A DNA stretch of 58,673 nucleotides from Hydrurus foetidus (taxonomy: Eukaryota). Positions 1 to 58,673 of this stretch are shown piece by piece. The translations under genes were made by a program, and so were the position numbers. How positions within the stretch are numbered: position 1 is the first letter of the stretch; each line of letters begins with the position of its first letter. The DNA lies in contig UYFQ01000033.1 in assembly GCA_900617105.1 (NCBI GenBank), positions 1 through 58,673 of the forward strand. Direction: 5' to 3'. The notes under the pieces were generated by a model. The model saw nothing but the letters and a program-made list of their open reading frames with translations, was not told where the DNA came from and did not search any database.

Positions 1-2310
1 GTTCACAATTATGATGGAACATACTCTTACCATCAGGTCCATATAAAAAGTCAGTCTATAAAATGTTACTATGATATATTCCTAAAATCGCCAGAGTATC
101 ATAATTGGCAAAAAGAGAATGTAAGAACTAAGAAGAAGGGTAGTAGTATTATCACGATTGTTCCGGCAATAAAATTAAGGATATTCACGAATGCCTTCTG
201 TCCATGCTGTATGAATCAAAAGCAACGTGACTGTGCCAATCATGTTCAAATTAATTACTATAATGCACTAAAAGCCATTGCGAACCTTAGAAGATATCAA
301 GGTATATCAAATGCGATAAAGAGCTGCCTATGTCACGGTCATCAGAATGAACATTATTTAAAATGTCACATATCCCTAAGTAGCTTTATGGACGCAGTGC
401 TTTGCAAAAAAACAGAATATCCTATTCTATCCGCGGTATCCAACTCCACTGTGAGTATTCAAAAACAAGAAGAAATGAATATTTTAATATCCCACACAAA
501 GCAAGAGAAAGAATCAAATGAAAAGAATGTGAAAGAGAATAGAAATATAAAAAGAGAACGAATCGCACGACAGCCTAAAAGCATTCCACTATTATCATGG
601 GGACCGTTATTTACTTGTTACTCTAAACAATGTGCATATCAGCAATGTACAGAATGCGGTATAGACAAGTTTTTCAGTGATTCAAATATGTGTGATATTG
701 AGAGGAATAAAGATGTTGAGGTGATAGTTCGAAAGTATGAAAATGTACAAGGGAGATCACGTGGAATGCAGTATGAAATTGTTGAAGTCAAAATGAATGG
801 AGATGAAGTTGTTGAACATTTAATACACTGTGCGAAGTTAGCTATACCCCATGAATGGAATGTGAAGTGGAATGCACATGCGAGGAATGTGTGTGTAAAT
901 ACTTCAACATCAGAAGTACTTACCCTCATGACCGATTTTTCTGCCGTGCTAGACCATGATGTGCAGGACAGGCTCAACACTGCTGTGCCGTGTAGATCCA
1001 ATCAATGCATATTCCTGGCGACCCACAGTCCAAGACACATTCAACTGAAGAATGGAGTAATGAAAAGGATACAGGAGAACGATGTGTGGCATATTTGGTC
1101 AGCACAAGGAGGTGTGATTGAAGCCAATAGTTATTATCACAGTGTGTCCACAAGACATATTGTGAATGAATATAGACATCTCAATATAAACAGAATTAAC
1201 ATATTCACGGATGGGTGCGCCGAGCAATACAAAAGCAGAAGGAATGCATATTTTGTTGCTGCGCTAGCTGAAGACTATGACATTGTGGTTACACACAATT
1301 ACGCACCCACAGCATCATTCAAGACTATGGTGGACGGCCAAGGTAATGTTACGAAAGCTTTCTATCGGAAGTTGGAGAGAAGTGAGGAGGAGGGAACTCG
1401 TTGTCCTACGTCATATGATCTCTTCAAGCTATTTACCTCACGGTACAACTTGGCTCCTGAAGCTGTGGAAGATCAACAGAGAAATCCCATGACGATAACA
1501 AGGCGATACCATCGCTTCGTAGTAGACAAATCGGATGCAACGCCTGAAATGATAGAAAGATCGAAGTCAGAAAAAGACGTCATAATAACGGACTACATAA
1601 GAGAAAGGTGGGATGCACCTCCAGTGAAGGGAATCAAGGGAATATTCAATCTATTGGCATACAAAGAAGAAGGTGAAATCAAACTCTTCAGTAGGCAACA
1701 TTCCTGTTTCTGTATAAGCTGTATCGGAAATGACTTCAAGAGATGTGAATTTCGCACAATATCTGGAGAATTACGGCAGGAACAAGTCAAAAAGTTACCT
1801 TTCAAAGAAAACGCACCGCCGAAAAATCACTCATCTGATGACATCAAGAAGGTCAATTTCTTCAAAGGTACATTGCCACCAAGCAGTGAAGCCAATATAA
1901 TAATTGCTATCCCCTGCGACAAGAAAGATTCAAGCGATGAGCCGTTTGTATTAGGATTGATGACAAAAAACATTACAGAATTGCAACGAGATCTTGAATC
2001 TGAGTATTCTATAAATGGTGTAAGGTTGAAATCGACAATTAAAAAAGGTACATGGTGTATAACATTGAAGCTTATGTACTGCCAGAATGTAAACGAGAAC
2101 GAGTTCTATATACCCATTAAGTCAAAAGAAATTAAGGTACCAATACAAGATGTATACTATCCAGTAGACGATTCTGAGTGTACACGTGAAAACTATCTGT
2201 TATGTTGTGCACAAACAAAAATTCTTAGGGGTACTCAGGTATCGAATGTATACACTATAGATAACGACTGTTTACATGTATTGCGAAAGTCAATGACAGA
2301 CGAGCACTAG
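1..2310 (+). CDS. Sola2-like DDD transposase, copy 1 (5'-partial; frame is open from base 1, ORF track starts at 211)
   Basis: Motifs TDFS, IFTDGCAEQYKS and HNYAPTASFKTMVDGQG resemble the DF..N / SDGCA.QYK / HGK..CDG.GG pattern I associate with Sola2 transposases; Cys-rich segments (FCPCC, SCFCISC). Family assignment is from memory of motifs. Confidence 0.7.
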   Translation, partial: VHNYDGTYSYHQVHIKSQSIKCYYDIFLKSPEYHNWQKENVRTKKKGSSIITIVPAIKLRIFTNAFCPCCMNQKQRDCANHVQINYYNALKAIANLRRYQGISNAIKSCLCHGHQNEHYLKCHISLSSFMDAVLCKKTEYPILSAVSNSTVSIQKQEEMNILISHTKQEKESNEKNVKENRNIKRERIARQPKSIPLLSWGPLFTCYSKQCAYQQCTECGIDKFFSDSNMCDIERNKDVEVIVRKYENVQGRSRGMQYEIVEVKMNGDEVVEHLIHCAKLAIPHEWNVKWNAHARNVCVNTSTSEVLTLMTDFSAVLDHDVQDRLNTAVPCRSNQCIFLATHSPRHIQLKNGVMKRIQENDVWHIWSAQGGVIEANSYYHSVSTRHIVNEYRHLNINRINIFTDGCAEQYKSRRNAYFVAALAEDYDIVVTHNYAPTASFKTMVDGQGNVTKAFYRKLERSEEEGTRCPTSYDLFKLFTSRYNLAPEAVEDQQRNPMTITRRYHRFVVDKSDATPEMIERSKSEKDVIITDYIRERWDAPPVKGIKGIFNLLAYKEEGEIKLFSRQHSCFCISCIGNDFKRCEFRTISGELRQEQVKKLPFKENAPPKNHSSDDIKKVNFFKGTLPPSSEANIIIAIPCDKKDSSDEPFVLGLMTKNITELQRDLESEYSINGVRLKSTIKKGTWCITLKLMYCQNVNENEFYIPIKSKEIKVPIQDVYYPVDDSECTRENYLLCCAQTKILRGTQVSNVYTIDNDCLHVLRKSMTDEH

Positions 2311-3095
2311 ATGATGCAACTTACTTTGACTAAACTTGTCACGATATTGCGCTTTAAAACAATTTGCGGATGTCAATATTGAGACTAGTCTCGCATCAGC
2401 TACTGCAGTCTGATAGTTCAACCAAAAGCTTCTCGATGCGATTACCCAACTTCAAGCGCACACTCCACGAATATGCCACTCATTCCAGACGCTTTTTGAT
2501 GCTAGCACATTCTGCAACCCAGATGCTATTAGATTTGATCTCAGTTTTGTGTCATTTATTTGATGAAATTTGATCACACTTCACACTTTCGTCTCGTAAT
2601 TTAGTTCTCAGTTATCAAATCGGCCAGAAGGACAGAGCAACCCTCATCCCCGTTTTCGTTATGCTGTACATTCGAACGTGTTCGAGGTGTCAAGCGCACT
2701 TGGATGCATCCACTTTTATTGGATCCTAATTTAGAACGGTGGTGATGATGAAATCAGTGAGAAATTGCTCTGGATGATGCGTTCATTGAAAGCTACCAGG
2801 CTAGTCATTGATGGATGACATATTAGTATCTATCGTAATTTGCTTGAAAGTCATCAGTAGCTGTCATGGATAATGAGTTCTAATCGAAAGCAACTTCCAA
2901 TTCTTGGTCGATCTCGGGATATTGACAACTTTTGAACCAAGGAGCGCATTTCGATAAAGATAAACGCAACCATCAGACTCACCATAGTCAAGTTAGTCGA
3001 GTCGAGCAGGAGCAACTTCAACGGTGGAACTTTTATGATCGGTATATTTGTGAGAGATGACACTGTCGATTGATCGATATATGCTGTGATGTTTC
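1..3095 (+). mobile_element. Partial copy 1 of Sola2-like DNA transposon (3' part of transposase plus right TIR 2724-3095)
   Basis: 1-3155 matches 9045-12199 (offset 9044) with only a handful of substitutions; 2724-3095 is the reverse complement of 7473-7844. Confidence 0.85.
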
Positions 3096-3155
3096 TGTTG
3101 AATATATCTGAGTATATGACACGTACACAATCGGTGTACTTACGTTATTTAGCGT
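3096..3155 (+). repeat. Truncated 60-bp fragment of the Copia-A 5' LTR
   Basis: Identical to 12140-12199 (TGTTGAATATATCTGAG...), preceded by the same GTTTC target sequence. Confidence 0.9.
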
Positions 3156-3201
3156 CCTGCCTCACTAACCCCGTCTCATCAAATTATTTGTACTCTAATA
3201 G

Positions 3202-4647
3202 ATTGATGGGGTTATTGTAGACGTGTCACGCATTTTAGTAAGTGTTGTGTACACGTACGCAATAATAAAAGAAGCAGCAAAAACAGTTCAGGCAAGTGAG
3301 AGATGGTGCGAAGATGAAAAAATAAATACTTTACAATTCAGTGCAAAATGGGTGAAAAAGTTTCTCAATCGCGCAAATTTGAGAAGGAGAAAAATAACAA
3401 CAGATGATAAGAAAATTCCATCAGATGAAGAGATAAAAAGAATAATGAATATTGGACAAAAAATGTATAAAAATTTTGGGCACACAAAAGATACTGTCAT
3501 AAATATGGATGAAACAGCGTTTACATATGCAATAGGCCCTGAGTATATGTATTGTCCAAAAGATCAAAGTAGGGCACAGAACATCGGAATACCAAACACA
3601 AAGCTGCGTATAACAGCTGTTGTTGCAGTTAGTGGTAATGGTGACTTTGTACCTTTATTCATCATCATAAAGCACTCCGTAAGTTCCGCTGATAGACCTG
3701 ACCAGTCCGGCATGAAAGTCATCCAAGACCTATATATGAAAGATACAGGTTTCGGTTTAAAAGATGGTTGGGAGCTTATTTTGTGGACTAAAGATCTTAC
3801 TGTGAAAGGTGTTACTGATACTCATAAATGTTTCTACCTCATTCATAAAGACACAGGACATGTAATTACCAGCCAATACAAGGCATGGAATGATACAGTT
3901 CGAATGATTATGTGGTTGGAATTAGTTGTTAAACCGCTTAAAGAACGATTAGGTAAATTGATGATATGGTTTGATAATTGTGGCTGTCATAAAACGTCAA
4001 TGGTTGATGATGTTATCAGTGAATTAGATGTTCAAATAGCATGTTTACCGCCAAATATGACAGGCGTACTGCAGGTACTAGATTTGATAGTTAATGGACC
4101 CCTTAAAGCACACACTAGAAATTTAAGAGGATCTAGAATAGTTGAGAGCTTTCGAAAATTCATAGTATCATACAATGATGAGTTAGCAAAAGATGTCAGT
4201 GATAGAGTGATGCCTGTATTTGACCCTCCCAAGCCAGACATGTTACAAAGCATTCAGGATCTATTTGATTTACTAGCTAATGGGTTCAAGAAATTAAAGT
4301 TTGTGGAGGGTGTGCAAAGGTCATTTATTAGCACAGGTTGTGTACCTTGTGATGAGAGAACCCCATCAGAACCAATATTTCAACAATACTCAAAACACAA
4401 GATATCTGGTACAATGAAAATAACACCGACAGGAACATCGCATCCACTAATCGTAACTAATAACGGTCCCTCAGACATGTCTAATATCGCTCCCTCAGAC
4501 ATATCTATTAACGATTCCTCAGACATATCTCTTGACAACACAAATCATTTTATTTCCCCAATTGATTTTATGCTAGAGTATGACAATGCCATGTTAGAAT
4601 ATGATCATGAAATCACAGAAGCAATGAATTTCATATCGAATTTGTAA
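3202..4647 (+). CDS. pogo/Tigger-like DDE_1 transposase (DD35D), 5'-truncated exon
   Basis: CENPB-type HTH remnant (FSAKWVKKFLNR), NMDET, WFDNC, LPPNMTGVLQVLD with 35 residues between the last two Asp. The frame opens right after an intron-like acceptor (CTAAC...CTAATAG ending at 3201). Confidence 0.85.
   Translation: MDGVIVDVSRILVSVVYTYAIIKEAAKTVQASERWCEDEKINTLQFSAKWVKKFLNRANLRRRKITTDDKKIPSDEEIKRIMNIGQKMYKNFGHTKDTVINMDETAFTYAIGPEYMYCPKDQSRAQNIGIPNTKLRITAVVAVSGNGDFVPLFIIIKHSVSSADRPDQSGMKVIQDLYMKDTGFGLKDGWELILWTKDLTVKGVTDTHKCFYLIHKDTGHVITSQYKAWNDTVRMIMWLELVVKPLKERLGKLMIWFDNCGCHKTSMVDDVISELDVQIACLPPNMTGVLQVLDLIVNGPLKAHTRNLRGSRIVESFRKFIVSYNDELAKDVSDRVMPVFDPPKPDMLQSIQDLFDLLANGFKKLKFVEGVQRSFISTGCVPCDERTPSEPIFQQYSKHKISGTMKITPTGTSHPLIVTNNGPSDMSNIAPSDISINDSSDISLDNTNHFISPIDFMLEYDNAMLEYDHEITEAMNFISNL
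4461..4532 (+). repeat. 3 x 24-bp coding tandem repeat in pogo C-terminus
   Basis: Units taacggtccctcagacatgtctaa / tatcgctccctcagacatatctat / taacgattcctcagacatatctct. Confidence 0.8.
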
Positions 4648-5230
4648 GCCATTAATTTTGCAATTTAATGATAAGAATGAGTTTGTTTAAAATGAATATT
4701 TTATTTTAAAGTCAGACAGATCCGATTATTAATGTCTAAATGAGATAACACACGAAAAGATATCGGGAATCATATATTCTCAGATGTTGATAAACAGATT
4801 CTCAAATATTACGAAATAATCTCTTCGACTCAAGATATGACTTATTATCATCGCTGGCACTCATAACAACGACAGTCAGTGCGTATCCATTCCTGCTGTG
4901 GTTTGTATCACTTTCACAGAGCAGACAATCAAAGCTAATAAACTGCAACATATCGCAATCTGTCAATTTATCAATGATAGGGGCCAGCTTTGCGGCCCAC
5001 TTACGTCGTAGATGGCCAATGTGCTCACCAGGAATGTAAGTCCCTTTATTAGGACCGTTATGATCGTCCGGTGCTAACACTTGAATGCAATTCGTATCTG
5101 AGAAATGCGTTCCGTAATAGAATAAAGTAAGCGATAGATTACAGTTGCAACTTGATTTTAATAATGATAATTCTGTAGCCCTTCGCCACTCAGCACATGA
5201 TACTATACTCCCTCTGTGGCGTACGGTCTA

Positions 5231-5390
5231 CAAGGTCACTGCAGGGCCACAATTGTCACTGCATGGCCACATCTAGGTTGATGCTCGCCCATGTAGAAGT
5301 TAAGTATTGCGCTAGAGTTAATTACTGCGTGGACCAGCACCAACCTAGATGTGGCCATGCAGTGACAATTGTGGCCCTGCAGTGACCTTG
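5231..5390. mobile_element. 160-bp MITE, Tc1/mariner-type (TA target duplication)
   Basis: Perfect 50-bp TIRs (5231-5280 and 5341-5390), TA on both sides (5229-5230, 5391-5392), internal subrepeat GTCACTGCA(G/T)GGCCACA twice per arm. Confidence 0.85.
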
Positions 5391-7417
5391 TATACGTATA
5401 CGGTACGCCACAGAAGGATCATATTACCACATTCTAAATGACAAATGGATGCAATTGGCCTTATCATCACGCAGAACAATTTCGCTGCAAGACTAGCCAG
5501 GAATTCCGCTTCATTAAATTGTCAATTTAGATTAGACAACATGCATTACTACAGTTTTATACGTTGGCGTGCATGATATGATGCGATATCGATATGATTC
5601 GTCTAAGTGTTGAGATTTCTAAAAATTTGGGCAGCATTACACCTCGTTGTGAAAAGGAGTATAAATGGAACTATCAATCAGCGATGAAAAGAAAATCGTA
5701 TTCGATAGATCGAAAATTAGGCGTCATCAAGTTGTAAGATGACTACTTTTGTATCAACGGAGAAAGCTGCATAGACGTCTTCATTACCATGTGGATTATC
5801 AACGTCGCGATTCAGCCTGCACGTTGATCCTTTGCGCACTTTGATCAGAGCGTCCAGAGCAAAAAGTCCGGTCGCAGGGCAATTCATTCGAAAAATTTCT
5901 TTCATGTCTGGAAAAACATAGCAGTCACGCAAAAATCAATTTAGAATTCAGGGAACATCGCAATCGTGTCGCTCTCGACGGATTCTGATTTTTCAAGCAT
6001 GTCTCCAGACAATCGCAATTTCATATTCTTCAGCAGCATCATGGAGGAGATAGAATGAGGCTCTTTACCTCGCCGATGGTTTCTGGTTGCTCCTCCTCCT
6101 GGAATTGATAACGCCTCGTCAACGAAATCTCCGATTACGCCGTGATGGAACTGAGATATCTTATACTCGAGGCACACTTTCCACCACTCCGAATGGCGTC
6201 AAGTGAAAAGTTGATTGTGCAGTTGTACTATGACTGCAACTGAGATGTAAATGATTAAGTAATGAATATTGGCCGTAAAATTTGCTTATGTCCCGAGATC
6301 GCACTCACGGCCGATAGAACAAAGGGCACTCGACGGTACGTGATACAATTTTTGGGGCATTTCGGACGGGAAAACCGAGAAGTGGAGTACAATACCAAAT
6401 ACAGAATACAGTGTTCCCGCGATCTGAAAAATAATCCGATGGAGGACAGAAATATGAAATATGAAATATGAGGCAAATTGTCTGATAACCCTTTTCGAGT
6501 TCTACCGTTCTTCCCCCTGAATGAAGCCACAAGACCATGCAAAATGCGACTCCAAGACATAAAATTCATTGCGAGACCACGAATAAGGAAGCTTTCGTAA
6601 AATCGAGGAAGACCAAATATGCTAAACGGATAGCGCTCTACTAACCAGAGCAATCATTAGGTACTATCAAGTGTTCATACCGTAATCAGATGGCTCTGGA
6701 AGTGGTAATACTAGGGCACTGTTATCAATCACTGCAGAACTTTTGATTGTCAGCAAATATTCTGTCAAGATGGTTTTTTCTGTCACGAAGTGGCTCGCTG
6801 TTTGATGGTGACGTGTACCGTTTTGGATTGATTTGGAGCAGACCAGCTTGAATGAAAGATCGCAGCTGCGTGATCACCACGGATTTCAAGAGTTTGACAG
6901 ACAGAATTATGACTGAGGAGGAAACACTCTAAAGAAACCTCAGTATAGGGTTTTGAGTGACTCAAGTGCGCTTTGGTATACGACCAGAATATTAGCTGTA
7001 AAAAAGCAGCAGATGTACAGTGGGGAAATAGATAGAATGCGAAGGAGCAATTAGACAAACGAAAAATTGTGATAAAGTGCATGGACACATAAACTATACA
7101 ATCTTACAGAAACGTCTCAAAACGGACGATTATAGATGACCATCGAATTCAACAGATGAAGCATGCAAAAGCAAGCATTCGTCGGTACTGCATTATCATA
7201 TTTTGATGAAGACAAGTACTACTTTTGAGGTCCTTGTATGAAATAGCCAATTCATCCCTGTCTGCTTTTGGATCGGGTGGATTAACTTTTAACTTCCAAC
7301 TGCAACTATACCATCTACTGCAGTACGGCGGGGGAGGCCAAAGGGCCAAGAAGTTCTGTTCTGAAAAAGACTCTAAGTCAGATCATCTCGGAACTCAGAC
7401 CCGACCGTAGGACCGCG

Positions 7418-7844
7418 CAGGGGTTGCACGATTGTCCGCACACGTCCCCACTCATCGGCGGAATAATAAATCGAAACATCACAGCATATATCGATCAATC
7501 GACAGTGTCATCTCTCACAAGTATACCGATCATAAAAGTTCCACCGTTGAAGCTGCTCCTGCTCGACTCGACTAACTTGACCATGGTGAGTCTGATGGTT
7601 GCGTTTATCTTTATCGAAATGCGCTCCTTGGTTCAAAAGTTGTCAATATCCCGAGATCGACCAAGAATTGGAAGTTGCTTTCGATTAGAACTCATTATCC
7701 ATGACAGCTACTGATGACTTTCAAGCAAATTACGATAGATACTAATATGTCATCCATCAATGACTAGCCTGGTAGCTTTCAATGAACGCATCATCCAGAG
7801 CAATTTCTCACTGATTTCATCATCACCACCGTTCTAAATTAGGA
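7418..7844 (+). repeat. Left TIR of Sola2-like element
   Basis: Reverse complement of 11768-12139 joined to 25219-25262, with a few mismatches and one short diverged patch. Confidence 0.88.
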
Positions 7845-7878
7845 GACCGATGACTGCTCACTGCAGGCGGAGGAAGCA

Positions 7879-10800
7879 GTGTATCAGGGACTTTTAGTTC
7901 GCTTTAATCAAGTTCTGAGGAACATTGAGTCGTACTTTTCTGACTGTGAGTCCGATCTAAGTATATTCCGTAGAACGGTCGCACCAGCAACTGGGCAAAT
8001 AAGTTTATATTTTAGCAGTGAATGCGAACAGTTTGGAATGGATCAATCTGTCTATAAAGGTCTAACGGAGTATAGCAAAAAGTATAGAAGCAACTTTCAG
8101 AGTCTTATGAGCGCTGGGAATTTCTTTTTCGAGGGTCGAGCAGACTACAAAACGAAGCTTCTTGTTTTTACGATATCAAATGGGACTGGTAGAAAGGCTT
8201 CACATGTGCCAGAGGAATGGATAAGGCCAGTTGTTGAGGTGGAGGATGTAGGTCAAAAGAGAAAGTTGAAAAGGGGTGAGAGGGGTCCTGGCAAAAAAGA
8301 TTACGGGTCGTCTAAGACAGTAAACCAGAGTGTTAGACAAATCTTTGAGAAGCTTAATACATTTTTGGGTGAAGGGATGGTAGATTTTAGCCAATCTAAA
8401 AAACATCAAATAATTAACGGTGTGATAAATAAGATAAAAAACTATTATAAGATTGACGATAGTAGCGAAGTAAATAACGAAACAAATGTAAGCATAGTGA
8501 ACTCTTTAAAAAATTACTTTACGGGTCTTCGCGAATATGGGGGGAAATTTACTCTTGTAGAGAGCACAATCGAGAGTATCCTCACTGCAGTATTAGATAA
8601 CAATTCAAACAATGTGGAATTAGCGAAATTACTTAATGTATCAAGAAGAAGAATTATGTGTGGAAAATTGAAGAGAAAAATATTCGATGGAATAATTGAA
8701 AATGAAAAAAACAAAAAAATAAATGATTACCCATTAGAAGCAGTAGAGTCATCAGATGAATCGATTATTGACGAGTTATCTACTGACTTAGAGGAATATT
8801 ATTCAAATATTAAAGATTCAGATGAAAGTGGTTGGGGTGGAAGTAGTGATGAAAATGCTGAAGCCTCTAACAATGATATAGACTCGGAGGAGGTTACTGA
8901 ATCTATTAAGAAGTGTAGAAAAAACATATTCTTCACAGTGTTGTCCCCGAAGGGGAGAAAAATTATAAATCGGATCTTAGCGTTGTACGTGATTTCTGTC
9001 ATGACGTCTGTAGACTCGAAACTTTCGCTTCAGCAAAAGTTTACGTTCACAATTATGATGGAACATACTCTTACCATCAGGTCCATATAAAAAGTCAGTC
9101 TATAAAATGTTACTATGACATATTCCTAAAATCGCCAGAGTATCATAATTGGCAAAAAGAGAATGTAAGAACTAAGAAGAAGGGTAGTAGTATTATCACG
9201 ATTGTTCCGGCAATAAAATTAAGGATATTCACGAATGCCTTCTGTCCATGCTGTATGAATCAAAAGCAACGTGACTGTGCCAATCATGTTCAAATTAATT
9301 ACTATAATGCACTAAAAGCCATTGCGAACCTTAGAAGATATCAAGGTATATCAAATGCGATAAAGAGCTGCCTATGTCACGGTCATCAGAATGAACATTA
9401 TTTAAAATGTCACATATCCCTAAGTAGCTTTATGGACGCAGTGCTTTGCAAAAAAACAGAATATCCTATTCTATCCGCGGTATCCAACTCCACTGTGAGT
9501 ATTCAAAAACAAGAAGAAATGAATATTTTAATATCCCACACAAAGCAAGAGAAAGAATCAAATGAAAAGAATGTGAAAGAGAATAGAAATATAAAAAGAG
9601 AACGAATCGCACGACAGCCTAAAAGCATTCCACTATTATCATGGGGACCGTTATTTACTTGTTACTCTAAACAATGTGCATATCAGCAATGTACAGAATG
9701 CGGTATAGACAAGTTTTTCAGTGATTCAAATATGTGTGATATTGAGAGGAATAAAGATGTTGAGGTGATAGTTCGAAAGTATGAAAATGTACAAGGGAGA
9801 TCACGTGGAATGCAGTATGAAATTGTTGAAGTCAAAATGAATGGAGATGAAGTTGTTGAACATTTAATACACTGTGCGAAGTTAGCTATACCTCATGAAT
9901 GGAATGTGAAGTGGAATGCACATGCGAGGAATGTGTGTGTAAATACTTCAACATCAGAAGTACTTACCCTCATGACCGATTTTTCTGCCGTGCTAGACCA
10001 TGATGTGCAGGACAGGCTCAACACTGCTGTGCCGTGTAGATCCAATCAATGCATATTCCTGGCGACCCACAGTCCAAGACACATTCAACTGAAGAATGGA
10101 GTAATGAAAAGGATACAGGAGAACGATGTTTGGCATATTTGGTCAGCACAAGGAGGTGTGATTGAAGCCAATAGTTATTATCACAGTGTGTCCACAAGAC
10201 ATATTGTGAATGAATATAGACATCTCAATATAAACAGAATTAACATATTCACGGATGGGTGCGCCGAGCAATACAAAAGCAGAAGGAATGCATATTTTGT
10301 TGCTGCGCTAGCTGAAGACTATGACATTGTGGTTACACACAATTACGCACCCACAGCATCATTCAAGACTATGGTGGACGGCCAAGGTAATGTTACGAAA
10401 GCTTTCTATCGGAAGTTGGAGAGAAGTGAGGAGGAGGGAACTCGTTATCCTACGTCATATGATCTCTTCAAGCTATTTACCTCACGGTACAACTTGGCTC
10501 CTGAAGCTGTGGAAGATCAACAGAGAAATCCCATGACGATAACAAGGCGATACCATCGCTTCGTAGTAGACAAATCGGATGCGACGCCTGAAATGATAGA
10601 AAGATCGAAGTCAGAAAAAGACGTCATAATAACGGACTACATAGGAGAAAGGTGGGATGCACCTCCAGTGAAGGGAATCAAGGGAATATTCAATCTATTG
10701 GCATACAAAGAAGAAGGTGAAATCAAACTCTTCAGTAGGCAACATTCCTGTTTCTGTATAAGCTGTATCGGAAATGACTTCAAGAGATGTGAATTTCGCA

Positions 10801-11354
10801 CAATATCTGGAGAATTACGGCAGGAACAAGTCAAAAAGTTACCTTTCAAAGAAAACGCACCGCCGAAAAATCACTCATCTGATGACATCAAGAAGGTCAA
10901 TTTCTTCAAAGGTACATTGCCACCAAGCAGTGAAGCCAATATAATAATTGCTATCCCCTGCGACAAGAAAGATTCAAGCGATGAGCCGTTTGTATTAGGA
11001 TTGATGACAAAAAACATTACAGAATTGCAACGAGATCTTGAATCTGAGTATTCTATAAATGGTGTAAGGTTGAAATCGACAATTAAAAAAGGTACATGGT
11101 GTATAACATTGAAGCTTATGTACTGCCAGAATGTAAACGAGAACGAGTTCTATATACCCATTAAGTCAAAAGAAATTAAGGTACCAATACAAGATGTATA
11201 CTATCCAGTAGACGATTCTGAGTGTACACGTGAAAACTATCTGTTATGTTGTGCACAAACAAAAATTCTTAGGGGTACTCAGGTATCGAATGTATACACT
11301 ATAGATAACGACTGTTTACATGTATTGCGAAAGTCAATGACAGACGAGCACTAG
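7879..11354 (+). CDS. Sola2-like transposase, copy 2; ORFs 7879-9090 and 9255-11354 are one gene with a -1 frameshift near 8958-8966
   Basis: The frame of the 699-aa ORF is open upstream (YKSDLSVVRDFCHDVCRL...) and overlaps the end of the 403-aa ORF. True start unresolved: possible splice acceptor at 7841-7842. Confidence 0.7.
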
Positions 11355-11767
11355 ATGATGCAACTTACTTTGACTAAACTTGTCACGATATTGCGCTTTA
11401 AAACAATTTGCGGATGTCAATATTGAGACTAGTCTCGCATCAGCTACTGCAGTCTGATAGTTCAACCAAAAGCTTCTCGATGCGATTACCCAACTTCAAG
11501 CGCACACTCCACGAATATGCCACTCATTCCAGACGCTTTTTGATGCTAGCACATTCTGCAACCCAGATGCTATTAGATTTGATCTCAGTTTTGTGTCATT
11601 TATTTGATGAAATTTGATCACACTTCACACTTTCGTCTCGTAATTTAGTTCTCAGTTATCAAATCGGCCAGAAGGACAGAGCAACCCTCATCCCCGTTTT
11701 CGTTATGCTGTACATTCGAACGTGTTCGAGGTGTCAAGCGCACTTGGATGCATCCACTTTTATTGGA

Positions 11768-12139
11768 TCCTAATTTAGAACGGTGGTGATGATGAAATCA
11801 GTGAGAAATTGCTCTGGATGATGCGTTCATTGAAAGCTACCAGGCTAGTCATTGATGGATGACATATTAGTATCTATCGTAATTTGCTTGAAAGTCATCA
11901 GTAGCTGTCATGGATAATGAGTTCTAATCGAAAGCAACTTCCAATTCTTGGTCGATCTCGGGATATTGACAACTTTTGAACCAAGGAGCGCATTTCGATA
12001 AAGATAAACGCAACCATCAGACTCACCATAGTCAAGTTAGTCGAGTCGAGCAGGAGCAACTTCAACGGTGGAACTTTTATGATCGGTATATTTGTGAGAG
12101 ATGACACTGTCGATTGATCGATATATGCTGTGATGTTTC
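11768..12139 (-). repeat. Right TIR of Sola2-like element, inner part (interrupted by Copia-A)
   Basis: 372-bp reverse complement of 7473-7844; continues after the Copia at 25219-25262. Confidence 0.9.
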
Positions 12140-12461
12140 TGTTGAATATATCTGAGTATATGACACGTACACAATCGGTGTACTTACGTTATTTAGCGTA
12201 CTGCAGTACGCTTTTTTGAGTAAGTACGCATACGTGCGGGGGATGGATGAGCGAGCTCGGGATTCACAAGCTGCAACCGTAGAGTAGTATATGATCGTAT
12301 GCATTGTTTGAACTCGTGGTCTTTCGACTGATGAAGCACAGTCTAATTAACAAGTGATTACTGATACGTTAGATCTTATTTCACGAGCCTTGAGCACTTC
12401 GAACTTACGCCGCTGTACTTCAGTACTTTCGCTGGCGTCAAGACCTCGGATTCTTTCAACA
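12140..12461 (+). repeat. Copia-A 5' LTR
   Basis: Direct repeat of 24892-25213, one substitution seen; TGTTGAA...TTCAACA terminal inverted repeat. Confidence 0.95.
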
Positions 12462-12470
12462 TAATTAGAC
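12462..12470 (+). promoter_or_regulatory. Copia-A non-canonical primer-binding site TAATTAGAC
   Basis: Directly abuts the 5' LTR; reverse complement of GTCTAATTA at 12341-12349 inside the LTR; no TGG. Confidence 0.7.
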
Positions 12471-12486
12471 AGAGTCGGCAATTCAA

Positions 12487-14071
12487 ATGCCTCCAAAACG
12501 TGTTCCTGAAGCCGTAAAAAGCAATGAAGAATGCATACTGCTTTACGGAAAGCACAACAACGTCATAAAGTGGAAAGAGCACATGCAGACGATCATAACC
12601 GAATTGTACGGTATCATCGGTATGTTCTTCACCACGAACCAAAGATATGAACTTCCAAGAGTGTCATACAGGGATTACCCAGTTGACTCATCTTCGGAAA
12701 GTGAAAGCTCCGAGTCCGAGGTGGAGGAAGAGGGAGTTGAAGCACCGGCCTTATCAGCCGAAATGATCGCTACAATCGCAGCCGCGAAAGCGGTACGAGC
12801 AACAGCGAGAGGTGTGAGGAATGATCGAAAACGGAAGATTGCCGAGAGGGCAAGAGCGAAGTTTCGAGAGGACGATTACATCCAGAGGAAAAAAGACCTC
12901 AAAGCGCAAAAGGAGCACGAACGTACGGTATATCCCATGATGTGGAAGCGTATGTCTCCAGCGTCGCAGAGTAGAGTGAGAGAGGAGGAGGATTTCGAGC
13001 AAGCATACATGACGCTGGATTGCGTGCTGCTCTGGTCACTTATACGTAAAACGCATCTCACCCACATCTTCGGGGACTCAGACCCGATGAATGACGTGAA
13101 CATGCACGAACAGGAGAACAAGTACAACTCGCTTAGACAGGGCGAGCGCGAGTACATATCAAACTTCAAAGTGAGATTTGACGAGCAAGTGTCAGCAAAT
13201 GACGGAGTGGGAGTCACACCAATATCGGAGTCTCGAAGAGCACTTGACTTCATCATGAAGCTCGACCCTAGACGGTACAAGAAGATGCACGACGAGATGA
13301 AGAACGATGCACTTCGATGCGTTCCTGATGCCTACCCCAAGACACTGGCGGGTGCTTACCGCGTTGCATCGCAGTGGACTGGCAGTGACCACAGCCCGCA
13401 CGCCGGTGCAGCCGCGAAACCAGCGGCTTTCGTCACAGAGGGTGCACTAGTCGCGACCGAAGACTCCGAGAAGGTGTCGGGTAAAACAGGGGGTGGTAGG
13501 AAGAAAACTCCTCTAAACGAAGTTACCTGTCATGTGTGTGGACACACTGGGCACTACGCGAGAAATTGCAGTAAGCGCAAATCATCTACTGATAAAGCTC
13601 ATGTGACTACAACCGATGCGGACGATGTTGACTCGGATGGGTACGATGTAGCACTCATCACTACAGTGGAATCATGCATGTTCTCGCAATACGACGTGTT
13701 ATTGGACAATGAAGCATCGTTGAACATTTTCAGTAACGGAGATTTACTTACAGGATTAAGGAAGTCAGATAAAACTATCAATGTGGGTGGAATTCAACTC
13801 GGGAAAGGGGTGACTGTCAATATGGAGGGTGACTTCGGGGAGCTTGGACGAGTATTCTACAGTGCAGCAGCATCAGCCAACGTCCTGTCATTCGCTTCTC
13901 AAGTCGACTCTGGAGCGGCTGTGAGATACGACCACGCTGGCGATTGTTTTACACTACAACCACGGAACAGCTCGAGTGTCCACTGCTTCAGTAGGAAGGA
14001 CATACCCGGCAGCGAAGGCCGATTCTACAGCTGTGATTGGCGAGAAGTGATAAAGGAATCAGCAATGGTAG
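12487..14071 (+). CDS. gag: Copia-A gag-protease (5' part of single gag-pol ORF)
   Basis: Zinc knuckle CHVCGHTGHYARNC and protease-like LLDNEA. Joins in frame to 21571 once the Gypsy and one TSD copy are removed (ESAMV|ATVENN). Confidence 0.9.
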
Positions 14072-14288
14072 TATGGCCTAACTCTGGGCTCAGCGGTGGG
14101 TCTGATGGAACGGGGCGCGTGGGCAAGGGGAAGGCAGCTGGTGTGCTGGTGCTATTGCTAAAGAGATGTGGTTAGCTTACAGATAAACACAGCGATAGGC
14201 AAGTCATGAATCGGATGGCTCGGATCGTCCCCGATCCGAACCGAACGTACGCCTGTACCCGTACAGCTGTACAGCTGTGCGGGTCACA
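14072..14288 (-). repeat. Gypsy 3' LTR
   Basis: Direct repeat of 21350-21566 with 2 substitutions seen; sense termini TG...TA. Confidence 0.93.
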
Positions 14289-14292
14289 ATGG

Positions 14293-14303
14293 CCCCTCTC
14301 TTT
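14293..14303 (-). promoter_or_regulatory. Gypsy polypurine tract AAAGAGAGGGG
   Basis: Purine run 4 nt before the 3' LTR on the element sense strand. Confidence 0.8.
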
Positions 14304-14503
14304 GGAAGAAAAGGTGTACTAAATTTTTCATTAACAAACTTATCTATGTCTAAATACTAACATAAAACTACTATCTCAGACTGAAAACATAAAGTTCGTA
14401 CTGAGTAAACCTCCCTAAAATCTGTTAGGATGAAAATTGGGAGTAATCTTTATGATTTAGTGTTTTTTTTTTGTAAACCTTTGTGTTTTATACTGTGTAT
14501 CGG

Positions 14504-17500
14504 TTAACGATAATTTGCAGCAAATTTACTTGGAATCAAGTGTTTAAGGTTTTTAGCAATTAAGAACTCGTGGACTTTTTCAGCGTCACGCATGTTTTTC
14601 CACGGTTCCCAAGTGTTTCTGTCGTGGGGATAGTTTAGCCATTTGACGTGAAACTTTAATGTTCCCACCACTCGGATGTTCCCTTCCATTGCTAGGATAT
14701 CTTCGATAAAGAATTCGAGATAATCTCGTCGGGCGATATCGGTTGGGTTGACCTTTGTAGGGTCAAACTCAAATTGTTTAATATTTGATACATGGTATCT
14801 TTTCTCGCGGTTGGTAATAAGATCGAGTAGTGTATACTCGTCGAGATCGTTTGCGACCACTTGCATGGGACCTTTCCATAAAGTGTGCATGCGTGTTGGT
14901 TTTGATGTGCGGTGGGTAACCAGTACCAACGAGTCGATTTCGAACGTTGTGTAGTCGGTGGAACCGCCTGCTTTTCGTTTCTCGTCCGCTTCTTTGAGTA
15001 GTTCAGCAGTGATTCTGATGAGTTCATCTTGCATCTGCATTATTTTCTCAGTAGAATGGGTGACATGAGCCATGTCTAAGTTTATCTCATCTCGAGGGAG
15101 AAGGATGTTGGCATCAAGGTCAATAGCATTGCCGTATATAAGCTTTGCTGCTGTTGACTGTGTCCGTACGTTGAATGTCGTATTTATAATTCGTTGTACG
15201 AATGGTAAAATTTCTCGGTAGTTTTCCGTAGTTGCACGGTCAAATGTAAATGCCGTGATGTGTCGGTTAATTTCCTTATTCATACGCTCTACTATCGAGT
15301 TTTCTTGCGAAGAGTATGGTAGAATAAGGTTGTGTGTTGTACCGGCAACTTTTACAAATTCCTCGAGGATTTTGTTTACGAAATGGGAACCGTTATCGGA
15401 TCGCAGGAATTTGGGAGCTCCGTAGCGACCGATGTGTTCTATTAGGCCTGTTACGGCTGATTTTGCAGTATTATCAGTTGTGGCTGATAGTTCGACAAAC
15501 CTTGTGAAGGTGTCTACCATAACAAGGATGTATCCTTTATCCGGGAATGGACCAATAAAGTCTATGTTTATGCATTCCATAGGTGCATATGTTGATGTTG
15601 TGAAACGATGGGTGACGGGTTTTGTTTGTCAGCAGACATCTTTTGGCAGCACGGGCATTGTTTAATGTATGCTCTTATATCGTGTCTCATGCCTTCCCAT
15701 ACTTTCCCTATTTTTTTAGGTTTCGCAAAGTGCGATTGAATCCTCCGTGCCCAACGGTAGAGTTGTGGACACGCATTAAGTATGCATATATTTCCGCTGC
15801 AAGCGGTTTGCAAGTTAGGATTGCTGTTATGATGTGTTTCGGCATCTTGTTTTTACATAGGCGTGACATTGCGTCAGCGACTTCATTATTTTTCCCAGGG
15901 ATATACCCTATCGTAAAATCTAATTCCTGTAGCGCACAGCGCCATCTTCCGACCATCTCATTTTTATCCTTGTGCAGGAAAGTAAGATTTTTGTGATCGG
16001 TCAGGATAGTAAACTTACGATCTCGTAGCAGGGCGTCGAGATAGTCACAGCAAAAGTAAAGGGCGTAAGCCTCTTTTTGTATTACGGACCATCTCAACTG
16101 GGTCTTGGTAAGAGATTTGCTTACGAGAGCGACGAGTTGTTTACTCCGTCGACTTCTTGATATAAATAACCACCTATACCGTAGTCAGACGCATCTGTCA
16201 TGAGGGTAATAGGTGCTACATCGTCGATGAAATATAATAAGGGACTCTTGGAGATAAGATCTTTGACTAACGTAAACGCGTCGGCCGCTTCGTCTGTCCA
16301 GACAAGCAATGTTTGCTTTTGGCGGCGTGATCTATCATTTTGTGTAGCGGTGCTACCACATTTGAGTGATTTGGTACATGATCCCTAAAGTAATTGGTGA
16401 GACCGAGGAACGAACGTAGTTCAGTTGTCTTTCTTGGCATCGGAAAGTCAGTCACACCCGTTATCTTTTTGGAGCTCATTGATATACCTTCCTTAGATAT
16501 TTGTCTACCAACATATTCAACTACTTTGACGTTAAGTCTTAGCTTTGCAGCCTTGAGTGAAATGTTTTTATCTTCTAGACGTTGAAACAATGTTTCTAAA
16601 CGTTCACAGAATTGGATGTGTCCATCAGCATATATGATGATGTCGTCTAAATAGACTTCACAGATGCTGTATATCAGGCCAAGTAGTACTATTGACGCCA
16701 TCATCTGTTGAAAGTATGATGGGGCCATCTTGGGACCGAATGGTAGTCGTGTGAATTGGTATATACCCATAAATGTTATAAATGCGGTAAATACTTGTGC
16801 CGCCAGTGTTATTGGGGCTTGGTGGTATCCGGCCGTAAGGTCGATTACGCCGAATACGTTTGGCCGTTGCGCGCCAAGTCTGTATAACATTTGTTTTATA
16901 TTTGGGATCGGCCAACTTGCAGATTCGGTTGCCTCATTGAGGTTCCTGTAATCTATGCAGAATCGGAGTGAACCGTCTGGTTTATTTGCAAGTATTACTT
17001 GGGAGTAATATGAGGCATCTGATGGTTTTATTATTCCCTTTTTGAGCATTGCTACGATTTGTTTCCTGATTTCCTCTTGTCGCATCGTTGAAGCGACTCT
17101 GGGAGCACCCCGATTACGGAAGTGTTTCCATTGAGGTATGTTTACCTTTTTGAAATCGAAAGGGGGAATTCGAGCGGGTTCTGGACCCAGCTCGTTTTTG
17201 AAAAGCGATTTGTGTTTTATGCAAATCGCTTTAATTTCGGCAATCTCAGTTGGTGTACCATCGATATGTATTAAATCAATTAAGTACATCGAATCGTTGT
17301 TTTGATTGTCTTGAAAAGGAGCGAAGGTATCCTTCGACTTGTAGTCGATCCCTTCCTTATCACGGAAAGACCGAACCTCAGGGAGGTCTTCGTCTTCCTC
17401 CCTAAGTAGAGCTGCCGCAATACCACGCGTTTCGGTTGGTGTTATGGATGAGGGTGTAAGAGTAGCTACTCTCTTACGCCTTTTGGTTTTTACACCAGAT

Positions 17501-20500
17501 CCATTCTGACGCGGAAGTGGCAACACTAGTGTTGTCAAATTGGTGGTGCGTAGTATGGACTCATCGGAAGCAAGCTGAGCAACTGCCGTCGCTGAGCTTG
17601 TAGAACACCCGCATGAAGAGTTGCAAGTCTTGTGTGTACAAGCACCTCGAGCTACCAGGTTATCCTGCCGGGGAAAGTCTGTAGTCGAGGGATTTATGCC
17701 CTCCATGACAAAAATGCCAGGAGGTAATGGGGACCCTGGGTCAGCTATTTTACTTTCCTTTTGGACAGTGTCCTTTTCCGTTAGTAACGGTAAAGGAATT
17801 TCCGTTTGGATTGTGTCTGCTGACGCTGTTTTGGCTGATATTACCTCGGGGGGTAGTTCGGTGTCTATGAGTACCGTGTGTGGTACTTGTGCATCGTCCT
17901 CAGCCGAGAACGACACCCTTTGTTTTTTTAGCGGTGAAGCTGGTATCGCACTAGGCGTTATTTTATCGAGGTTCTGGAAGAACTCTGGTATTATTTTTAC
18001 CAAATTTAAATTTTTTATAGTCTGTAATCCTAAGATTAGGTCGACTTTTGACTCCGGAGCTACTCGGACAGGAAGACTAAAAGAGTGTTTTAAATCGTCT
18101 TTATTAAATGATACAACAATATCAAGCACATTTGTAGATTCTACACATTGATTATTTAAGCCACTACACATCCACATGGGTGAGTCGGATTTCCTCAAGT
18201 GAGTTTCGCCACGGAGGCCCCGAAGGACTCTACCGTTGATGACGTCCCCGACTTGACATCCAGTGTCGATTTGGGCTAGGGCTTCCATGCCTCTAGTTTG
18301 GGACGTATTGGTTGGAGGAGGAGGAAGACGAGGAAGATTTGTGTCTGTCCCCCTCCTTGCTCTCCGCCTGGTGCGAGTTGTCCCTGCGATCGTCAGGTCG
18401 GTCGCGACTTGGTTTGAAATTTGCGATCGGATCTGTGGTAGAGATATGTGAACTTGTAAGAAATCATCTATGTTTTCAGTTAGTACAGCTGATAGAAGTT
18501 GTTTCATTGACGGTAATTCTCGAGCGTACTCGATTATGTCCGTACTTGGGTTAGCAAGTTGTGACTTACTTTTTCCCTTGTAGTTGGAGCTCAACTTGTT
18601 CGTGTTAGAACGATCGTTGTCCCTATCCGGTTGAGTCTGGTTGCTCTTGTACTTGTTGTACTTGGTGTTGTTGTTGGTGGCCAGCTTTTGTTTCTTGGTC
18701 GGACGGTCGTCTTGGGCTCTCCCTGGAGGAGAGAAGTCGTTCTCCACATCGTCAGATGGGTACACGTAGGTAGCTGCCCCGGGGTTGTTGGTGTCCCGGG
18801 TAAGTTCCCCGTTGATGTACACATTTGGTACGAAGAATTCGTGACCAATCCGTTTGAAGTCCTTTGCCTCCTCAGACTGCGACCAAGTGCGATGACTACG
18901 GTTGCAGTGAGGGTTCATGTGGTTTTGGCATTCGTAACGGTTGTGTCCCTTTTTGCCACAGGTGTGACAGAAGTTGGTCGCCCGGCTGAGGCCGGACGAC
19001 TCAGGGTCCACCTGACGTTTTGGGATTGCCTTGTAGGCGTTAGCCGAGTGGCTGTCACGGTGAGGTGCGACCTCAGCGTCGTCTTGGTCTGTTGGCGTGA
19101 GCTTTGACTCGAAGACGAAGTCGAGACCTCCCATGTCCTCCGCGTCTTTGATCATCTGGCGTGCTTCGCCCAGCATGACGACAAGACGCGTGAGCATTTT
19201 GAAGATGGTATCTTTCCCGGTCTTTTTCGTCTTACGTTTTGTCTTTGCCATGAAATTGTCTGTAAACTTGTTGTTCTTTGGCAGCTTCTTGTAGAAGGCC
19301 TTACAGATATCATTTTGCATGTCGGCATCGATATTGTCGTATGACGTCCAGAATCCGAGTAGGATGTCGCGGAACTCAGAGAGAGCTCTGTCTTCAACAG
19401 AAGGATCTTTCCAGCTGATGCGGAATTTGCAATTCTTCAGTTTCATTTCGAAGTCGAAATGGGAAGACGTACGTTTGTTTTTGTAAAAGATCTTTTTAAG
19501 ATCATTTGCAATGTTCTTTAACGTTAACGTTTTGCCTTCGACCGTTGGCCAGGCGAGACAAGTCTTGGTGTTGTAACCTGTCTCGCTTTTGCATCGAAGC
19601 AACTGGTCGCGGATCGTTTGGATGGCATCCATTTCGATTAGCATTTCCCAACTGGTTAACATACCGGGGCGGTATGCTTGTTCGTAAAACGCTCTTGCTG
19701 CTTTATCAGCGTCGTCGAGAAGTTTTTCTCGAGTGAGGTAGTACGCCTCCTTCATGTTGATGATGGAGGTTTGCAAACCCGCTTTGCGTTGTGGAGGGGA
19801 ATCCTCTTCCGAGTTTTCCGCCTTTTGCGCGCGGTGTGTTTTACCGGATTTGGCATCGGCTTTGGTTTTCACCTTTTTGTCCTTTGGGGCGGGTTTGGGA
19901 CCCGCCTTTGGGGACTTTTTCTTGGCGAGGGGTTTTATCTTAAGGGACTTCTTGTCCTTGGGCTTAGACTTTTCGGGTTCGACCTCCTCGTCGTCTTCGA
20001 CTTCGACTTCAGCTTTCGCCTCATCGTCGTCGCTGTTGTCGTTCCCGTCGTCGTCCCCGTCACCCTCTCCGTCGTCCCCGTCGCCACTACTTGCGTCGGA
20101 CTCGTCGGAGGAGCTGTCGGGGTTGCCACCATCGCCTCCCGTGTCGTTAACGTCGTCGACGTTACTGTCGTTGTCGTCGTCGGACTCGTCGGGGGTTTGT
20201 CGTCGTCGTTGTTGTTGGCATTGTCGTCACCGTCGGCGTCAGCCTCCGGATCTGACTCGGCGTCGGCCTCGGCCTTGCCGGTGTCGGATGCCTTTGTTGT
20301 TGTGACTTTGGCGTCGACTGATGGTTCGAACAGATCGTCCTCTGCACCGATTTGTTGCAGTCGCGGAGGGAGTATCGAGGTTTCTCCCCCTCTTTTTAAG
20401 TACCCGCGGGTATCGAGGGGAGAGTCTGTCTCGCCCTCGGCTTCCTCGGGTGCCAACCCGAGGAGCTCGTCGTTTGAGGGTTCTAAAGCGTCGGCAGCAG

Positions 20501-20801
20501 CTTGTGCAGCAGCTATTTGTGCTTGCTCTAGCTTGTGAGCTGCTTGCATTTCTTTTGTTGCCGCTAAGACGCTTTGGAAGAAAATTTGTTCGTCCTCAAG
20601 ACGAGTTGGGGTAGCCGAAACATGTATTGCTTCTTTGGCCAGAGCCTGTATCGATTTCTCGATGTTTTGCTTTACAAGGGCCTGCTCCGCTTTGTGCTTC
20701 TCCTTCTCAGTGAGAGGAGCACTGCGCGAAGCGCTTGGAGCTGAAGAAGCAGAGGCGGCTGCGTTAGCAGCCGCTTTCTTCTTTATTTGGGCCCTTGTCA
20801 T
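14504..20801 (-). pseudogene. pol: Gypsy gag-pol polyprotein broken by five apparent single-base frameshifts
   Basis: Acidic N-terminal gag, CHTCGKKGHNRYEC knuckle, protease IDTG, RT YLDD, RNase H TDASDYGIGG, integrase H-H-C-C and D-D-E, WKGP motif, chromodomain (FHVKWLNYPHDRNTWEP), spread over six ORF-track fragments. Confidence 0.9.
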
Positions 20802-21349
20802 GGGACTTTTGTCTTGAGTTTAAACGTCTTGATCTTGGGGTCTTGGACAGCGACGGAACTCGGACGCGGCTCTCTATGGAGCTGAGGATGTATCCCGCAG
20901 CTATGATGTCGTGGGATCGTAGGATCCTTTAAACTGATGGAGCTGTTGGTGGTTTACTTTCGCGCGATTTCGTCGGAAATCGCTCGAAAAGTTGCCTGGC
21001 GGTTTGAACCTCTCAAGGAGCTAAACTGCGGGCGTTTTGGCCAGCTTTCGTTTCTCTAACGATGGGACTTGCTTTTGCTCGACTCAGAGCTACTTGCTTC
21101 GTTAGGCTTCGAGTTTTGAAGCCGTCACGATTTTGTCGCGAAAATATCGACGACTCGAGCTTTTTAACTAAAGCGTTTCAGAGGCTGTCGGTTAGACGTA
21201 GCCTTTGTAGTGTCTTTCGACGTTGTTTTCACTTGTTGCCAAGTTACTAGCTTGTTTGCACGCCGTTTTACGGGTCGTGGCGATGTTTTTGGGAAGCGTT
21301 TTGGAACTGGTCTCTAAAAAGAGCACCAAGTTGGTCCAAATACTAGTAT

Positions 21350-21566
21350 TATGGCCTAACTCTGGGCTCAGCGGTGGGTCTGATGGAACGGGGCGCGTGG
21401 GCAAGGGGAAGGCAGCTGGTGTGCTGGTGCTATTGCTAAAGAGATGTGGTTAGCTTACAGATAAACACAGCGATAAGCAAGTCATGAATCGGATGGCTCG
21501 GATCGTCCCCGATCCGAACCGAACGTACGCCTATACCCGTACAGCTGTACAGCTGTGCGGGTCACA
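21350..21566 (-). repeat. Gypsy 5' LTR
   Basis: Direct repeat of 14072-14288. Confidence 0.93.
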
Positions 21567-21570
21567 GTAG

Positions 21571-24500
21571 CGACAGTGGAGAATAACGCAAAGGCATTTA
21601 CCAAACGTGAGATTGAACAGGCGCGTAAGGCACGAGAGCTGTTGGCTCGTATGGGCTTCCCCACAGTTGGGCATGCGATCGCGATTCTCAACTCTGGAAG
21701 CAACTTCGAAGTTACCGCTCGCGATTTCCAAATTGCTGACGCAATCTGGGGAGCAGATATTGCCTCGCTGAAAGGAAAGACGACCAAGAAAGCGACACCG
21801 GTAGCTGACATCACAGTCAACGCAAAGATTGTCCAACAGGATCAAGTGCTCGCGATAGATATCATGTTCGTCGATAAAACCTCAACGCTCATCGGGATAG
21901 CAACTCCGCTGGGGCTGACAATCGCATACAGCCTTAACAACCTCGATATGAATAAAGCTTCGAGAGCGGCTGGCAACATCAAAAAAGGGATCGACCACTT
22001 CGTCACGACGCTGGCGTCGCAGAACTTCAAGACGAAAATGATTATGAGCGACGGAGAGAGAGGAGTAACAAGCTTAATCCCCCAGCTTGAAGCGATGGGC
22101 ATCGAAGTAGACATCAGCGGTGCTGGAGGGCACGTTGCCAGAGTTGAAAGGAGAATCCGAGTTATTAAGGAACGACTTCGTTCCCACGTCGCGTATCATC
22201 TGCCATTTACTCTGTCGAGTATGGGGATAGCGATGTGTATTCTGTATTGTGTATCCCGGCTAAATTACGAGCCATACGGAGTACGAGAATGGGGCCCAAG
22301 TCCAAGGGAGGCTTTCATCGGACGTAAGGTGGATGGAAAGAAGGATTTCAGGTGTTCCTTCGGTGACTATGCCCAGTGCACTGTGCCCACCACCGACAGT
22401 ACTATGAAGGGGAGGACTGAGGATTGCGTCGTAATGCTTCCACTGGGAAACCGCACCGGAACTGTGCGTATGTTATCACTCACAACGGGGCGATTTGTGA
22501 ATAGAGACCAGTTTCAAATACTGCCAATGCCGCTATCAGTTATTCAGAGGATGAACGATCTCGCTCTGAAAGACGGAAGAGTAAAAGGGAAGGGAGAGCT
22601 AGCTCAAAAGCCAACTACATACAACATGCAGAGTGATGTGGGGAGCAGTCTACCGGACATCATGGAGTCCGTAACGAACAATGGAATCGACCCATCGGTA
22701 ATTCTAGAGAACGACGAGGTCACTCCGGAATTAGCGAACAACGAGGAGGTTGGCAGGGAACCTGAAGGGAATAGGGGTGTAGACGACATCACTCCTGAAG
22801 GCGAACATGATGGGAATGGGGGTGCGGATGATGTAGAAATGCAGATCAATGACACTGACTACGCCGACGATGCAATCCCAATATTCATTCCACAAGGGAA
22901 ACCTAAGGAAGTCAACATGGATGACCTGATACACAGTTTCGGAGGGCTAGGTTCGGGGAAGTATGACGACGAAACCATCGGGGGTATAGGTGACGAAGAC
23001 GACGCAACAACGGGAGCGGCGGTGGGCGGGAACGACACGGGCGCACTGCTTGATGTATCGAGTGAAACTGAAGATACACAGCATGTCGAACAATTGCATC
23101 GACGCCGTTTGGACATTATGGAGTTATTTCGCAAGGGAGTGAACGGTGGAGCGCTGCTGACCAGACTATACATCGAGCCAGGAGAGGACTGGGGTGAGCA
23201 TGTCTTTAACATCTCAGTAAAAGAGGCGCTACGTACTCGTGGGAAAGATGCCGAGAGAGTTATCGAAAAGGAACTCGGGCAAATGATAACGAAGAAAGTG
23301 TGGACTCCTGTCGACATTAAGTCACTACCATATGAGGAGAAGAGAAGGATCATCAGGTCCAGTATGTTTCTGAAAGAGAAATTTCTTGCGAGTGGGGAGT
23401 TTGAGAAACTCAAAGCTCGACTTGTAGCCGGCGGGGATCAGCAAGACAAGTCACTCTATGACGATCTCTCCGCGCCAACAGTCGGAACGAGCTCAGTGTT
23501 TACGATACTCAGCATCGCAGCGCATGAGAGAAGGGGTGTAGCGGTCATAGACATCGGAGGAGCATTCTTGCATGCGGATATGAGCAAAGGGATACCTGTG
23601 CACATGCGTCTAGACAAGAATATGTCGGAAATAATGACGAAGCTAGCGCCAGAGTATGAGCAATACGCCGATGCGAGAGGATGCGTGGTGGTGAAGTTAG
23701 ATAAGGCGCTATATGGATGCGTAGAGTCGGCTGCACTCTGGTATGAGAACTTGCGAGTGAGTTTCTCAGATTTGGGATACACACCGAACCCATATGACAT
23801 CTGCGTCTTCAACAGACGCAACGAGCAAGGCGTGCAATGCACGGTGGCAATACACGTTGACGACTTGTTGATCACAAGCGCGTGCACACTTATGATCGAG
23901 GACCTGGCGGCAGGTTTAGTAAAGAGATATGGAGAAATTACAAGAAAGAACGGGCCTGTTGTTAACTACTTAGGCATGGTGTTTGATCTCACAACCCTAG
24001 GGGAAGCCAGGGTGACCATGACGGGGTTTGTGGATGAAATGCTGAAGGAAAGTGGCATCATCGGGAAAGCCCGCACACCAGCAACGGAGGGTCTATTTGA
24101 TGTGAGACTCGATGTTGAGACGGTGACTGAGCAGCAGAGAGTGACCTTCCACAGATGCGTGGCGAAGCTGCTGTACCTGGCCAAGAGGGCACGACCTGAT
24201 TGCCTTACTGCCGTGTCTTTCCTGGCGACGAGGGTAAATAAGTGTACCACAGATGACCTCATCAAACTGCAGCGACTGTTGCGATATGTGTATGATACGA
24301 AGGAGAGAGGTGTTGTGTTTTCGCCCGGAGGGTCTGGAATTGAAGTGAGCGTGCTGATTGACGCCGCATATGGAGTACACCCTGACGGGAAATCCCACAC
24401 AGGAAGCTGTGTTATTATCGGGGACGTAGGGGCAGTGCACTGCAAGTCAGCAAAACAACAGATCGTGACGAAGTCTAGTACTGAAGCAGAGCTGGTAGCG

Positions 24501-24830
24501 CTTTCTGATTCGGCGAATCAGTCTCTACACATCAGGAATTTCGTGCTGGCACAGGGGCACTCATGCGGACCTGTCACCATCTACCAGGACAACATGTCCT
24601 GTATGGCCCTGATAGATCGAGGGAGATCGACAGCGGAGCGTACGAGACACATAGCCATCAGATACTTCTGGGTGAAGGAGCGTGTGGACACAGGGGAAGC
24701 GAGGGTGCAGCATCTAGGGACAAAGAAGATGTATGCAAACCTACTGACCAAGCCGCTCCAGGGAGCGCAATTTCAAGAAGAGAGAAAAGGGATCACGGGA
24801 TGGAGCGATGCAGTAGTGATACAGACGTAG
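21571..24830 (+). CDS. pol: Copia-A integrase, reverse transcriptase and RNase H (3' part of gag-pol)
   Basis: IN (IDIMFV, SDGE, VERRIR), RT (KARLVAGG, DIGGAFL, LDKALYG, HVDD), RNase H (DAAYG, SSTEAE, YQDN, ANLLTKPL). Confidence 0.95.
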
Positions 24831-24881
24831 AAATAAAGTCATCAACATGCATAACTCCGTCAGTACCGATTGAGTAAGTGC

Positions 24882-24891
24882 CATAGGGGTG
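24882..24891 (+). promoter_or_regulatory. Copia-A PPT-position motif CATAGGGGTG
   Basis: Abuts the 3' LTR; an identical 10-mer is at the same position in Copia-B. Confidence 0.75.
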
Positions 24892-25213
24892 TGTTGAATA
24901 TATCTGAGTATATGACACGTACACAATCGGTGTACTTACGTTATTTAGCGTACTGCAGTACGCTTTTTTGAGTAAGTACGCATACGTGCGGGGGATGGAT
25001 GAGCGAGCTCGGGATTCACAAGCTGCAACCGTAGAGTAGTATATGATCGTATGCATTGTTTGAACTCGTGGTCTCTCGACTGATGAAGCACAGTCTAATT
25101 AACAAGTGATTACTGATACGTTAGATCTTATTTCACGAGCCTTGAGCACTTCGAACTTACGCCGCTGTACTTCAGTACTTTCGCTGGCGTCAAGACCTCG
25201 GATTCTTTCAACA
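24892..25213 (+). repeat. Copia-A 3' LTR
   Basis: Direct repeat of 12140-12461. Confidence 0.95.
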
Positions 25214-25218
25214 GTTTC

Positions 25219-25262
25219 GATTTATTATTCCCGTATGTGTGCGGACTATCGTGCAACCCCTG
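25219..25262 (-). repeat. Outer tip of Sola2-like right TIR
   Basis: GATTTATTATTCC...GTGTGCGGACTATCGTGCAACCCCTG is the reverse complement of 7418-7472 apart from a central diverged patch and one mismatch. Confidence 0.85.
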
Positions 25263-25604
25263 CGCGGCTGGGCACTGGGGGCCCCAGCGGCCCGGGAACC
25301 TGGACCGCTTTGCAAATACACCGAGCACCACCCACCCAGCAGCGGATGAGAATTGGCCTACACGGCGCGGCTGACTGTAGCGTACCAAAAAAGAGAAAAG
25401 AAACAGCGAGTGCTCTTCACTACGCTGGTTCAACGCAGCCTTCTCGTACGTCGCGTGCAAGTCGCGCTTACACGCAACTATATTGCATGTAGTAGAGAAC
25501 ACGCATCGAGTAGGTGAAGGCGTTGCATAACATCGAAAGGCGTGGCGCTACAGCTGCAGGAAAACCCCGCTAGTGCTTAGCACAATTGCAGTCAAAACTT
25601 CAGC

Positions 25605-28600
25605 ATGTTGAGAGGAATTTCTCTATTGAATAAAAGTCAGCTAAGAAGCACCGTTCATAAATTCGGACGCAATCCTCCGGCAGCTTCTCGTTTGAAGACA
25701 ACCTTCACCAGATTTCCACCAAACAAGGGCCTCTATGATAGTTCACTTGAAAAAGATAGTTGCGGTGTGGGCCTCGTTGCACATTTGAAGAAGACAGCAA
25801 GTAGACAGATTGTCTTAGATGCCAACGAGATGCTTGTGAGAATGTCGCATAGAGGCGCATGTGGTTGTGAGGCCAATAGTGGAGACGGAGCAGGTAACAC
25901 GGCATTCCAGCATGGAAGGATTGGCCATTCCTTATCTTGCGAACTGAAACTAACATCATCTATTTATATCAGGCATTCTGGTCGGTATGCCTGACAGCTA
26001 TTACCGCCGTAAGGTCTCAGAAACGCTTGGTGTAACTCTAGGTCCACAGGATTCATACGGATCTGGCATTGTGTTCACACCGAAATCTGATGCAGGAGTC
26101 GACGCAATCAAAGAAATTTTCCTCTCGCAGGCAAAGCAGAGAGGAATGAAAGTGATTGGCTGGAGACCTATTGAAACAGGTACAACCTGTCGCCTAATAA
26201 TACTTATCATCGGCGGGCCAGATCCTTAACTCTGACAAAACTTATCTCTTTCAGACAACAAGGAAATCGGAAATACAGCGAAATCGACCGAACCTCGCAT
26301 GGAACAAGTGTTTATCGAGAACACCAAAAACCTGCCATTCAAGGATTTCGATCGTGAGCTATTCAGAGTGAGAAAGTCAAGTGAGCTGGAAGCCGCCACC
26401 CACCCTGACATCGCAGGCAACATGTACGTGTGCTCTCTCTCATCCCAGACGGTCACCTACAAGGGCCAGCTCACACCGGAACAGGTGCTAGGATACTTCA
26501 AAGATCTCCAGGAGCCTGATTTTAACTCACACATGGCTCTGGTTCACTCTCGCTTCAGTACGAACACATTTCCTTCATGGGAAAGAGCACAGCCTATTCG
26601 CATGATGTGTCACAACGGAGAGATCAACACTCTGCGTGGAAACAAGAATTGGATGTACTCCAGAGGCGGATTGATGTCATCACCATTTTTCGGCGAAGAC
26701 TCAGCTCAGCAGCACTTACTCTCATCCACATCTGACAATATGTCAGATTCAGGCAATTTTGACGCAGTTCTAGAGCTTCTTGCGAAGGGTTCGGAGCGCA
26801 CACTGCCAGAGTGCGTCATGATGATGATTCCCGAGGCTTGGCAGGACAATGCGTCACTCTCAGACAAGAAGAGAGCGTTCTACGAGTACAACAGTTGTTT
26901 AATGGAGCCATGGGATGGACCTGCCATGATTGCCTTCACAGATGGCAAGTATGTTGGTGCTACCCTTGACCGCAACGGCTTGAGACCAAGTAGATACTAC
27001 GTCACCAAAGACGACCGCATTCTCCTGTCCTCTGAGGTTGGTGTGATTCCTGATCTACCAGATTCAATGGTGCGCACGAAGGCTCGTCTAGAGCCTGGCA
27101 AAATGTTCTTAGTTGATTTTGACAAGGGCGAGATCGTAACGGACAATTTCATCAAGGAGGAAGTCGCGTCTGCACGTAATTACGCTCAGTGGCTTGAGAA
27201 GAATTTATTCCATCTAGACGATTGGGTAGCAGCAAAGAAGAGCAAGGTCATCATTCCTGCATTCAATTTTGAGGACACGAATAGACGCTTGAACATGTTC
27301 GGCTTCACGAATGAAACCATCGACGTACTTTTGTACCCCATGGGTGCGGGGGGCAAAGAAGCCCTGGGGTCCATGGGCAATGACGCACCACTAGCAGTGA
27401 TGAGCACCAAGCCCAGACTGGTGTTTGACTACTTCAAACAGCTCTTCGCCCAGGTGACAAACCCACCCATCGATCCTATTAGAGAGGAGATGGTGATGAG
27501 TCTTATGTGTCCTGTTGGACCGGAGACCAATCTGCTTGAAGTCACGCCTGAGCACTGTGCAAGAATGGTGGTGGACCATCCCATTCTGAGTCTCGAGGAA
27601 ATGCAGACTCTGAAAGATTCTTCCTTCAGAGAATGGCGAACTATCACGATTGACTGCTCTACACCCATTTCTGAGGGGGCGGAGGGAATGGTCGAGAGAC
27701 TCATCTCTATCTGCGAGGAAGCCGCTGAGGCAGTGCAGGGTAGCTATGGACACAAAGGCGTCCAGACAGTCGTGCTGTCTGACCGTATGGCTGGTCCCGA
27801 CAGAATTCCGATCCCATCTCTTCTCGCTGTCGGTGCAGTTCATCAACACCTATTGAAGACGAAGCAGAGACCAAAGACGGCACTTTTCGTTGATTGCGGT
27901 GACGGTCGTGAGGTGCACGACTTCGCCACTCTTCTTGGATTTGGTGCGGATGGTGTGTGTCCTTACCTTGCGTACGAGGCGCTGGCCCGTATGAATCACG
28001 AGGGAGTGGTGTTCGCTAGAAGCAACACGGAGTTCACCAATGAAGAGCTCTTCTACACGTACCGCAAAGCAGCCGCCAAGGGCATTCTGAAGGTCATGAG
28101 TAAGATGGGCATCTCCACCTTACAGTCCTACAAAGGCGCACAAGTCTTCGAGGCACTCGGACTTGATGAAGATGTCATGGACAGATGCTTCACTGGCACG
28201 TCATCACGTATTAAGGGAGCTGACTTCGCTGCCATCTACGAGGATATCGCACAGCTGCACAGAGAGGCCTATCCCTACACCACTGACGCCGTCCCCAACA
28301 TGCGCAACCCGGGTAACTTCCACTACAGAGCTGGAGGGGAGGCACATCTGAACACCCCTCAGGGAATGGTGCAGCTGCAGCAGGCGTCAAGAAACAATTC
28401 CCGCGAGTCTTTCAAGGCGTACACCAAGCATGTGGATGAAGTCAACAAGAGTGTTACACTCAGAGGTGTGTTGAAGTTGAAGATAGACAAGAAGAGCAGC
28501 ATTCCGATTGAAGAGGTGCAAGAGGCGAAGGAGATCGTGAAACGTTTCAACACAGGAGCGATGAGTCTCGGATCCATCTCACAGGAGACACACGAGGCAC

Positions 28601-29277
28601 TTGCTGTTGCAATGAATGCACTAGGTGCTAGATCCAACACTGGTGAGGGAGGAGAAGACCCCAAGCGCTTCACTGACAACAGAAGATCAGCCATCAAGCA
28701 AGTCGCATCGGGCAGATTTGGCGTGACTTCCCACTACCTTGCCAACAGTGATCAAATTCAAATCAAGATGGCTCAGGGTGCCAAGCCAGGAGAGGGAGGA
28801 GAGCTTCCAGGCAGTAAGGTCACCAAGTACATTGCTGAGTCGAGGATGACCACACAGGGTGTTGGTCTTATCTCCCCGCCTCCTCACCACGACATCTACT
28901 CCATCGAAGATCTCGCACAGTTGATCCACGATCTTAAGAACGCCCAGCCCTTTGGGGAAGTCTCTGTGAAGTTAGTAAGTGAAGTGGGTGTGGGAGTTGT
29001 CGCAGCTGGTGTCGCCAAGGCGAAGGCAGACCACGTCACCATCTCCGGGGGGGACGGAGGAACGGGTGCTGCCGCCTGGACCGGGGTTAAGGGGGCGGGA
29101 CTCCCTTGGGAACTTGGACTGGCTGAAGCACACCAAACTCTCGTCATCAACGACTTGAGATCGAGAGTCAAACTGCAGACTGACGGTCAGTTGAAGACTG
29201 GGAGAGACGTCATTATTGCCGCTTGTCTCGGTGCAGAGGAGTTTGGTTTTGCCACTGCTCCTTTGATCGCCCTAGGG

Positions 29278-29312
<35 letters not shown>

Positions 29313-30561
29313 CCCTGTAGGTGTGGCCACACAGGACCCCTTACTACGCAAGAAGTTCTCCGGCAAACCTGAATACGTGCTCAACTTTTTCTTCTTATTG
29401 GCTGAGGAGATCAGAGAGTACATGGCTGAGATGGGTGTTAGGAGCTTGGACGAGCTGATCGGTCGCTCCGACCTCCTCGAGATCGACCCAACTGTGCTTC
29501 ACTACAAGAACAAGGGACTAGACCTCTCCGCCCTGTTGGTGCCTGCAAAGACACTCAACCCATCTGCATCGATAAGAAAGGAAATCCAACAGGATCACGC
29601 CCTTGACGCCGCTCTTGACAACTACCTCATCGAGCAGTCTCGACCAGCGTTGGACAGCGGTGTACGCGTGAAGATCGAGTCACCAGTGACAAACCTCAAC
29701 AGAACTGTCGGAACCATGCTCAGTTATCACATCTCGAAAAAATTCGGTGCAGGTGGGTTACCCGATGACTCTATCCACATCAAACTAAGCGGTCACGGAG
29801 GACAGAGTCTGGGGTTCGCTCTGGCGAAAGGAGTAACCATTGAGGTGGAGGGCGATTCCAATGACTATGTTGGCAAGGGACTGTCAGGGGGCAAGATTGC
29901 AGTGTATCCCCAGAGGGACGCTATTGAGCAGGGCTTTGTGTGCCAGGACAATGTTGTGGTGGGCAATGTGTGTCTCTATGGTGCGACATCAGGTAAAGCG
30001 TTCTTCAGAGGCAAAGCAGGTGAGCGCTTTGCAGTGAGGAACTCAGGTGCCATGAGTTGTGTGGAGGGTGTGGGAGACCACGGGTGTGAGTACATGACTG
30101 GTGGCCGTGTGGTCATCTTGGGGGAGACAGGAAGGAACTTTGCTGCAGGCATGTCTGGCGGTATTGCGTATATCTACGATCCTGCCAACGAGTTCCCTGA
30201 CCGATGCAACATGGGCATGGTTGGACTGGAGAAGGTGACGCACGCAGAAGAGAAGGAGGAGCTGGCTGCCATCATCAGAGAGCACTTGGATTACACCGGG
30301 TCTACCGTTGCGCAGAACATGCTCTCCGACTGGGAAGGCCATGTAGGGCAATTCGTCAAGGTGCACAACACATCTCATCATCAAGATCGAATGCTATATT
30401 GTTTAACTATGTGGTAAACGAATTCAAACACTGATTCTCACACTTCTATCAACGACTTCACTTCTCTATTCTCTTGCACCCAGGTGATGCCTCACGACTA
30501 CAAGAGATATCTTCTCTCTGAAGCCGCCAAAGCCAAGGACAACGAGCCCATTGCGGCATAG
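25605..30561 (+). CDS. gltB: Glutamate synthase (GOGAT) large subunit, NAD(P)H-type; exons 25605-25893, 25973-26179, 26255-30360, 30484-30561
   Basis: KDSCGVG catalytic Cys, [42 protein letters not shown] 3Fe-4S motif, GXGXG C-terminal domain. GT-AG introns restore the frame. Confidence 0.95.
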
Positions 30562-31537
30562 AGAAGAAGGCAGTCTCGCCACTCCAGTCCTATCGATCCG
30601 GGCTCTCCGCCCGGTCCAATCCGACCCGTGCTCTTGACCCCCTGTCCCAGAGTGCGGCCCTGTTCTTATTATCACCACATTGTAATAGTTTCACTTTCCG
30701 TCTCACTGTTCTTCGCGTAGCACTGCATCGCGTTTCTTCATCGTCTGTCTCGGAAAGGAAGGCGACATTCTTTTCACTGCTGCCCCTACGCAACACGTCA
30801 GTTAGTCTCCTGGTCCCGACCCGTCTCGTCCCTTTCTAAACACCTCACACAGCTGTGTGCCGTATTCAACCGTTCGAGGCAGACAGTATGCGCCATTAAC
30901 GTTCACGCGCACACACACATCAATACGTCACGACATCATTTCGTTTCAATGATTTGATGAAGAGATGTAAGCGGTCGTAAAGATCGTTGATTTATTTTCC
31001 GTCAGGATCAATTTTCATTCTAATCTCCACTCCGCTTTGCCGACTTTGTCTGCATTTGTACAATCTTATTTTCCAATCGGAAAGTGTCTGTCTAGATTTT
31101 CATACCGATACACCGAGAGTTGAATTGATTGTAAGATTTGCACAATTGCGCTCACACGGAGTTGGAATCTGAGTGCCTCCACACTGCAACACTTCGAACA
31201 TTATTTAACAAGTCACAAGAGATTCGATTGTATTTATGATTCATTTCTTTTTAAATCTTGACAAGTTAACTACACAGCACATCATTTTTAAGTAAAAACA
31301 TCTAAGCTGAAGGAACAGAATATTATCATTTATTCTGTCCACATCTCGCTCGCGGTCGCCCCCGTCATCTTACCAAAACTCTGTAAGATTTCTTTATGGA
31401 AAATCAAATAACTTACAGGGAAATTTGAACTTTAGAATCAAAAGTGCCTTCTAGAGCAACGAAGGAAGAATTCGTGAATAAACAACATTGAGGTAAAGCG
31501 CAATGTGTCACAGACTGCTCGGTTTGCTCGGCCGTTT

Positions 31538-34500
31538 TTATGCCAGTTCGTAAAGTGCATTGTACTTCGCCTTCAAATAGTTGATGTATACCGTAGGGTC
31601 CAGCGGTTTACCGGTAATTTCCGTTAAAAGCTTATCCGGGCTGTCGTAAAGTGACCCTGAAACAGAAAACAGAAACAATTCGAATTGAGATAAATTGGTG
31701 TGTGATGAGTTGCTGTCTTGCTCTCTCTATTCGGTAGACTGTATGCTGTGAAAGTGTGTCTTGGAATACCGTGTAAGAAGTAGACTAGTCTGTGTTACTG
31801 CTGATCCGATCAGGTCTTGTCTTATCTCATCTTATCGTATAATCTGATTTCATTTTATTGGCCACCACACAGCACGCACACACTTCTCTAATCATGTTTT
31901 TTTCCGTACCTGTTTCATGCACGGTTTCTCTCAGCCACTGTCTTAAAGGCAAAAACTCTCCCTTAAGGTAGAAATAAAGAACAATGTAATTAGTTTGGTA
32001 TTAAGGCTGTTGTTGAAGTGATGATTCGTGGAGATGATCACGATGGCAATGATGATAACGATAACGACATTACAATATAGGATTATTTTATCATTATCAT
32101 TTTTATGCCGATAAATAACATAATTTCTAGAAGATGAGTTAGGAAATAAGTAACAAAACGGTAGAGTGATATATTCGTCGTGGAGACAGAACAGCAATGA
32201 AACTCAAGAAATGAACGGATTAGGCACTGATTTTGAGTACCTTTTCGATTTTAGCTTCCAGCCCAGGAATTTCAACTTTAGCAGTCTCGAACAATTGTGC
32301 AGCCATCATGGCGCCAAGAGTGTAAGAGGGAAAATATCCCAGGGCACCTACAGCGATTACGTAATACAATGAGATATAATGTTGCGTACTTTCTTCAAGT
32401 TCTGTATTTATAAATTCTCCAAGTCTATTCCGATTGTTGTAGCAGAAAAAAAGGTGCGAAATCGACTAGAATTTGTAATTTCAGAATTGATAGCGGCATT
32501 CATATTTAGGCCAGGATGAAATTTCATTCATTTTACAAATAATTCAGGTATCTCTTTCAAGAGAAAATACTGGATAGTTAATTGCACTGTATTAAGTTTG
32601 GATCAAATAACCAACGAATAAATGTGGTCACACACAGTAACACCATCAATTCAGAATACCACACAACATAGCACAACGCAACACAACACAACAGTACAAA
32701 GACACACACGCACTCACCCATGCTCCAGTGTACATCTTGTAGCGGTCCCAATGCATCGGACGGTACCGTGACTCCGAGGCTCTCCAACATTCTTTCACGC
32801 CACACAGTCGGTAAATCTTTGATTTCGATTTTTTTCGCTGCACTTCTCTGCAGACATCATCGAGAAATGAAGATAAAGGTGTGAAGAAATAATAATATCA
32901 AGTAAACATATTATGATTCCCCGCGTAAAAATGATAACTTTTCACTGAGAATCCCGAAATAGTGTGTTTATTAATTTAATAGACTAAGATATGTGGTCCA
33001 ATTTTATGAGTCACAGAGGCGGTTCCTGATAGTAACGTGGAGCACTCTTCTACGCACGTTAATATCGTGCACTACTACAAAGATGCATATTCCCACTTGA
33101 CTATATTCGACAATGTGACAGTATTCAATATCAATTGAGTGACGTACAGCATTAGGATCGGATGAAGCGAAGAGAGACTGCTCCATTTCGAATCGAAGCA
33201 AGATGTGTAACGGATATGTGACCTCATCTGCCTCTACTCGAATGAACCCTGGCTCCACCTGATGGAAGAAATAAAAGAGAAAGAGGGTAGGGAGGGAGGG
33301 AGGGAGAGAAAGGGAGAGGAGAGGTGAGGAAGTGGTTGAGATAGACGATAAGGTGACAGGGCAACTAAAAAACATCCATAAAAATAGTCCTGCAGCATCT
33401 ACCAGTAAAAATAAATTTCTAAATAAAACACATTGGCTTCGAAATGTTAGAATTTCTGGGTCCATAGTCCTTAAGCCATACCTGATTCACGTATATGTAA
33501 AACTGCTCGGATGTGACGGACTGTGTGTGGGGGAAATGTTTGTGAACCAATGGTGTAGCCCACACCCAGAAGCTCCTGCTCTGTTCATGCGGTGATAGAA
33601 GGTAGGTGTGAGGAGGAAGGAGGCACGTTAAGCAGTATGTAGTAATAAGTGGAAGGTGTGATGAGAGAAAGGCGTGATGAGCGGGGTGTGATGAGCGGGG
33701 TGTGATGAGGTGTGGGGGATGAGAGGAAAGGGAGAAGGAGACGGCGGATTAGGGGGAATAGAGGGAGGGAGAAAAGCTTCAGAAAAAAGAGTAGCGAAGA
33801 GAAGTGGGAAGAAAAGAAAAAAAGGGGATAGAAGAGCGAGGGGTATCAATTGAGCTTAGTAGGAGAGAACTAAATAGGTGTAAGAAATAAAATGCCGGTT
33901 ATTGAATTGAAAAGACGCCAAAGCAATTCGAGTGAGTACTGTACATACTTGAAAAACCATACGTTCCCATAGCAGAGATTGACTTTCATGCACCCCCATA
34001 GACAGCGGCTGAGAGACAGGCAAATTGTCGTATTTACTATTTCTGCCCTGTATTGAGATAGAATAAGAAAGGATGTGAATATTTATATTGGAATTGACTT
34101 CTATTTTCTCAAATGTGGTCACAACTTGTTTCGTTAGGGATTATTCATAAAGTCATTTGATAACAATATCACACGCACTTCAAATGTACAGTGAGCAAGT
34201 ACAACATGAACGTACGACGTGAACGTGCCTGTTCATACAAAGCGTGTCCAACTTCATGTACTGTTCCTGCAACTCCTTGTAGCCAATTCTCGGCAGAATA
34301 TCGGGTAGTTATACGTACGTCAGTGGGATGGGGCCCACCAGTAAAGGGGTGCACAGATACGTCCAGGCGGCCCCTGGGGTGGGAGATAGAAGGAAATTGA
34401 GAAAATGGTTGAGATGGGATATAGTGAGAGAAGCTAGATTAGTTCATGGAAAGAACTGAAAGATAAGTGAAGAATGGAAAAAGATACGATAGTGAAGGAA

Positions 34501-36342
34501 TCGAGTAAAGTTGATAGGGATAAATAGTAAGGGCAAGAACAAAAGGAGTCGATGTGAAGACGTCGAATAGTGAAAGAGGTATATATTATCAGTAAATCGT
34601 AGCAGATAGAAAAAAGGAGAGAAGGAAGGGATGTGAAAGGGATAGTCAAAAGAAGGAGGGAATGGTTCGATCAGAACAAATAGTGACTCTTCACAGAAAG
34701 GTTCTCCGTCTTACAAAATCATCGTAAAATTAAAGGCAAAGAACATTCCTTTGACGAGAAATATCAGAACATTCTGAAGAACGTTCTGTTGCACACGCAC
34801 TGCACTAACTTTGTGAAGTCGAATCCAATGTGCTCAGCTATCTCAGCGCAAAGGGCTTTCTGACTCTCGATGAGCCATAGGGGACCGCCCTACATTGAGG
34901 AGTGACGAGTTGAGATGTGTGGGGTGAACTGATTTGTAGTGTAGTGTAGTGTAGTGTAGTGTAGTGTAGTAGGATAGCATGATGTGATGAACTGAGTGTG
35001 GTATGGCGTGAAGTAGCGTAGCGTAGTTTGCGTTTGGTGAATTGTAGTGCAGTGTGATTTCGTGTGGTGTAATGTGGGTTGGTACGTTGTGTTATGATAT
35101 TGCGTGATGTAATGTGCGTTAGCGCAGCATTCTAAACTAATGAAGAGTGTCAAAAACGAGAAAGATGGCAGCCGGTAAACTTCAAGAGACGCACTCAGGA
35201 TCAAATTTAGTAGTTCCACGCTGAAACGATCGAAAAAGGATTCTTTTAGAAAAAATCAGCAAATACAATATGAATAACGTAGAGTGCAGAAAGCATCCCC
35301 TTTGTGGTCTCAATGCATTACACAAAATTGTTGCTAACTCTTCAAAGTTTAGGAATCAGTCATTTTTAGTTATGTAGAGGTTTCTTATCCCATTACACAG
35401 AAATTGTGGTGAATAGTTTCATTATCAGATATCGATGGGGGTGACATTAATTGTCAAACCTCTAAAGGCTTTGGAATGACGTAAGATTTCTTCGTTTTTG
35501 AGGCTGCGATTGCTTGAAGTAAAGGAACGAGGTCCGGCTTCAATGTTGAAAATATTTCGTTAAGTCGCTCCGTGCGCATGCCCCTCTCGAACATGTCAAC
35601 ATTTGCATCATAGGCCTCTAGGAGAAATAAGACGCATATACAGCCATGTGAGACTCTCTTGAGAGATAGAAACGGAAAATAGATTTGAACTTGATGGTGT
35701 TTGCTTTTACCTAAGTGTGTGTGCGTGACAGCAACGATCTCTTTTTTCATGTCTACAATCTCCTGTAACACTGAAGCAAACTGACTGAAGTCGTCAGCTT
35801 TTCTGGCATCTGTATTCACGTAATCGTCTCTAAGGATTCAGAAAAGATACAGCTGAGCACTCTGTTTAGAAGGGAGTTTTACCTGCCCATATCTGATATC
35901 CTCTTCCTTCAAGCTCTGCTAGGCGCACTGTCATATCTTTCGTCTGACTCACCGCTAGATGCACCAAAATATCAGCGTCTCTAACGACAGCCCTCTCATA
36001 GTCACTGGGAAGCACTGACAGGTCTGACCCTACGAGTTCTGCGATTAGTGACATCAGTTCAGGGCTTGTCTTCTTCTCAAATATCACCCCTGCGAGAGCG
36101 CTCTTCTGATCGTTTCTGGCGGTAGAGCTGCCAGTTGGCAGCAACACCATTTGATCCCAGCCAAGCAAAGCATCTATTCCTGCTAGCTTGTTAATCTCTT
36201 TTAGCTTTACTTCAAGTGCTGCATAGTTTGAGGTAGTCTGCGCACTGTTAGAAGTTGCCAAGCAAAAGCCTGCAGCACATCCTCTACTACCCATTACTGA
36301 GGTGCTCATACCAGCAAGAGTTAGCACAGAGTATCGGAGCAT
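31538..36342 (-). CDS. Peptidase M32 (carboxypeptidase Taq family), multi-exon
   Basis: Exons encode LLGWDQ, HPFT, DVRITTRY, VHEVGHALYEQ (HEXXH), HESQSLLWE, IRVEADEVTYPLH, LQDVHWS, GYFPSYTLG and terminal TGKPLDP...YLKAKY with stop at 31538-31540. Confidence 0.93.
34936..34970. repeat. (GTAGT)n microsatellite, intronic
   Basis: Seven tandem GTAGT units. Confidence 0.9.
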
Positions 36343-36818
36343 AACAATTAATCCTATTTAATGCCATGATCTGAATAGCACTAGCTGATCGTCGAGCGAT
36401 CCGCTTCGTTACGTCATCGCATCAGCCAACACCAGAAAGTTCTTCTACGAACACAACAATAAACAGGAAAATCTGTACTCCTCGAATAATCGTCATAAGA
36501 ATTAACAGTGGATGTTCTGTAATGCTGGCCATGTACGTATTATTGAGAGCTGTTTGCTGCATCCAATGCAGCAATAATTGAATTGCCCAACAATTTCGTC
36601 GATCACAGTCTGCCTCTATGCAGTATCAACCAGTTACATAATTGTCTCACGGCTTTGCGAATTCGAAGAGAAGATTGGGCAACGTCCTCTCCGGTACAAT
36701 TCACATCGTTTGCCTGTTGACCACCCTCCTCGTGAAGTCAATGAATAACAGTGACAGGCCCACGAAGATTGCGCTAGGTTCCGCTGATGATGGATCGTCA
36801 ACAGTGAAGTTTTTTGCA

Positions 36819-39535
36819 ATGCAACGCCAGGTATCGAAGTCTATTCTAAGCAACGGTCTTGTAGACGAGACTTTATTGCAGCCCGTGAATGTTTTGATGG
36901 TGGGCTCGGGGGAGTACACTACGGGCTATGTCGACGGAAAAGCTTCAGATTCAGACAAGGGTGCTGGTGTTGTCGCTTTGACCATGTTCGATCTTCGTCG
37001 CCGTGGAAAAGTAAACCACTTAGCAATTGTCGGTGAGGAAGTCGTCGCATGTACCTTGCATCACACTGCGTATTCTTTCGATGAATCTTGAGGGATAGTG
37101 AGCGATTGAAGTGACGAATTTATATCCTATGTTGCAATTTATCAAGGCGTCAGTGGATCGAAGTTTCCTGGGATACGGGCGCACATGCAAAGAGCTATCG
37201 GAGATGTTTACTCAGGTAAATCTTCACGTGCAGTACCTCGGCTAGTCCAATTCTCACACCATACGACTGCTATAAATTGACAACATAGGGTTGGACCTCA
37301 ATGTTTCAACATTCCCAGCCGACAATGTCACGGATCCCGAGGCATACCTCACAGCCATTCAATCGTTCCTGCCCGGAGATGCGGTCACTATCTTCACTCC
37401 TGACGACACGCATTTCGAAATTGCTCTAGCGGCAATAAATAGAGGTAAATGAATTATGTGTAAAACTGTGAATACATAATATGGGTGGTGAGCGAACAAT
37501 ATGTATCACTTCTCGTTCTATTTCTCCCCAGTCATACGTATTTGAACTCTTATTTAAATGAGCAGTACTTATTGTTTCTGACACCCTCAGCATTTTAATT
37601 CGAGTGCCACTTGATGCTTTATAATGCAATGTGTGCATGAAGTGAAATCTCTTGGAAACGCAGCAGTCAAACATATTCTCACTCATCTGTATTATTCGCT
37701 CTTAGAAAGAAATAGAAATCGTTTCATACTGCGTGTATACTGTACATCATACAACCATCTACACATTGAAAGGAAAAAAAGAAAATAATGCACACCTCTC
37801 CTTCAAGATAACTAGTTACATGAATATTTATGTGGCCGATTTCACGTTATAATTATACAGGGCTTCACGTTATGATAACGAAACCAGCAGTAAAAACACT
37901 AGAACAACATAAAATTCTTCACGATGCTGCTGAGAAGAATGGAGTACTAGTGGCTGTTGAAGTGCATAAAAGATGGGATCCAATATACGGAGATGCAAGG
38001 GACAAAATACAAAATCTCGGCCCTTTTTCGTATTTGTATTCGTACATGTCACAACCGAAACATCAATTAGAGACGTTCAAAGCATGGGCGGGCAAAGGAA
38101 GTGATATTAGTTATTACCTCAACTCCCATCATATTGACTTTCATGAGTGGTGTGTTGGCCACACCTCACGGCCAATTACGGTAACTGCTGTCGCATCTAC
38201 CGGTGTAGCGGAGAAGTTGTTCGGCCGAAAATGTGAAGATACTATTACACTTACTGTGCAATGGGAGAATCTGGAAAAAATATCTGTCGGTAGTTCTGAC
38301 CTAGAAAAATCTTCAGGTAATTTAAATTAAGTAAACTTATGGCATAATGCAAATATCAACAAAATTTTATTAGACAACTTGATTCTAATGATGCGGAATT
38401 TCGTGTTCTGATGAATACATCAAATAATCTCTATGCATCTCAATAAGTAAATAATGAATTACAAAGAATAACTGATGGGTAATACGATTATTAGATGCAG
38501 TTCCAGTCATAGTGGGTACGGGCACAGCGGTGTACACGTCATCTTGGATCGCACCAAGGAGTGACGTACATTCCCAACAGAGATTCTTCTTCATGGGGCA
38601 GGTGACACTACCTCACTGCACTACACTGCCTTGCTGGACAACCTCTATTACTTCCATTTTTTTGCATGATATTTTGTTGTTGTATTCGTTATGATTATTT
38701 GAAAGTCCTCTGTTTTCCTTTTTTTCAATTGTTATGTCATGGGACACACACATACACTCACCTGTTTATATGCAAACGCACGCACTTAGTTGTAGAATGG
38801 AGCTTGCTTCTTCATTCGTATCGCTCTCCCTTCTCATCCCTTCATCCGCCCACGTACGCTTTCTGATGCATACGCACACACTACACATACGTTCAGATAT
38901 GTAAACACACACACACACACACACACACACATTATATCTTGCAAGAAATATGTAAAAATTCAAATCAACTTATTATCACCGCACTCCCCTTCTTCATCTT
39001 GATCAATGGCGATTAGAAAGGAGAAGTTATCGTTGACCAAGCTCATCGCGGCTACAACATGGCGGACGATAACGGTGGATACAGATCGGTGAATCCGTTA
39101 TTCATGAAGTACAGTCCTACAAACGGAAAATTCAGTGGTCAGCTCGGATACGGTTACAGGTGAGAATCCGTGATTTTGATTGGAGTACCTTTCAGTGATA
39201 AATTTGACAGTACCGCGTAATGTGATCTTAATCTCATTTATTTATTTGAATTTGTCTCTTCTTCCCGTTCTGTTGACAACCTTCCTAATTCATCATCTAA
39301 CAATATTATTCACCACCAAATTAGATCGTTTGAAGCATTCATAGATGCTGTTCAGCAAATCAACAGCGGCAAAGCTACAGCTAACGATTACGAGGAAGAG
39401 TTGGCAAGCGTTGCCTCAACATACCGTACTACGGCCATTTTAGAAGCGGGAAGAAGAAGTCTAGATGAGAAGAAGAGTATCTCCATTATCTATGATGACG
39501 TTTTCAATCCCTGCAGACCATCATCTCTTGCTTGA
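36819..39535 (+). CDS. Gfo/Idh/MocA-family NAD(P) oxidoreductase, D-galacturonate reductase-like, multi-exon
   Basis: [12 protein letters not shown]ossmann start, [60 protein letters not shown]. Start could be 36741 or 36819. Substrate is inferred. Confidence 0.8.
38905..38931. repeat. (CA)n microsatellite, intronic
   Basis: About 13 dinucleotide units. Confidence 0.9.
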
Positions 39536-39837
39536 GCGGTAGGAGGAAGAGGAGGAGAAGAAGGAGAAGTATTGATGTGTTACAGAATGGGATTGGGGAT
39601 GTGGTGTGATATGAGGTGATGTGAGGTGAGGTGAAGTATAGTGAAGAGAATGCAAGTGAAGATAGATCACTCAAATGCATCGAAAAGTCTGAGGGGTAAA
39701 GGCTTGTTGAAAATGGCAGAGAAGAATACTTACACCCGTTGAGGGAGAGGACGAGATAGAGGAGTTTGAACTACAGCTCAGGAAGTGCAAGGAAAAAAAC
39801 AAGGGGAAATGACACTTACACACTTGGAGAGAAGGAG

Positions 39838-39866
39838 GAAGAAGAAGAAGAAGAAGAAGAAGAAGA
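39838..39866. repeat. (GAA)n microsatellite
   Basis: About 9 tandem GAA downstream of the oxidoreductase stop. Confidence 0.9.
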
Positions 39867-41044
39867 GACCTTCCTGCGTGAAGACTTGAGGGAAAAGGTG
39901 GGAGAGGGAGAGGAGGGTGGTGATGCCACTTGAAGACAAGGGCGATGCTACACAGAGAGAGTAAGCATATACAGAGGAAAAGGAAGTTGTACCCGTTTAT
40001 ACCACCTCTGTTTCCACTGCTTACATCGCTGCGGTAACCTCGAAGAAAAGAAAGATGATTGCAAAATTTCTGGTAAAAGGGATAAAAAGGAGGAAGTATG
40101 CGTTTTTCTCAGAGGTCATTTTTGAAGTAAGGAAATGTATCTATTTTGTTCATATTTAATCGCTTAAAAGGTGTGGAGAGTAGAGGGCTATCAACCTAGT
40201 CCTTATCCTTTCTTTTCCATCCTACTGAATGATCATTGAAATGGTCAAAATAAGCCTATTTTGAAGGCTTTAGACAGTGGATGAAGTCACAAACGGAATG
40301 AAAAATGATCTGCAAAGTTGGAGATAGGATTACATTATGAATAATTTATTTTATAAAGCTGTGTATTAGACGATTTTTTAAAGTTAAGTAATGAATGCAC
40401 TATTTTTGAAAAAGAAGGATTACACTTTTATTTTCATTCATTTCAAATTGGTTTTGCTGTTGCACTAATCAGCATCACACTAACTACGATTGGAGATTAT
40501 AATAGGAATTTCTGGCGTGACAATGATATCTCTCTCATGATGATCACAAAATCATGCTATAAATCGTCAGACCAGTTACCAGTTACTGACTATCAGTCCT
40601 GTTCGATTTCGTGAGTCTCTGATGTGGCCTTTCCTTTTCCCACGTACTTGAAGTCACTTCAGAAATTAAATAAAGTCCCACGCTTCAGATCGGTCATAAT
40701 ACCGAAATTCGAGGAAGCACTTTTATTAGTAATTAATATTGAAAAAATAGAAATGAAATGAAATGTGAAAAATGAAGAATTGCTACAGTATTTTGACGCA
40801 CTGTACTTATACTGAAGCACGTACGCACGCACGCAATTACCGAAAGTACCATACTGTACATTATCGCCGTTATCTCGACGCATTACCAAAATGTAAATAT
40901 GTAAATATGTAAATATGAAAGTGAATGTTTATCTGTATCCGAACCAGTTCAACGACAAATACAAAAAAGACGAAGAAATGCAAACAAGAAAATTTTATCC
41001 GAGTGTTACATTAAATGCAAAGCATTTGATTAAAACGGTTTTGT

Positions 41045-44000
41045 TTAATTTTCCGTAGAATTGGAGTGAAGGAGACTTTCCGTGTCTCCAGGTGGATCTC
41101 GATCATAATTGGAATTGAAACGATTGACTAGTGAGAAACCTTTTTTCAAATTTTCCACAACACTGCCCTCATCATTTTTACTAGATGTACTACTATTTAT
41201 AACACTGTTTGTATTCGCCACATTTGTCACGTTTCTTGTATTTTCCATGAGATTATTTGATATTTCATTTTCAGCACAGCTATCGATCATATCTGTGGAA
41301 AATTTCGAGTCTTCAAAACCGTACTTCTCTTTTTTTGAATTTTCGCTATTTCCTTTTTCACTTTTTGTGGAATTTATATTTAAATTTAATTCTGCAATGT
41401 AAATATTTCGATTTTCTTGTTGAACTTCTTGAATAGAACCGTACGTACTTACACTTTTAGTAGGAGTGTAAGGGATTAACATTGGAGAACTGTCAGACGG
41501 ACTGTCACTTGATCGCTTACCTGGACTCATTGACTGTATTACAGAATAAGTAGGAGAGGAGACGTTTTTTTGACGGAATTTCGGTGATTTATTTGATTCC
41601 CCGAAGAATTTCCCTTTTTTCACGGAAATAGAATTTATCCCTAATGTTGTTTTTCTGTGTGAAAATATTTAATAAAATAAATATAGTGTATAAAATCAGC
41701 GTTGTAAGAGCATGCACTGTTCTAAGATAAAATGAGATAAAATGTGATGAATATAATGTAAGATTGGATAAACGTGAGATGAAAAAATGCCAAAGCCAGG
41801 TTGATATGATAGGCACGATGAGATGACAGACACGGAACAAAATGGAATAAAACAAAAGAATCAAAAACAAAAAACATAGAATGACACACCACACCACACC
41901 ACACCACACCACACCACACCACACCACACCACACCACACCACATAACACCACATAACACCACATAACACCACACGTACCTTGACTGCAATGCAGGAATGC
42001 TACACGCCTCTTGAGAGTGAACACTAATCATGAGCAAATGCACTGTATCCGACAATACGGTAACGGTAAAATCAGGAAAGTAAGTTCCTTCCCTCATTAT
42101 TAAAGTTTCTGGCGCAATAACTGTCCAAGGACCTTTCTGAATTTTTATTCCTGACGCTCCTAATTATTTTATTTAATGAAATAAATATAATTCGAAATGT
42201 TTTTGAAATGAATTCCTGTGTGCGGGATGTAATTTTGAATTGATTTTTATTCCCAAAATAATTTTTCACGTGATGTTATTTGGGTGATTCAAATCCGTGT
42301 AAAAAAACTCAGAAACGATTCGCTAGAAACGGAAATCAATGCAGTAATATTGATGCGGAACGGCACATATATGTACAACGCAAGTACGTACGTACCTGAG
42401 ACTACTTCAATTGTACCGCTTATTATGAGAGCACAGCAGTTGGTGACTCTCCCTCTTCGATATATCGTATCTTCCAACACGGGCTGAGTAAAGTGATTTT
42501 ATTGAAACGTTACATCAATATTGAGTTATGCGATGTATGTTACGATGGTGATTTGCTCAGCGATCAATTAATTAGTTGAATGGTTTGTAAAAGTAATGGC
42601 GGATATTAAAGTGGGAATGATGCAAATAAAATATTAAATTACAATCGCATATAATGAAGATCAAATCGGTTGTTTTAATGAAATATTCATTAGACGGGAA
42701 AAACAGAATTGGCATGAACAGTGTAATCATGTGAAATAGAATACTAAAGTCACAATGCATTTAATAGATATAATAATGACGTATACCCGATACAAAAATT
42801 ACATCATTAGAGATTGATGTGATTTCTATAAAGTAAAAAATGGTAACGAATAAATTGATAATACAAAAATACGATAAAACTCAATATAAATAACAAAAAA
42901 TATTTACCTTGGAAGCATCTTTTGAAAATCTTCCTAAGTTTAGTATTGGACTAATAACAATAAGTCGACATAAAGTATCGAAATCATCTGTACTGGGTGG
43001 GGAGAACAATTCCTTGACGCTTTTCACATTTCCTAATAAATGAAACGCAATAGCTTCTATTTGATTCGTAGCAAGATGAGTCGGATCGAATGTTTTATTT
43101 AACAATTGTAATCTTGCTATATGATTGCTTTTTTTATAATTTGGTTTGGAATATTCTGTTGCACTTGCTATATATACCGCGTCATCTTCTATTTCCGTCC
43201 CCAATATTTCCTCGATGATATCTTCTAATGTTATTATACCAACAACTTCATAGAATGGATCCCCCTATTACAAATAATGTACATGGATATTGCGTATAAA
43301 TGTGATGAGATTTAGTTGAGAAATGTTGATTGCTTTTCATGAAATGCGGTTTGTTGGTATATGTCACTCTCAAATTTTTATAACTTTGCTGTATGGAGTT
43401 GGAACTACGTATTTATGATAAATAAAAGTTTATGTTTAAAAAAAAGTCAAGTAGAATTTTACGCAATTTTTTCCCGTCTATGTTGATCCAAATACATTAC
43501 GAAAATTCACATTCTAACATCGAGGAAAAGGCAAATTACACAGATCAGCAGATAGGATATTCAAGATTACAAAATACCAATTGACGGAATTATTAGTGAT
43601 GGTAAAAAATCGATTGAAACATACTGGAAATCTTACAATATTAATCAATTGAAAGTAGAAGGACTTGTATACTGCAAGTGTGAGACTGCTATGTGATGCA
43701 AGATGCATTCTTAAATAATTCATATACATACACAAGAAAAAAGAATGCACATGAAAAACAAACACTTTTGGAAATCGAACGCAAAAATAAAAAGCGATAT
43801 AACAATCAAACAATGGAAGTACGTATGTACGTACCGGTCCGAGACTGTTGACATTCCTTACTATTGCAATGTGTGATTTTTCTCTTCTGAAAGATGATAG
43901 CGTTTCGCCCAGCTGATCATCGTGCCACACGACTAATGGCTGTCTGCCCAATAGACTCACGAAACTGCTCACTGTGCTACGACCCTGTTGTGTCGTGTCG

Positions 44001-46246
44001 TGTTTTGTTGTTGTTCGTTATTTTTAGTTTATTTAATTTTATTTTGTTACGTCTCATATCATTGTGTTTAGTTTTGTTTAAAAAAATTCCTTCTTTAAGG
44101 GGGCTCTATGTTGTTATGAGTCATCACTAGCGATAGTGGTATTTTAAATGTTTAGTAAAGAAAAACTGTAAAGTGAATAGTAAAAACTTGCATTGTGAAA
44201 ATGTTCTCAGTACTCCATCTACAAAAAAACAAGAAACGAAACATAAAATAAAAGTGTGCTAGTAAGCATCATATTCATGATATTAGGTACTTCATTCACT
44301 CACCTCGGGATCAACAAATATTAAATCTTTCGCTCTGATAATTCCGATGACGTCATTACGGTTTCTTTCATAAACGGGAATTCGTGAAAATCCGGATTGA
44401 AAAATCAATGCAAGAGTCTGAAAAAAAATCGCATATGATTTTAAGAATGTAGTATAATAAAAAATAAAAAAATTGATATAATGCAGTACATCTTGACACA
44501 TGTGATTTAGTCTGTAATCTATATGTAGCAGAGCGTTGTCTGGACTCGTGATCGATATTTCAAACTGATTTTTAGAAACATGATTTATAAATGCATTTAT
44601 TTATATAAACGATTTATATCTTCACTGAAATCACGCTTCATGAGATTAAATTCGGCCGAATTTTGCAGTAATCCACTGGAGACCACTCACAGAGAATAGT
44701 TGCAATGATAGCTCACCTTCGAAGTAAGCTCTTCATCATAGGATAGCATAAAAACTTTTTGAATAGGCGTCATTACGTCACTGACCAACATATCTCGAAA
44801 CTTCAGAGCGCCATCGATGATGGAAACTAAGATAACATGGATGTGTTATGAAAAACTTGAAACAGAAGATTTGAATAGAATGACGATAAGCAAAGATAAG
44901 ATAAGATAGGCTAAGCTAATAAGAGAAGACAAGACAAGACAAGACAAGACAAGGCAAGACAAGACAGGCTTACATAAGATAAGATAAGATAAGATAAGAT
45001 AAGATAAGATAAGATAAGATAAGATAACATAAGGTAAGATCATACAAGATATGACAAAACAAGGTGAGAAAGAGATAAAAGAAAAGGGAAAAAAAAGAGA
45101 AGAGGAGAGGACAAAAGTGTTCGAGACAACAGGAGAAAAGGGAAGGAAAGAGAAGAATTGGCAAAATAATTATAAGAGCAAGACTAAGGGTGGTTGCTAT
45201 TCAACTTATCGTATGACTGATATAAAAGATGACGGAACGTTTGCTCAAAAGAACAATAAAATGTCGAGATATAAAGAGTACCAATTAGGCCTGCTTCTCA
45301 ATGCATTGGATATAAACTGCAACTTTACCTTCTTCGTAGTGTAGAGAACTTTTACTAGAATTCGCCATCCGAGCTCCCTACAAATTAAATAAGTAATTGT
45401 TAATTTTAGTCTTAAAGTTACAACTATCAATTTTTGTGTCAAAGTCGTCACTGTGATCAGAGTGAGTCAGCTGTAAGCTATATTAGACTACGAAAAAATA
45501 CGCACCTCTTCGTGTTGTATGGCCATTAGCGTTGCTATTTCTCTCTTCGTGTAGACGGTCATTCCTTCTTCGTTTCCCAAGACGTAATCCAACACAAGAG
45601 AAATAGGATATGCGATGGGGAAGAATATGATATTGACTAGATACACCAGGGGTACCAAATGCGAAGCAATCTGTAGCTGCTTCGGGCCTGTAATAATAGC
45701 TGTTGGAATGATCTCACCAACGAACAAAATCATCGTTACTGAGATGATGATCGCCAGATATTCAGGTACGACACAGCTGAGAAATACTGGTAGGGCTTCA
45801 GTCGCAGATGCATTCCAAAGCATCAGAGTAACAAGCAGAAAATGATGTCGGCTTATGATTGGTAAGACTTTGGAAGCGTAAATTCTCTCATCTGGTGTGC
45901 CGCTCCTTGATTTGATCTTCAGTTCCATGAGATCAAGTGACAGCAATCCTTGAGTCAATCCAGATGCAAGACCCGCGCATACAATGCAGACTATCACCAT
46001 AAAGATTGCTGAAACATTTGTGTGGTGTTCACTGCTTGGAGCAAAGAGTGCTATACCTCGCAGTGATCGAACCTTGTACATAGTGCTATGACTAAAAGCA
46101 ATTTGCGCAGGGAATGAGTGAGGGCAGTTGTAGCCGTCCATTTCCAGCGCCTTAAATAGCTGTTGAAGCGCGTGGTCTATTTGAGTTGTGCCATTACTTC
46201 CAGCTACTGAACCAAGATACTCGATTGTTGCTGGGTACAAACCCAT
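41045..46246 (-). CDS. CNNM/DUF21 + CBS-pair membrane protein (MAM3-like metal transport), multi-exon
   Basis: [72 protein letters not shown] and a low-complexity C-terminal exon. Start codon and 3' exon boundaries are approximate. Confidence 0.88.
41887..41973. repeat. (CACAC)n / (CACATAACAC)n microsatellite, intronic
   Basis: Tandem pentamer array; source of spurious VVWCG ORFs. Confidence 0.9.
44893..45030. repeat. (AAGAT/AAGAC)n microsatellite, intronic
   Basis: Tandem pentamer arrays; source of spurious ILSYL ORFs. Confidence 0.9.
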
Positions 46247-46543
46247 AATAGCAATTAATGAAATGTAAACCTCAAGCCAGCAGCAATTTGAAACCACAAT
46301 TATGTCACGAAAAATAGGCCAAAGCTAGCAATTCTAACTGGAATGCGATATGATGGAAGTGTTCTGATTGTTCTCGATCTTGATTGATAACTTCCTCGAT
46401 GAAATTCGAACTGAAAGTTGACAGCAAACAAATGACACTTCAGAGTCTCCAGCAGTGCGGTCGGTCTACGGATCGGATGGAAAGTTCTTGAGCTCTTCTT
46501 GAAGCATTGCCGTGTGTACGTGCGTATTTACACTGTACCGCTG

Positions 46544-46896
46544 TGTTGTGAAATGTGGACTCAGAGGTGTGACGTATGTCCCATACGGTTGGTCACAAGC
46601 TCCCCACTGCACTCTCCGATGCGGCTTCACTCGCTCTGTCTGGAGTCAGAAGAGAAGTTTCACTGTCGGCTACGAGTTTGGGTTAATTAGCACTGCTGCA
46701 ACGCAGTAGTAGTCGAGTGTAGTCAGTAGTTGTCTCAACGGGTTGATGGCTATGCTAGATCAAATACGTCATATCGTATGTAGTACGGTACTGCTGTGGT
46801 GCAACACCGTACGTATGGTTCAAATATGAAATACAGATAATAGCATCACAATTCGTATACGGAATATCTAGTCTACATAATACTGATATTACTACA
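46544..46896 (-). repeat. Copia-B 3' LTR
   Basis: Direct repeat of 52489-52841. Confidence 0.95.
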
Positions 46897-46906
46897 CACC
46901 CCTATG
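46897..46906 (-). promoter_or_regulatory. Copia-B PPT-position motif CATAGGGGTG
   Basis: The + strand reads CACCCCTATG next to the 3' LTR; identical to the Copia-A motif. Confidence 0.75.
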
Positions 46907-47441
46907 ATGTGTTATCGTATTCAATTCAAACAAGTTTATTCAATTATTATTTCAAAGGCATTAAATTAATTCATACATGTTCGTTCATTATTAATCATAA
47001 ATAAAGTTTCGTCAATGGCTCCGGAATGTTACGTCGGTGTCTTGAAGATCGATCTCAGTCGGAAAAGAATGTAGTGGAAGTTTGCTGTAGGAATTTGTAG
47101 GCGGTAGAAATAGTTGGCGGTTGGAATTGTCGGTTATAGGAGGAAGTTTGTTTTTGGCAAAGTTGGCGGTTTGAAGTAGTTTATCGTAGGAATGTTGGTT
47201 CTGGAGTCTTCGTCTTGATGTGTCTTCAGTTGATGTGTCTCGACCATGTGTGGTGTAGGCTCGAGTGTAGGTGTCTTGAGTGTTCAGGTCTTGGAGGTTG
47301 ATGTTGTAGGGCAGAAGGAATTCGATGGAATTGCAGATTCATAAAAACAGATTCATATAATACATAGGGTTGATGTTGGCCAAGGTAGCAGAAATGGTGT
47401 TGGCAAAGCGTAGGTAGAAGAAATTTGATGGATTGGAATAC

Positions 47442-50400
47442 TCAGGTGGTGTTGAGTAGTTGGTTGCGGAAAGCTCTGAACTGCTCTCCTTGAAGGGGTT
47501 TCGTTAGCATGTCTGCTAACATCTCGTTGGTTGATTTGTAACTGATGGTAATTTCTTGTTCTTTTATCCGGTCATGTAGGAAGAAATACCGGATATCGAT
47601 ATGCCGCGTACGTTCGCTGTTGGAGCGACCGTTGTTAATAAGTTGGATGGTGGATTTGTTATCTTGGAATATGATGGCGCTCCTATCTTTATATCCTTGA
47701 TTTATGAGGAATAGTCTGGTCCATAGCACTTGGTTGGCTGAGTCGCTAAGTCCTACTAGCTCGGCTTCGGTACTTGACTTCGTGGTTAGCTTTTGAGTTG
47801 AACTCTTAGCATACACTACACCTTTCCCTAATGTGATGGCGCTTCCTGTGTGACTCTTCATGTCGTGATGTACTCCGTAGGAAGCATCGACATAGCATGT
47901 AACAGTGGTGGGGTCCTCTATCTGTAGTGTGAGGCCAAGGTCTCTAGTGTGGCGTACGTACTGTATGGTACGTTCCAGCTTTTTCAAGTCGTCCACTTGT
48001 GGTTTCGTCACCCGCTTCGTCAGGAACGCTACCGGCGTCAGAATATCCGGCCTCGCTCTTTTGCTTAAGTACAGCAGTTTTGCTGTAATTGAATGAAAGA
48101 ACTCACGAGCAGAAGTGGTTAGTAGTGAGTTAGAGGTATCCGGTTTAACCGTAAATAAATCCGGCTTGGCCGGTGTCGGTGCCACCCCTAAAATCTCTTT
48201 GCAGTCTTCTAGCAGCTCTTTGATAAATCCTTCCATAGTTATCTTCACTTGTCCCGCTGTCTCGAAATTAAAAGTCATACCTATGTAATTAAGTACTTTT
48301 CCTCGATGTTTCGTTAGTCCGGGATATAGTTTTTCAATTTCATAAATTACCATATCAACATATTTGTCATTGCAACACGATATCATCATGTCATCAACGT
48401 GGATGATCAATGTGGTTTGTGATTTATTATTTTCAGTTCGATTAAACACGCACATGTCATAAGCATTAGCAGTATACCCTAATACGGACAAGTCATGTGA
48501 AATTTTATCATACCACAGTTTTGCAGATTCAACACATCCATACAACGCTTTTTTCAATTTAACAATGCATGTACCCTTTTCATTAACATATTTCAAATAT
48601 GATTTATCAATGGATGTCAAAACACCAGTCAAATATTTATTCAATCTCATAAATACAGTGTGACTACCCTCAAGTGGCATATCGCTATTTAAAAATGCTC
48701 CTGGAAAATCTATCGTAGCTAATGATCTATTCTCTTTCGCAGCAATTGAAGCAATTATAAACACACTAGTGGTGCTAACTGTAGGTGATGAGCCATTATC
48801 GTAAATATCTCTATCCTGTAAATGACCTCCTGCAACTAATCTCGATTTTAACTTATCGAATTTACCTTCTGCAGTATACTTATCTTTTAAAAACATACTA
48901 CTGGTTATGATGTTGTTACGTTGTAATGGTGTTAGTGAGTTGATCAACACTCCTTCCCACACATCTTTCTCGCACATCTGTTGCATTTCTTTTCTAATGG
49001 AATCGATAGCTATATCACCTAACTTATCGATACCGTCTTTAACAGTCATGTTAAAAGCATATGAACAATCAAGGCGATGCAACACTTCAGGTATACAGCA
49101 TCCTATGTTCCTATTTCCTCTGTTAGATGCCCATCTACCTGGCTGGTGATTTCTAGCGCTACGTCTCAAAGCAGGCTGTTCTATCTCAGGTAGTTCATCT
49201 GTAAGTACGTCATCTACTGTGTACGTATCTTCTATGGCATCAACAGTTTCATCATATGTAAGTACATTGTCATCAACGTACGTGCTGTTTACATCAGGTG
49301 CATCATATTCCATCGCAACATCGTCATGTTCAATAGGTTCGAATTCAGCATCATTAGTCTCTAGCTGCACTGTATAATCGTCTGTCATAGCATCATTATC
49401 AGGCATATCATTAAAATCATTTTCGTCATTCATCACTGGCACATAAGGCAGTTCAGGCATCACATGTGGTTCAACATCATATGAGTCATCATACATTTCA
49501 TCTGAATGTGGTATGTGTGAATTACTAAATCTTCTCATATTATTATTATAAATTTTCTCATCATCATAATCAAGTCCATCATCATCAATCACACGCCTGT
49601 TCTGTTCGAATACAGGTTGATTAGTGTTATTACCCTTATTAATGTTTCTCTTATCAGATAATCCATTTAGGTAAGTAATAACTTCATCAGGCATTGGTAG
49701 TGATGTGGCTTTAGTGCGTTTAACTATCTGTTCATTACTGAGTAACATGTAATACCAAGATCCTTCTAGATTGCCACTACTCATCAGAGCGATAGCACCT
49801 GAAGTTCTGGCTTTATTACTATTATCAATATTGTCAGAATGCACTTGTACATAGTCACCAAAACCATGTTTCAGTTCTTTATCTACATTTATCTTTCTAC
49901 CGTATAGTTTCTCTCTAGGGCTGACGTAGTCTACGGTATTCCTTGTCGGAACTAACACTATACGGTTAACAACATATCTAACTAACCATCCTTCTAACTT
50001 CTCAGTTAATCTAAATGGTAGTGTGTTGATTACTGCTCTAACTCTCTCTTTAATCTGTCTGATCTTACGCTCAACTACGGTAACTGCCTCACCTGCACCT
50101 GTCGTGTCTAATGCAGTACCTATTGTAGCTAACTTAGTCTCAAACCATACTGAATTGATGGCGCCCTCTCCATCAACTCTGACTAAATTTAAACTGAAAC
50201 CATACTTAGTTATGTGTCTAATATCACTCTCTAAGCTAGTCCAAAGCGTAAGATTGGCTCTGTTATTTAACTTATTTACCATAGTATACTCTAATGGCTT
50301 AACAACGGCAATTAAAAATGGATTGCCGTTAACAAACATAATGTCTATATACATGGTTTGATCTCTCTGTTGTATATTATCTAACAGTGGTTGCTCCTCT

Positions 50401-51188
50401 TCAACCTGTGCCTGATGGCTCGGCGTTTTTCCCTTTAGGGAGCCTAAGTCAGGACCCCAGATATCCAAGGATCTAACTACATCTTGTGATGTTATATTAC
50501 TGTTGACTAGTTTACCCTGTCCTATCAGCTTAATTAATTGTCCTGGACTAGCGTATCCTAATTTCCTCTGATATTCTCTAGCTAACTCAGCTTGTTTTAC
50601 CTGTGTAACTGTGTACTTCTTCATCTTATCTGTCACTGTCGTAACTAACATTAACTTAGGCTTACTTACCATTGTGTCTAAATTACATATATATATATTA
50701 TACTTTTCGTCTCTGTTAAAGTAGTAACAACATCCGCCTCGTTTGATTTGCAAACTATAAAAATCGCTCCCACTACTATACTTCATAGAGTAACTATTAT
50801 TTACCATATTAGCAAAAGACAAGATGTTGGCTATACAATTAGGATCATAGTAGACTGATCCGAAATCCGTCATTCCGCGTTCTCTGATTACCATCGGCTT
50901 TCCTCTACTGTTAACTCCATTAACTACCATAGGTGTATCAGCAGGCACTATGTCATAGAACAGTGTGGCAGTTCTAAAAACAGATTCACCAGCACAAGTG
51001 TCAAGAAGCAATTGATTGTCAGCAAATACATTAGAATCATTCATGATATCTATGCTAAATATATTGCTATCTACTGCTGGGGTCTCCGTCACAGGAGCTT
51101 CGTCATCTATAAATTTGATTTGTACATATTTAGAAATACGTACGTGCTTTACATCATCTTTCACAACACTAGTCACACTGTTATTCAC
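47442..51188 (-). CDS. pol: Copia-B pol (PR-IN-RT-RH), frame open up to the gag stop in the -1 frame
   Basis: LLDTCAG protease, IDIMFV/RVDGE/VERKIR integrase, KSRLVAGG, HVDD RT, DASYG/SSTEAE/FQDN/ADMLTKPL RNase H. Confidence 0.95.
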   Translation of the reverse strand: MNNSVTSVVKDDVKHVRISKYVQIKFIDDEAPVTETPAVDSNIFSIDIMNDSNVFADNQLLLDTCAGESVFRTATLFYDIVPADTPMVVNGVNSRGKPMVIRERGMTDFGSVYYDPNCIANILSFANMVNNSYSMKYSSGSDFYSLQIKRGGCCYYFNRDEKYNIYICNLDTMVSKPKLMLVTTVTDKMKKYTVTQVKQAELAREYQRKLGYASPGQLIKLIGQGKLVNSNITSQDVVRSLDIWGPDLGSLKGKTPSHQAQVEEEQPLLDNIQQRDQTMYIDIMFVNGNPFLIAVVKPLEYTMVNKLNNRANLTLWTSLESDIRHITKYGFSLNLVRVDGEGAINSVWFETKLATIGTALDTTGAGEAVTVVERKIRQIKERVRAVINTLPFRLTEKLEGWLVRYVVNRIVLVPTRNTVDYVSPREKLYGRKINVDKELKHGFGDYVQVHSDNIDNSNKARTSGAIALMSSGNLEGSWYYMLLSNEQIVKRTKATSLPMPDEVITYLNGLSDKRNINKGNNTNQPVFEQNRRVIDDDGLDYDDEKIYNNNMRRFSNSHIPHSDEMYDDSYDVEPHVMPELPYVPVMNDENDFNDMPDNDAMTDDYTVQLETNDAEFEPIEHDDVAMEYDAPDVNSTYVDDNVLTYDETVDAIEDTYTVDDVLTDELPEIEQPALRRSARNHQPGRWASNRGNRNIGCCIPEVLHRLDCSYAFNMTVKDGIDKLGDIAIDSIRKEMQQMCEKDVWEGVLINSLTPLQRNNIITSSMFLKDKYTAEGKFDKLKSRLVAGGHLQDRDIYDNGSSPTVSTTSVFIIASIAAKENRSLATIDFPGAFLNSDMPLEGSHTVFMRLNKYLTGVLTSIDKSYLKYVNEKGTCIVKLKKALYGCVESAKLWYDKISHDLSVLGYTANAYDMCVFNRTENNKSQTTLIIHVDDMMISCCNDKYVDMVIYEIEKLYPGLTKHRGKVLNYIGMTFNFETAGQVKITMEGFIKELLEDCKEILGVAPTPAKPDLFTVKPDTSNSLLTTSAREFFHSITAKLLYLSKRARPDILTPVAFLTKRVTKPQVDDLKKLERTIQYVRHTRDLGLTLQIEDPTTVTCYVDASYGVHHDMKSHTGSAITLGKGVVYAKSSTQKLTTKSSTEAELVGLSDSANQVLWTRLFLINQGYKDRSAIIFQDNKSTIQLINNGRSNSERTRHIDIRYFFLHDRIKEQEITISYKSTNEMLADMLTKPLQGEQFRAFRNQLLNTT

Positions 51189-51229
51189 ATTATTAAATAT
51201 ATCGGCATGTAATGAATCATATAAGCCAC

Positions 51230-52453
51230 TTACTTTCCCTTCCCAGGTGATGCAGTGGGTTTCCCTCCAGGGCTCTTGCCTCCTTCCTCGCCCCAGTATT
51301 GGGCTACAGTCTCTGCTGCCTCTGCTCTACACTCCCTAGCAAGATGCCCGTACTTTCCACAATTGTTGCATGGCCCTCGCTTGTACCCCGCTGGTGGGGA
51401 TTTGTTGGATGTGTAGGCGGCGATAGGAGATCCTTTCTCGCTGCTGCTGCTTCCTTCTAGGTAGTCTGCTCCATCCTTCACCCACTTCGCGTTTGGCGCA
51501 CTTTTTCCCTTGTGCCCTCCGGGGTAGCCTCCTCTGCCGCCCCTGCCTCCTCTGCCTGTCATGGCGAAGGCATTCGCTCTGTCCATAGCTGCTGGCGAGT
51601 TGGACGCTGCTCGCTTCGGATTATATTTGGCTGATTCCTGGTAGGCTACTTCCAGAGACTCTGGCCATGGCTTCAACCCGTTGGTGAAAAAGGACTTGAA
51701 TTCTCCGTAGTTTCCATTGAGTCCCAAGATGAATTTCACGGCCATTTGGCCCTCCGGGTATGTCTCATCAAGTGCTCCACGGCCTGCCATTTCATAGGCT
51801 TGTTGGATGGCCGTGAGAGCTGACTTGGTGTTAGTGTAGTACATACTCAAATTGTCGTGTTGTCCCATGACCAAGTTATTATAACGTTGTGTTATCATGT
51901 ACATTTGGTGCTGTACTCCTAGCGTAGAATCTCCGATGTGAGTGACCAGTATAGCTTGCATAAGCTTCCTTGGTTCGAACTCATTTTCGGCTTCAATACC
52001 GGCCTGCACTTCTGATACTCTCGTCTTCGAGCTCTCGGACATTTGTCCTAGCATAGCTCCATAGAGGTTTCCTTTATCTTCTTCGAGAGTTTTAACATTT
52101 TTGTTGTAATCTACCATTCCTAGTTCCCATATCTTTCTGTCGTAGACGGTTGCTCCATCCTCTGGCTGGTCTGGCAGTACATAAGCTGGATAGTCTCCAA
52201 GAGTTCCGTCAGTACCAAATATCATACTGACTCTTGATTTAAAAGTTGTCATGGCATACTCCTTGAGTTTGGCCATCCACTTGGTAACCGTCCCATGGGC
52301 GATGTCCTTCCCAGGCGGTAGATCCAAGTATGCACCGATCGTGGGGATATTCCCACGATGGTGGTTCGGCGTCGCTGGAGATCCTCTCCCAACGCGACCC
52401 GCAAAATAGCCTCGTCCACGTCCCTGCTGGGGACTTCCACGGCCTTTCATCAT
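51230..52453 (-). CDS. gag: Copia-B gag
   Basis: First ATG at 52453; RGG-rich segments and zinc knuckle CNNCGKYGHLAREC; stop TAA at 51230-51232. Confidence 0.9.
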   Translation of the reverse strand: MMKGRGSPQQGRGRGYFAGRVGRGSPATPNHHRGNIPTIGAYLDLPPGKDIAHGTVTKWMAKLKEYAMTTFKSRVSMIFGTDGTLGDYPAYVLPDQPEDGATVYDRKIWELGMVDYNKNVKTLEEDKGNLYGAMLGQMSESSKTRVSEVQAGIEAENEFEPRKLMQAILVTHIGDSTLGVQHQMYMITQRYNNLVMGQHDNLSMYYTNTKSALTAIQQAYEMAGRGALDETYPEGQMAVKFILGLNGNYGEFKSFFTNGLKPWPESLEVAYQESAKYNPKRAASNSPAAMDRANAFAMTGRGGRGGRGGYPGGHKGKSAPNAKWVKDGADYLEGSSSSEKGSPIAAYTSNKSPPAGYKRGPCNNCGKYGHLARECRAEAAETVAQYWGEEGGKSPGGKPTASPGKGK

Positions 52454-52477
52454 TGCAACTTCTTGTTGCAAGCGATA

Positions 52478-52488
52478 AGTGCTAATTA
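52478..52488 (-). promoter_or_regulatory. Copia-B non-canonical primer-binding site TAATTAGCACT
   Basis: Abuts the 5' LTR; perfect 11-nt complement of sense AGTGCTAATTA at 52639-52629 in the LTR. Confidence 0.75.
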
Positions 52489-52841
52489 TGTTGTGAAATG
52501 TGGACTCAGAGGTGTGACGTATGTCCCATACGGTTGGTCACAAGCTCCCCACTGCACTCTCCGATGCGGCTTCACTCGCTCTGTCTGGAGTCAGAAGAGA
52601 AGTTTCACTGTCGGCTACGAGTTTGGGTTAATTAGCACTGCTGCAACGCAGTAGTAGTCGAGTGTAGTCAGTAGTTGTCTCAACGGGTTGATGGCTATGC
52701 TAGATCAAATACGTCATATCGTATGTAGTACGGTACTGCTGTGGTGCAACACCGTACGTATGGTTCAAATATGAAATACAGATAATAGCATCACAATTCG
52801 TATACGGAATATCTAGTCTACATAGTACTGATATTACTACA
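52489..52841 (-). repeat. Copia-B 5' LTR
   Basis: Direct repeat of 46544-46896. Confidence 0.95.
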
Positions 52842-53002
52842 CGCTGTGCCGTATGTACGATAACGTATGTACAGTAAAGTGTTGTGGCACTGAGGGTTGA
52901 GCATAGTATTGTGATGATGGATGATGTCGCCATCAATACGAATTCATTGCCGATTCGATAGCGTTACTTCGCAAATCGGCTGCGGATGCTGTCGATGCCA
53001 AC

Positions 53003-55865
53003 ATGAGTCAATGGCAATGCAGTCAATGCACTCTCTTAAATGATGCCCTCGTAAATGATTGCGGAGTATGCGGTTGGAAACTTCTCACAGCTGAAAACAC
53101 ATCTTCTCAGGGACCAAATTCCTCATTGGGCAGGGGATCAAAGTCTAATGATACTCCGACTCACTTGACCTGCTCTCGATGTTCGTTTGATAATGACATT
53201 AATGCAAGGCTGTGCGACGTATGCGAATTTAACTTTGCTTCTGGTAATGGCAGCATGCCCTTTACGTCATCTGATATTGTTGTTTCCCGCTCATCTAAGG
53301 GTCCTCATGGATCAAATCATGACGTTGGTCGGATAACATGTTCAGTTTGCTCTTTTGATAATTTTCTCGAAGCAATTTCATGCATCATGTGCGGTGATCA
53401 ATCGACATTTTCTGATAGTAAGACATTCTCAGAATCGATGGAAAGGGTTACTAGATGCAGGCACTGCCATGTCAACTTCCCTATTTCCGTTGGTGCAGCA
53501 CTTGAGTCAGGGTCTCGATCAAGATATGTCGGTTGCCCTAATTGCGATGATGGCAAAAGTTCCTATCTTTCCTCTTCAGCTGGCAGATATGGTTCAGAAC
53601 GACTAGATCAGCAATTTCAAACAATGTCAGAAGGGATCATAGAATTACTGGCAGAAGTTCTGGAAAAGGATGATGAGATAATGCGTATGACACATCCTGA
53701 TAGGAAGATGACGACTGAATTCGCTGTATGTTCTCCCTGTCCGCATATCAGTCAAAGAGGAACGAAGGGATATGACTGGTCATGCGGATACAGAAATATT
53801 CAAATGATCTGTCATGCAATGTTATGTCAATCAAGTCCCAATTATGAAGACAACGTAAAGCGTTTATTCAATGGAAAAGGTATTCATAATTAATTAATTG
53901 ATGAATCACACTGCGAAACCTATTTGTTCAAAATATAATGGCTGTTAATGATAAATTAGATATTTTTTTCTTTCAGCGACATCACAAAATCCCACAATAT
54001 CCAAACTTATATTGCATGCGCCTTATTTTTAATCATTGCATGTATTGAATTAGGTGATATTCCAGATATTCAAGGAATTCAATCGTGGATAGAAAAAGCC
54101 TGGGGGGCGGGATTTGACAGGGCTGGAAAAGAAGAATTCGGGGGTCAGTTATTGGGGACGGAAAATTGGATCGGGGCAACAGAATGTGCCGCCCTTCTGA
54201 GATATTTTGGATTTAGGGCTATTGTTGTTGATTTTTCAATGGATCAAGCGGAAATTGAAACAAATAAAAGAAGAAAAAAAGATATTACAGCGGAGAAAAA
54301 GAAAAAAAGAAATAAAATGCAATATGACGATGATGACTACACAACAAACAAGAAAAAAGGCATAAAAAAGAGTAAAACGAAATCTAGCAATTTTTTTATC
54401 GATGCAGATTCTGATAATTCTGATGACGATTTTGAAGCTTATGATATTGATGATATGCAAGAAGAAAAAACAAAAAACACAATAAAAAACAATTCTGATT
54501 TTATTGAAATTGATTGCGATGACATTAAGAAGGAGATCGGATTCAAAGGGAGTATTAATGGCTCAAAAGATCATGCCACAAACGAGCATTCAGGAATTGA
54601 TAGATGTTCTGCAATAGGTAGTAGACTGTGTACGTGGATCTTGAAATATTATTCAGCAGCTAAAATATCAAATACAGCAGCAAATGAAGCTGGCCCTATG
54701 GGGATGGATTTTTCCTCCTCGCCCACATCGTCATCTTCTAAATCTAGTCATCATGTATACGATAGGCATGCCGTGAACTTATTAGACAATGAAGATGATG
54801 TACAGCGCAACACTGGTATTCGAAATGCTCCAATTAAATCTAATGTAATCTCCATCCCTTTCGGTTCTAGCGATGTGGCATTGAACAGTATTAACACGGA
54901 TCGAAACTGTTCTACACTACCTCGTCCTCTACCTCTTTATTTTCAACATCAAGGGCACTCTAGAACAATCATAGGTATTAAGAACGAGAACTTAAATTCC
55001 AGAATGATCTACTAATTTGTTTATTGTGTTATCACCGATTCCCCCAGTAGTAATCGAACTGTTTTGATCTCCTCTTGCATTTTATTGTTTTTACAGACGT
55101 GTCATTTGCAAATTTATTTTTTAATGCATGAAACACTTTTTAATAAATTTCACAAAAAATCAATACTTCAGTATATGATATCTCTACAAAACCAACTTAC
55201 CATTTTCTGTACTTTATCATGTAGGATACGAAATCTCTTCGAGTGCAATAGAAACGGAAAAAGAAAAAGATAAAGAAAAAAAAGAATTTTAAAAATAAAA
55301 AGAACGCGAAAAAAATATTAAAACTTTTGAAGATTCTGAATTTAATAGTGGTGTGTGTGGGGATGGGCAGGTCTTTAGTCTTTTGGTTTTTGACCCCTTA
55401 AGTGACGGGTGTGTTATAAAAAGAAATCTTGAGAGCGGTAGAGCCGGATGGAAAAGTCAGCTGAAAAGAGGTATTTCTTAATTATTCATATATTTTTCGT
55501 TCTCTTTTTTCCCTCACACTTGGAGTGATTTCATATCCTATTTGATTGTACAGATCTCCGGAGATATCATGGAATAAAATTATGAGGTTACATAAATTTG
55601 AGGAAAAATCGTCAAATTCACTACATTTAAATTTGCTTATCTAAATAAAAATCAATACTTGAAATGTGTAACTCGCCATGATATAGTAATAAATAATAAT
55701 TGATATTATCTTACATATATACCTATAGGTCAACATACTCTGAATAAAAATAGTTATCAAATAGTATACGTTGCAGCAGGAGTTATGACGGATGAAGAAA
55801 AAGAGAAATCTAAAGTTATCAGGGGACAGACAGACGACATGCCCTTACTAACAGAAATATTGTGA
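53003..55865 (+). CDS. ZUP1: ZUP1/ZUFSP-like deubiquitinase (peptidase C78) with N-terminal RanBP2/NZF-type zinc fingers, multi-exon
   Basis: WQCSQCTLLN-type fingers, WSCGYRNIQM catalytic Cys, WIEKAW..GFD, WIGATE, LYFQHQGHSRTIIG, LLVFDP. Two in-frame TAA in the putative exon at 55290 and 55296. Confidence 0.85.
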
Positions 55866-56588
55866 AATACATTAACTTTCTAAAATACGATCGATAACCC
55901 GGAGTATTCTTTTGACAAAATTATCCTCACCTGATAAGATTGCAGTCAAGAAGCACAACTAGAAAGATGATCATACATTCGTACTCGAAAACAACCACTC
56001 AGAACAACGTGAATCATTGTACTCTAAATCCGTCAAATATGCTTCAAGAAATCCCTGAGAACTCCTGCTTTAATTCGACTTCTATAATGCAAACCCAAAA
56101 CCTATCACATGATGGATTTCTTAAAACAGACTTTTAGTATTTTTGCTATACGTAGAAACCGTAACACCGTAAACTACAAAAAAATCAAGATTTCCTCTTT
56201 TGTTCAATAATCTTAATTCATGATATTTTCGGATCGAAAAAAGATTTCTGTAGATTTTGTATGGGATGATATTCAGTACTGTACTCGGCGCTTTTTTTTG
56301 CAACGGTGCTTCCTTTTATTCGTTTTTAGCATGCATTTAGTACGCCATTCAATGGTCCTAACCAGGGCGGCGGTGCGGGGAAGTGGCTCTTGTATTCAAC
56401 GATGCAAACAACCGTATATTCCGGTACATACACAAAAATTCGAAATAATGTATTTTCAAATTGACCTTCTCTTCCAAATTTCAAAAACAAATAAAAGTAA
56501 TTAGTATAAAACTATTTCGAGTCGTGCAAAAAACTGTTAACATGACAACGAAAAAGTTCAACCTACCAATTTCATAAGTATTGATATA

Positions 56589-58295
56589 TTACACATTGGG
56601 TGAAGTCAAGCTTACTGGTGCTAAGAACTTACAAACTCCATCCAATTCGTGTAAGATTCCTTCGTTAAATAAATTCGACTTTGCAGCTATCAACACTTCA
56701 ACAGAAAAAGCAAAAAAAGCTTCTGTAACCGACATAGTTCCTAAGGCAGAAGATCTACGCCCAGAAAAAGGAAGAGAATCAGGCGATCTGCCACACTGAG
56801 TATTGATGTTGATACGACCAACGGCAGTGGATAAAATGTCGAGTAAAGGTGCGGCTTTTTTCGCATCACTTGTGAACACTGCTGCTTGTTGACCGAATGT
56901 TGTTTCTCTATAGTACTCATACAACTCCTCTACATCCTCGTAGACTGCTACTGGTATCACAGGGCCGAATTGTTCTTCTCGCCATAATCTCATCGTTTTT
57001 GTGACAGGGTACAAAATTGCCGGATTGAAAAGTGCTCCATTAAGTTCTCCTCCTCCCAAATGTTCATTGACCACTTTTGCACCATTCTTTAACGCATCCG
57101 CTACAAGTCCCTGCAAATACGCAGGTTTCTCCAATTCTGGGAGAGGAGTTATTGCTACCCCTTTCATCCATGGCAAACCAACTTTTAAAGCGGAAACGCG
57201 ATTAACAAGCAATTCCAAAAACTCTTTTGCTATCGATTTGTGCACCATAACAAGTTTAATTGCTGTGCATCTCTGACCGTTATATGATGTCGCACCAAGT
57301 ACAATTTGCTCAACAGCAACAGAGACATCCGCATCTGGAAATACAATGCCAAGATTTTTGCCTTCAAGTTGCAAGAATACTTTTAGTCTGTGTGGTGCAG
57401 GATGTTCTTTTATCAAAACATCTGCTGTATTACTCCCTCCTATAAATGCCAATATATCTATATCGCCGGTACGCATGATAGGTGGCATTGTTTTCCTACC
57501 ACTGCCTGATACAAAGTTGATCACCCCTGCTGGCAGAGCTTTGGCGAATGCCTCCATCGTAAGCATGTGTGCCATCCCACCGATAGTCGGCACTTTCATG
57601 ATGATCACATTGCCCGCTAGGAGGGCAGGAATGAGAGTAGCATAGGTCTCATTGAATGGGTAGTTGAATGGGCCCAATGCGAGCATGATTCCTATCGCCA
57701 GACGTCTTACACGTGCTGTGATTCCTGCGACTGTCGACCATCCACTCGATGATATCTCCTTCACAGCAACAATAGTTGCACGAATGAAAGATATCGTGCG
57801 ATCAAACTCAGCAGCTGCATCTATCGTGGACTTGCAGATTTCCCAAGTCAGGACATCGATTATTTCTGTTCGCTTCTGTAGAAGCAGCTGCACAAATAAC
57901 TCCATTGCTTCTATTCGTTTCTCAGGGCTCATCTGAGGCCACTCTCCCTGACCATTAGCCCAAGCCATTTTTGCTGCATGAATAGCTGAAAGGGCGTCAG
58001 CTTCCTCCATTTGAGCTAATTGACCAATGACTATCCTCTCCCTGCTGATAGAGTTGAGAATTGGAGTTGTCGCATTCGCAGATTTTCCCTCAAAGTTGCG
58101 TATTTTACCACCGACAAATACTTTTGAGCCGTCAATGTATGGCCTCGATTGAAATATTGGATCTGATGGACATAAACTACCCAGAGATATTGCTGGGCAG
58201 ACATTCAAATCAGAGTTAGTTTGTCCAAGAAAGAAGACACACATGATCCCGAACAAAACGTGGTGCGAGACCATGAAGTTAGAAGTGCCTCTCAT
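56589..58295 (-). CDS. gapN: Non-phosphorylating NADP-dependent glyceraldehyde-3-phosphate dehydrogenase-like ALDH, intronless
   Basis: GPFNYPFNE, AFIGGS, SYNGQRCTA catalytic Cys, EEQFGP, GRININTQCGRSPD. First ATG at 58295, second at 58274. Confidence 0.8.
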   Translation of the reverse strand: MRGTSNFMVSHHVLFGIMCVFFLGQTNSDLNVCPAISLGSLCPSDPIFQSRPYIDGSKVFVGGKIRNFEGKSANATTPILNSISRERIVIGQLAQMEEADALSAIHAAKMAWANGQGEWPQMSPEKRIEAMELFVQLLLQKRTEIIDVLTWEICKSTIDAAAEFDRTISFIRATIVAVKEISSSGWSTVAGITARVRRLAIGIMLALGPFNYPFNETYATLIPALLAGNVIIMKVPTIGGMAHMLTMEAFAKALPAGVINFVSGSGRKTMPPIMRTGDIDILAFIGGSNTADVLIKEHPAPHRLKVFLQLEGKNLGIVFPDADVSVAVEQIVLGATSYNGQRCTAIKLVMVHKSIAKEFLELLVNRVSALKVGLPWMKGVAITPLPELEKPAYLQGLVADALKNGAKVVNEHLGGGELNGALFNPAILYPVTKTMRLWREEQFGPVIPVAVYEDVEELYEYYRETTFGQQAAVFTSDAKKAAPLLDILSTAVGRININTQCGRSPDSLPFSGRRSSALGTMSVTEAFFAFSVEVLIAAKSNLFNEGILHELDGVCKFLAPVSLTSPNV

Positions 58296-58673
58296 CTCAG
58301 AATCTTGAGATAGCACGCAAGAATAAAAGACGATTCGTTCGTTTGAAGATTCAACTCCGAATGGCGTAAGATGCCTAAGGTGGCCAAGAAGTCACAAGAA
58401 GGAAGTGTTGGGGATTCTCAGAATCCGGATGCTTTGCACTCGCTGCAACCGGTGACCCAAGGCTCGTAAAATAAGACTTGTGTTGCGTAATTACTTGAGA
58501 ATTAAACTTGTGCACCGGCATCAATCAAGACGGCAACGAAGCTTTACATTTCAAGGCAATTGCACGTGGTCATCCGTGTTGAAGACAGATGAATGGGTGG
58601 CTACACTAGCCCACACATCCAACGGTCCACGGTCCTCACCACTGGGGTGCCCACCGCTGACCGTCAGGATCCA

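Follow-up and report, generated by a model that had tools for sequence, protein, structure and literature searches.

Organization of the window

The 58,673-nucleotide stretch of DNA analysed here (the window) carries two LTR retrotransposons, Copia-A and Copia-B, on opposite strands (Table 1). Both have the TG...CA LTR pair and the 5-bp TSD that Ty1/Copia requires, the TSD being GTTTC for Copia-A (12135-12139 and 25214-25218) and CAGCG for Copia-B (52842-52846 and 46539-46543). RVT_2 was matched in the two elements with E values of 1e-21 and 3e-19, and the gag-PR-IN-RT-RH order read from motifs, with an RVT_2-type RT, is that of Ty1/Copia. Their integrase and RNase H gave no Pfam match and were assigned by their motifs. 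Comparison with the PDB returned zinc-finger matches only, and Rfam gave 0 matches in the window. Purine tracts of the AGGGGTG type were also found in Copia-B and in many relatives.

Copia-A is interrupted by a chromovirus with 221-bp LTRs, TG...TA ends and a 4-bp TSD (GTAG). In place of a TGG PBS, this nested element has the palindrome AATACTAGTATT, starting from the last base of its 5' LTR, and its own-LTR complement did not exceed 5 nt at the post-LTR offsets tested. A natural uninterrupted copy of Copia-A, P0005, encodes 1614 aa and matches at 99% in the RT region. P0005 is a single ORF; in Copia-B the gag stop and the overlap with pol at 51230-51326 (-) likely correspond to a -1 frameshift.

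Table 1. Coordinates of the retrotransposon features in the window
Feature	Position	Strand	Remarks
Copia-A, whole element	12140-25213	+	nested chromovirus inside
Copia-A 5' LTR, 322 bp, TG...CA	12140..12461	+	321/322 identity with 24892-25213
Predicted Copia-A self-primer	12340..12349	+	starts at the A of CAGT (predicted +1); the other 9 nt pair with the PBS
Copia-A PBS	12462..12472	+	9 nt paired in the window copy; 11 nt with the commoner 12471 allele
Copia-A gag-protease section of the polyprotein	12487..14067	+	weak zinc-knuckle match
Nested chromovirus (Gypsy) LTR element	14068..21566	-	interrupts Copia-A; RVT_1, rve and Chromo domains
Copia-A integrase-RT-RNase H	21567..24830	+	RVT_2, HVDD motif
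Short purine tract AGGGGTG, likely PPT of Copia-A	24885..24891	+	adjoins the 3' LTR
Copia-A 3' LTR	24892..25213	+	holds a second primer-site copy, 25092-25101
Copia-B, whole element	52841-46544	-	5-bp TSD
Copia-B 5' LTR, 353 bp	52489..52841	-	LTR pair and TSD
Predicted Copia-B self-primer	52629..52639	-	11 nt; first base is the A of CAGT
Copia-B PBS, 11 nt	52478..52488	-	directly past the CA of the LTR
Copia-B gag and pol	47442..52453	-	gag 52453-51230; pol 51326-47442, overlapping, other frame
Copia-B 3' LTR	46544..46896	-	LTR pair

Several other features were noted. Two copies of a 3.2-kb stretch (1-3160 and 9045-12204) are 99.8% identical, possibly through a transposon-driven rearrangement or as a feature of the assembly; a 65-bp fragment of the Copia-A LTR (3096-3160) closes the first of them and is followed by a DDE_1 transposase-like ORF (3202-4647). 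An inverted copy of 372 bp lies at 7473-7844. On the plus strand, a stop-free glutamate synthase reading frame of 1393 aa (26236-30417) sits in a segment of 48-55% GC, richer than the surrounding host genes. A gene of the aldehyde dehydrogenase family that neighbours the retrotransposons has named relatives from Epipyxis (63%), Pinguiococcus and Mallomonas, which makes a chrysophyte host likely. A tandem array at 44885-45069 is built of 5-nt units of the GATAA and GACAA types.

The PBS of each Copia element matches its own LTR

The LTR bounds of Copia-A, fixed by the near-identical second copy and the TSD, place its PBS directly after the LTR: the first base of the PBS is the first base past the terminal CA. 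The PBS, TAATTAGAC at 12462-12470, is complementary to GTCTAATTA at 12341-12349, which is directly preceded by CA (12339-12340), and this pair of 9-mers, first reported in the first-pass annotation, was found exactly where it had been placed. Such a complement arose in 5/5000 dinucleotide shuffles of the Copia-A LTR. The match is 11 nt long in Copia-B, and the 11-mer complement was obtained in 0/5000 dinucleotide shuffles of that LTR. Crossed pairings, with the LTR of one element and the PBS of the other, reached 7 nt at most. The distance of about 120 nt given in the first-pass annotation holds for Copia-A, whose LTR site starts 121 nt before the PBS, but not for Copia-B, where the distance is 151 nt. 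By the criterion of Neumann et al. for self-priming (a complement of at least 10 bp and a PBS 0-5 bp from the LTR), Copia-B qualifies with its 11 nt; Copia-A falls below the limit with the 9 nt of the window copy and reaches 11 nt with the commoner allele described below.

Compensatory changes between the two families had also been proposed. Each LTR does match its own PBS, but the shared TAATTA is palindromic and leaves few informative positions. Two elements alone are weak evidence, because 6 of the 9 nt of the Copia-A site are palindromic.

The Copia-A copy of the window is a minority variant

Alleles and depths of Copia-A were taken from the contigs of three sequencing runs (X1, X2 and X3) of one study. 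At position 12471, T and not A holds most of the depth in the contigs of all three runs (2268/2760 in X1), and with T the complement grows to 11 nt (12339-12349). Since most of the contig depth reads T at this position, the window copy is a minority variant with a shorter pairing. The duplex formed by this copy has 9 AU-rich base pairs and is weak (-7.6 kcal/mol); in two longer contexts it had a probability of 0.21 or 0.05, as against 0.85 for the commoner allele.

The predicted primer block has the highest contig depth within the Copia-A LTR in the three runs. In X1, the summed depth was about 52,000-67,000 at 12331-12360 versus 1,000-2,000 at 12421-12456, which suggests, summed contig depth not being copy number, that the primer site is common to subfamilies whose LTRs differ elsewhere. 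A 1-nt deletion at 12344, inside the primer site, accounts for about one quarter of the depth in X1 and X2 and for more in X3. From this deletion, a subfamily whose PBS lacks one base is expected; among the rows listed, no such PBS occurs.

A blind pairing test in relatives

At E values of 1e-30 or better, the two RTs had 1803 and 2260 relatives. A metagenome scan with a query alignment of 28 relatives matched at least 600 stretches, of which 553 were confirmed, and returned 79 loci; no relatives of these Copia elements were found in the viral contigs scanned. The start of gag was set without regard to pairing, by homology or ORF only, in 56 loci, and the exclusion of 12 with less than 380 nt upstream left 44. 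A locus passed when it had an own-LTR complement of at least 9 nt beginning at a CA, TA or CG junction.

The test was passed by 31/44 loci from water metagenomes, or 33/46 counting Copia-A and Copia-B, versus 49/2070 cross-element pairs (2.4%) and 2.7% of shuffles. Complements of at least 10 nt were present in 27/46 own-element and 15/2070 cross-element comparisons. One pass, L008, is an off-site match of equal length, the true junction of this locus also giving 9 nt. The earlier proposal that the match was due neither to chance nor to one fixed tRNA primer is thus strongly supported, through the relatives and not through the comparison of Copia-A with Copia-B.

Among the 13/44 failures, L001, L016, L018, L023, L070 and L075 have a pairing of 9-16 nt at the junction, which the automatic gag start or window had missed. 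The pairing has one mismatch in L057 and L025 and was judged by eye to be partial only in L012 and L020; no verdict could be reached on L010 and L078. In L032 the LTR-PBS complement was looked for and is absent (5 nt), and this locus may be primed differently or have suffered a deletion. Pairings of 9-13 nt were also seen in L002, L003, L035 and L048, four of the loci excluded for their short upstream sequence. Long hairpins lie within the LTR U3 of L032, L020, L010 and L036. In L011 (5415-5469), the complete PBS comes after the second LTR, and the sequence beyond it does not resemble the leader of the element; this would agree either with insertion through homology at the PBS, of the kind reported for Tf1 (PMC11042837), or with a contig that is chimeric.

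Features of 43 self-complementary elements

We assembled a curated set of 43 elements, consisting of the 33 blind passes and 10 rescued loci. The rescues of L010 and L036 were rejected, their matches being hairpins away from the gag-proximal junction, and L075 was removed as a duplicate of L077. The set was chosen for a pairing of at least 9 bp and its members are related, hence not independent.

The covariation of LTR and PBS extends across the lineage: the 43 elements have 43 distinct PBS of 9-25 nt (median 12), each matched by its own LTR. TGG, the start of a PBS for a tRNA 3' end, occurs in the first 6 nt of the PBS in 0/43. The distance from the start of the LTR arm to the PBS (+1 to PBS) ranges from 55 to 234 nt. 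Among 44 aligned sequences the median RT identity is 44%, and the RT motif HVDD is found in 27/44. Even sisters with RTs 83-90% identical have different PBS, each matched by its own LTR only. L063 and L064 (90%) have unrelated PBS of 25 and 19 nt, and cross-pairing is limited to 4-5 nt in this pair as well as in L049/L063 (87%) and L019/L023 (83%).

Three features lie outside the pairing-based selection. First, the LTR arm begins at the A of CA in 22/43 elements (background 5.3%), and YCAYW is present at the arm edge in 19/43 versus 2.4% of the background, giving an initiator-like consensus TCA(Y)(W); the adenine of the Inr is the usual transcription start (PMC3599244). No positional TATA signal was found. 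Second, ATT stands one base from the 3' end of the LTR arm in 29/43, its distance from the 5' end not being fixed. A reading of the AATT motif as the FPR promoter element of oomycetes was rejected, ATT being anchored to the 3' end of the primer and not to +1; FPR is also described as absent from a diatom (PMC3599244). Third, C directly follows the PBS duplex in 19/42 elements where 9.8 are expected, which is only a hint, as related elements are not independent and C is also found in 13/42 at +6. The outer edge of the duplex is extended by a G-U pair in 0/42.

Folding of the leader, from which the first-pass annotation expected an intramolecular duplex, favoured it (probability >0.5) in 39/43 leaders and in 30/41 with 150 nt of added context, but not in the Copia-A copy of the window in long context (0.05-0.21, see above). 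The z score for whole-leader folding was only about -1.75. A crude test (15-nt flanks versus loop, n=42) revealed no Tf1-like helices flanking the duplex in the lineage as a whole (mean z -0.14 and 0.15).

Probable self-priming and its alternatives

The two Copia elements of the window are members of a large Copia lineage in which the match between LTR and PBS is a real, lineage-wide signature, and we consider it most likely, with a probability of roughly 0.8, that it reflects self-priming of the Tf1 kind. Transcription would start at the A of YCA, predicted from the motif at 12340 in Copia-A and at 52639 in Copia-B, and the 5' end of the RNA would fold back onto the PBS and enclose a loop of some 45-225 nt. 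On the model of Tf1, the RNase H of the element would cut past the paired stretch, after ATT(A/G), and the RT would extend the freed 3' OH through U5. Plus-strand synthesis would then recopy the primer into the PBS, so that any mutation of the LTR site would reach the PBS in the following cycle. Copied PBS have been described in about 50% of Tf1 cDNA (PMC11042837). Such copying would explain why the match is of the Watson-Crick type whatever its length, and why the two sites drift jointly and fast. More speculatively, the C just past the PBS could be a copy of the cap G.

This has a consequence for the claim, made from Copia-A and Copia-B, that covariation argues for a selected duplex. The claim does not follow: recopying of the PBS from the primer produces compensatory changes mechanically, so covariation alone is no evidence of selection.

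A primer of the element's own sequence might instead be supplied in trans, as a short capped fragment of a second co-packaged RNA or as an abortive transcript, with no intramolecular loop. This would account equally well for the covariation and for the Inr and ATT edges, and it would suit the missing flanking helices, the very variable loop length (+1 to PBS of 55-234 nt) and the several short duplexes that fold poorly in cis. Most leaders nevertheless favour the cis duplex, and in Tf1, the known precedent, the 5' UTR of the element itself folds (PMC10085805), so we regard priming in trans as unlikely.

We find it quite improbable that the duplex is a selected structural or regulatory element, acting in packaging, dimerisation or translation control, with priming by another route. 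The palindromic AATT core does resemble dimer-initiation sites, and the fungal GalEa elements have a similar palindrome, CTAATTAGT, at the same place and lack an LTR complement according to their description (PMC5445492). The arms, however, begin at the first post-LTR base and at an Inr-like A, the outer edge shows no G-U extension in 42 elements, no other primer site is present, and a downstream hairpin of the GalEa type is found in 0/43.

Priming by a host tRNA, a tRNA half or another small RNA, with an LTR match arising by chance in AT-rich DNA, is highly improbable: the sites are indeed AT-rich and that of Copia-A is palindromic over 6 of 9 nt, but the blind pairing test largely refutes this explanation, and against it also stand 43 distinct PBS of up to 25 nt that match their own LTR and rarely others, the lack of a TGG start and the shuffles (5/5000 for Copia-A, 0/5000 for Copia-B).

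Comparison with known systems

Self-priming is experimentally established for Tf1 (PMC7175516, PMC10085805, PMC4600332, PMC11042837), in which the first 11 nt of the RNA, cut by RNase H, are the primer and the PBS lies beside the 5' LTR (PMC7175516). Like the elements described here, Tf1/Tf2 of S. pombe and the Tf1/sushi group have no tRNA PBS and a PBS by the 5' LTR that is complementary to a site within the LTR. Tf1/sushi elements are Ty3/Gypsy chromoviruses, with a chromodomain and the RT-RH-IN order, whereas the present ones are Copia, with the IN-RT-RH order, RVT_2 and no chromodomain match in the Copia proteins scanned. Here the predicted primer varies from 9 to 25 nt, and a YAAT motif is fixed at the start of the PBS. 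Our crude test (n=42) did not detect the pair of "pretzel" duplexes that flank the PBS in Tf1 (PMC10085805). On the self-priming reading, this is a lineage that works like Tf1 yet stands outside the Tf1/sushi group.

The plant TAR elements (Houba, Osr-1, Fourf) are closer in type, being Copia with the same sequence signature and a 5-bp TSD (PMC6317226). Self-priming was predicted in 89% of 203 of these elements (PMC6317226). The host here is instead likely a chrysophyte and many RTs have HVDD (27/44), the comparison with TAR being by description only. Fungal GalEa, a Copia group with a Conserved Hairpin Site (CHS), also lacks a tRNA PBS and has a TAATTAG-containing palindrome right past the LTR (PMC5445492). 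That palindrome pairs with a downstream arm, the authors of its description having found no LTR complement (PMC5445492), whereas the pairing partner in the present elements lies within the LTR, upstream of the PBS. Diatom CoDi elements, again compared by description only, are likewise Copia of ochrophyte hosts with TG/CA LTR ends (PMC2806351). The main text of that paper has no occurrence of "primer binding", and the supplement, a listing of CoDi structural features, may bear on novelty. Hairpin priming in chromoviruses is only mentioned in the available text of PMC3601003. Our literature search, which covered only a minority of subscription papers, found no report of self-priming in stramenopile Copia.

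The principle is already known, shown in Tf1 and predicted in plant TAR; the present elements extend its range and vary it but do not bring a new mechanism. A further proposal, which we hold tentatively and at less than even odds, is that self-priming originated independently, apart from Tf1/sushi and plant TAR, in a very large ochrophyte Copia lineage with rules of its own. The primer, of no set length (9-25 nt), would extend from the cap as far as an ATT(A/G) terminus that the RNase H of the element recognises with no pretzel structure involved, and each cycle would rewrite the PBS from the primer, including a C templated by the cap.

Annotation tools that require a tRNA PBS will miss or mislabel such elements. 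The 43 natural primer/PBS pairs narrow the requirements to a primer that begins at an Inr, ends in ATT(A/G) and may vary in length, and thereby provide testable rules for how RNase H makes the primer. If the self-priming reading is true, tRNA-independent priming would be the normal mode of a widespread and diverse algal Copia lineage rather than an oddity confined to Gypsy elements of the Tf1 type.

What the first reader, a model, noticed from the sequence alone, without database searches (positions are those of the whole stretch)
52478..52639. Candidate self-priming Ty1/Copia element: 11-nt PBS complementary to its own LTR (Copia-B)
Seen: immediately after the 5' LTR (..CACAACA) the sense strand reads TAATTAGCACT rather than the TGG... 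complement of a tRNA CCA end. About 150 nt upstream, inside the LTR, is AGTGCTAATTA, its exact 11-nt complement, starting at the A of an initiator-like CA+1GT. The 3' A of that 11-mer pairs with the first base after the LTR, so extension would copy U5 with no spacer. Known: this is the arrangement of S. pombe Tf1 (a Gypsy element), where the first 11 nt of the mRNA anneal to the PBS and are cleaved by RNase H to make the primer. Copia elements are generally described as using whole or half tRNAs. Inference: a tRNA-independent, self-priming Copia lineage; I know of no established description but cannot search the literature here.
Basis: partly seen in the sequence, partly recalled or inferred. 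Interest (0 to 1): 0.88.

Follow-up and report, generated by a model that had tools for sequence, protein, structure and literature searches.

The report
Self-priming Copia retrotransposon in an alga
A young, intact jumping gene, likely from a golden alga, has no usual tRNA-end binding site; the 11 letters after its left repeat pair perfectly with a piece of that repeat, and most testable relatives keep such a pairing with different letters, so the group likely starts copying itself with the front end of its own RNA.

Summary
Copia-B (46544-52841, minus strand; 353-bp LTRs, 1 mismatch, 5-bp TSD) has an 11-nt tract right after the 5' LTR that is the exact complement of LTR positions 52639-52629. 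A second Copia in the window (36% pol identity) shows a 9-nt version. Among 31 metagenome contigs with a contiguous LTR-to-gag region, 27 carry a perfect 10-21 nt LTR complement starting at the first base after a CA, and none starts with TGG. Across 48 distinct sites the letters differ while pairing holds, and the LTR copy starts at an initiator-like CA in 43. Best reading: Tf1-like self-priming (0.85); start site and cleavage are untested. Against: for this one element a half tRNA-Ile pairs more strongly in silico, though not beyond chance across 48 sites; Tf1's flanking 'pretzel' helices were not detected. Novelty is limited: self-priming is proven for Tf1 and already predicted for plant TAR Copia (PMC6317226), and this scan noted the same clade earlier in diatom DNA. 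I found no printed report for stramenopile Copia. This window adds intact, boundary-defined elements in a probably non-diatom host.

The parts
52489..52841 (-). 5' LTR of Copia-B, 353 bp, TGTAG...CAACA
   Evidence: twin of 46544-46896 with 1 mismatch
52629..52639 (-). Predicted self-primer, 11 nt, starting at the A of CA (predicted +1 of the RNA)
   Evidence: start site inferred, not mapped
52478..52488 (-). Primer binding site, directly after the LTR, exact complement of 52639-52629
52453..52471 (-). 7-bp hairpin between the PBS and the gag ATG
   Evidence: sequence; MFE fold
51230..52453 (-). gag ORF from first ATG, with a CCHC zinc knuckle
51233..51239 (-). G GGA AAG heptamer in the gag frame directly before the gag stop; candidate -1 frameshift site
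   Evidence: same heptamer near the gag stop of L001
47442..51326 (-). pol ORF (1294 aa stop to stop), integrase-like region before RT and RNase H (Copia order); RT HVDD; RNase H D/E/D/D motifs present
   Evidence: RVT_2 E 3e-19; profile A1 matches an integrase chain over positions 203-625
46897..46903 (-). Short polypurine tract AGGGG plus a 2-nt TG spacer before the 3' LTR
   Evidence: same pattern in most circular relatives
46544..46896 (-). 3' LTR, holding the second copy of the primer sequence at 46684-46694
52842..52846 (-). Target site duplication CAGCG, 5' side
46539..46543 (-). Target site duplication CAGCG, 3' side
12140..25213 (+). Copia-A: second element of the clade, 322-bp LTRs (12140-12461, 24892-25213), TSD GTTTC, interrupted by a nested Gypsy element
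12340..12349 (+). Copia-A predicted self-primer (A, then GTCTAATTA; 9 nt pair, the first A does not)
12462..12470 (+). Copia-A PBS TAATTAGAC directly after its 5' LTR
   Evidence: 12 of 1000 shuffles reach 9 nt

Best explanation
Copia-B is an intact, recently inserted Ty1/Copia retrotransposon that likely primes its own reverse transcription: its RNA is predicted to start at 52639, and the first 11 bases would fold onto the complementary site right after the 5' LTR. Shown: the element, the pairing, its exact register at the LTR end, and the same arrangement with different letters across a wide clade. Inferred: the RNA start at the CA; a cut after base 11 (by analogy with Tf1, by the element's RNase H) that frees a 3' end; minus-strand synthesis starting with the last base of U5. 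Also inferred: plus-strand synthesis copies the attached primer back into the PBS each cycle, which would explain why both halves change together.
For: Unselected set: 27 of 31 circular or permuted contigs have a perfect match of 10-21 nt at offset 0 after a CA; 26 of 31 reach p<=0.02 against 100 shuffles each (null means 5.7-8.1 nt). The scan asked only for CA, yet 43-44 of 48 sites have AA before it, the inverse of the TGTT LTR start. 0 of 31 and 0 of 48 have TGG in the first 5 nt. 48 distinct PBS 11-mers among 53 elements; own-LTR match averages 13.6 nt versus 4.6 nt for 2256 swapped pairs. Duplex positions 0-13 each hold three or four different Watson-Crick pair types. A CA with its A at -2..+1 of the duplex start occurs in 43 of 48 (background 23%), mostly TCAHT-like, matching the diatom initiator TCAH+1W. 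RT-RNase H identity within the set goes down to 32%. B's closest relatives with DNA (L001, L020; 52-54% identical) have the same 11-nt register with 3 and 4 changed PBS letters, each matched in the LTR. Predicted pairing probability exceeds 0.5 in 46 of 48 leaders, 0.96 for B. In contigs of run X4 no substitution at 8% or more fell in the PBS or primer while 11 fell between them (weak, contigs only).
Against: No RNA start, primer or cDNA end was observed. For B alone the 5' half of tRNA-Ile(AAT) gives a stronger predicted duplex (-18.5 vs -12.4 kcal/mol). Tf1's two flanking helices were not detected (mean z about 0; 2 of 48 below -2 on each side), so how the primer is cut is open. L054 shows no match and L042 only a degenerate one; L030 has one mismatch and L033 only 9 nt. 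For Copia-A the predicted pairing probability is 0.04 when folded from the CA but 0.96 from one base later with a shorter tail. B's initiator context lacks the T at -2 found in 38 of 46. 22 of the 53 elements were picked by eye as positives from 68 linear contigs, so averages over the 48 are biased upward, and compensation counts are partly by construction.
Confidence: 0.85

Rival explanations
1. This family is primed, wholly or partly, by a 5' half of host tRNA-Ile(AAU), as predicted for plant Bianca elements; the LTR copy would be a relic or a second option.
For: 8 perfect pairs at offset +2, then a G-U and 4+3 further pairs; -18.5 kcal/mol, the strongest of 48 sites. 17 of 3000 full shuffles and 51 of 4000 random window 22-mers do as well. 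A T-to-C variant at PBS +11, common among the host's other copies, gives -19.4. Half tRNA-Ile priming is predicted for 92% of Bianca elements.
Against: About 1% per site over 48 sites expects 0.3-0.6 such hits. The downstream pairs add nothing over chance (1152 of 3000 tail shuffles). At both positions where the PBS departs from the tRNA (+1, +10) it matches the LTR copy. L001, L020 and Copia-A match tRNA-Ile over only 4-5 nt, and match lengths over the 48 follow the shuffled null. The tRNAs tested are 16 genes from viral contigs, not host tRNAs.
Confidence: 0.07
2. The pairing is a conserved leader structure (closing the 5' end for packaging, dimerisation or translation control), and priming happens another way, for example by a short element-derived RNA in trans.
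For: No pretzel helices; no direct evidence of cleavage; fungal GalEa elements lack a PBS and have a conserved hairpin whose role is unexplained.
Against: A structural stem would not need to start at the first base after the LTR in 27 of 31 contigs nor end at the predicted +1 in 43 of 48; G-U pairs or bulges would be tolerated, yet the duplexes are almost purely Watson-Crick; no other primer site was found.
Confidence: 0.06
3. The match in Copia-B is chance, helped by the palindromic TAATTA core.
For: A+T-rich core; 11 nt is short.
Against: 2 of 20000 and 4 of 1000 shuffles; the same geometry in Copia-A and across the clade.
Confidence: 0.01

Closest known systems
Tf1/Tf2 of Schizosaccharomyces pombe and the Tf1/sushi group (Ty3/gypsy chromoviruses)
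   Same: First bases of the RNA complementary to the PBS; 11 nt in Tf1, cut by RNase H between bases 11 and 12 (review passage, PMC7175516). Copia-B also has 11 nt.
   Different: Copia domain order and RVT_2-type RT; primer length varies 10-21 nt across this clade (mode 15); the three-duplex pretzel needed by Tf1 (bioRxiv 10.1101/2022.12.06.519325) was not detected; nothing here is shown experimentally.
TAR lineage of plant Ty1/copia (Houba, Osr-1)
   Same: Copia superfamily; self-priming predicted from at least 10 bp of LTR complement starting 0-5 bp after the 5' LTR, in 89% of 203 elements; 5-bp TSD (PMC6317226).
   Different: Plant hosts versus stramenopile hosts here; TAR mostly one ORF, Copia-B has overlapping gag and pol. 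Relatedness could not be tested: no TAR sequence was available from the tools.
CoDi elements of diatoms (PMC2806351; branch 1 of Copia in PMC2774666)
   Same: One subclade of the tree contains proteins of the diatom Fragilaria crotonensis; 5-6 kb, TG...CA LTRs.
   Different: The passages I saw in those papers say nothing on priming. No named CoDi reference was aligned, so the link to a CoDi group is a likely reading, not a test. The window's host is probably a chrysophyte.
Fungal GalEa elements with the Conserved Hairpin Site (PMC5445492)
   Same: Copia without a tRNA PBS; a palindromic CTAATTAGT or CTGATCAGT after the LTR resembles the TAATTAG core here.
   Different: There the partner lies 12-41 bp downstream and the authors found no complement in the LTR; here the partner lies upstream inside the LTR.
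Bianca lineage (half tRNA-Ile priming)
   Same: Copia-B's PBS has an 8-nt match to the tRNA-Ile anticodon arm.
   Different: The match is not kept in relatives.

Membership tests
Ty1/Copia LTR retrotransposon | LTRs with TG...CA, TSD, PPT | tested here: met
Ty1/Copia LTR retrotransposon | Copia-type RT, integrase upstream of RT-RNase H | tested here: met
   RVT_2 at residues 814-1042; profile A1 positions 203-625 match an integrase chain, E 1e-7; Pfam rve itself did not hit
Self-priming LTR elements (mechanistic class) | No TGG tRNA-end PBS | tested here: met
   0 of 31 and 0 of 48
Self-priming LTR elements (mechanistic class) | At least 10 nt after the LTR complementary to the LTR | tested here: met
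   11 nt in B; 27 of 31 relatives
Self-priming LTR elements (mechanistic class) | The complement is the 5' end of the RNA | tested here: inconclusive
   Initiator-like CA in 43 of 48; no raw RNA reads
Self-priming LTR elements (mechanistic class) | RNase H cleavage releases the primer | not testable with these tools
   Only the catalytic motifs were seen
Tf1/sushi group | Ty3/gypsy chromovirus polyprotein | tested here: not met
   RVT_2, no chromodomain hit
Tf1/sushi group | Three-duplex pretzel leader | tested here: not met
   No excess pairing on either side of the PBS; a coarse test that could miss short helices
TAR lineage | Clusters with TAR in RT/RH/INT trees | not testable with these tools
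   Reference FASTA too large to read; no TAR sequence from any tool
CoDi groups | Clusters with named CoDi RTs | tested here: inconclusive
   Diatom proteins fall inside the clade, but no named CoDi reference was available
Bianca-type half tRNA-Ile priming | Lineage-wide PBS match to half tRNA-Ile | tested here: not met
   Match lengths 4-6 nt in 45 of 48, like the null; 8 nt in B

The most novel reading that the evidence does not exclude
A large, old Copia clade spanning diatoms and other stramenopile algae invented self-priming independently of both Tf1/sushi and plant TAR, and matures primers of 10-21 nt without Tf1's pretzel structure, hence by a different cleavage rule. A bolder add-on (about 0.05): Copia-B's primer still mimics half tRNA-Ile and records the switch from tRNA priming.
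Probability: 0.5. Interest if true: 0.7.

Novelty: new variant of a known kind. Interest (0 to 1): 0.5.

Why it matters
If true, tRNA-independent priming is the rule in a widespread and abundant group of algal retrotransposons, and probably arose more than once among LTR elements. It gives exact, testable predictions (RNA start, primer length, cut site) and a natural series of primers of different length for asking how a Copia RNase H cuts an RNA duplex; in the passages I read, self-priming in Copia is only predicted. It also matters for annotation: pipelines that keep only LTR elements with a tRNA PBS (as in PMC7466962) would drop this clade. Such elements would also be out of reach of tRNA-fragment control at the PBS (inference).

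Tried and rejected
No whole genome is held, so host tRNAs could not be compared; ARAGORN found none in the window. Two scans of viral contigs found no relatives. Rfam found nothing at E<=1 over the element, so no hammerhead or other known RNA. The pretzel test was negative. The Atlas look-up with homologue P0001 gave only RVT_2 clusters without useful taxa. The first tree dropped the circular contigs through my error and was redone; both trees are midpoint-rooted without an outgroup, so they do not show monophyly against other Copia. Primary Tf1 papers and the Tf1 review were not held; Tf1 facts come from review passages. Supplements of PMC2806351 and files 1 and 3 of PMC6317226 could not be read and may hold PBS notes or reference sequences. 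A look-up of earlier findings by sequence returned nothing and by place one unrelated note.

Full report
OBSERVATION. On the minus strand the 5' LTR ends ..CACAACA at 52489 and is followed by TAATTAGCACT; its exact complement lies at 52639-52629 inside the LTR. The LTR end does not rest on the pairing: it is fixed by the twin LTR at 46544-46896 (1 mismatch in 353 bp) and by CAGCG duplicated on both sides. Shuffling gives 2 of 20000 for the fixed 11-mer and 4 of 1000 for any match this long after a CA.

THE ELEMENT. Copia-B spans 46544-52841. gag has a CCHC knuckle; pol overlaps it in the -1 frame and carries RVT_2. A short AGGGG tract and a 2-nt spacer precede the 3' LTR. A second Copia in the window (Copia-A, 12140-25213, TSD GTTTC, split by a nested Gypsy) is 36% identical in pol and has a 9-nt self-complement in the same register (12 of 1000 shuffles). 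The best named relative of a neighbouring host gene is from the chrysophyte Epipyxis (63%), with Pinguiococcus, Mallomonas and Pavlova lower, so the host is likely an ochrophyte, probably a chrysophyte; this rests on one gene. Contigs of four runs of one study show many diverged copies of the family.

RELATIVES. A pol alignment of 71 sequences retrieved 78 metagenome loci (the best 80 of at least 585 stretches) and 37 contigs in MAG bins, selected by protein only. 31 contigs are circular or permuted, so PPT, one LTR and the gag leader are contiguous. A position-blind scan put the longest inverted match at or within a base or two of the LTR end in most of them. Scored at offset 0 after any CA, 27 of 31 have 10-21 perfect pairs and 26 of 31 reach p<=0.02. 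The other four: L033 9 nt (p 0.01), L030 16 nt with one mismatch, L042 degenerate, L054 none. From 68 linear contigs I picked 22 more positives by eye; I did not check the other 46 one by one, and many end before the junction. With the two window elements and without L042 and L054 this gives 53 elements and 48 distinct PBS 11-mers. Own-LTR matches average 13.6 nt, swapped pairs 4.6 nt (11 of 2256 reach 9 nt). None begins with TGG. The upstream copy starts at or next to the A of a CA in 43 of 48 against 23% expected, with T at -2 in 38 of 46; this fits the diatom initiator TCAH+1W (PMC4686930, passages). Length from that A to the junction is 10-21 nt, 15 in 25 cases; the first A is often unpaired; in 33 of 48 the duplex can extend one base onto the LTR's last A, but not in B. 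In the tree primer length follows subclades: B groups with L001 and L020 (11 nt), A with L027 and L033 (10 nt), and a 15-nt subclade contains Fragilaria proteins. RT-RNase H identity spans 32-92%.

MECHANISM. Shown: pairing, register, covariation, no tRNA-end site. Inferred: the RNA starts at the CA, its first bases anneal to the PBS, a cut frees a 3' end, and RT copies U5 from its last base. By analogy with Tf1 the cutter is RNase H (PMC7175516, passages). If the primer stays on the minus strand and is copied during plus-strand synthesis, each cycle rewrites the PBS from the primer, which would explain perfect pairing with free sequence (my inference; only the title of the Tf1 paper on primer retention was seen). 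Tf1 needs two more helices beside the PBS (bioRxiv 10.1101/2022.12.06.519325, passages); a duplex-energy test found no such excess in 48 leaders, so the cleavage step may differ.

THE tRNA-Ile RIVAL. Against 16 tRNA-Ile(AAT) genes from viral contigs, B's PBS has 8 perfect pairs at offset +2 and a predicted -18.5 kcal/mol, better than the self-primer's -12.4 and the best of 48. This occurs in 0.6% of shuffles and 1.3% of random 22-mers, so one case in 48 is expected by chance. Where the PBS departs from the tRNA it follows the LTR copy, and B's nearest relatives lack the match. It remains possible for this family; host tRNAs were not available.

WHAT IS KNOWN. Neumann et al. 2019 (PMC6317226; passages and supplementary file 5 in full) predict self-priming for 89% of 203 TAR Copia elements and cite an earlier proposal for Houba and Osr-1 (Capy 2005, not read). 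So self-priming Copia is not new as a concept. For stramenopile Copia I found no report: searches (listings; one search showed 20 of 457, none with the term), and passages of PMC2806351, PMC2774666, PMC3601003, PMC5029228, PMC7466962 and PMC5348765. The library lacks most subscription journals, Repbase and GyDB, and supplements of PMC2806351 were unreadable. PMC5445492 (passages and section 10) describes PBS-less fungal GalEa with a similar palindrome but no LTR complement. This scan's own notes report the same pattern in at least seven diatom-type windows; they are unchecked AI notes, seen after my counts were made, and are not independent support.

VERDICT. Real feature; likely Tf1-like self-priming in a wide stramenopile Copia clade (0.85). 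New variant of a known kind; interest 0.5. What this window adds: two elements with LTR ends fixed by twin LTR and TSD, a probably non-diatom host, a short-primer subclade, and a measured tRNA-Ile rival.

Noticed in passing
window 51230-51326 (-); L001 near its gag stop: gag and pol overlap in the -1 frame with G GGA AAG in the gag frame 7 nt (B) or 10 nt (L001) before the stop: candidate -1 ribosomal frameshift, which I recall as unusual for Copia. 15 of 29 full-length loci are single-ORF, and 5 have one in-frame stop between two long ORFs.
   Followed up: partly
window about 14068-21566 (-): Gypsy element with chromodomain nested in Copia-A; 221-bp LTRs; where a PBS is expected lies a 12-nt palindrome AATACTAGTATT, with no self-complement over 5 nt in the LTR. 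Priming unexplained.
   Followed up: no
window 46897-46903; circular loci: Clade-wide very short PPT (AGGGG or CAGGAG) plus a TG/CG spacer before the LTR, while the PBS side has no spacer: the two cDNA ends may be processed differently.
   Followed up: partly
window 1-3160 and 9045-12204; 2724-3095, 7473-7844, 11768-12139: A 3.16-kb near-identical direct duplication and a 372-bp inverted repeat in three copies around two long ORFs without Pfam hits (7843-9090, 8919-11354), plus a DDE_1 ORF at 3202-4647: probably DNA transposons.
   Followed up: no
L079-L115: 37 contigs of this eukaryotic retrotransposon clade sit in bacterial and archaeal MAGs of GTDB, most likely as binning contamination.
   Followed up: no
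L010, L014, L015, L073, L078: In part of the 15-nt subclade a long leader with a small extra ORF-like stretch lies between the PBS and gag.
   Followed up: no
window 44885-45069: Tandem array of 5-nt units (GATAA/GACAA).
   Followed up: no
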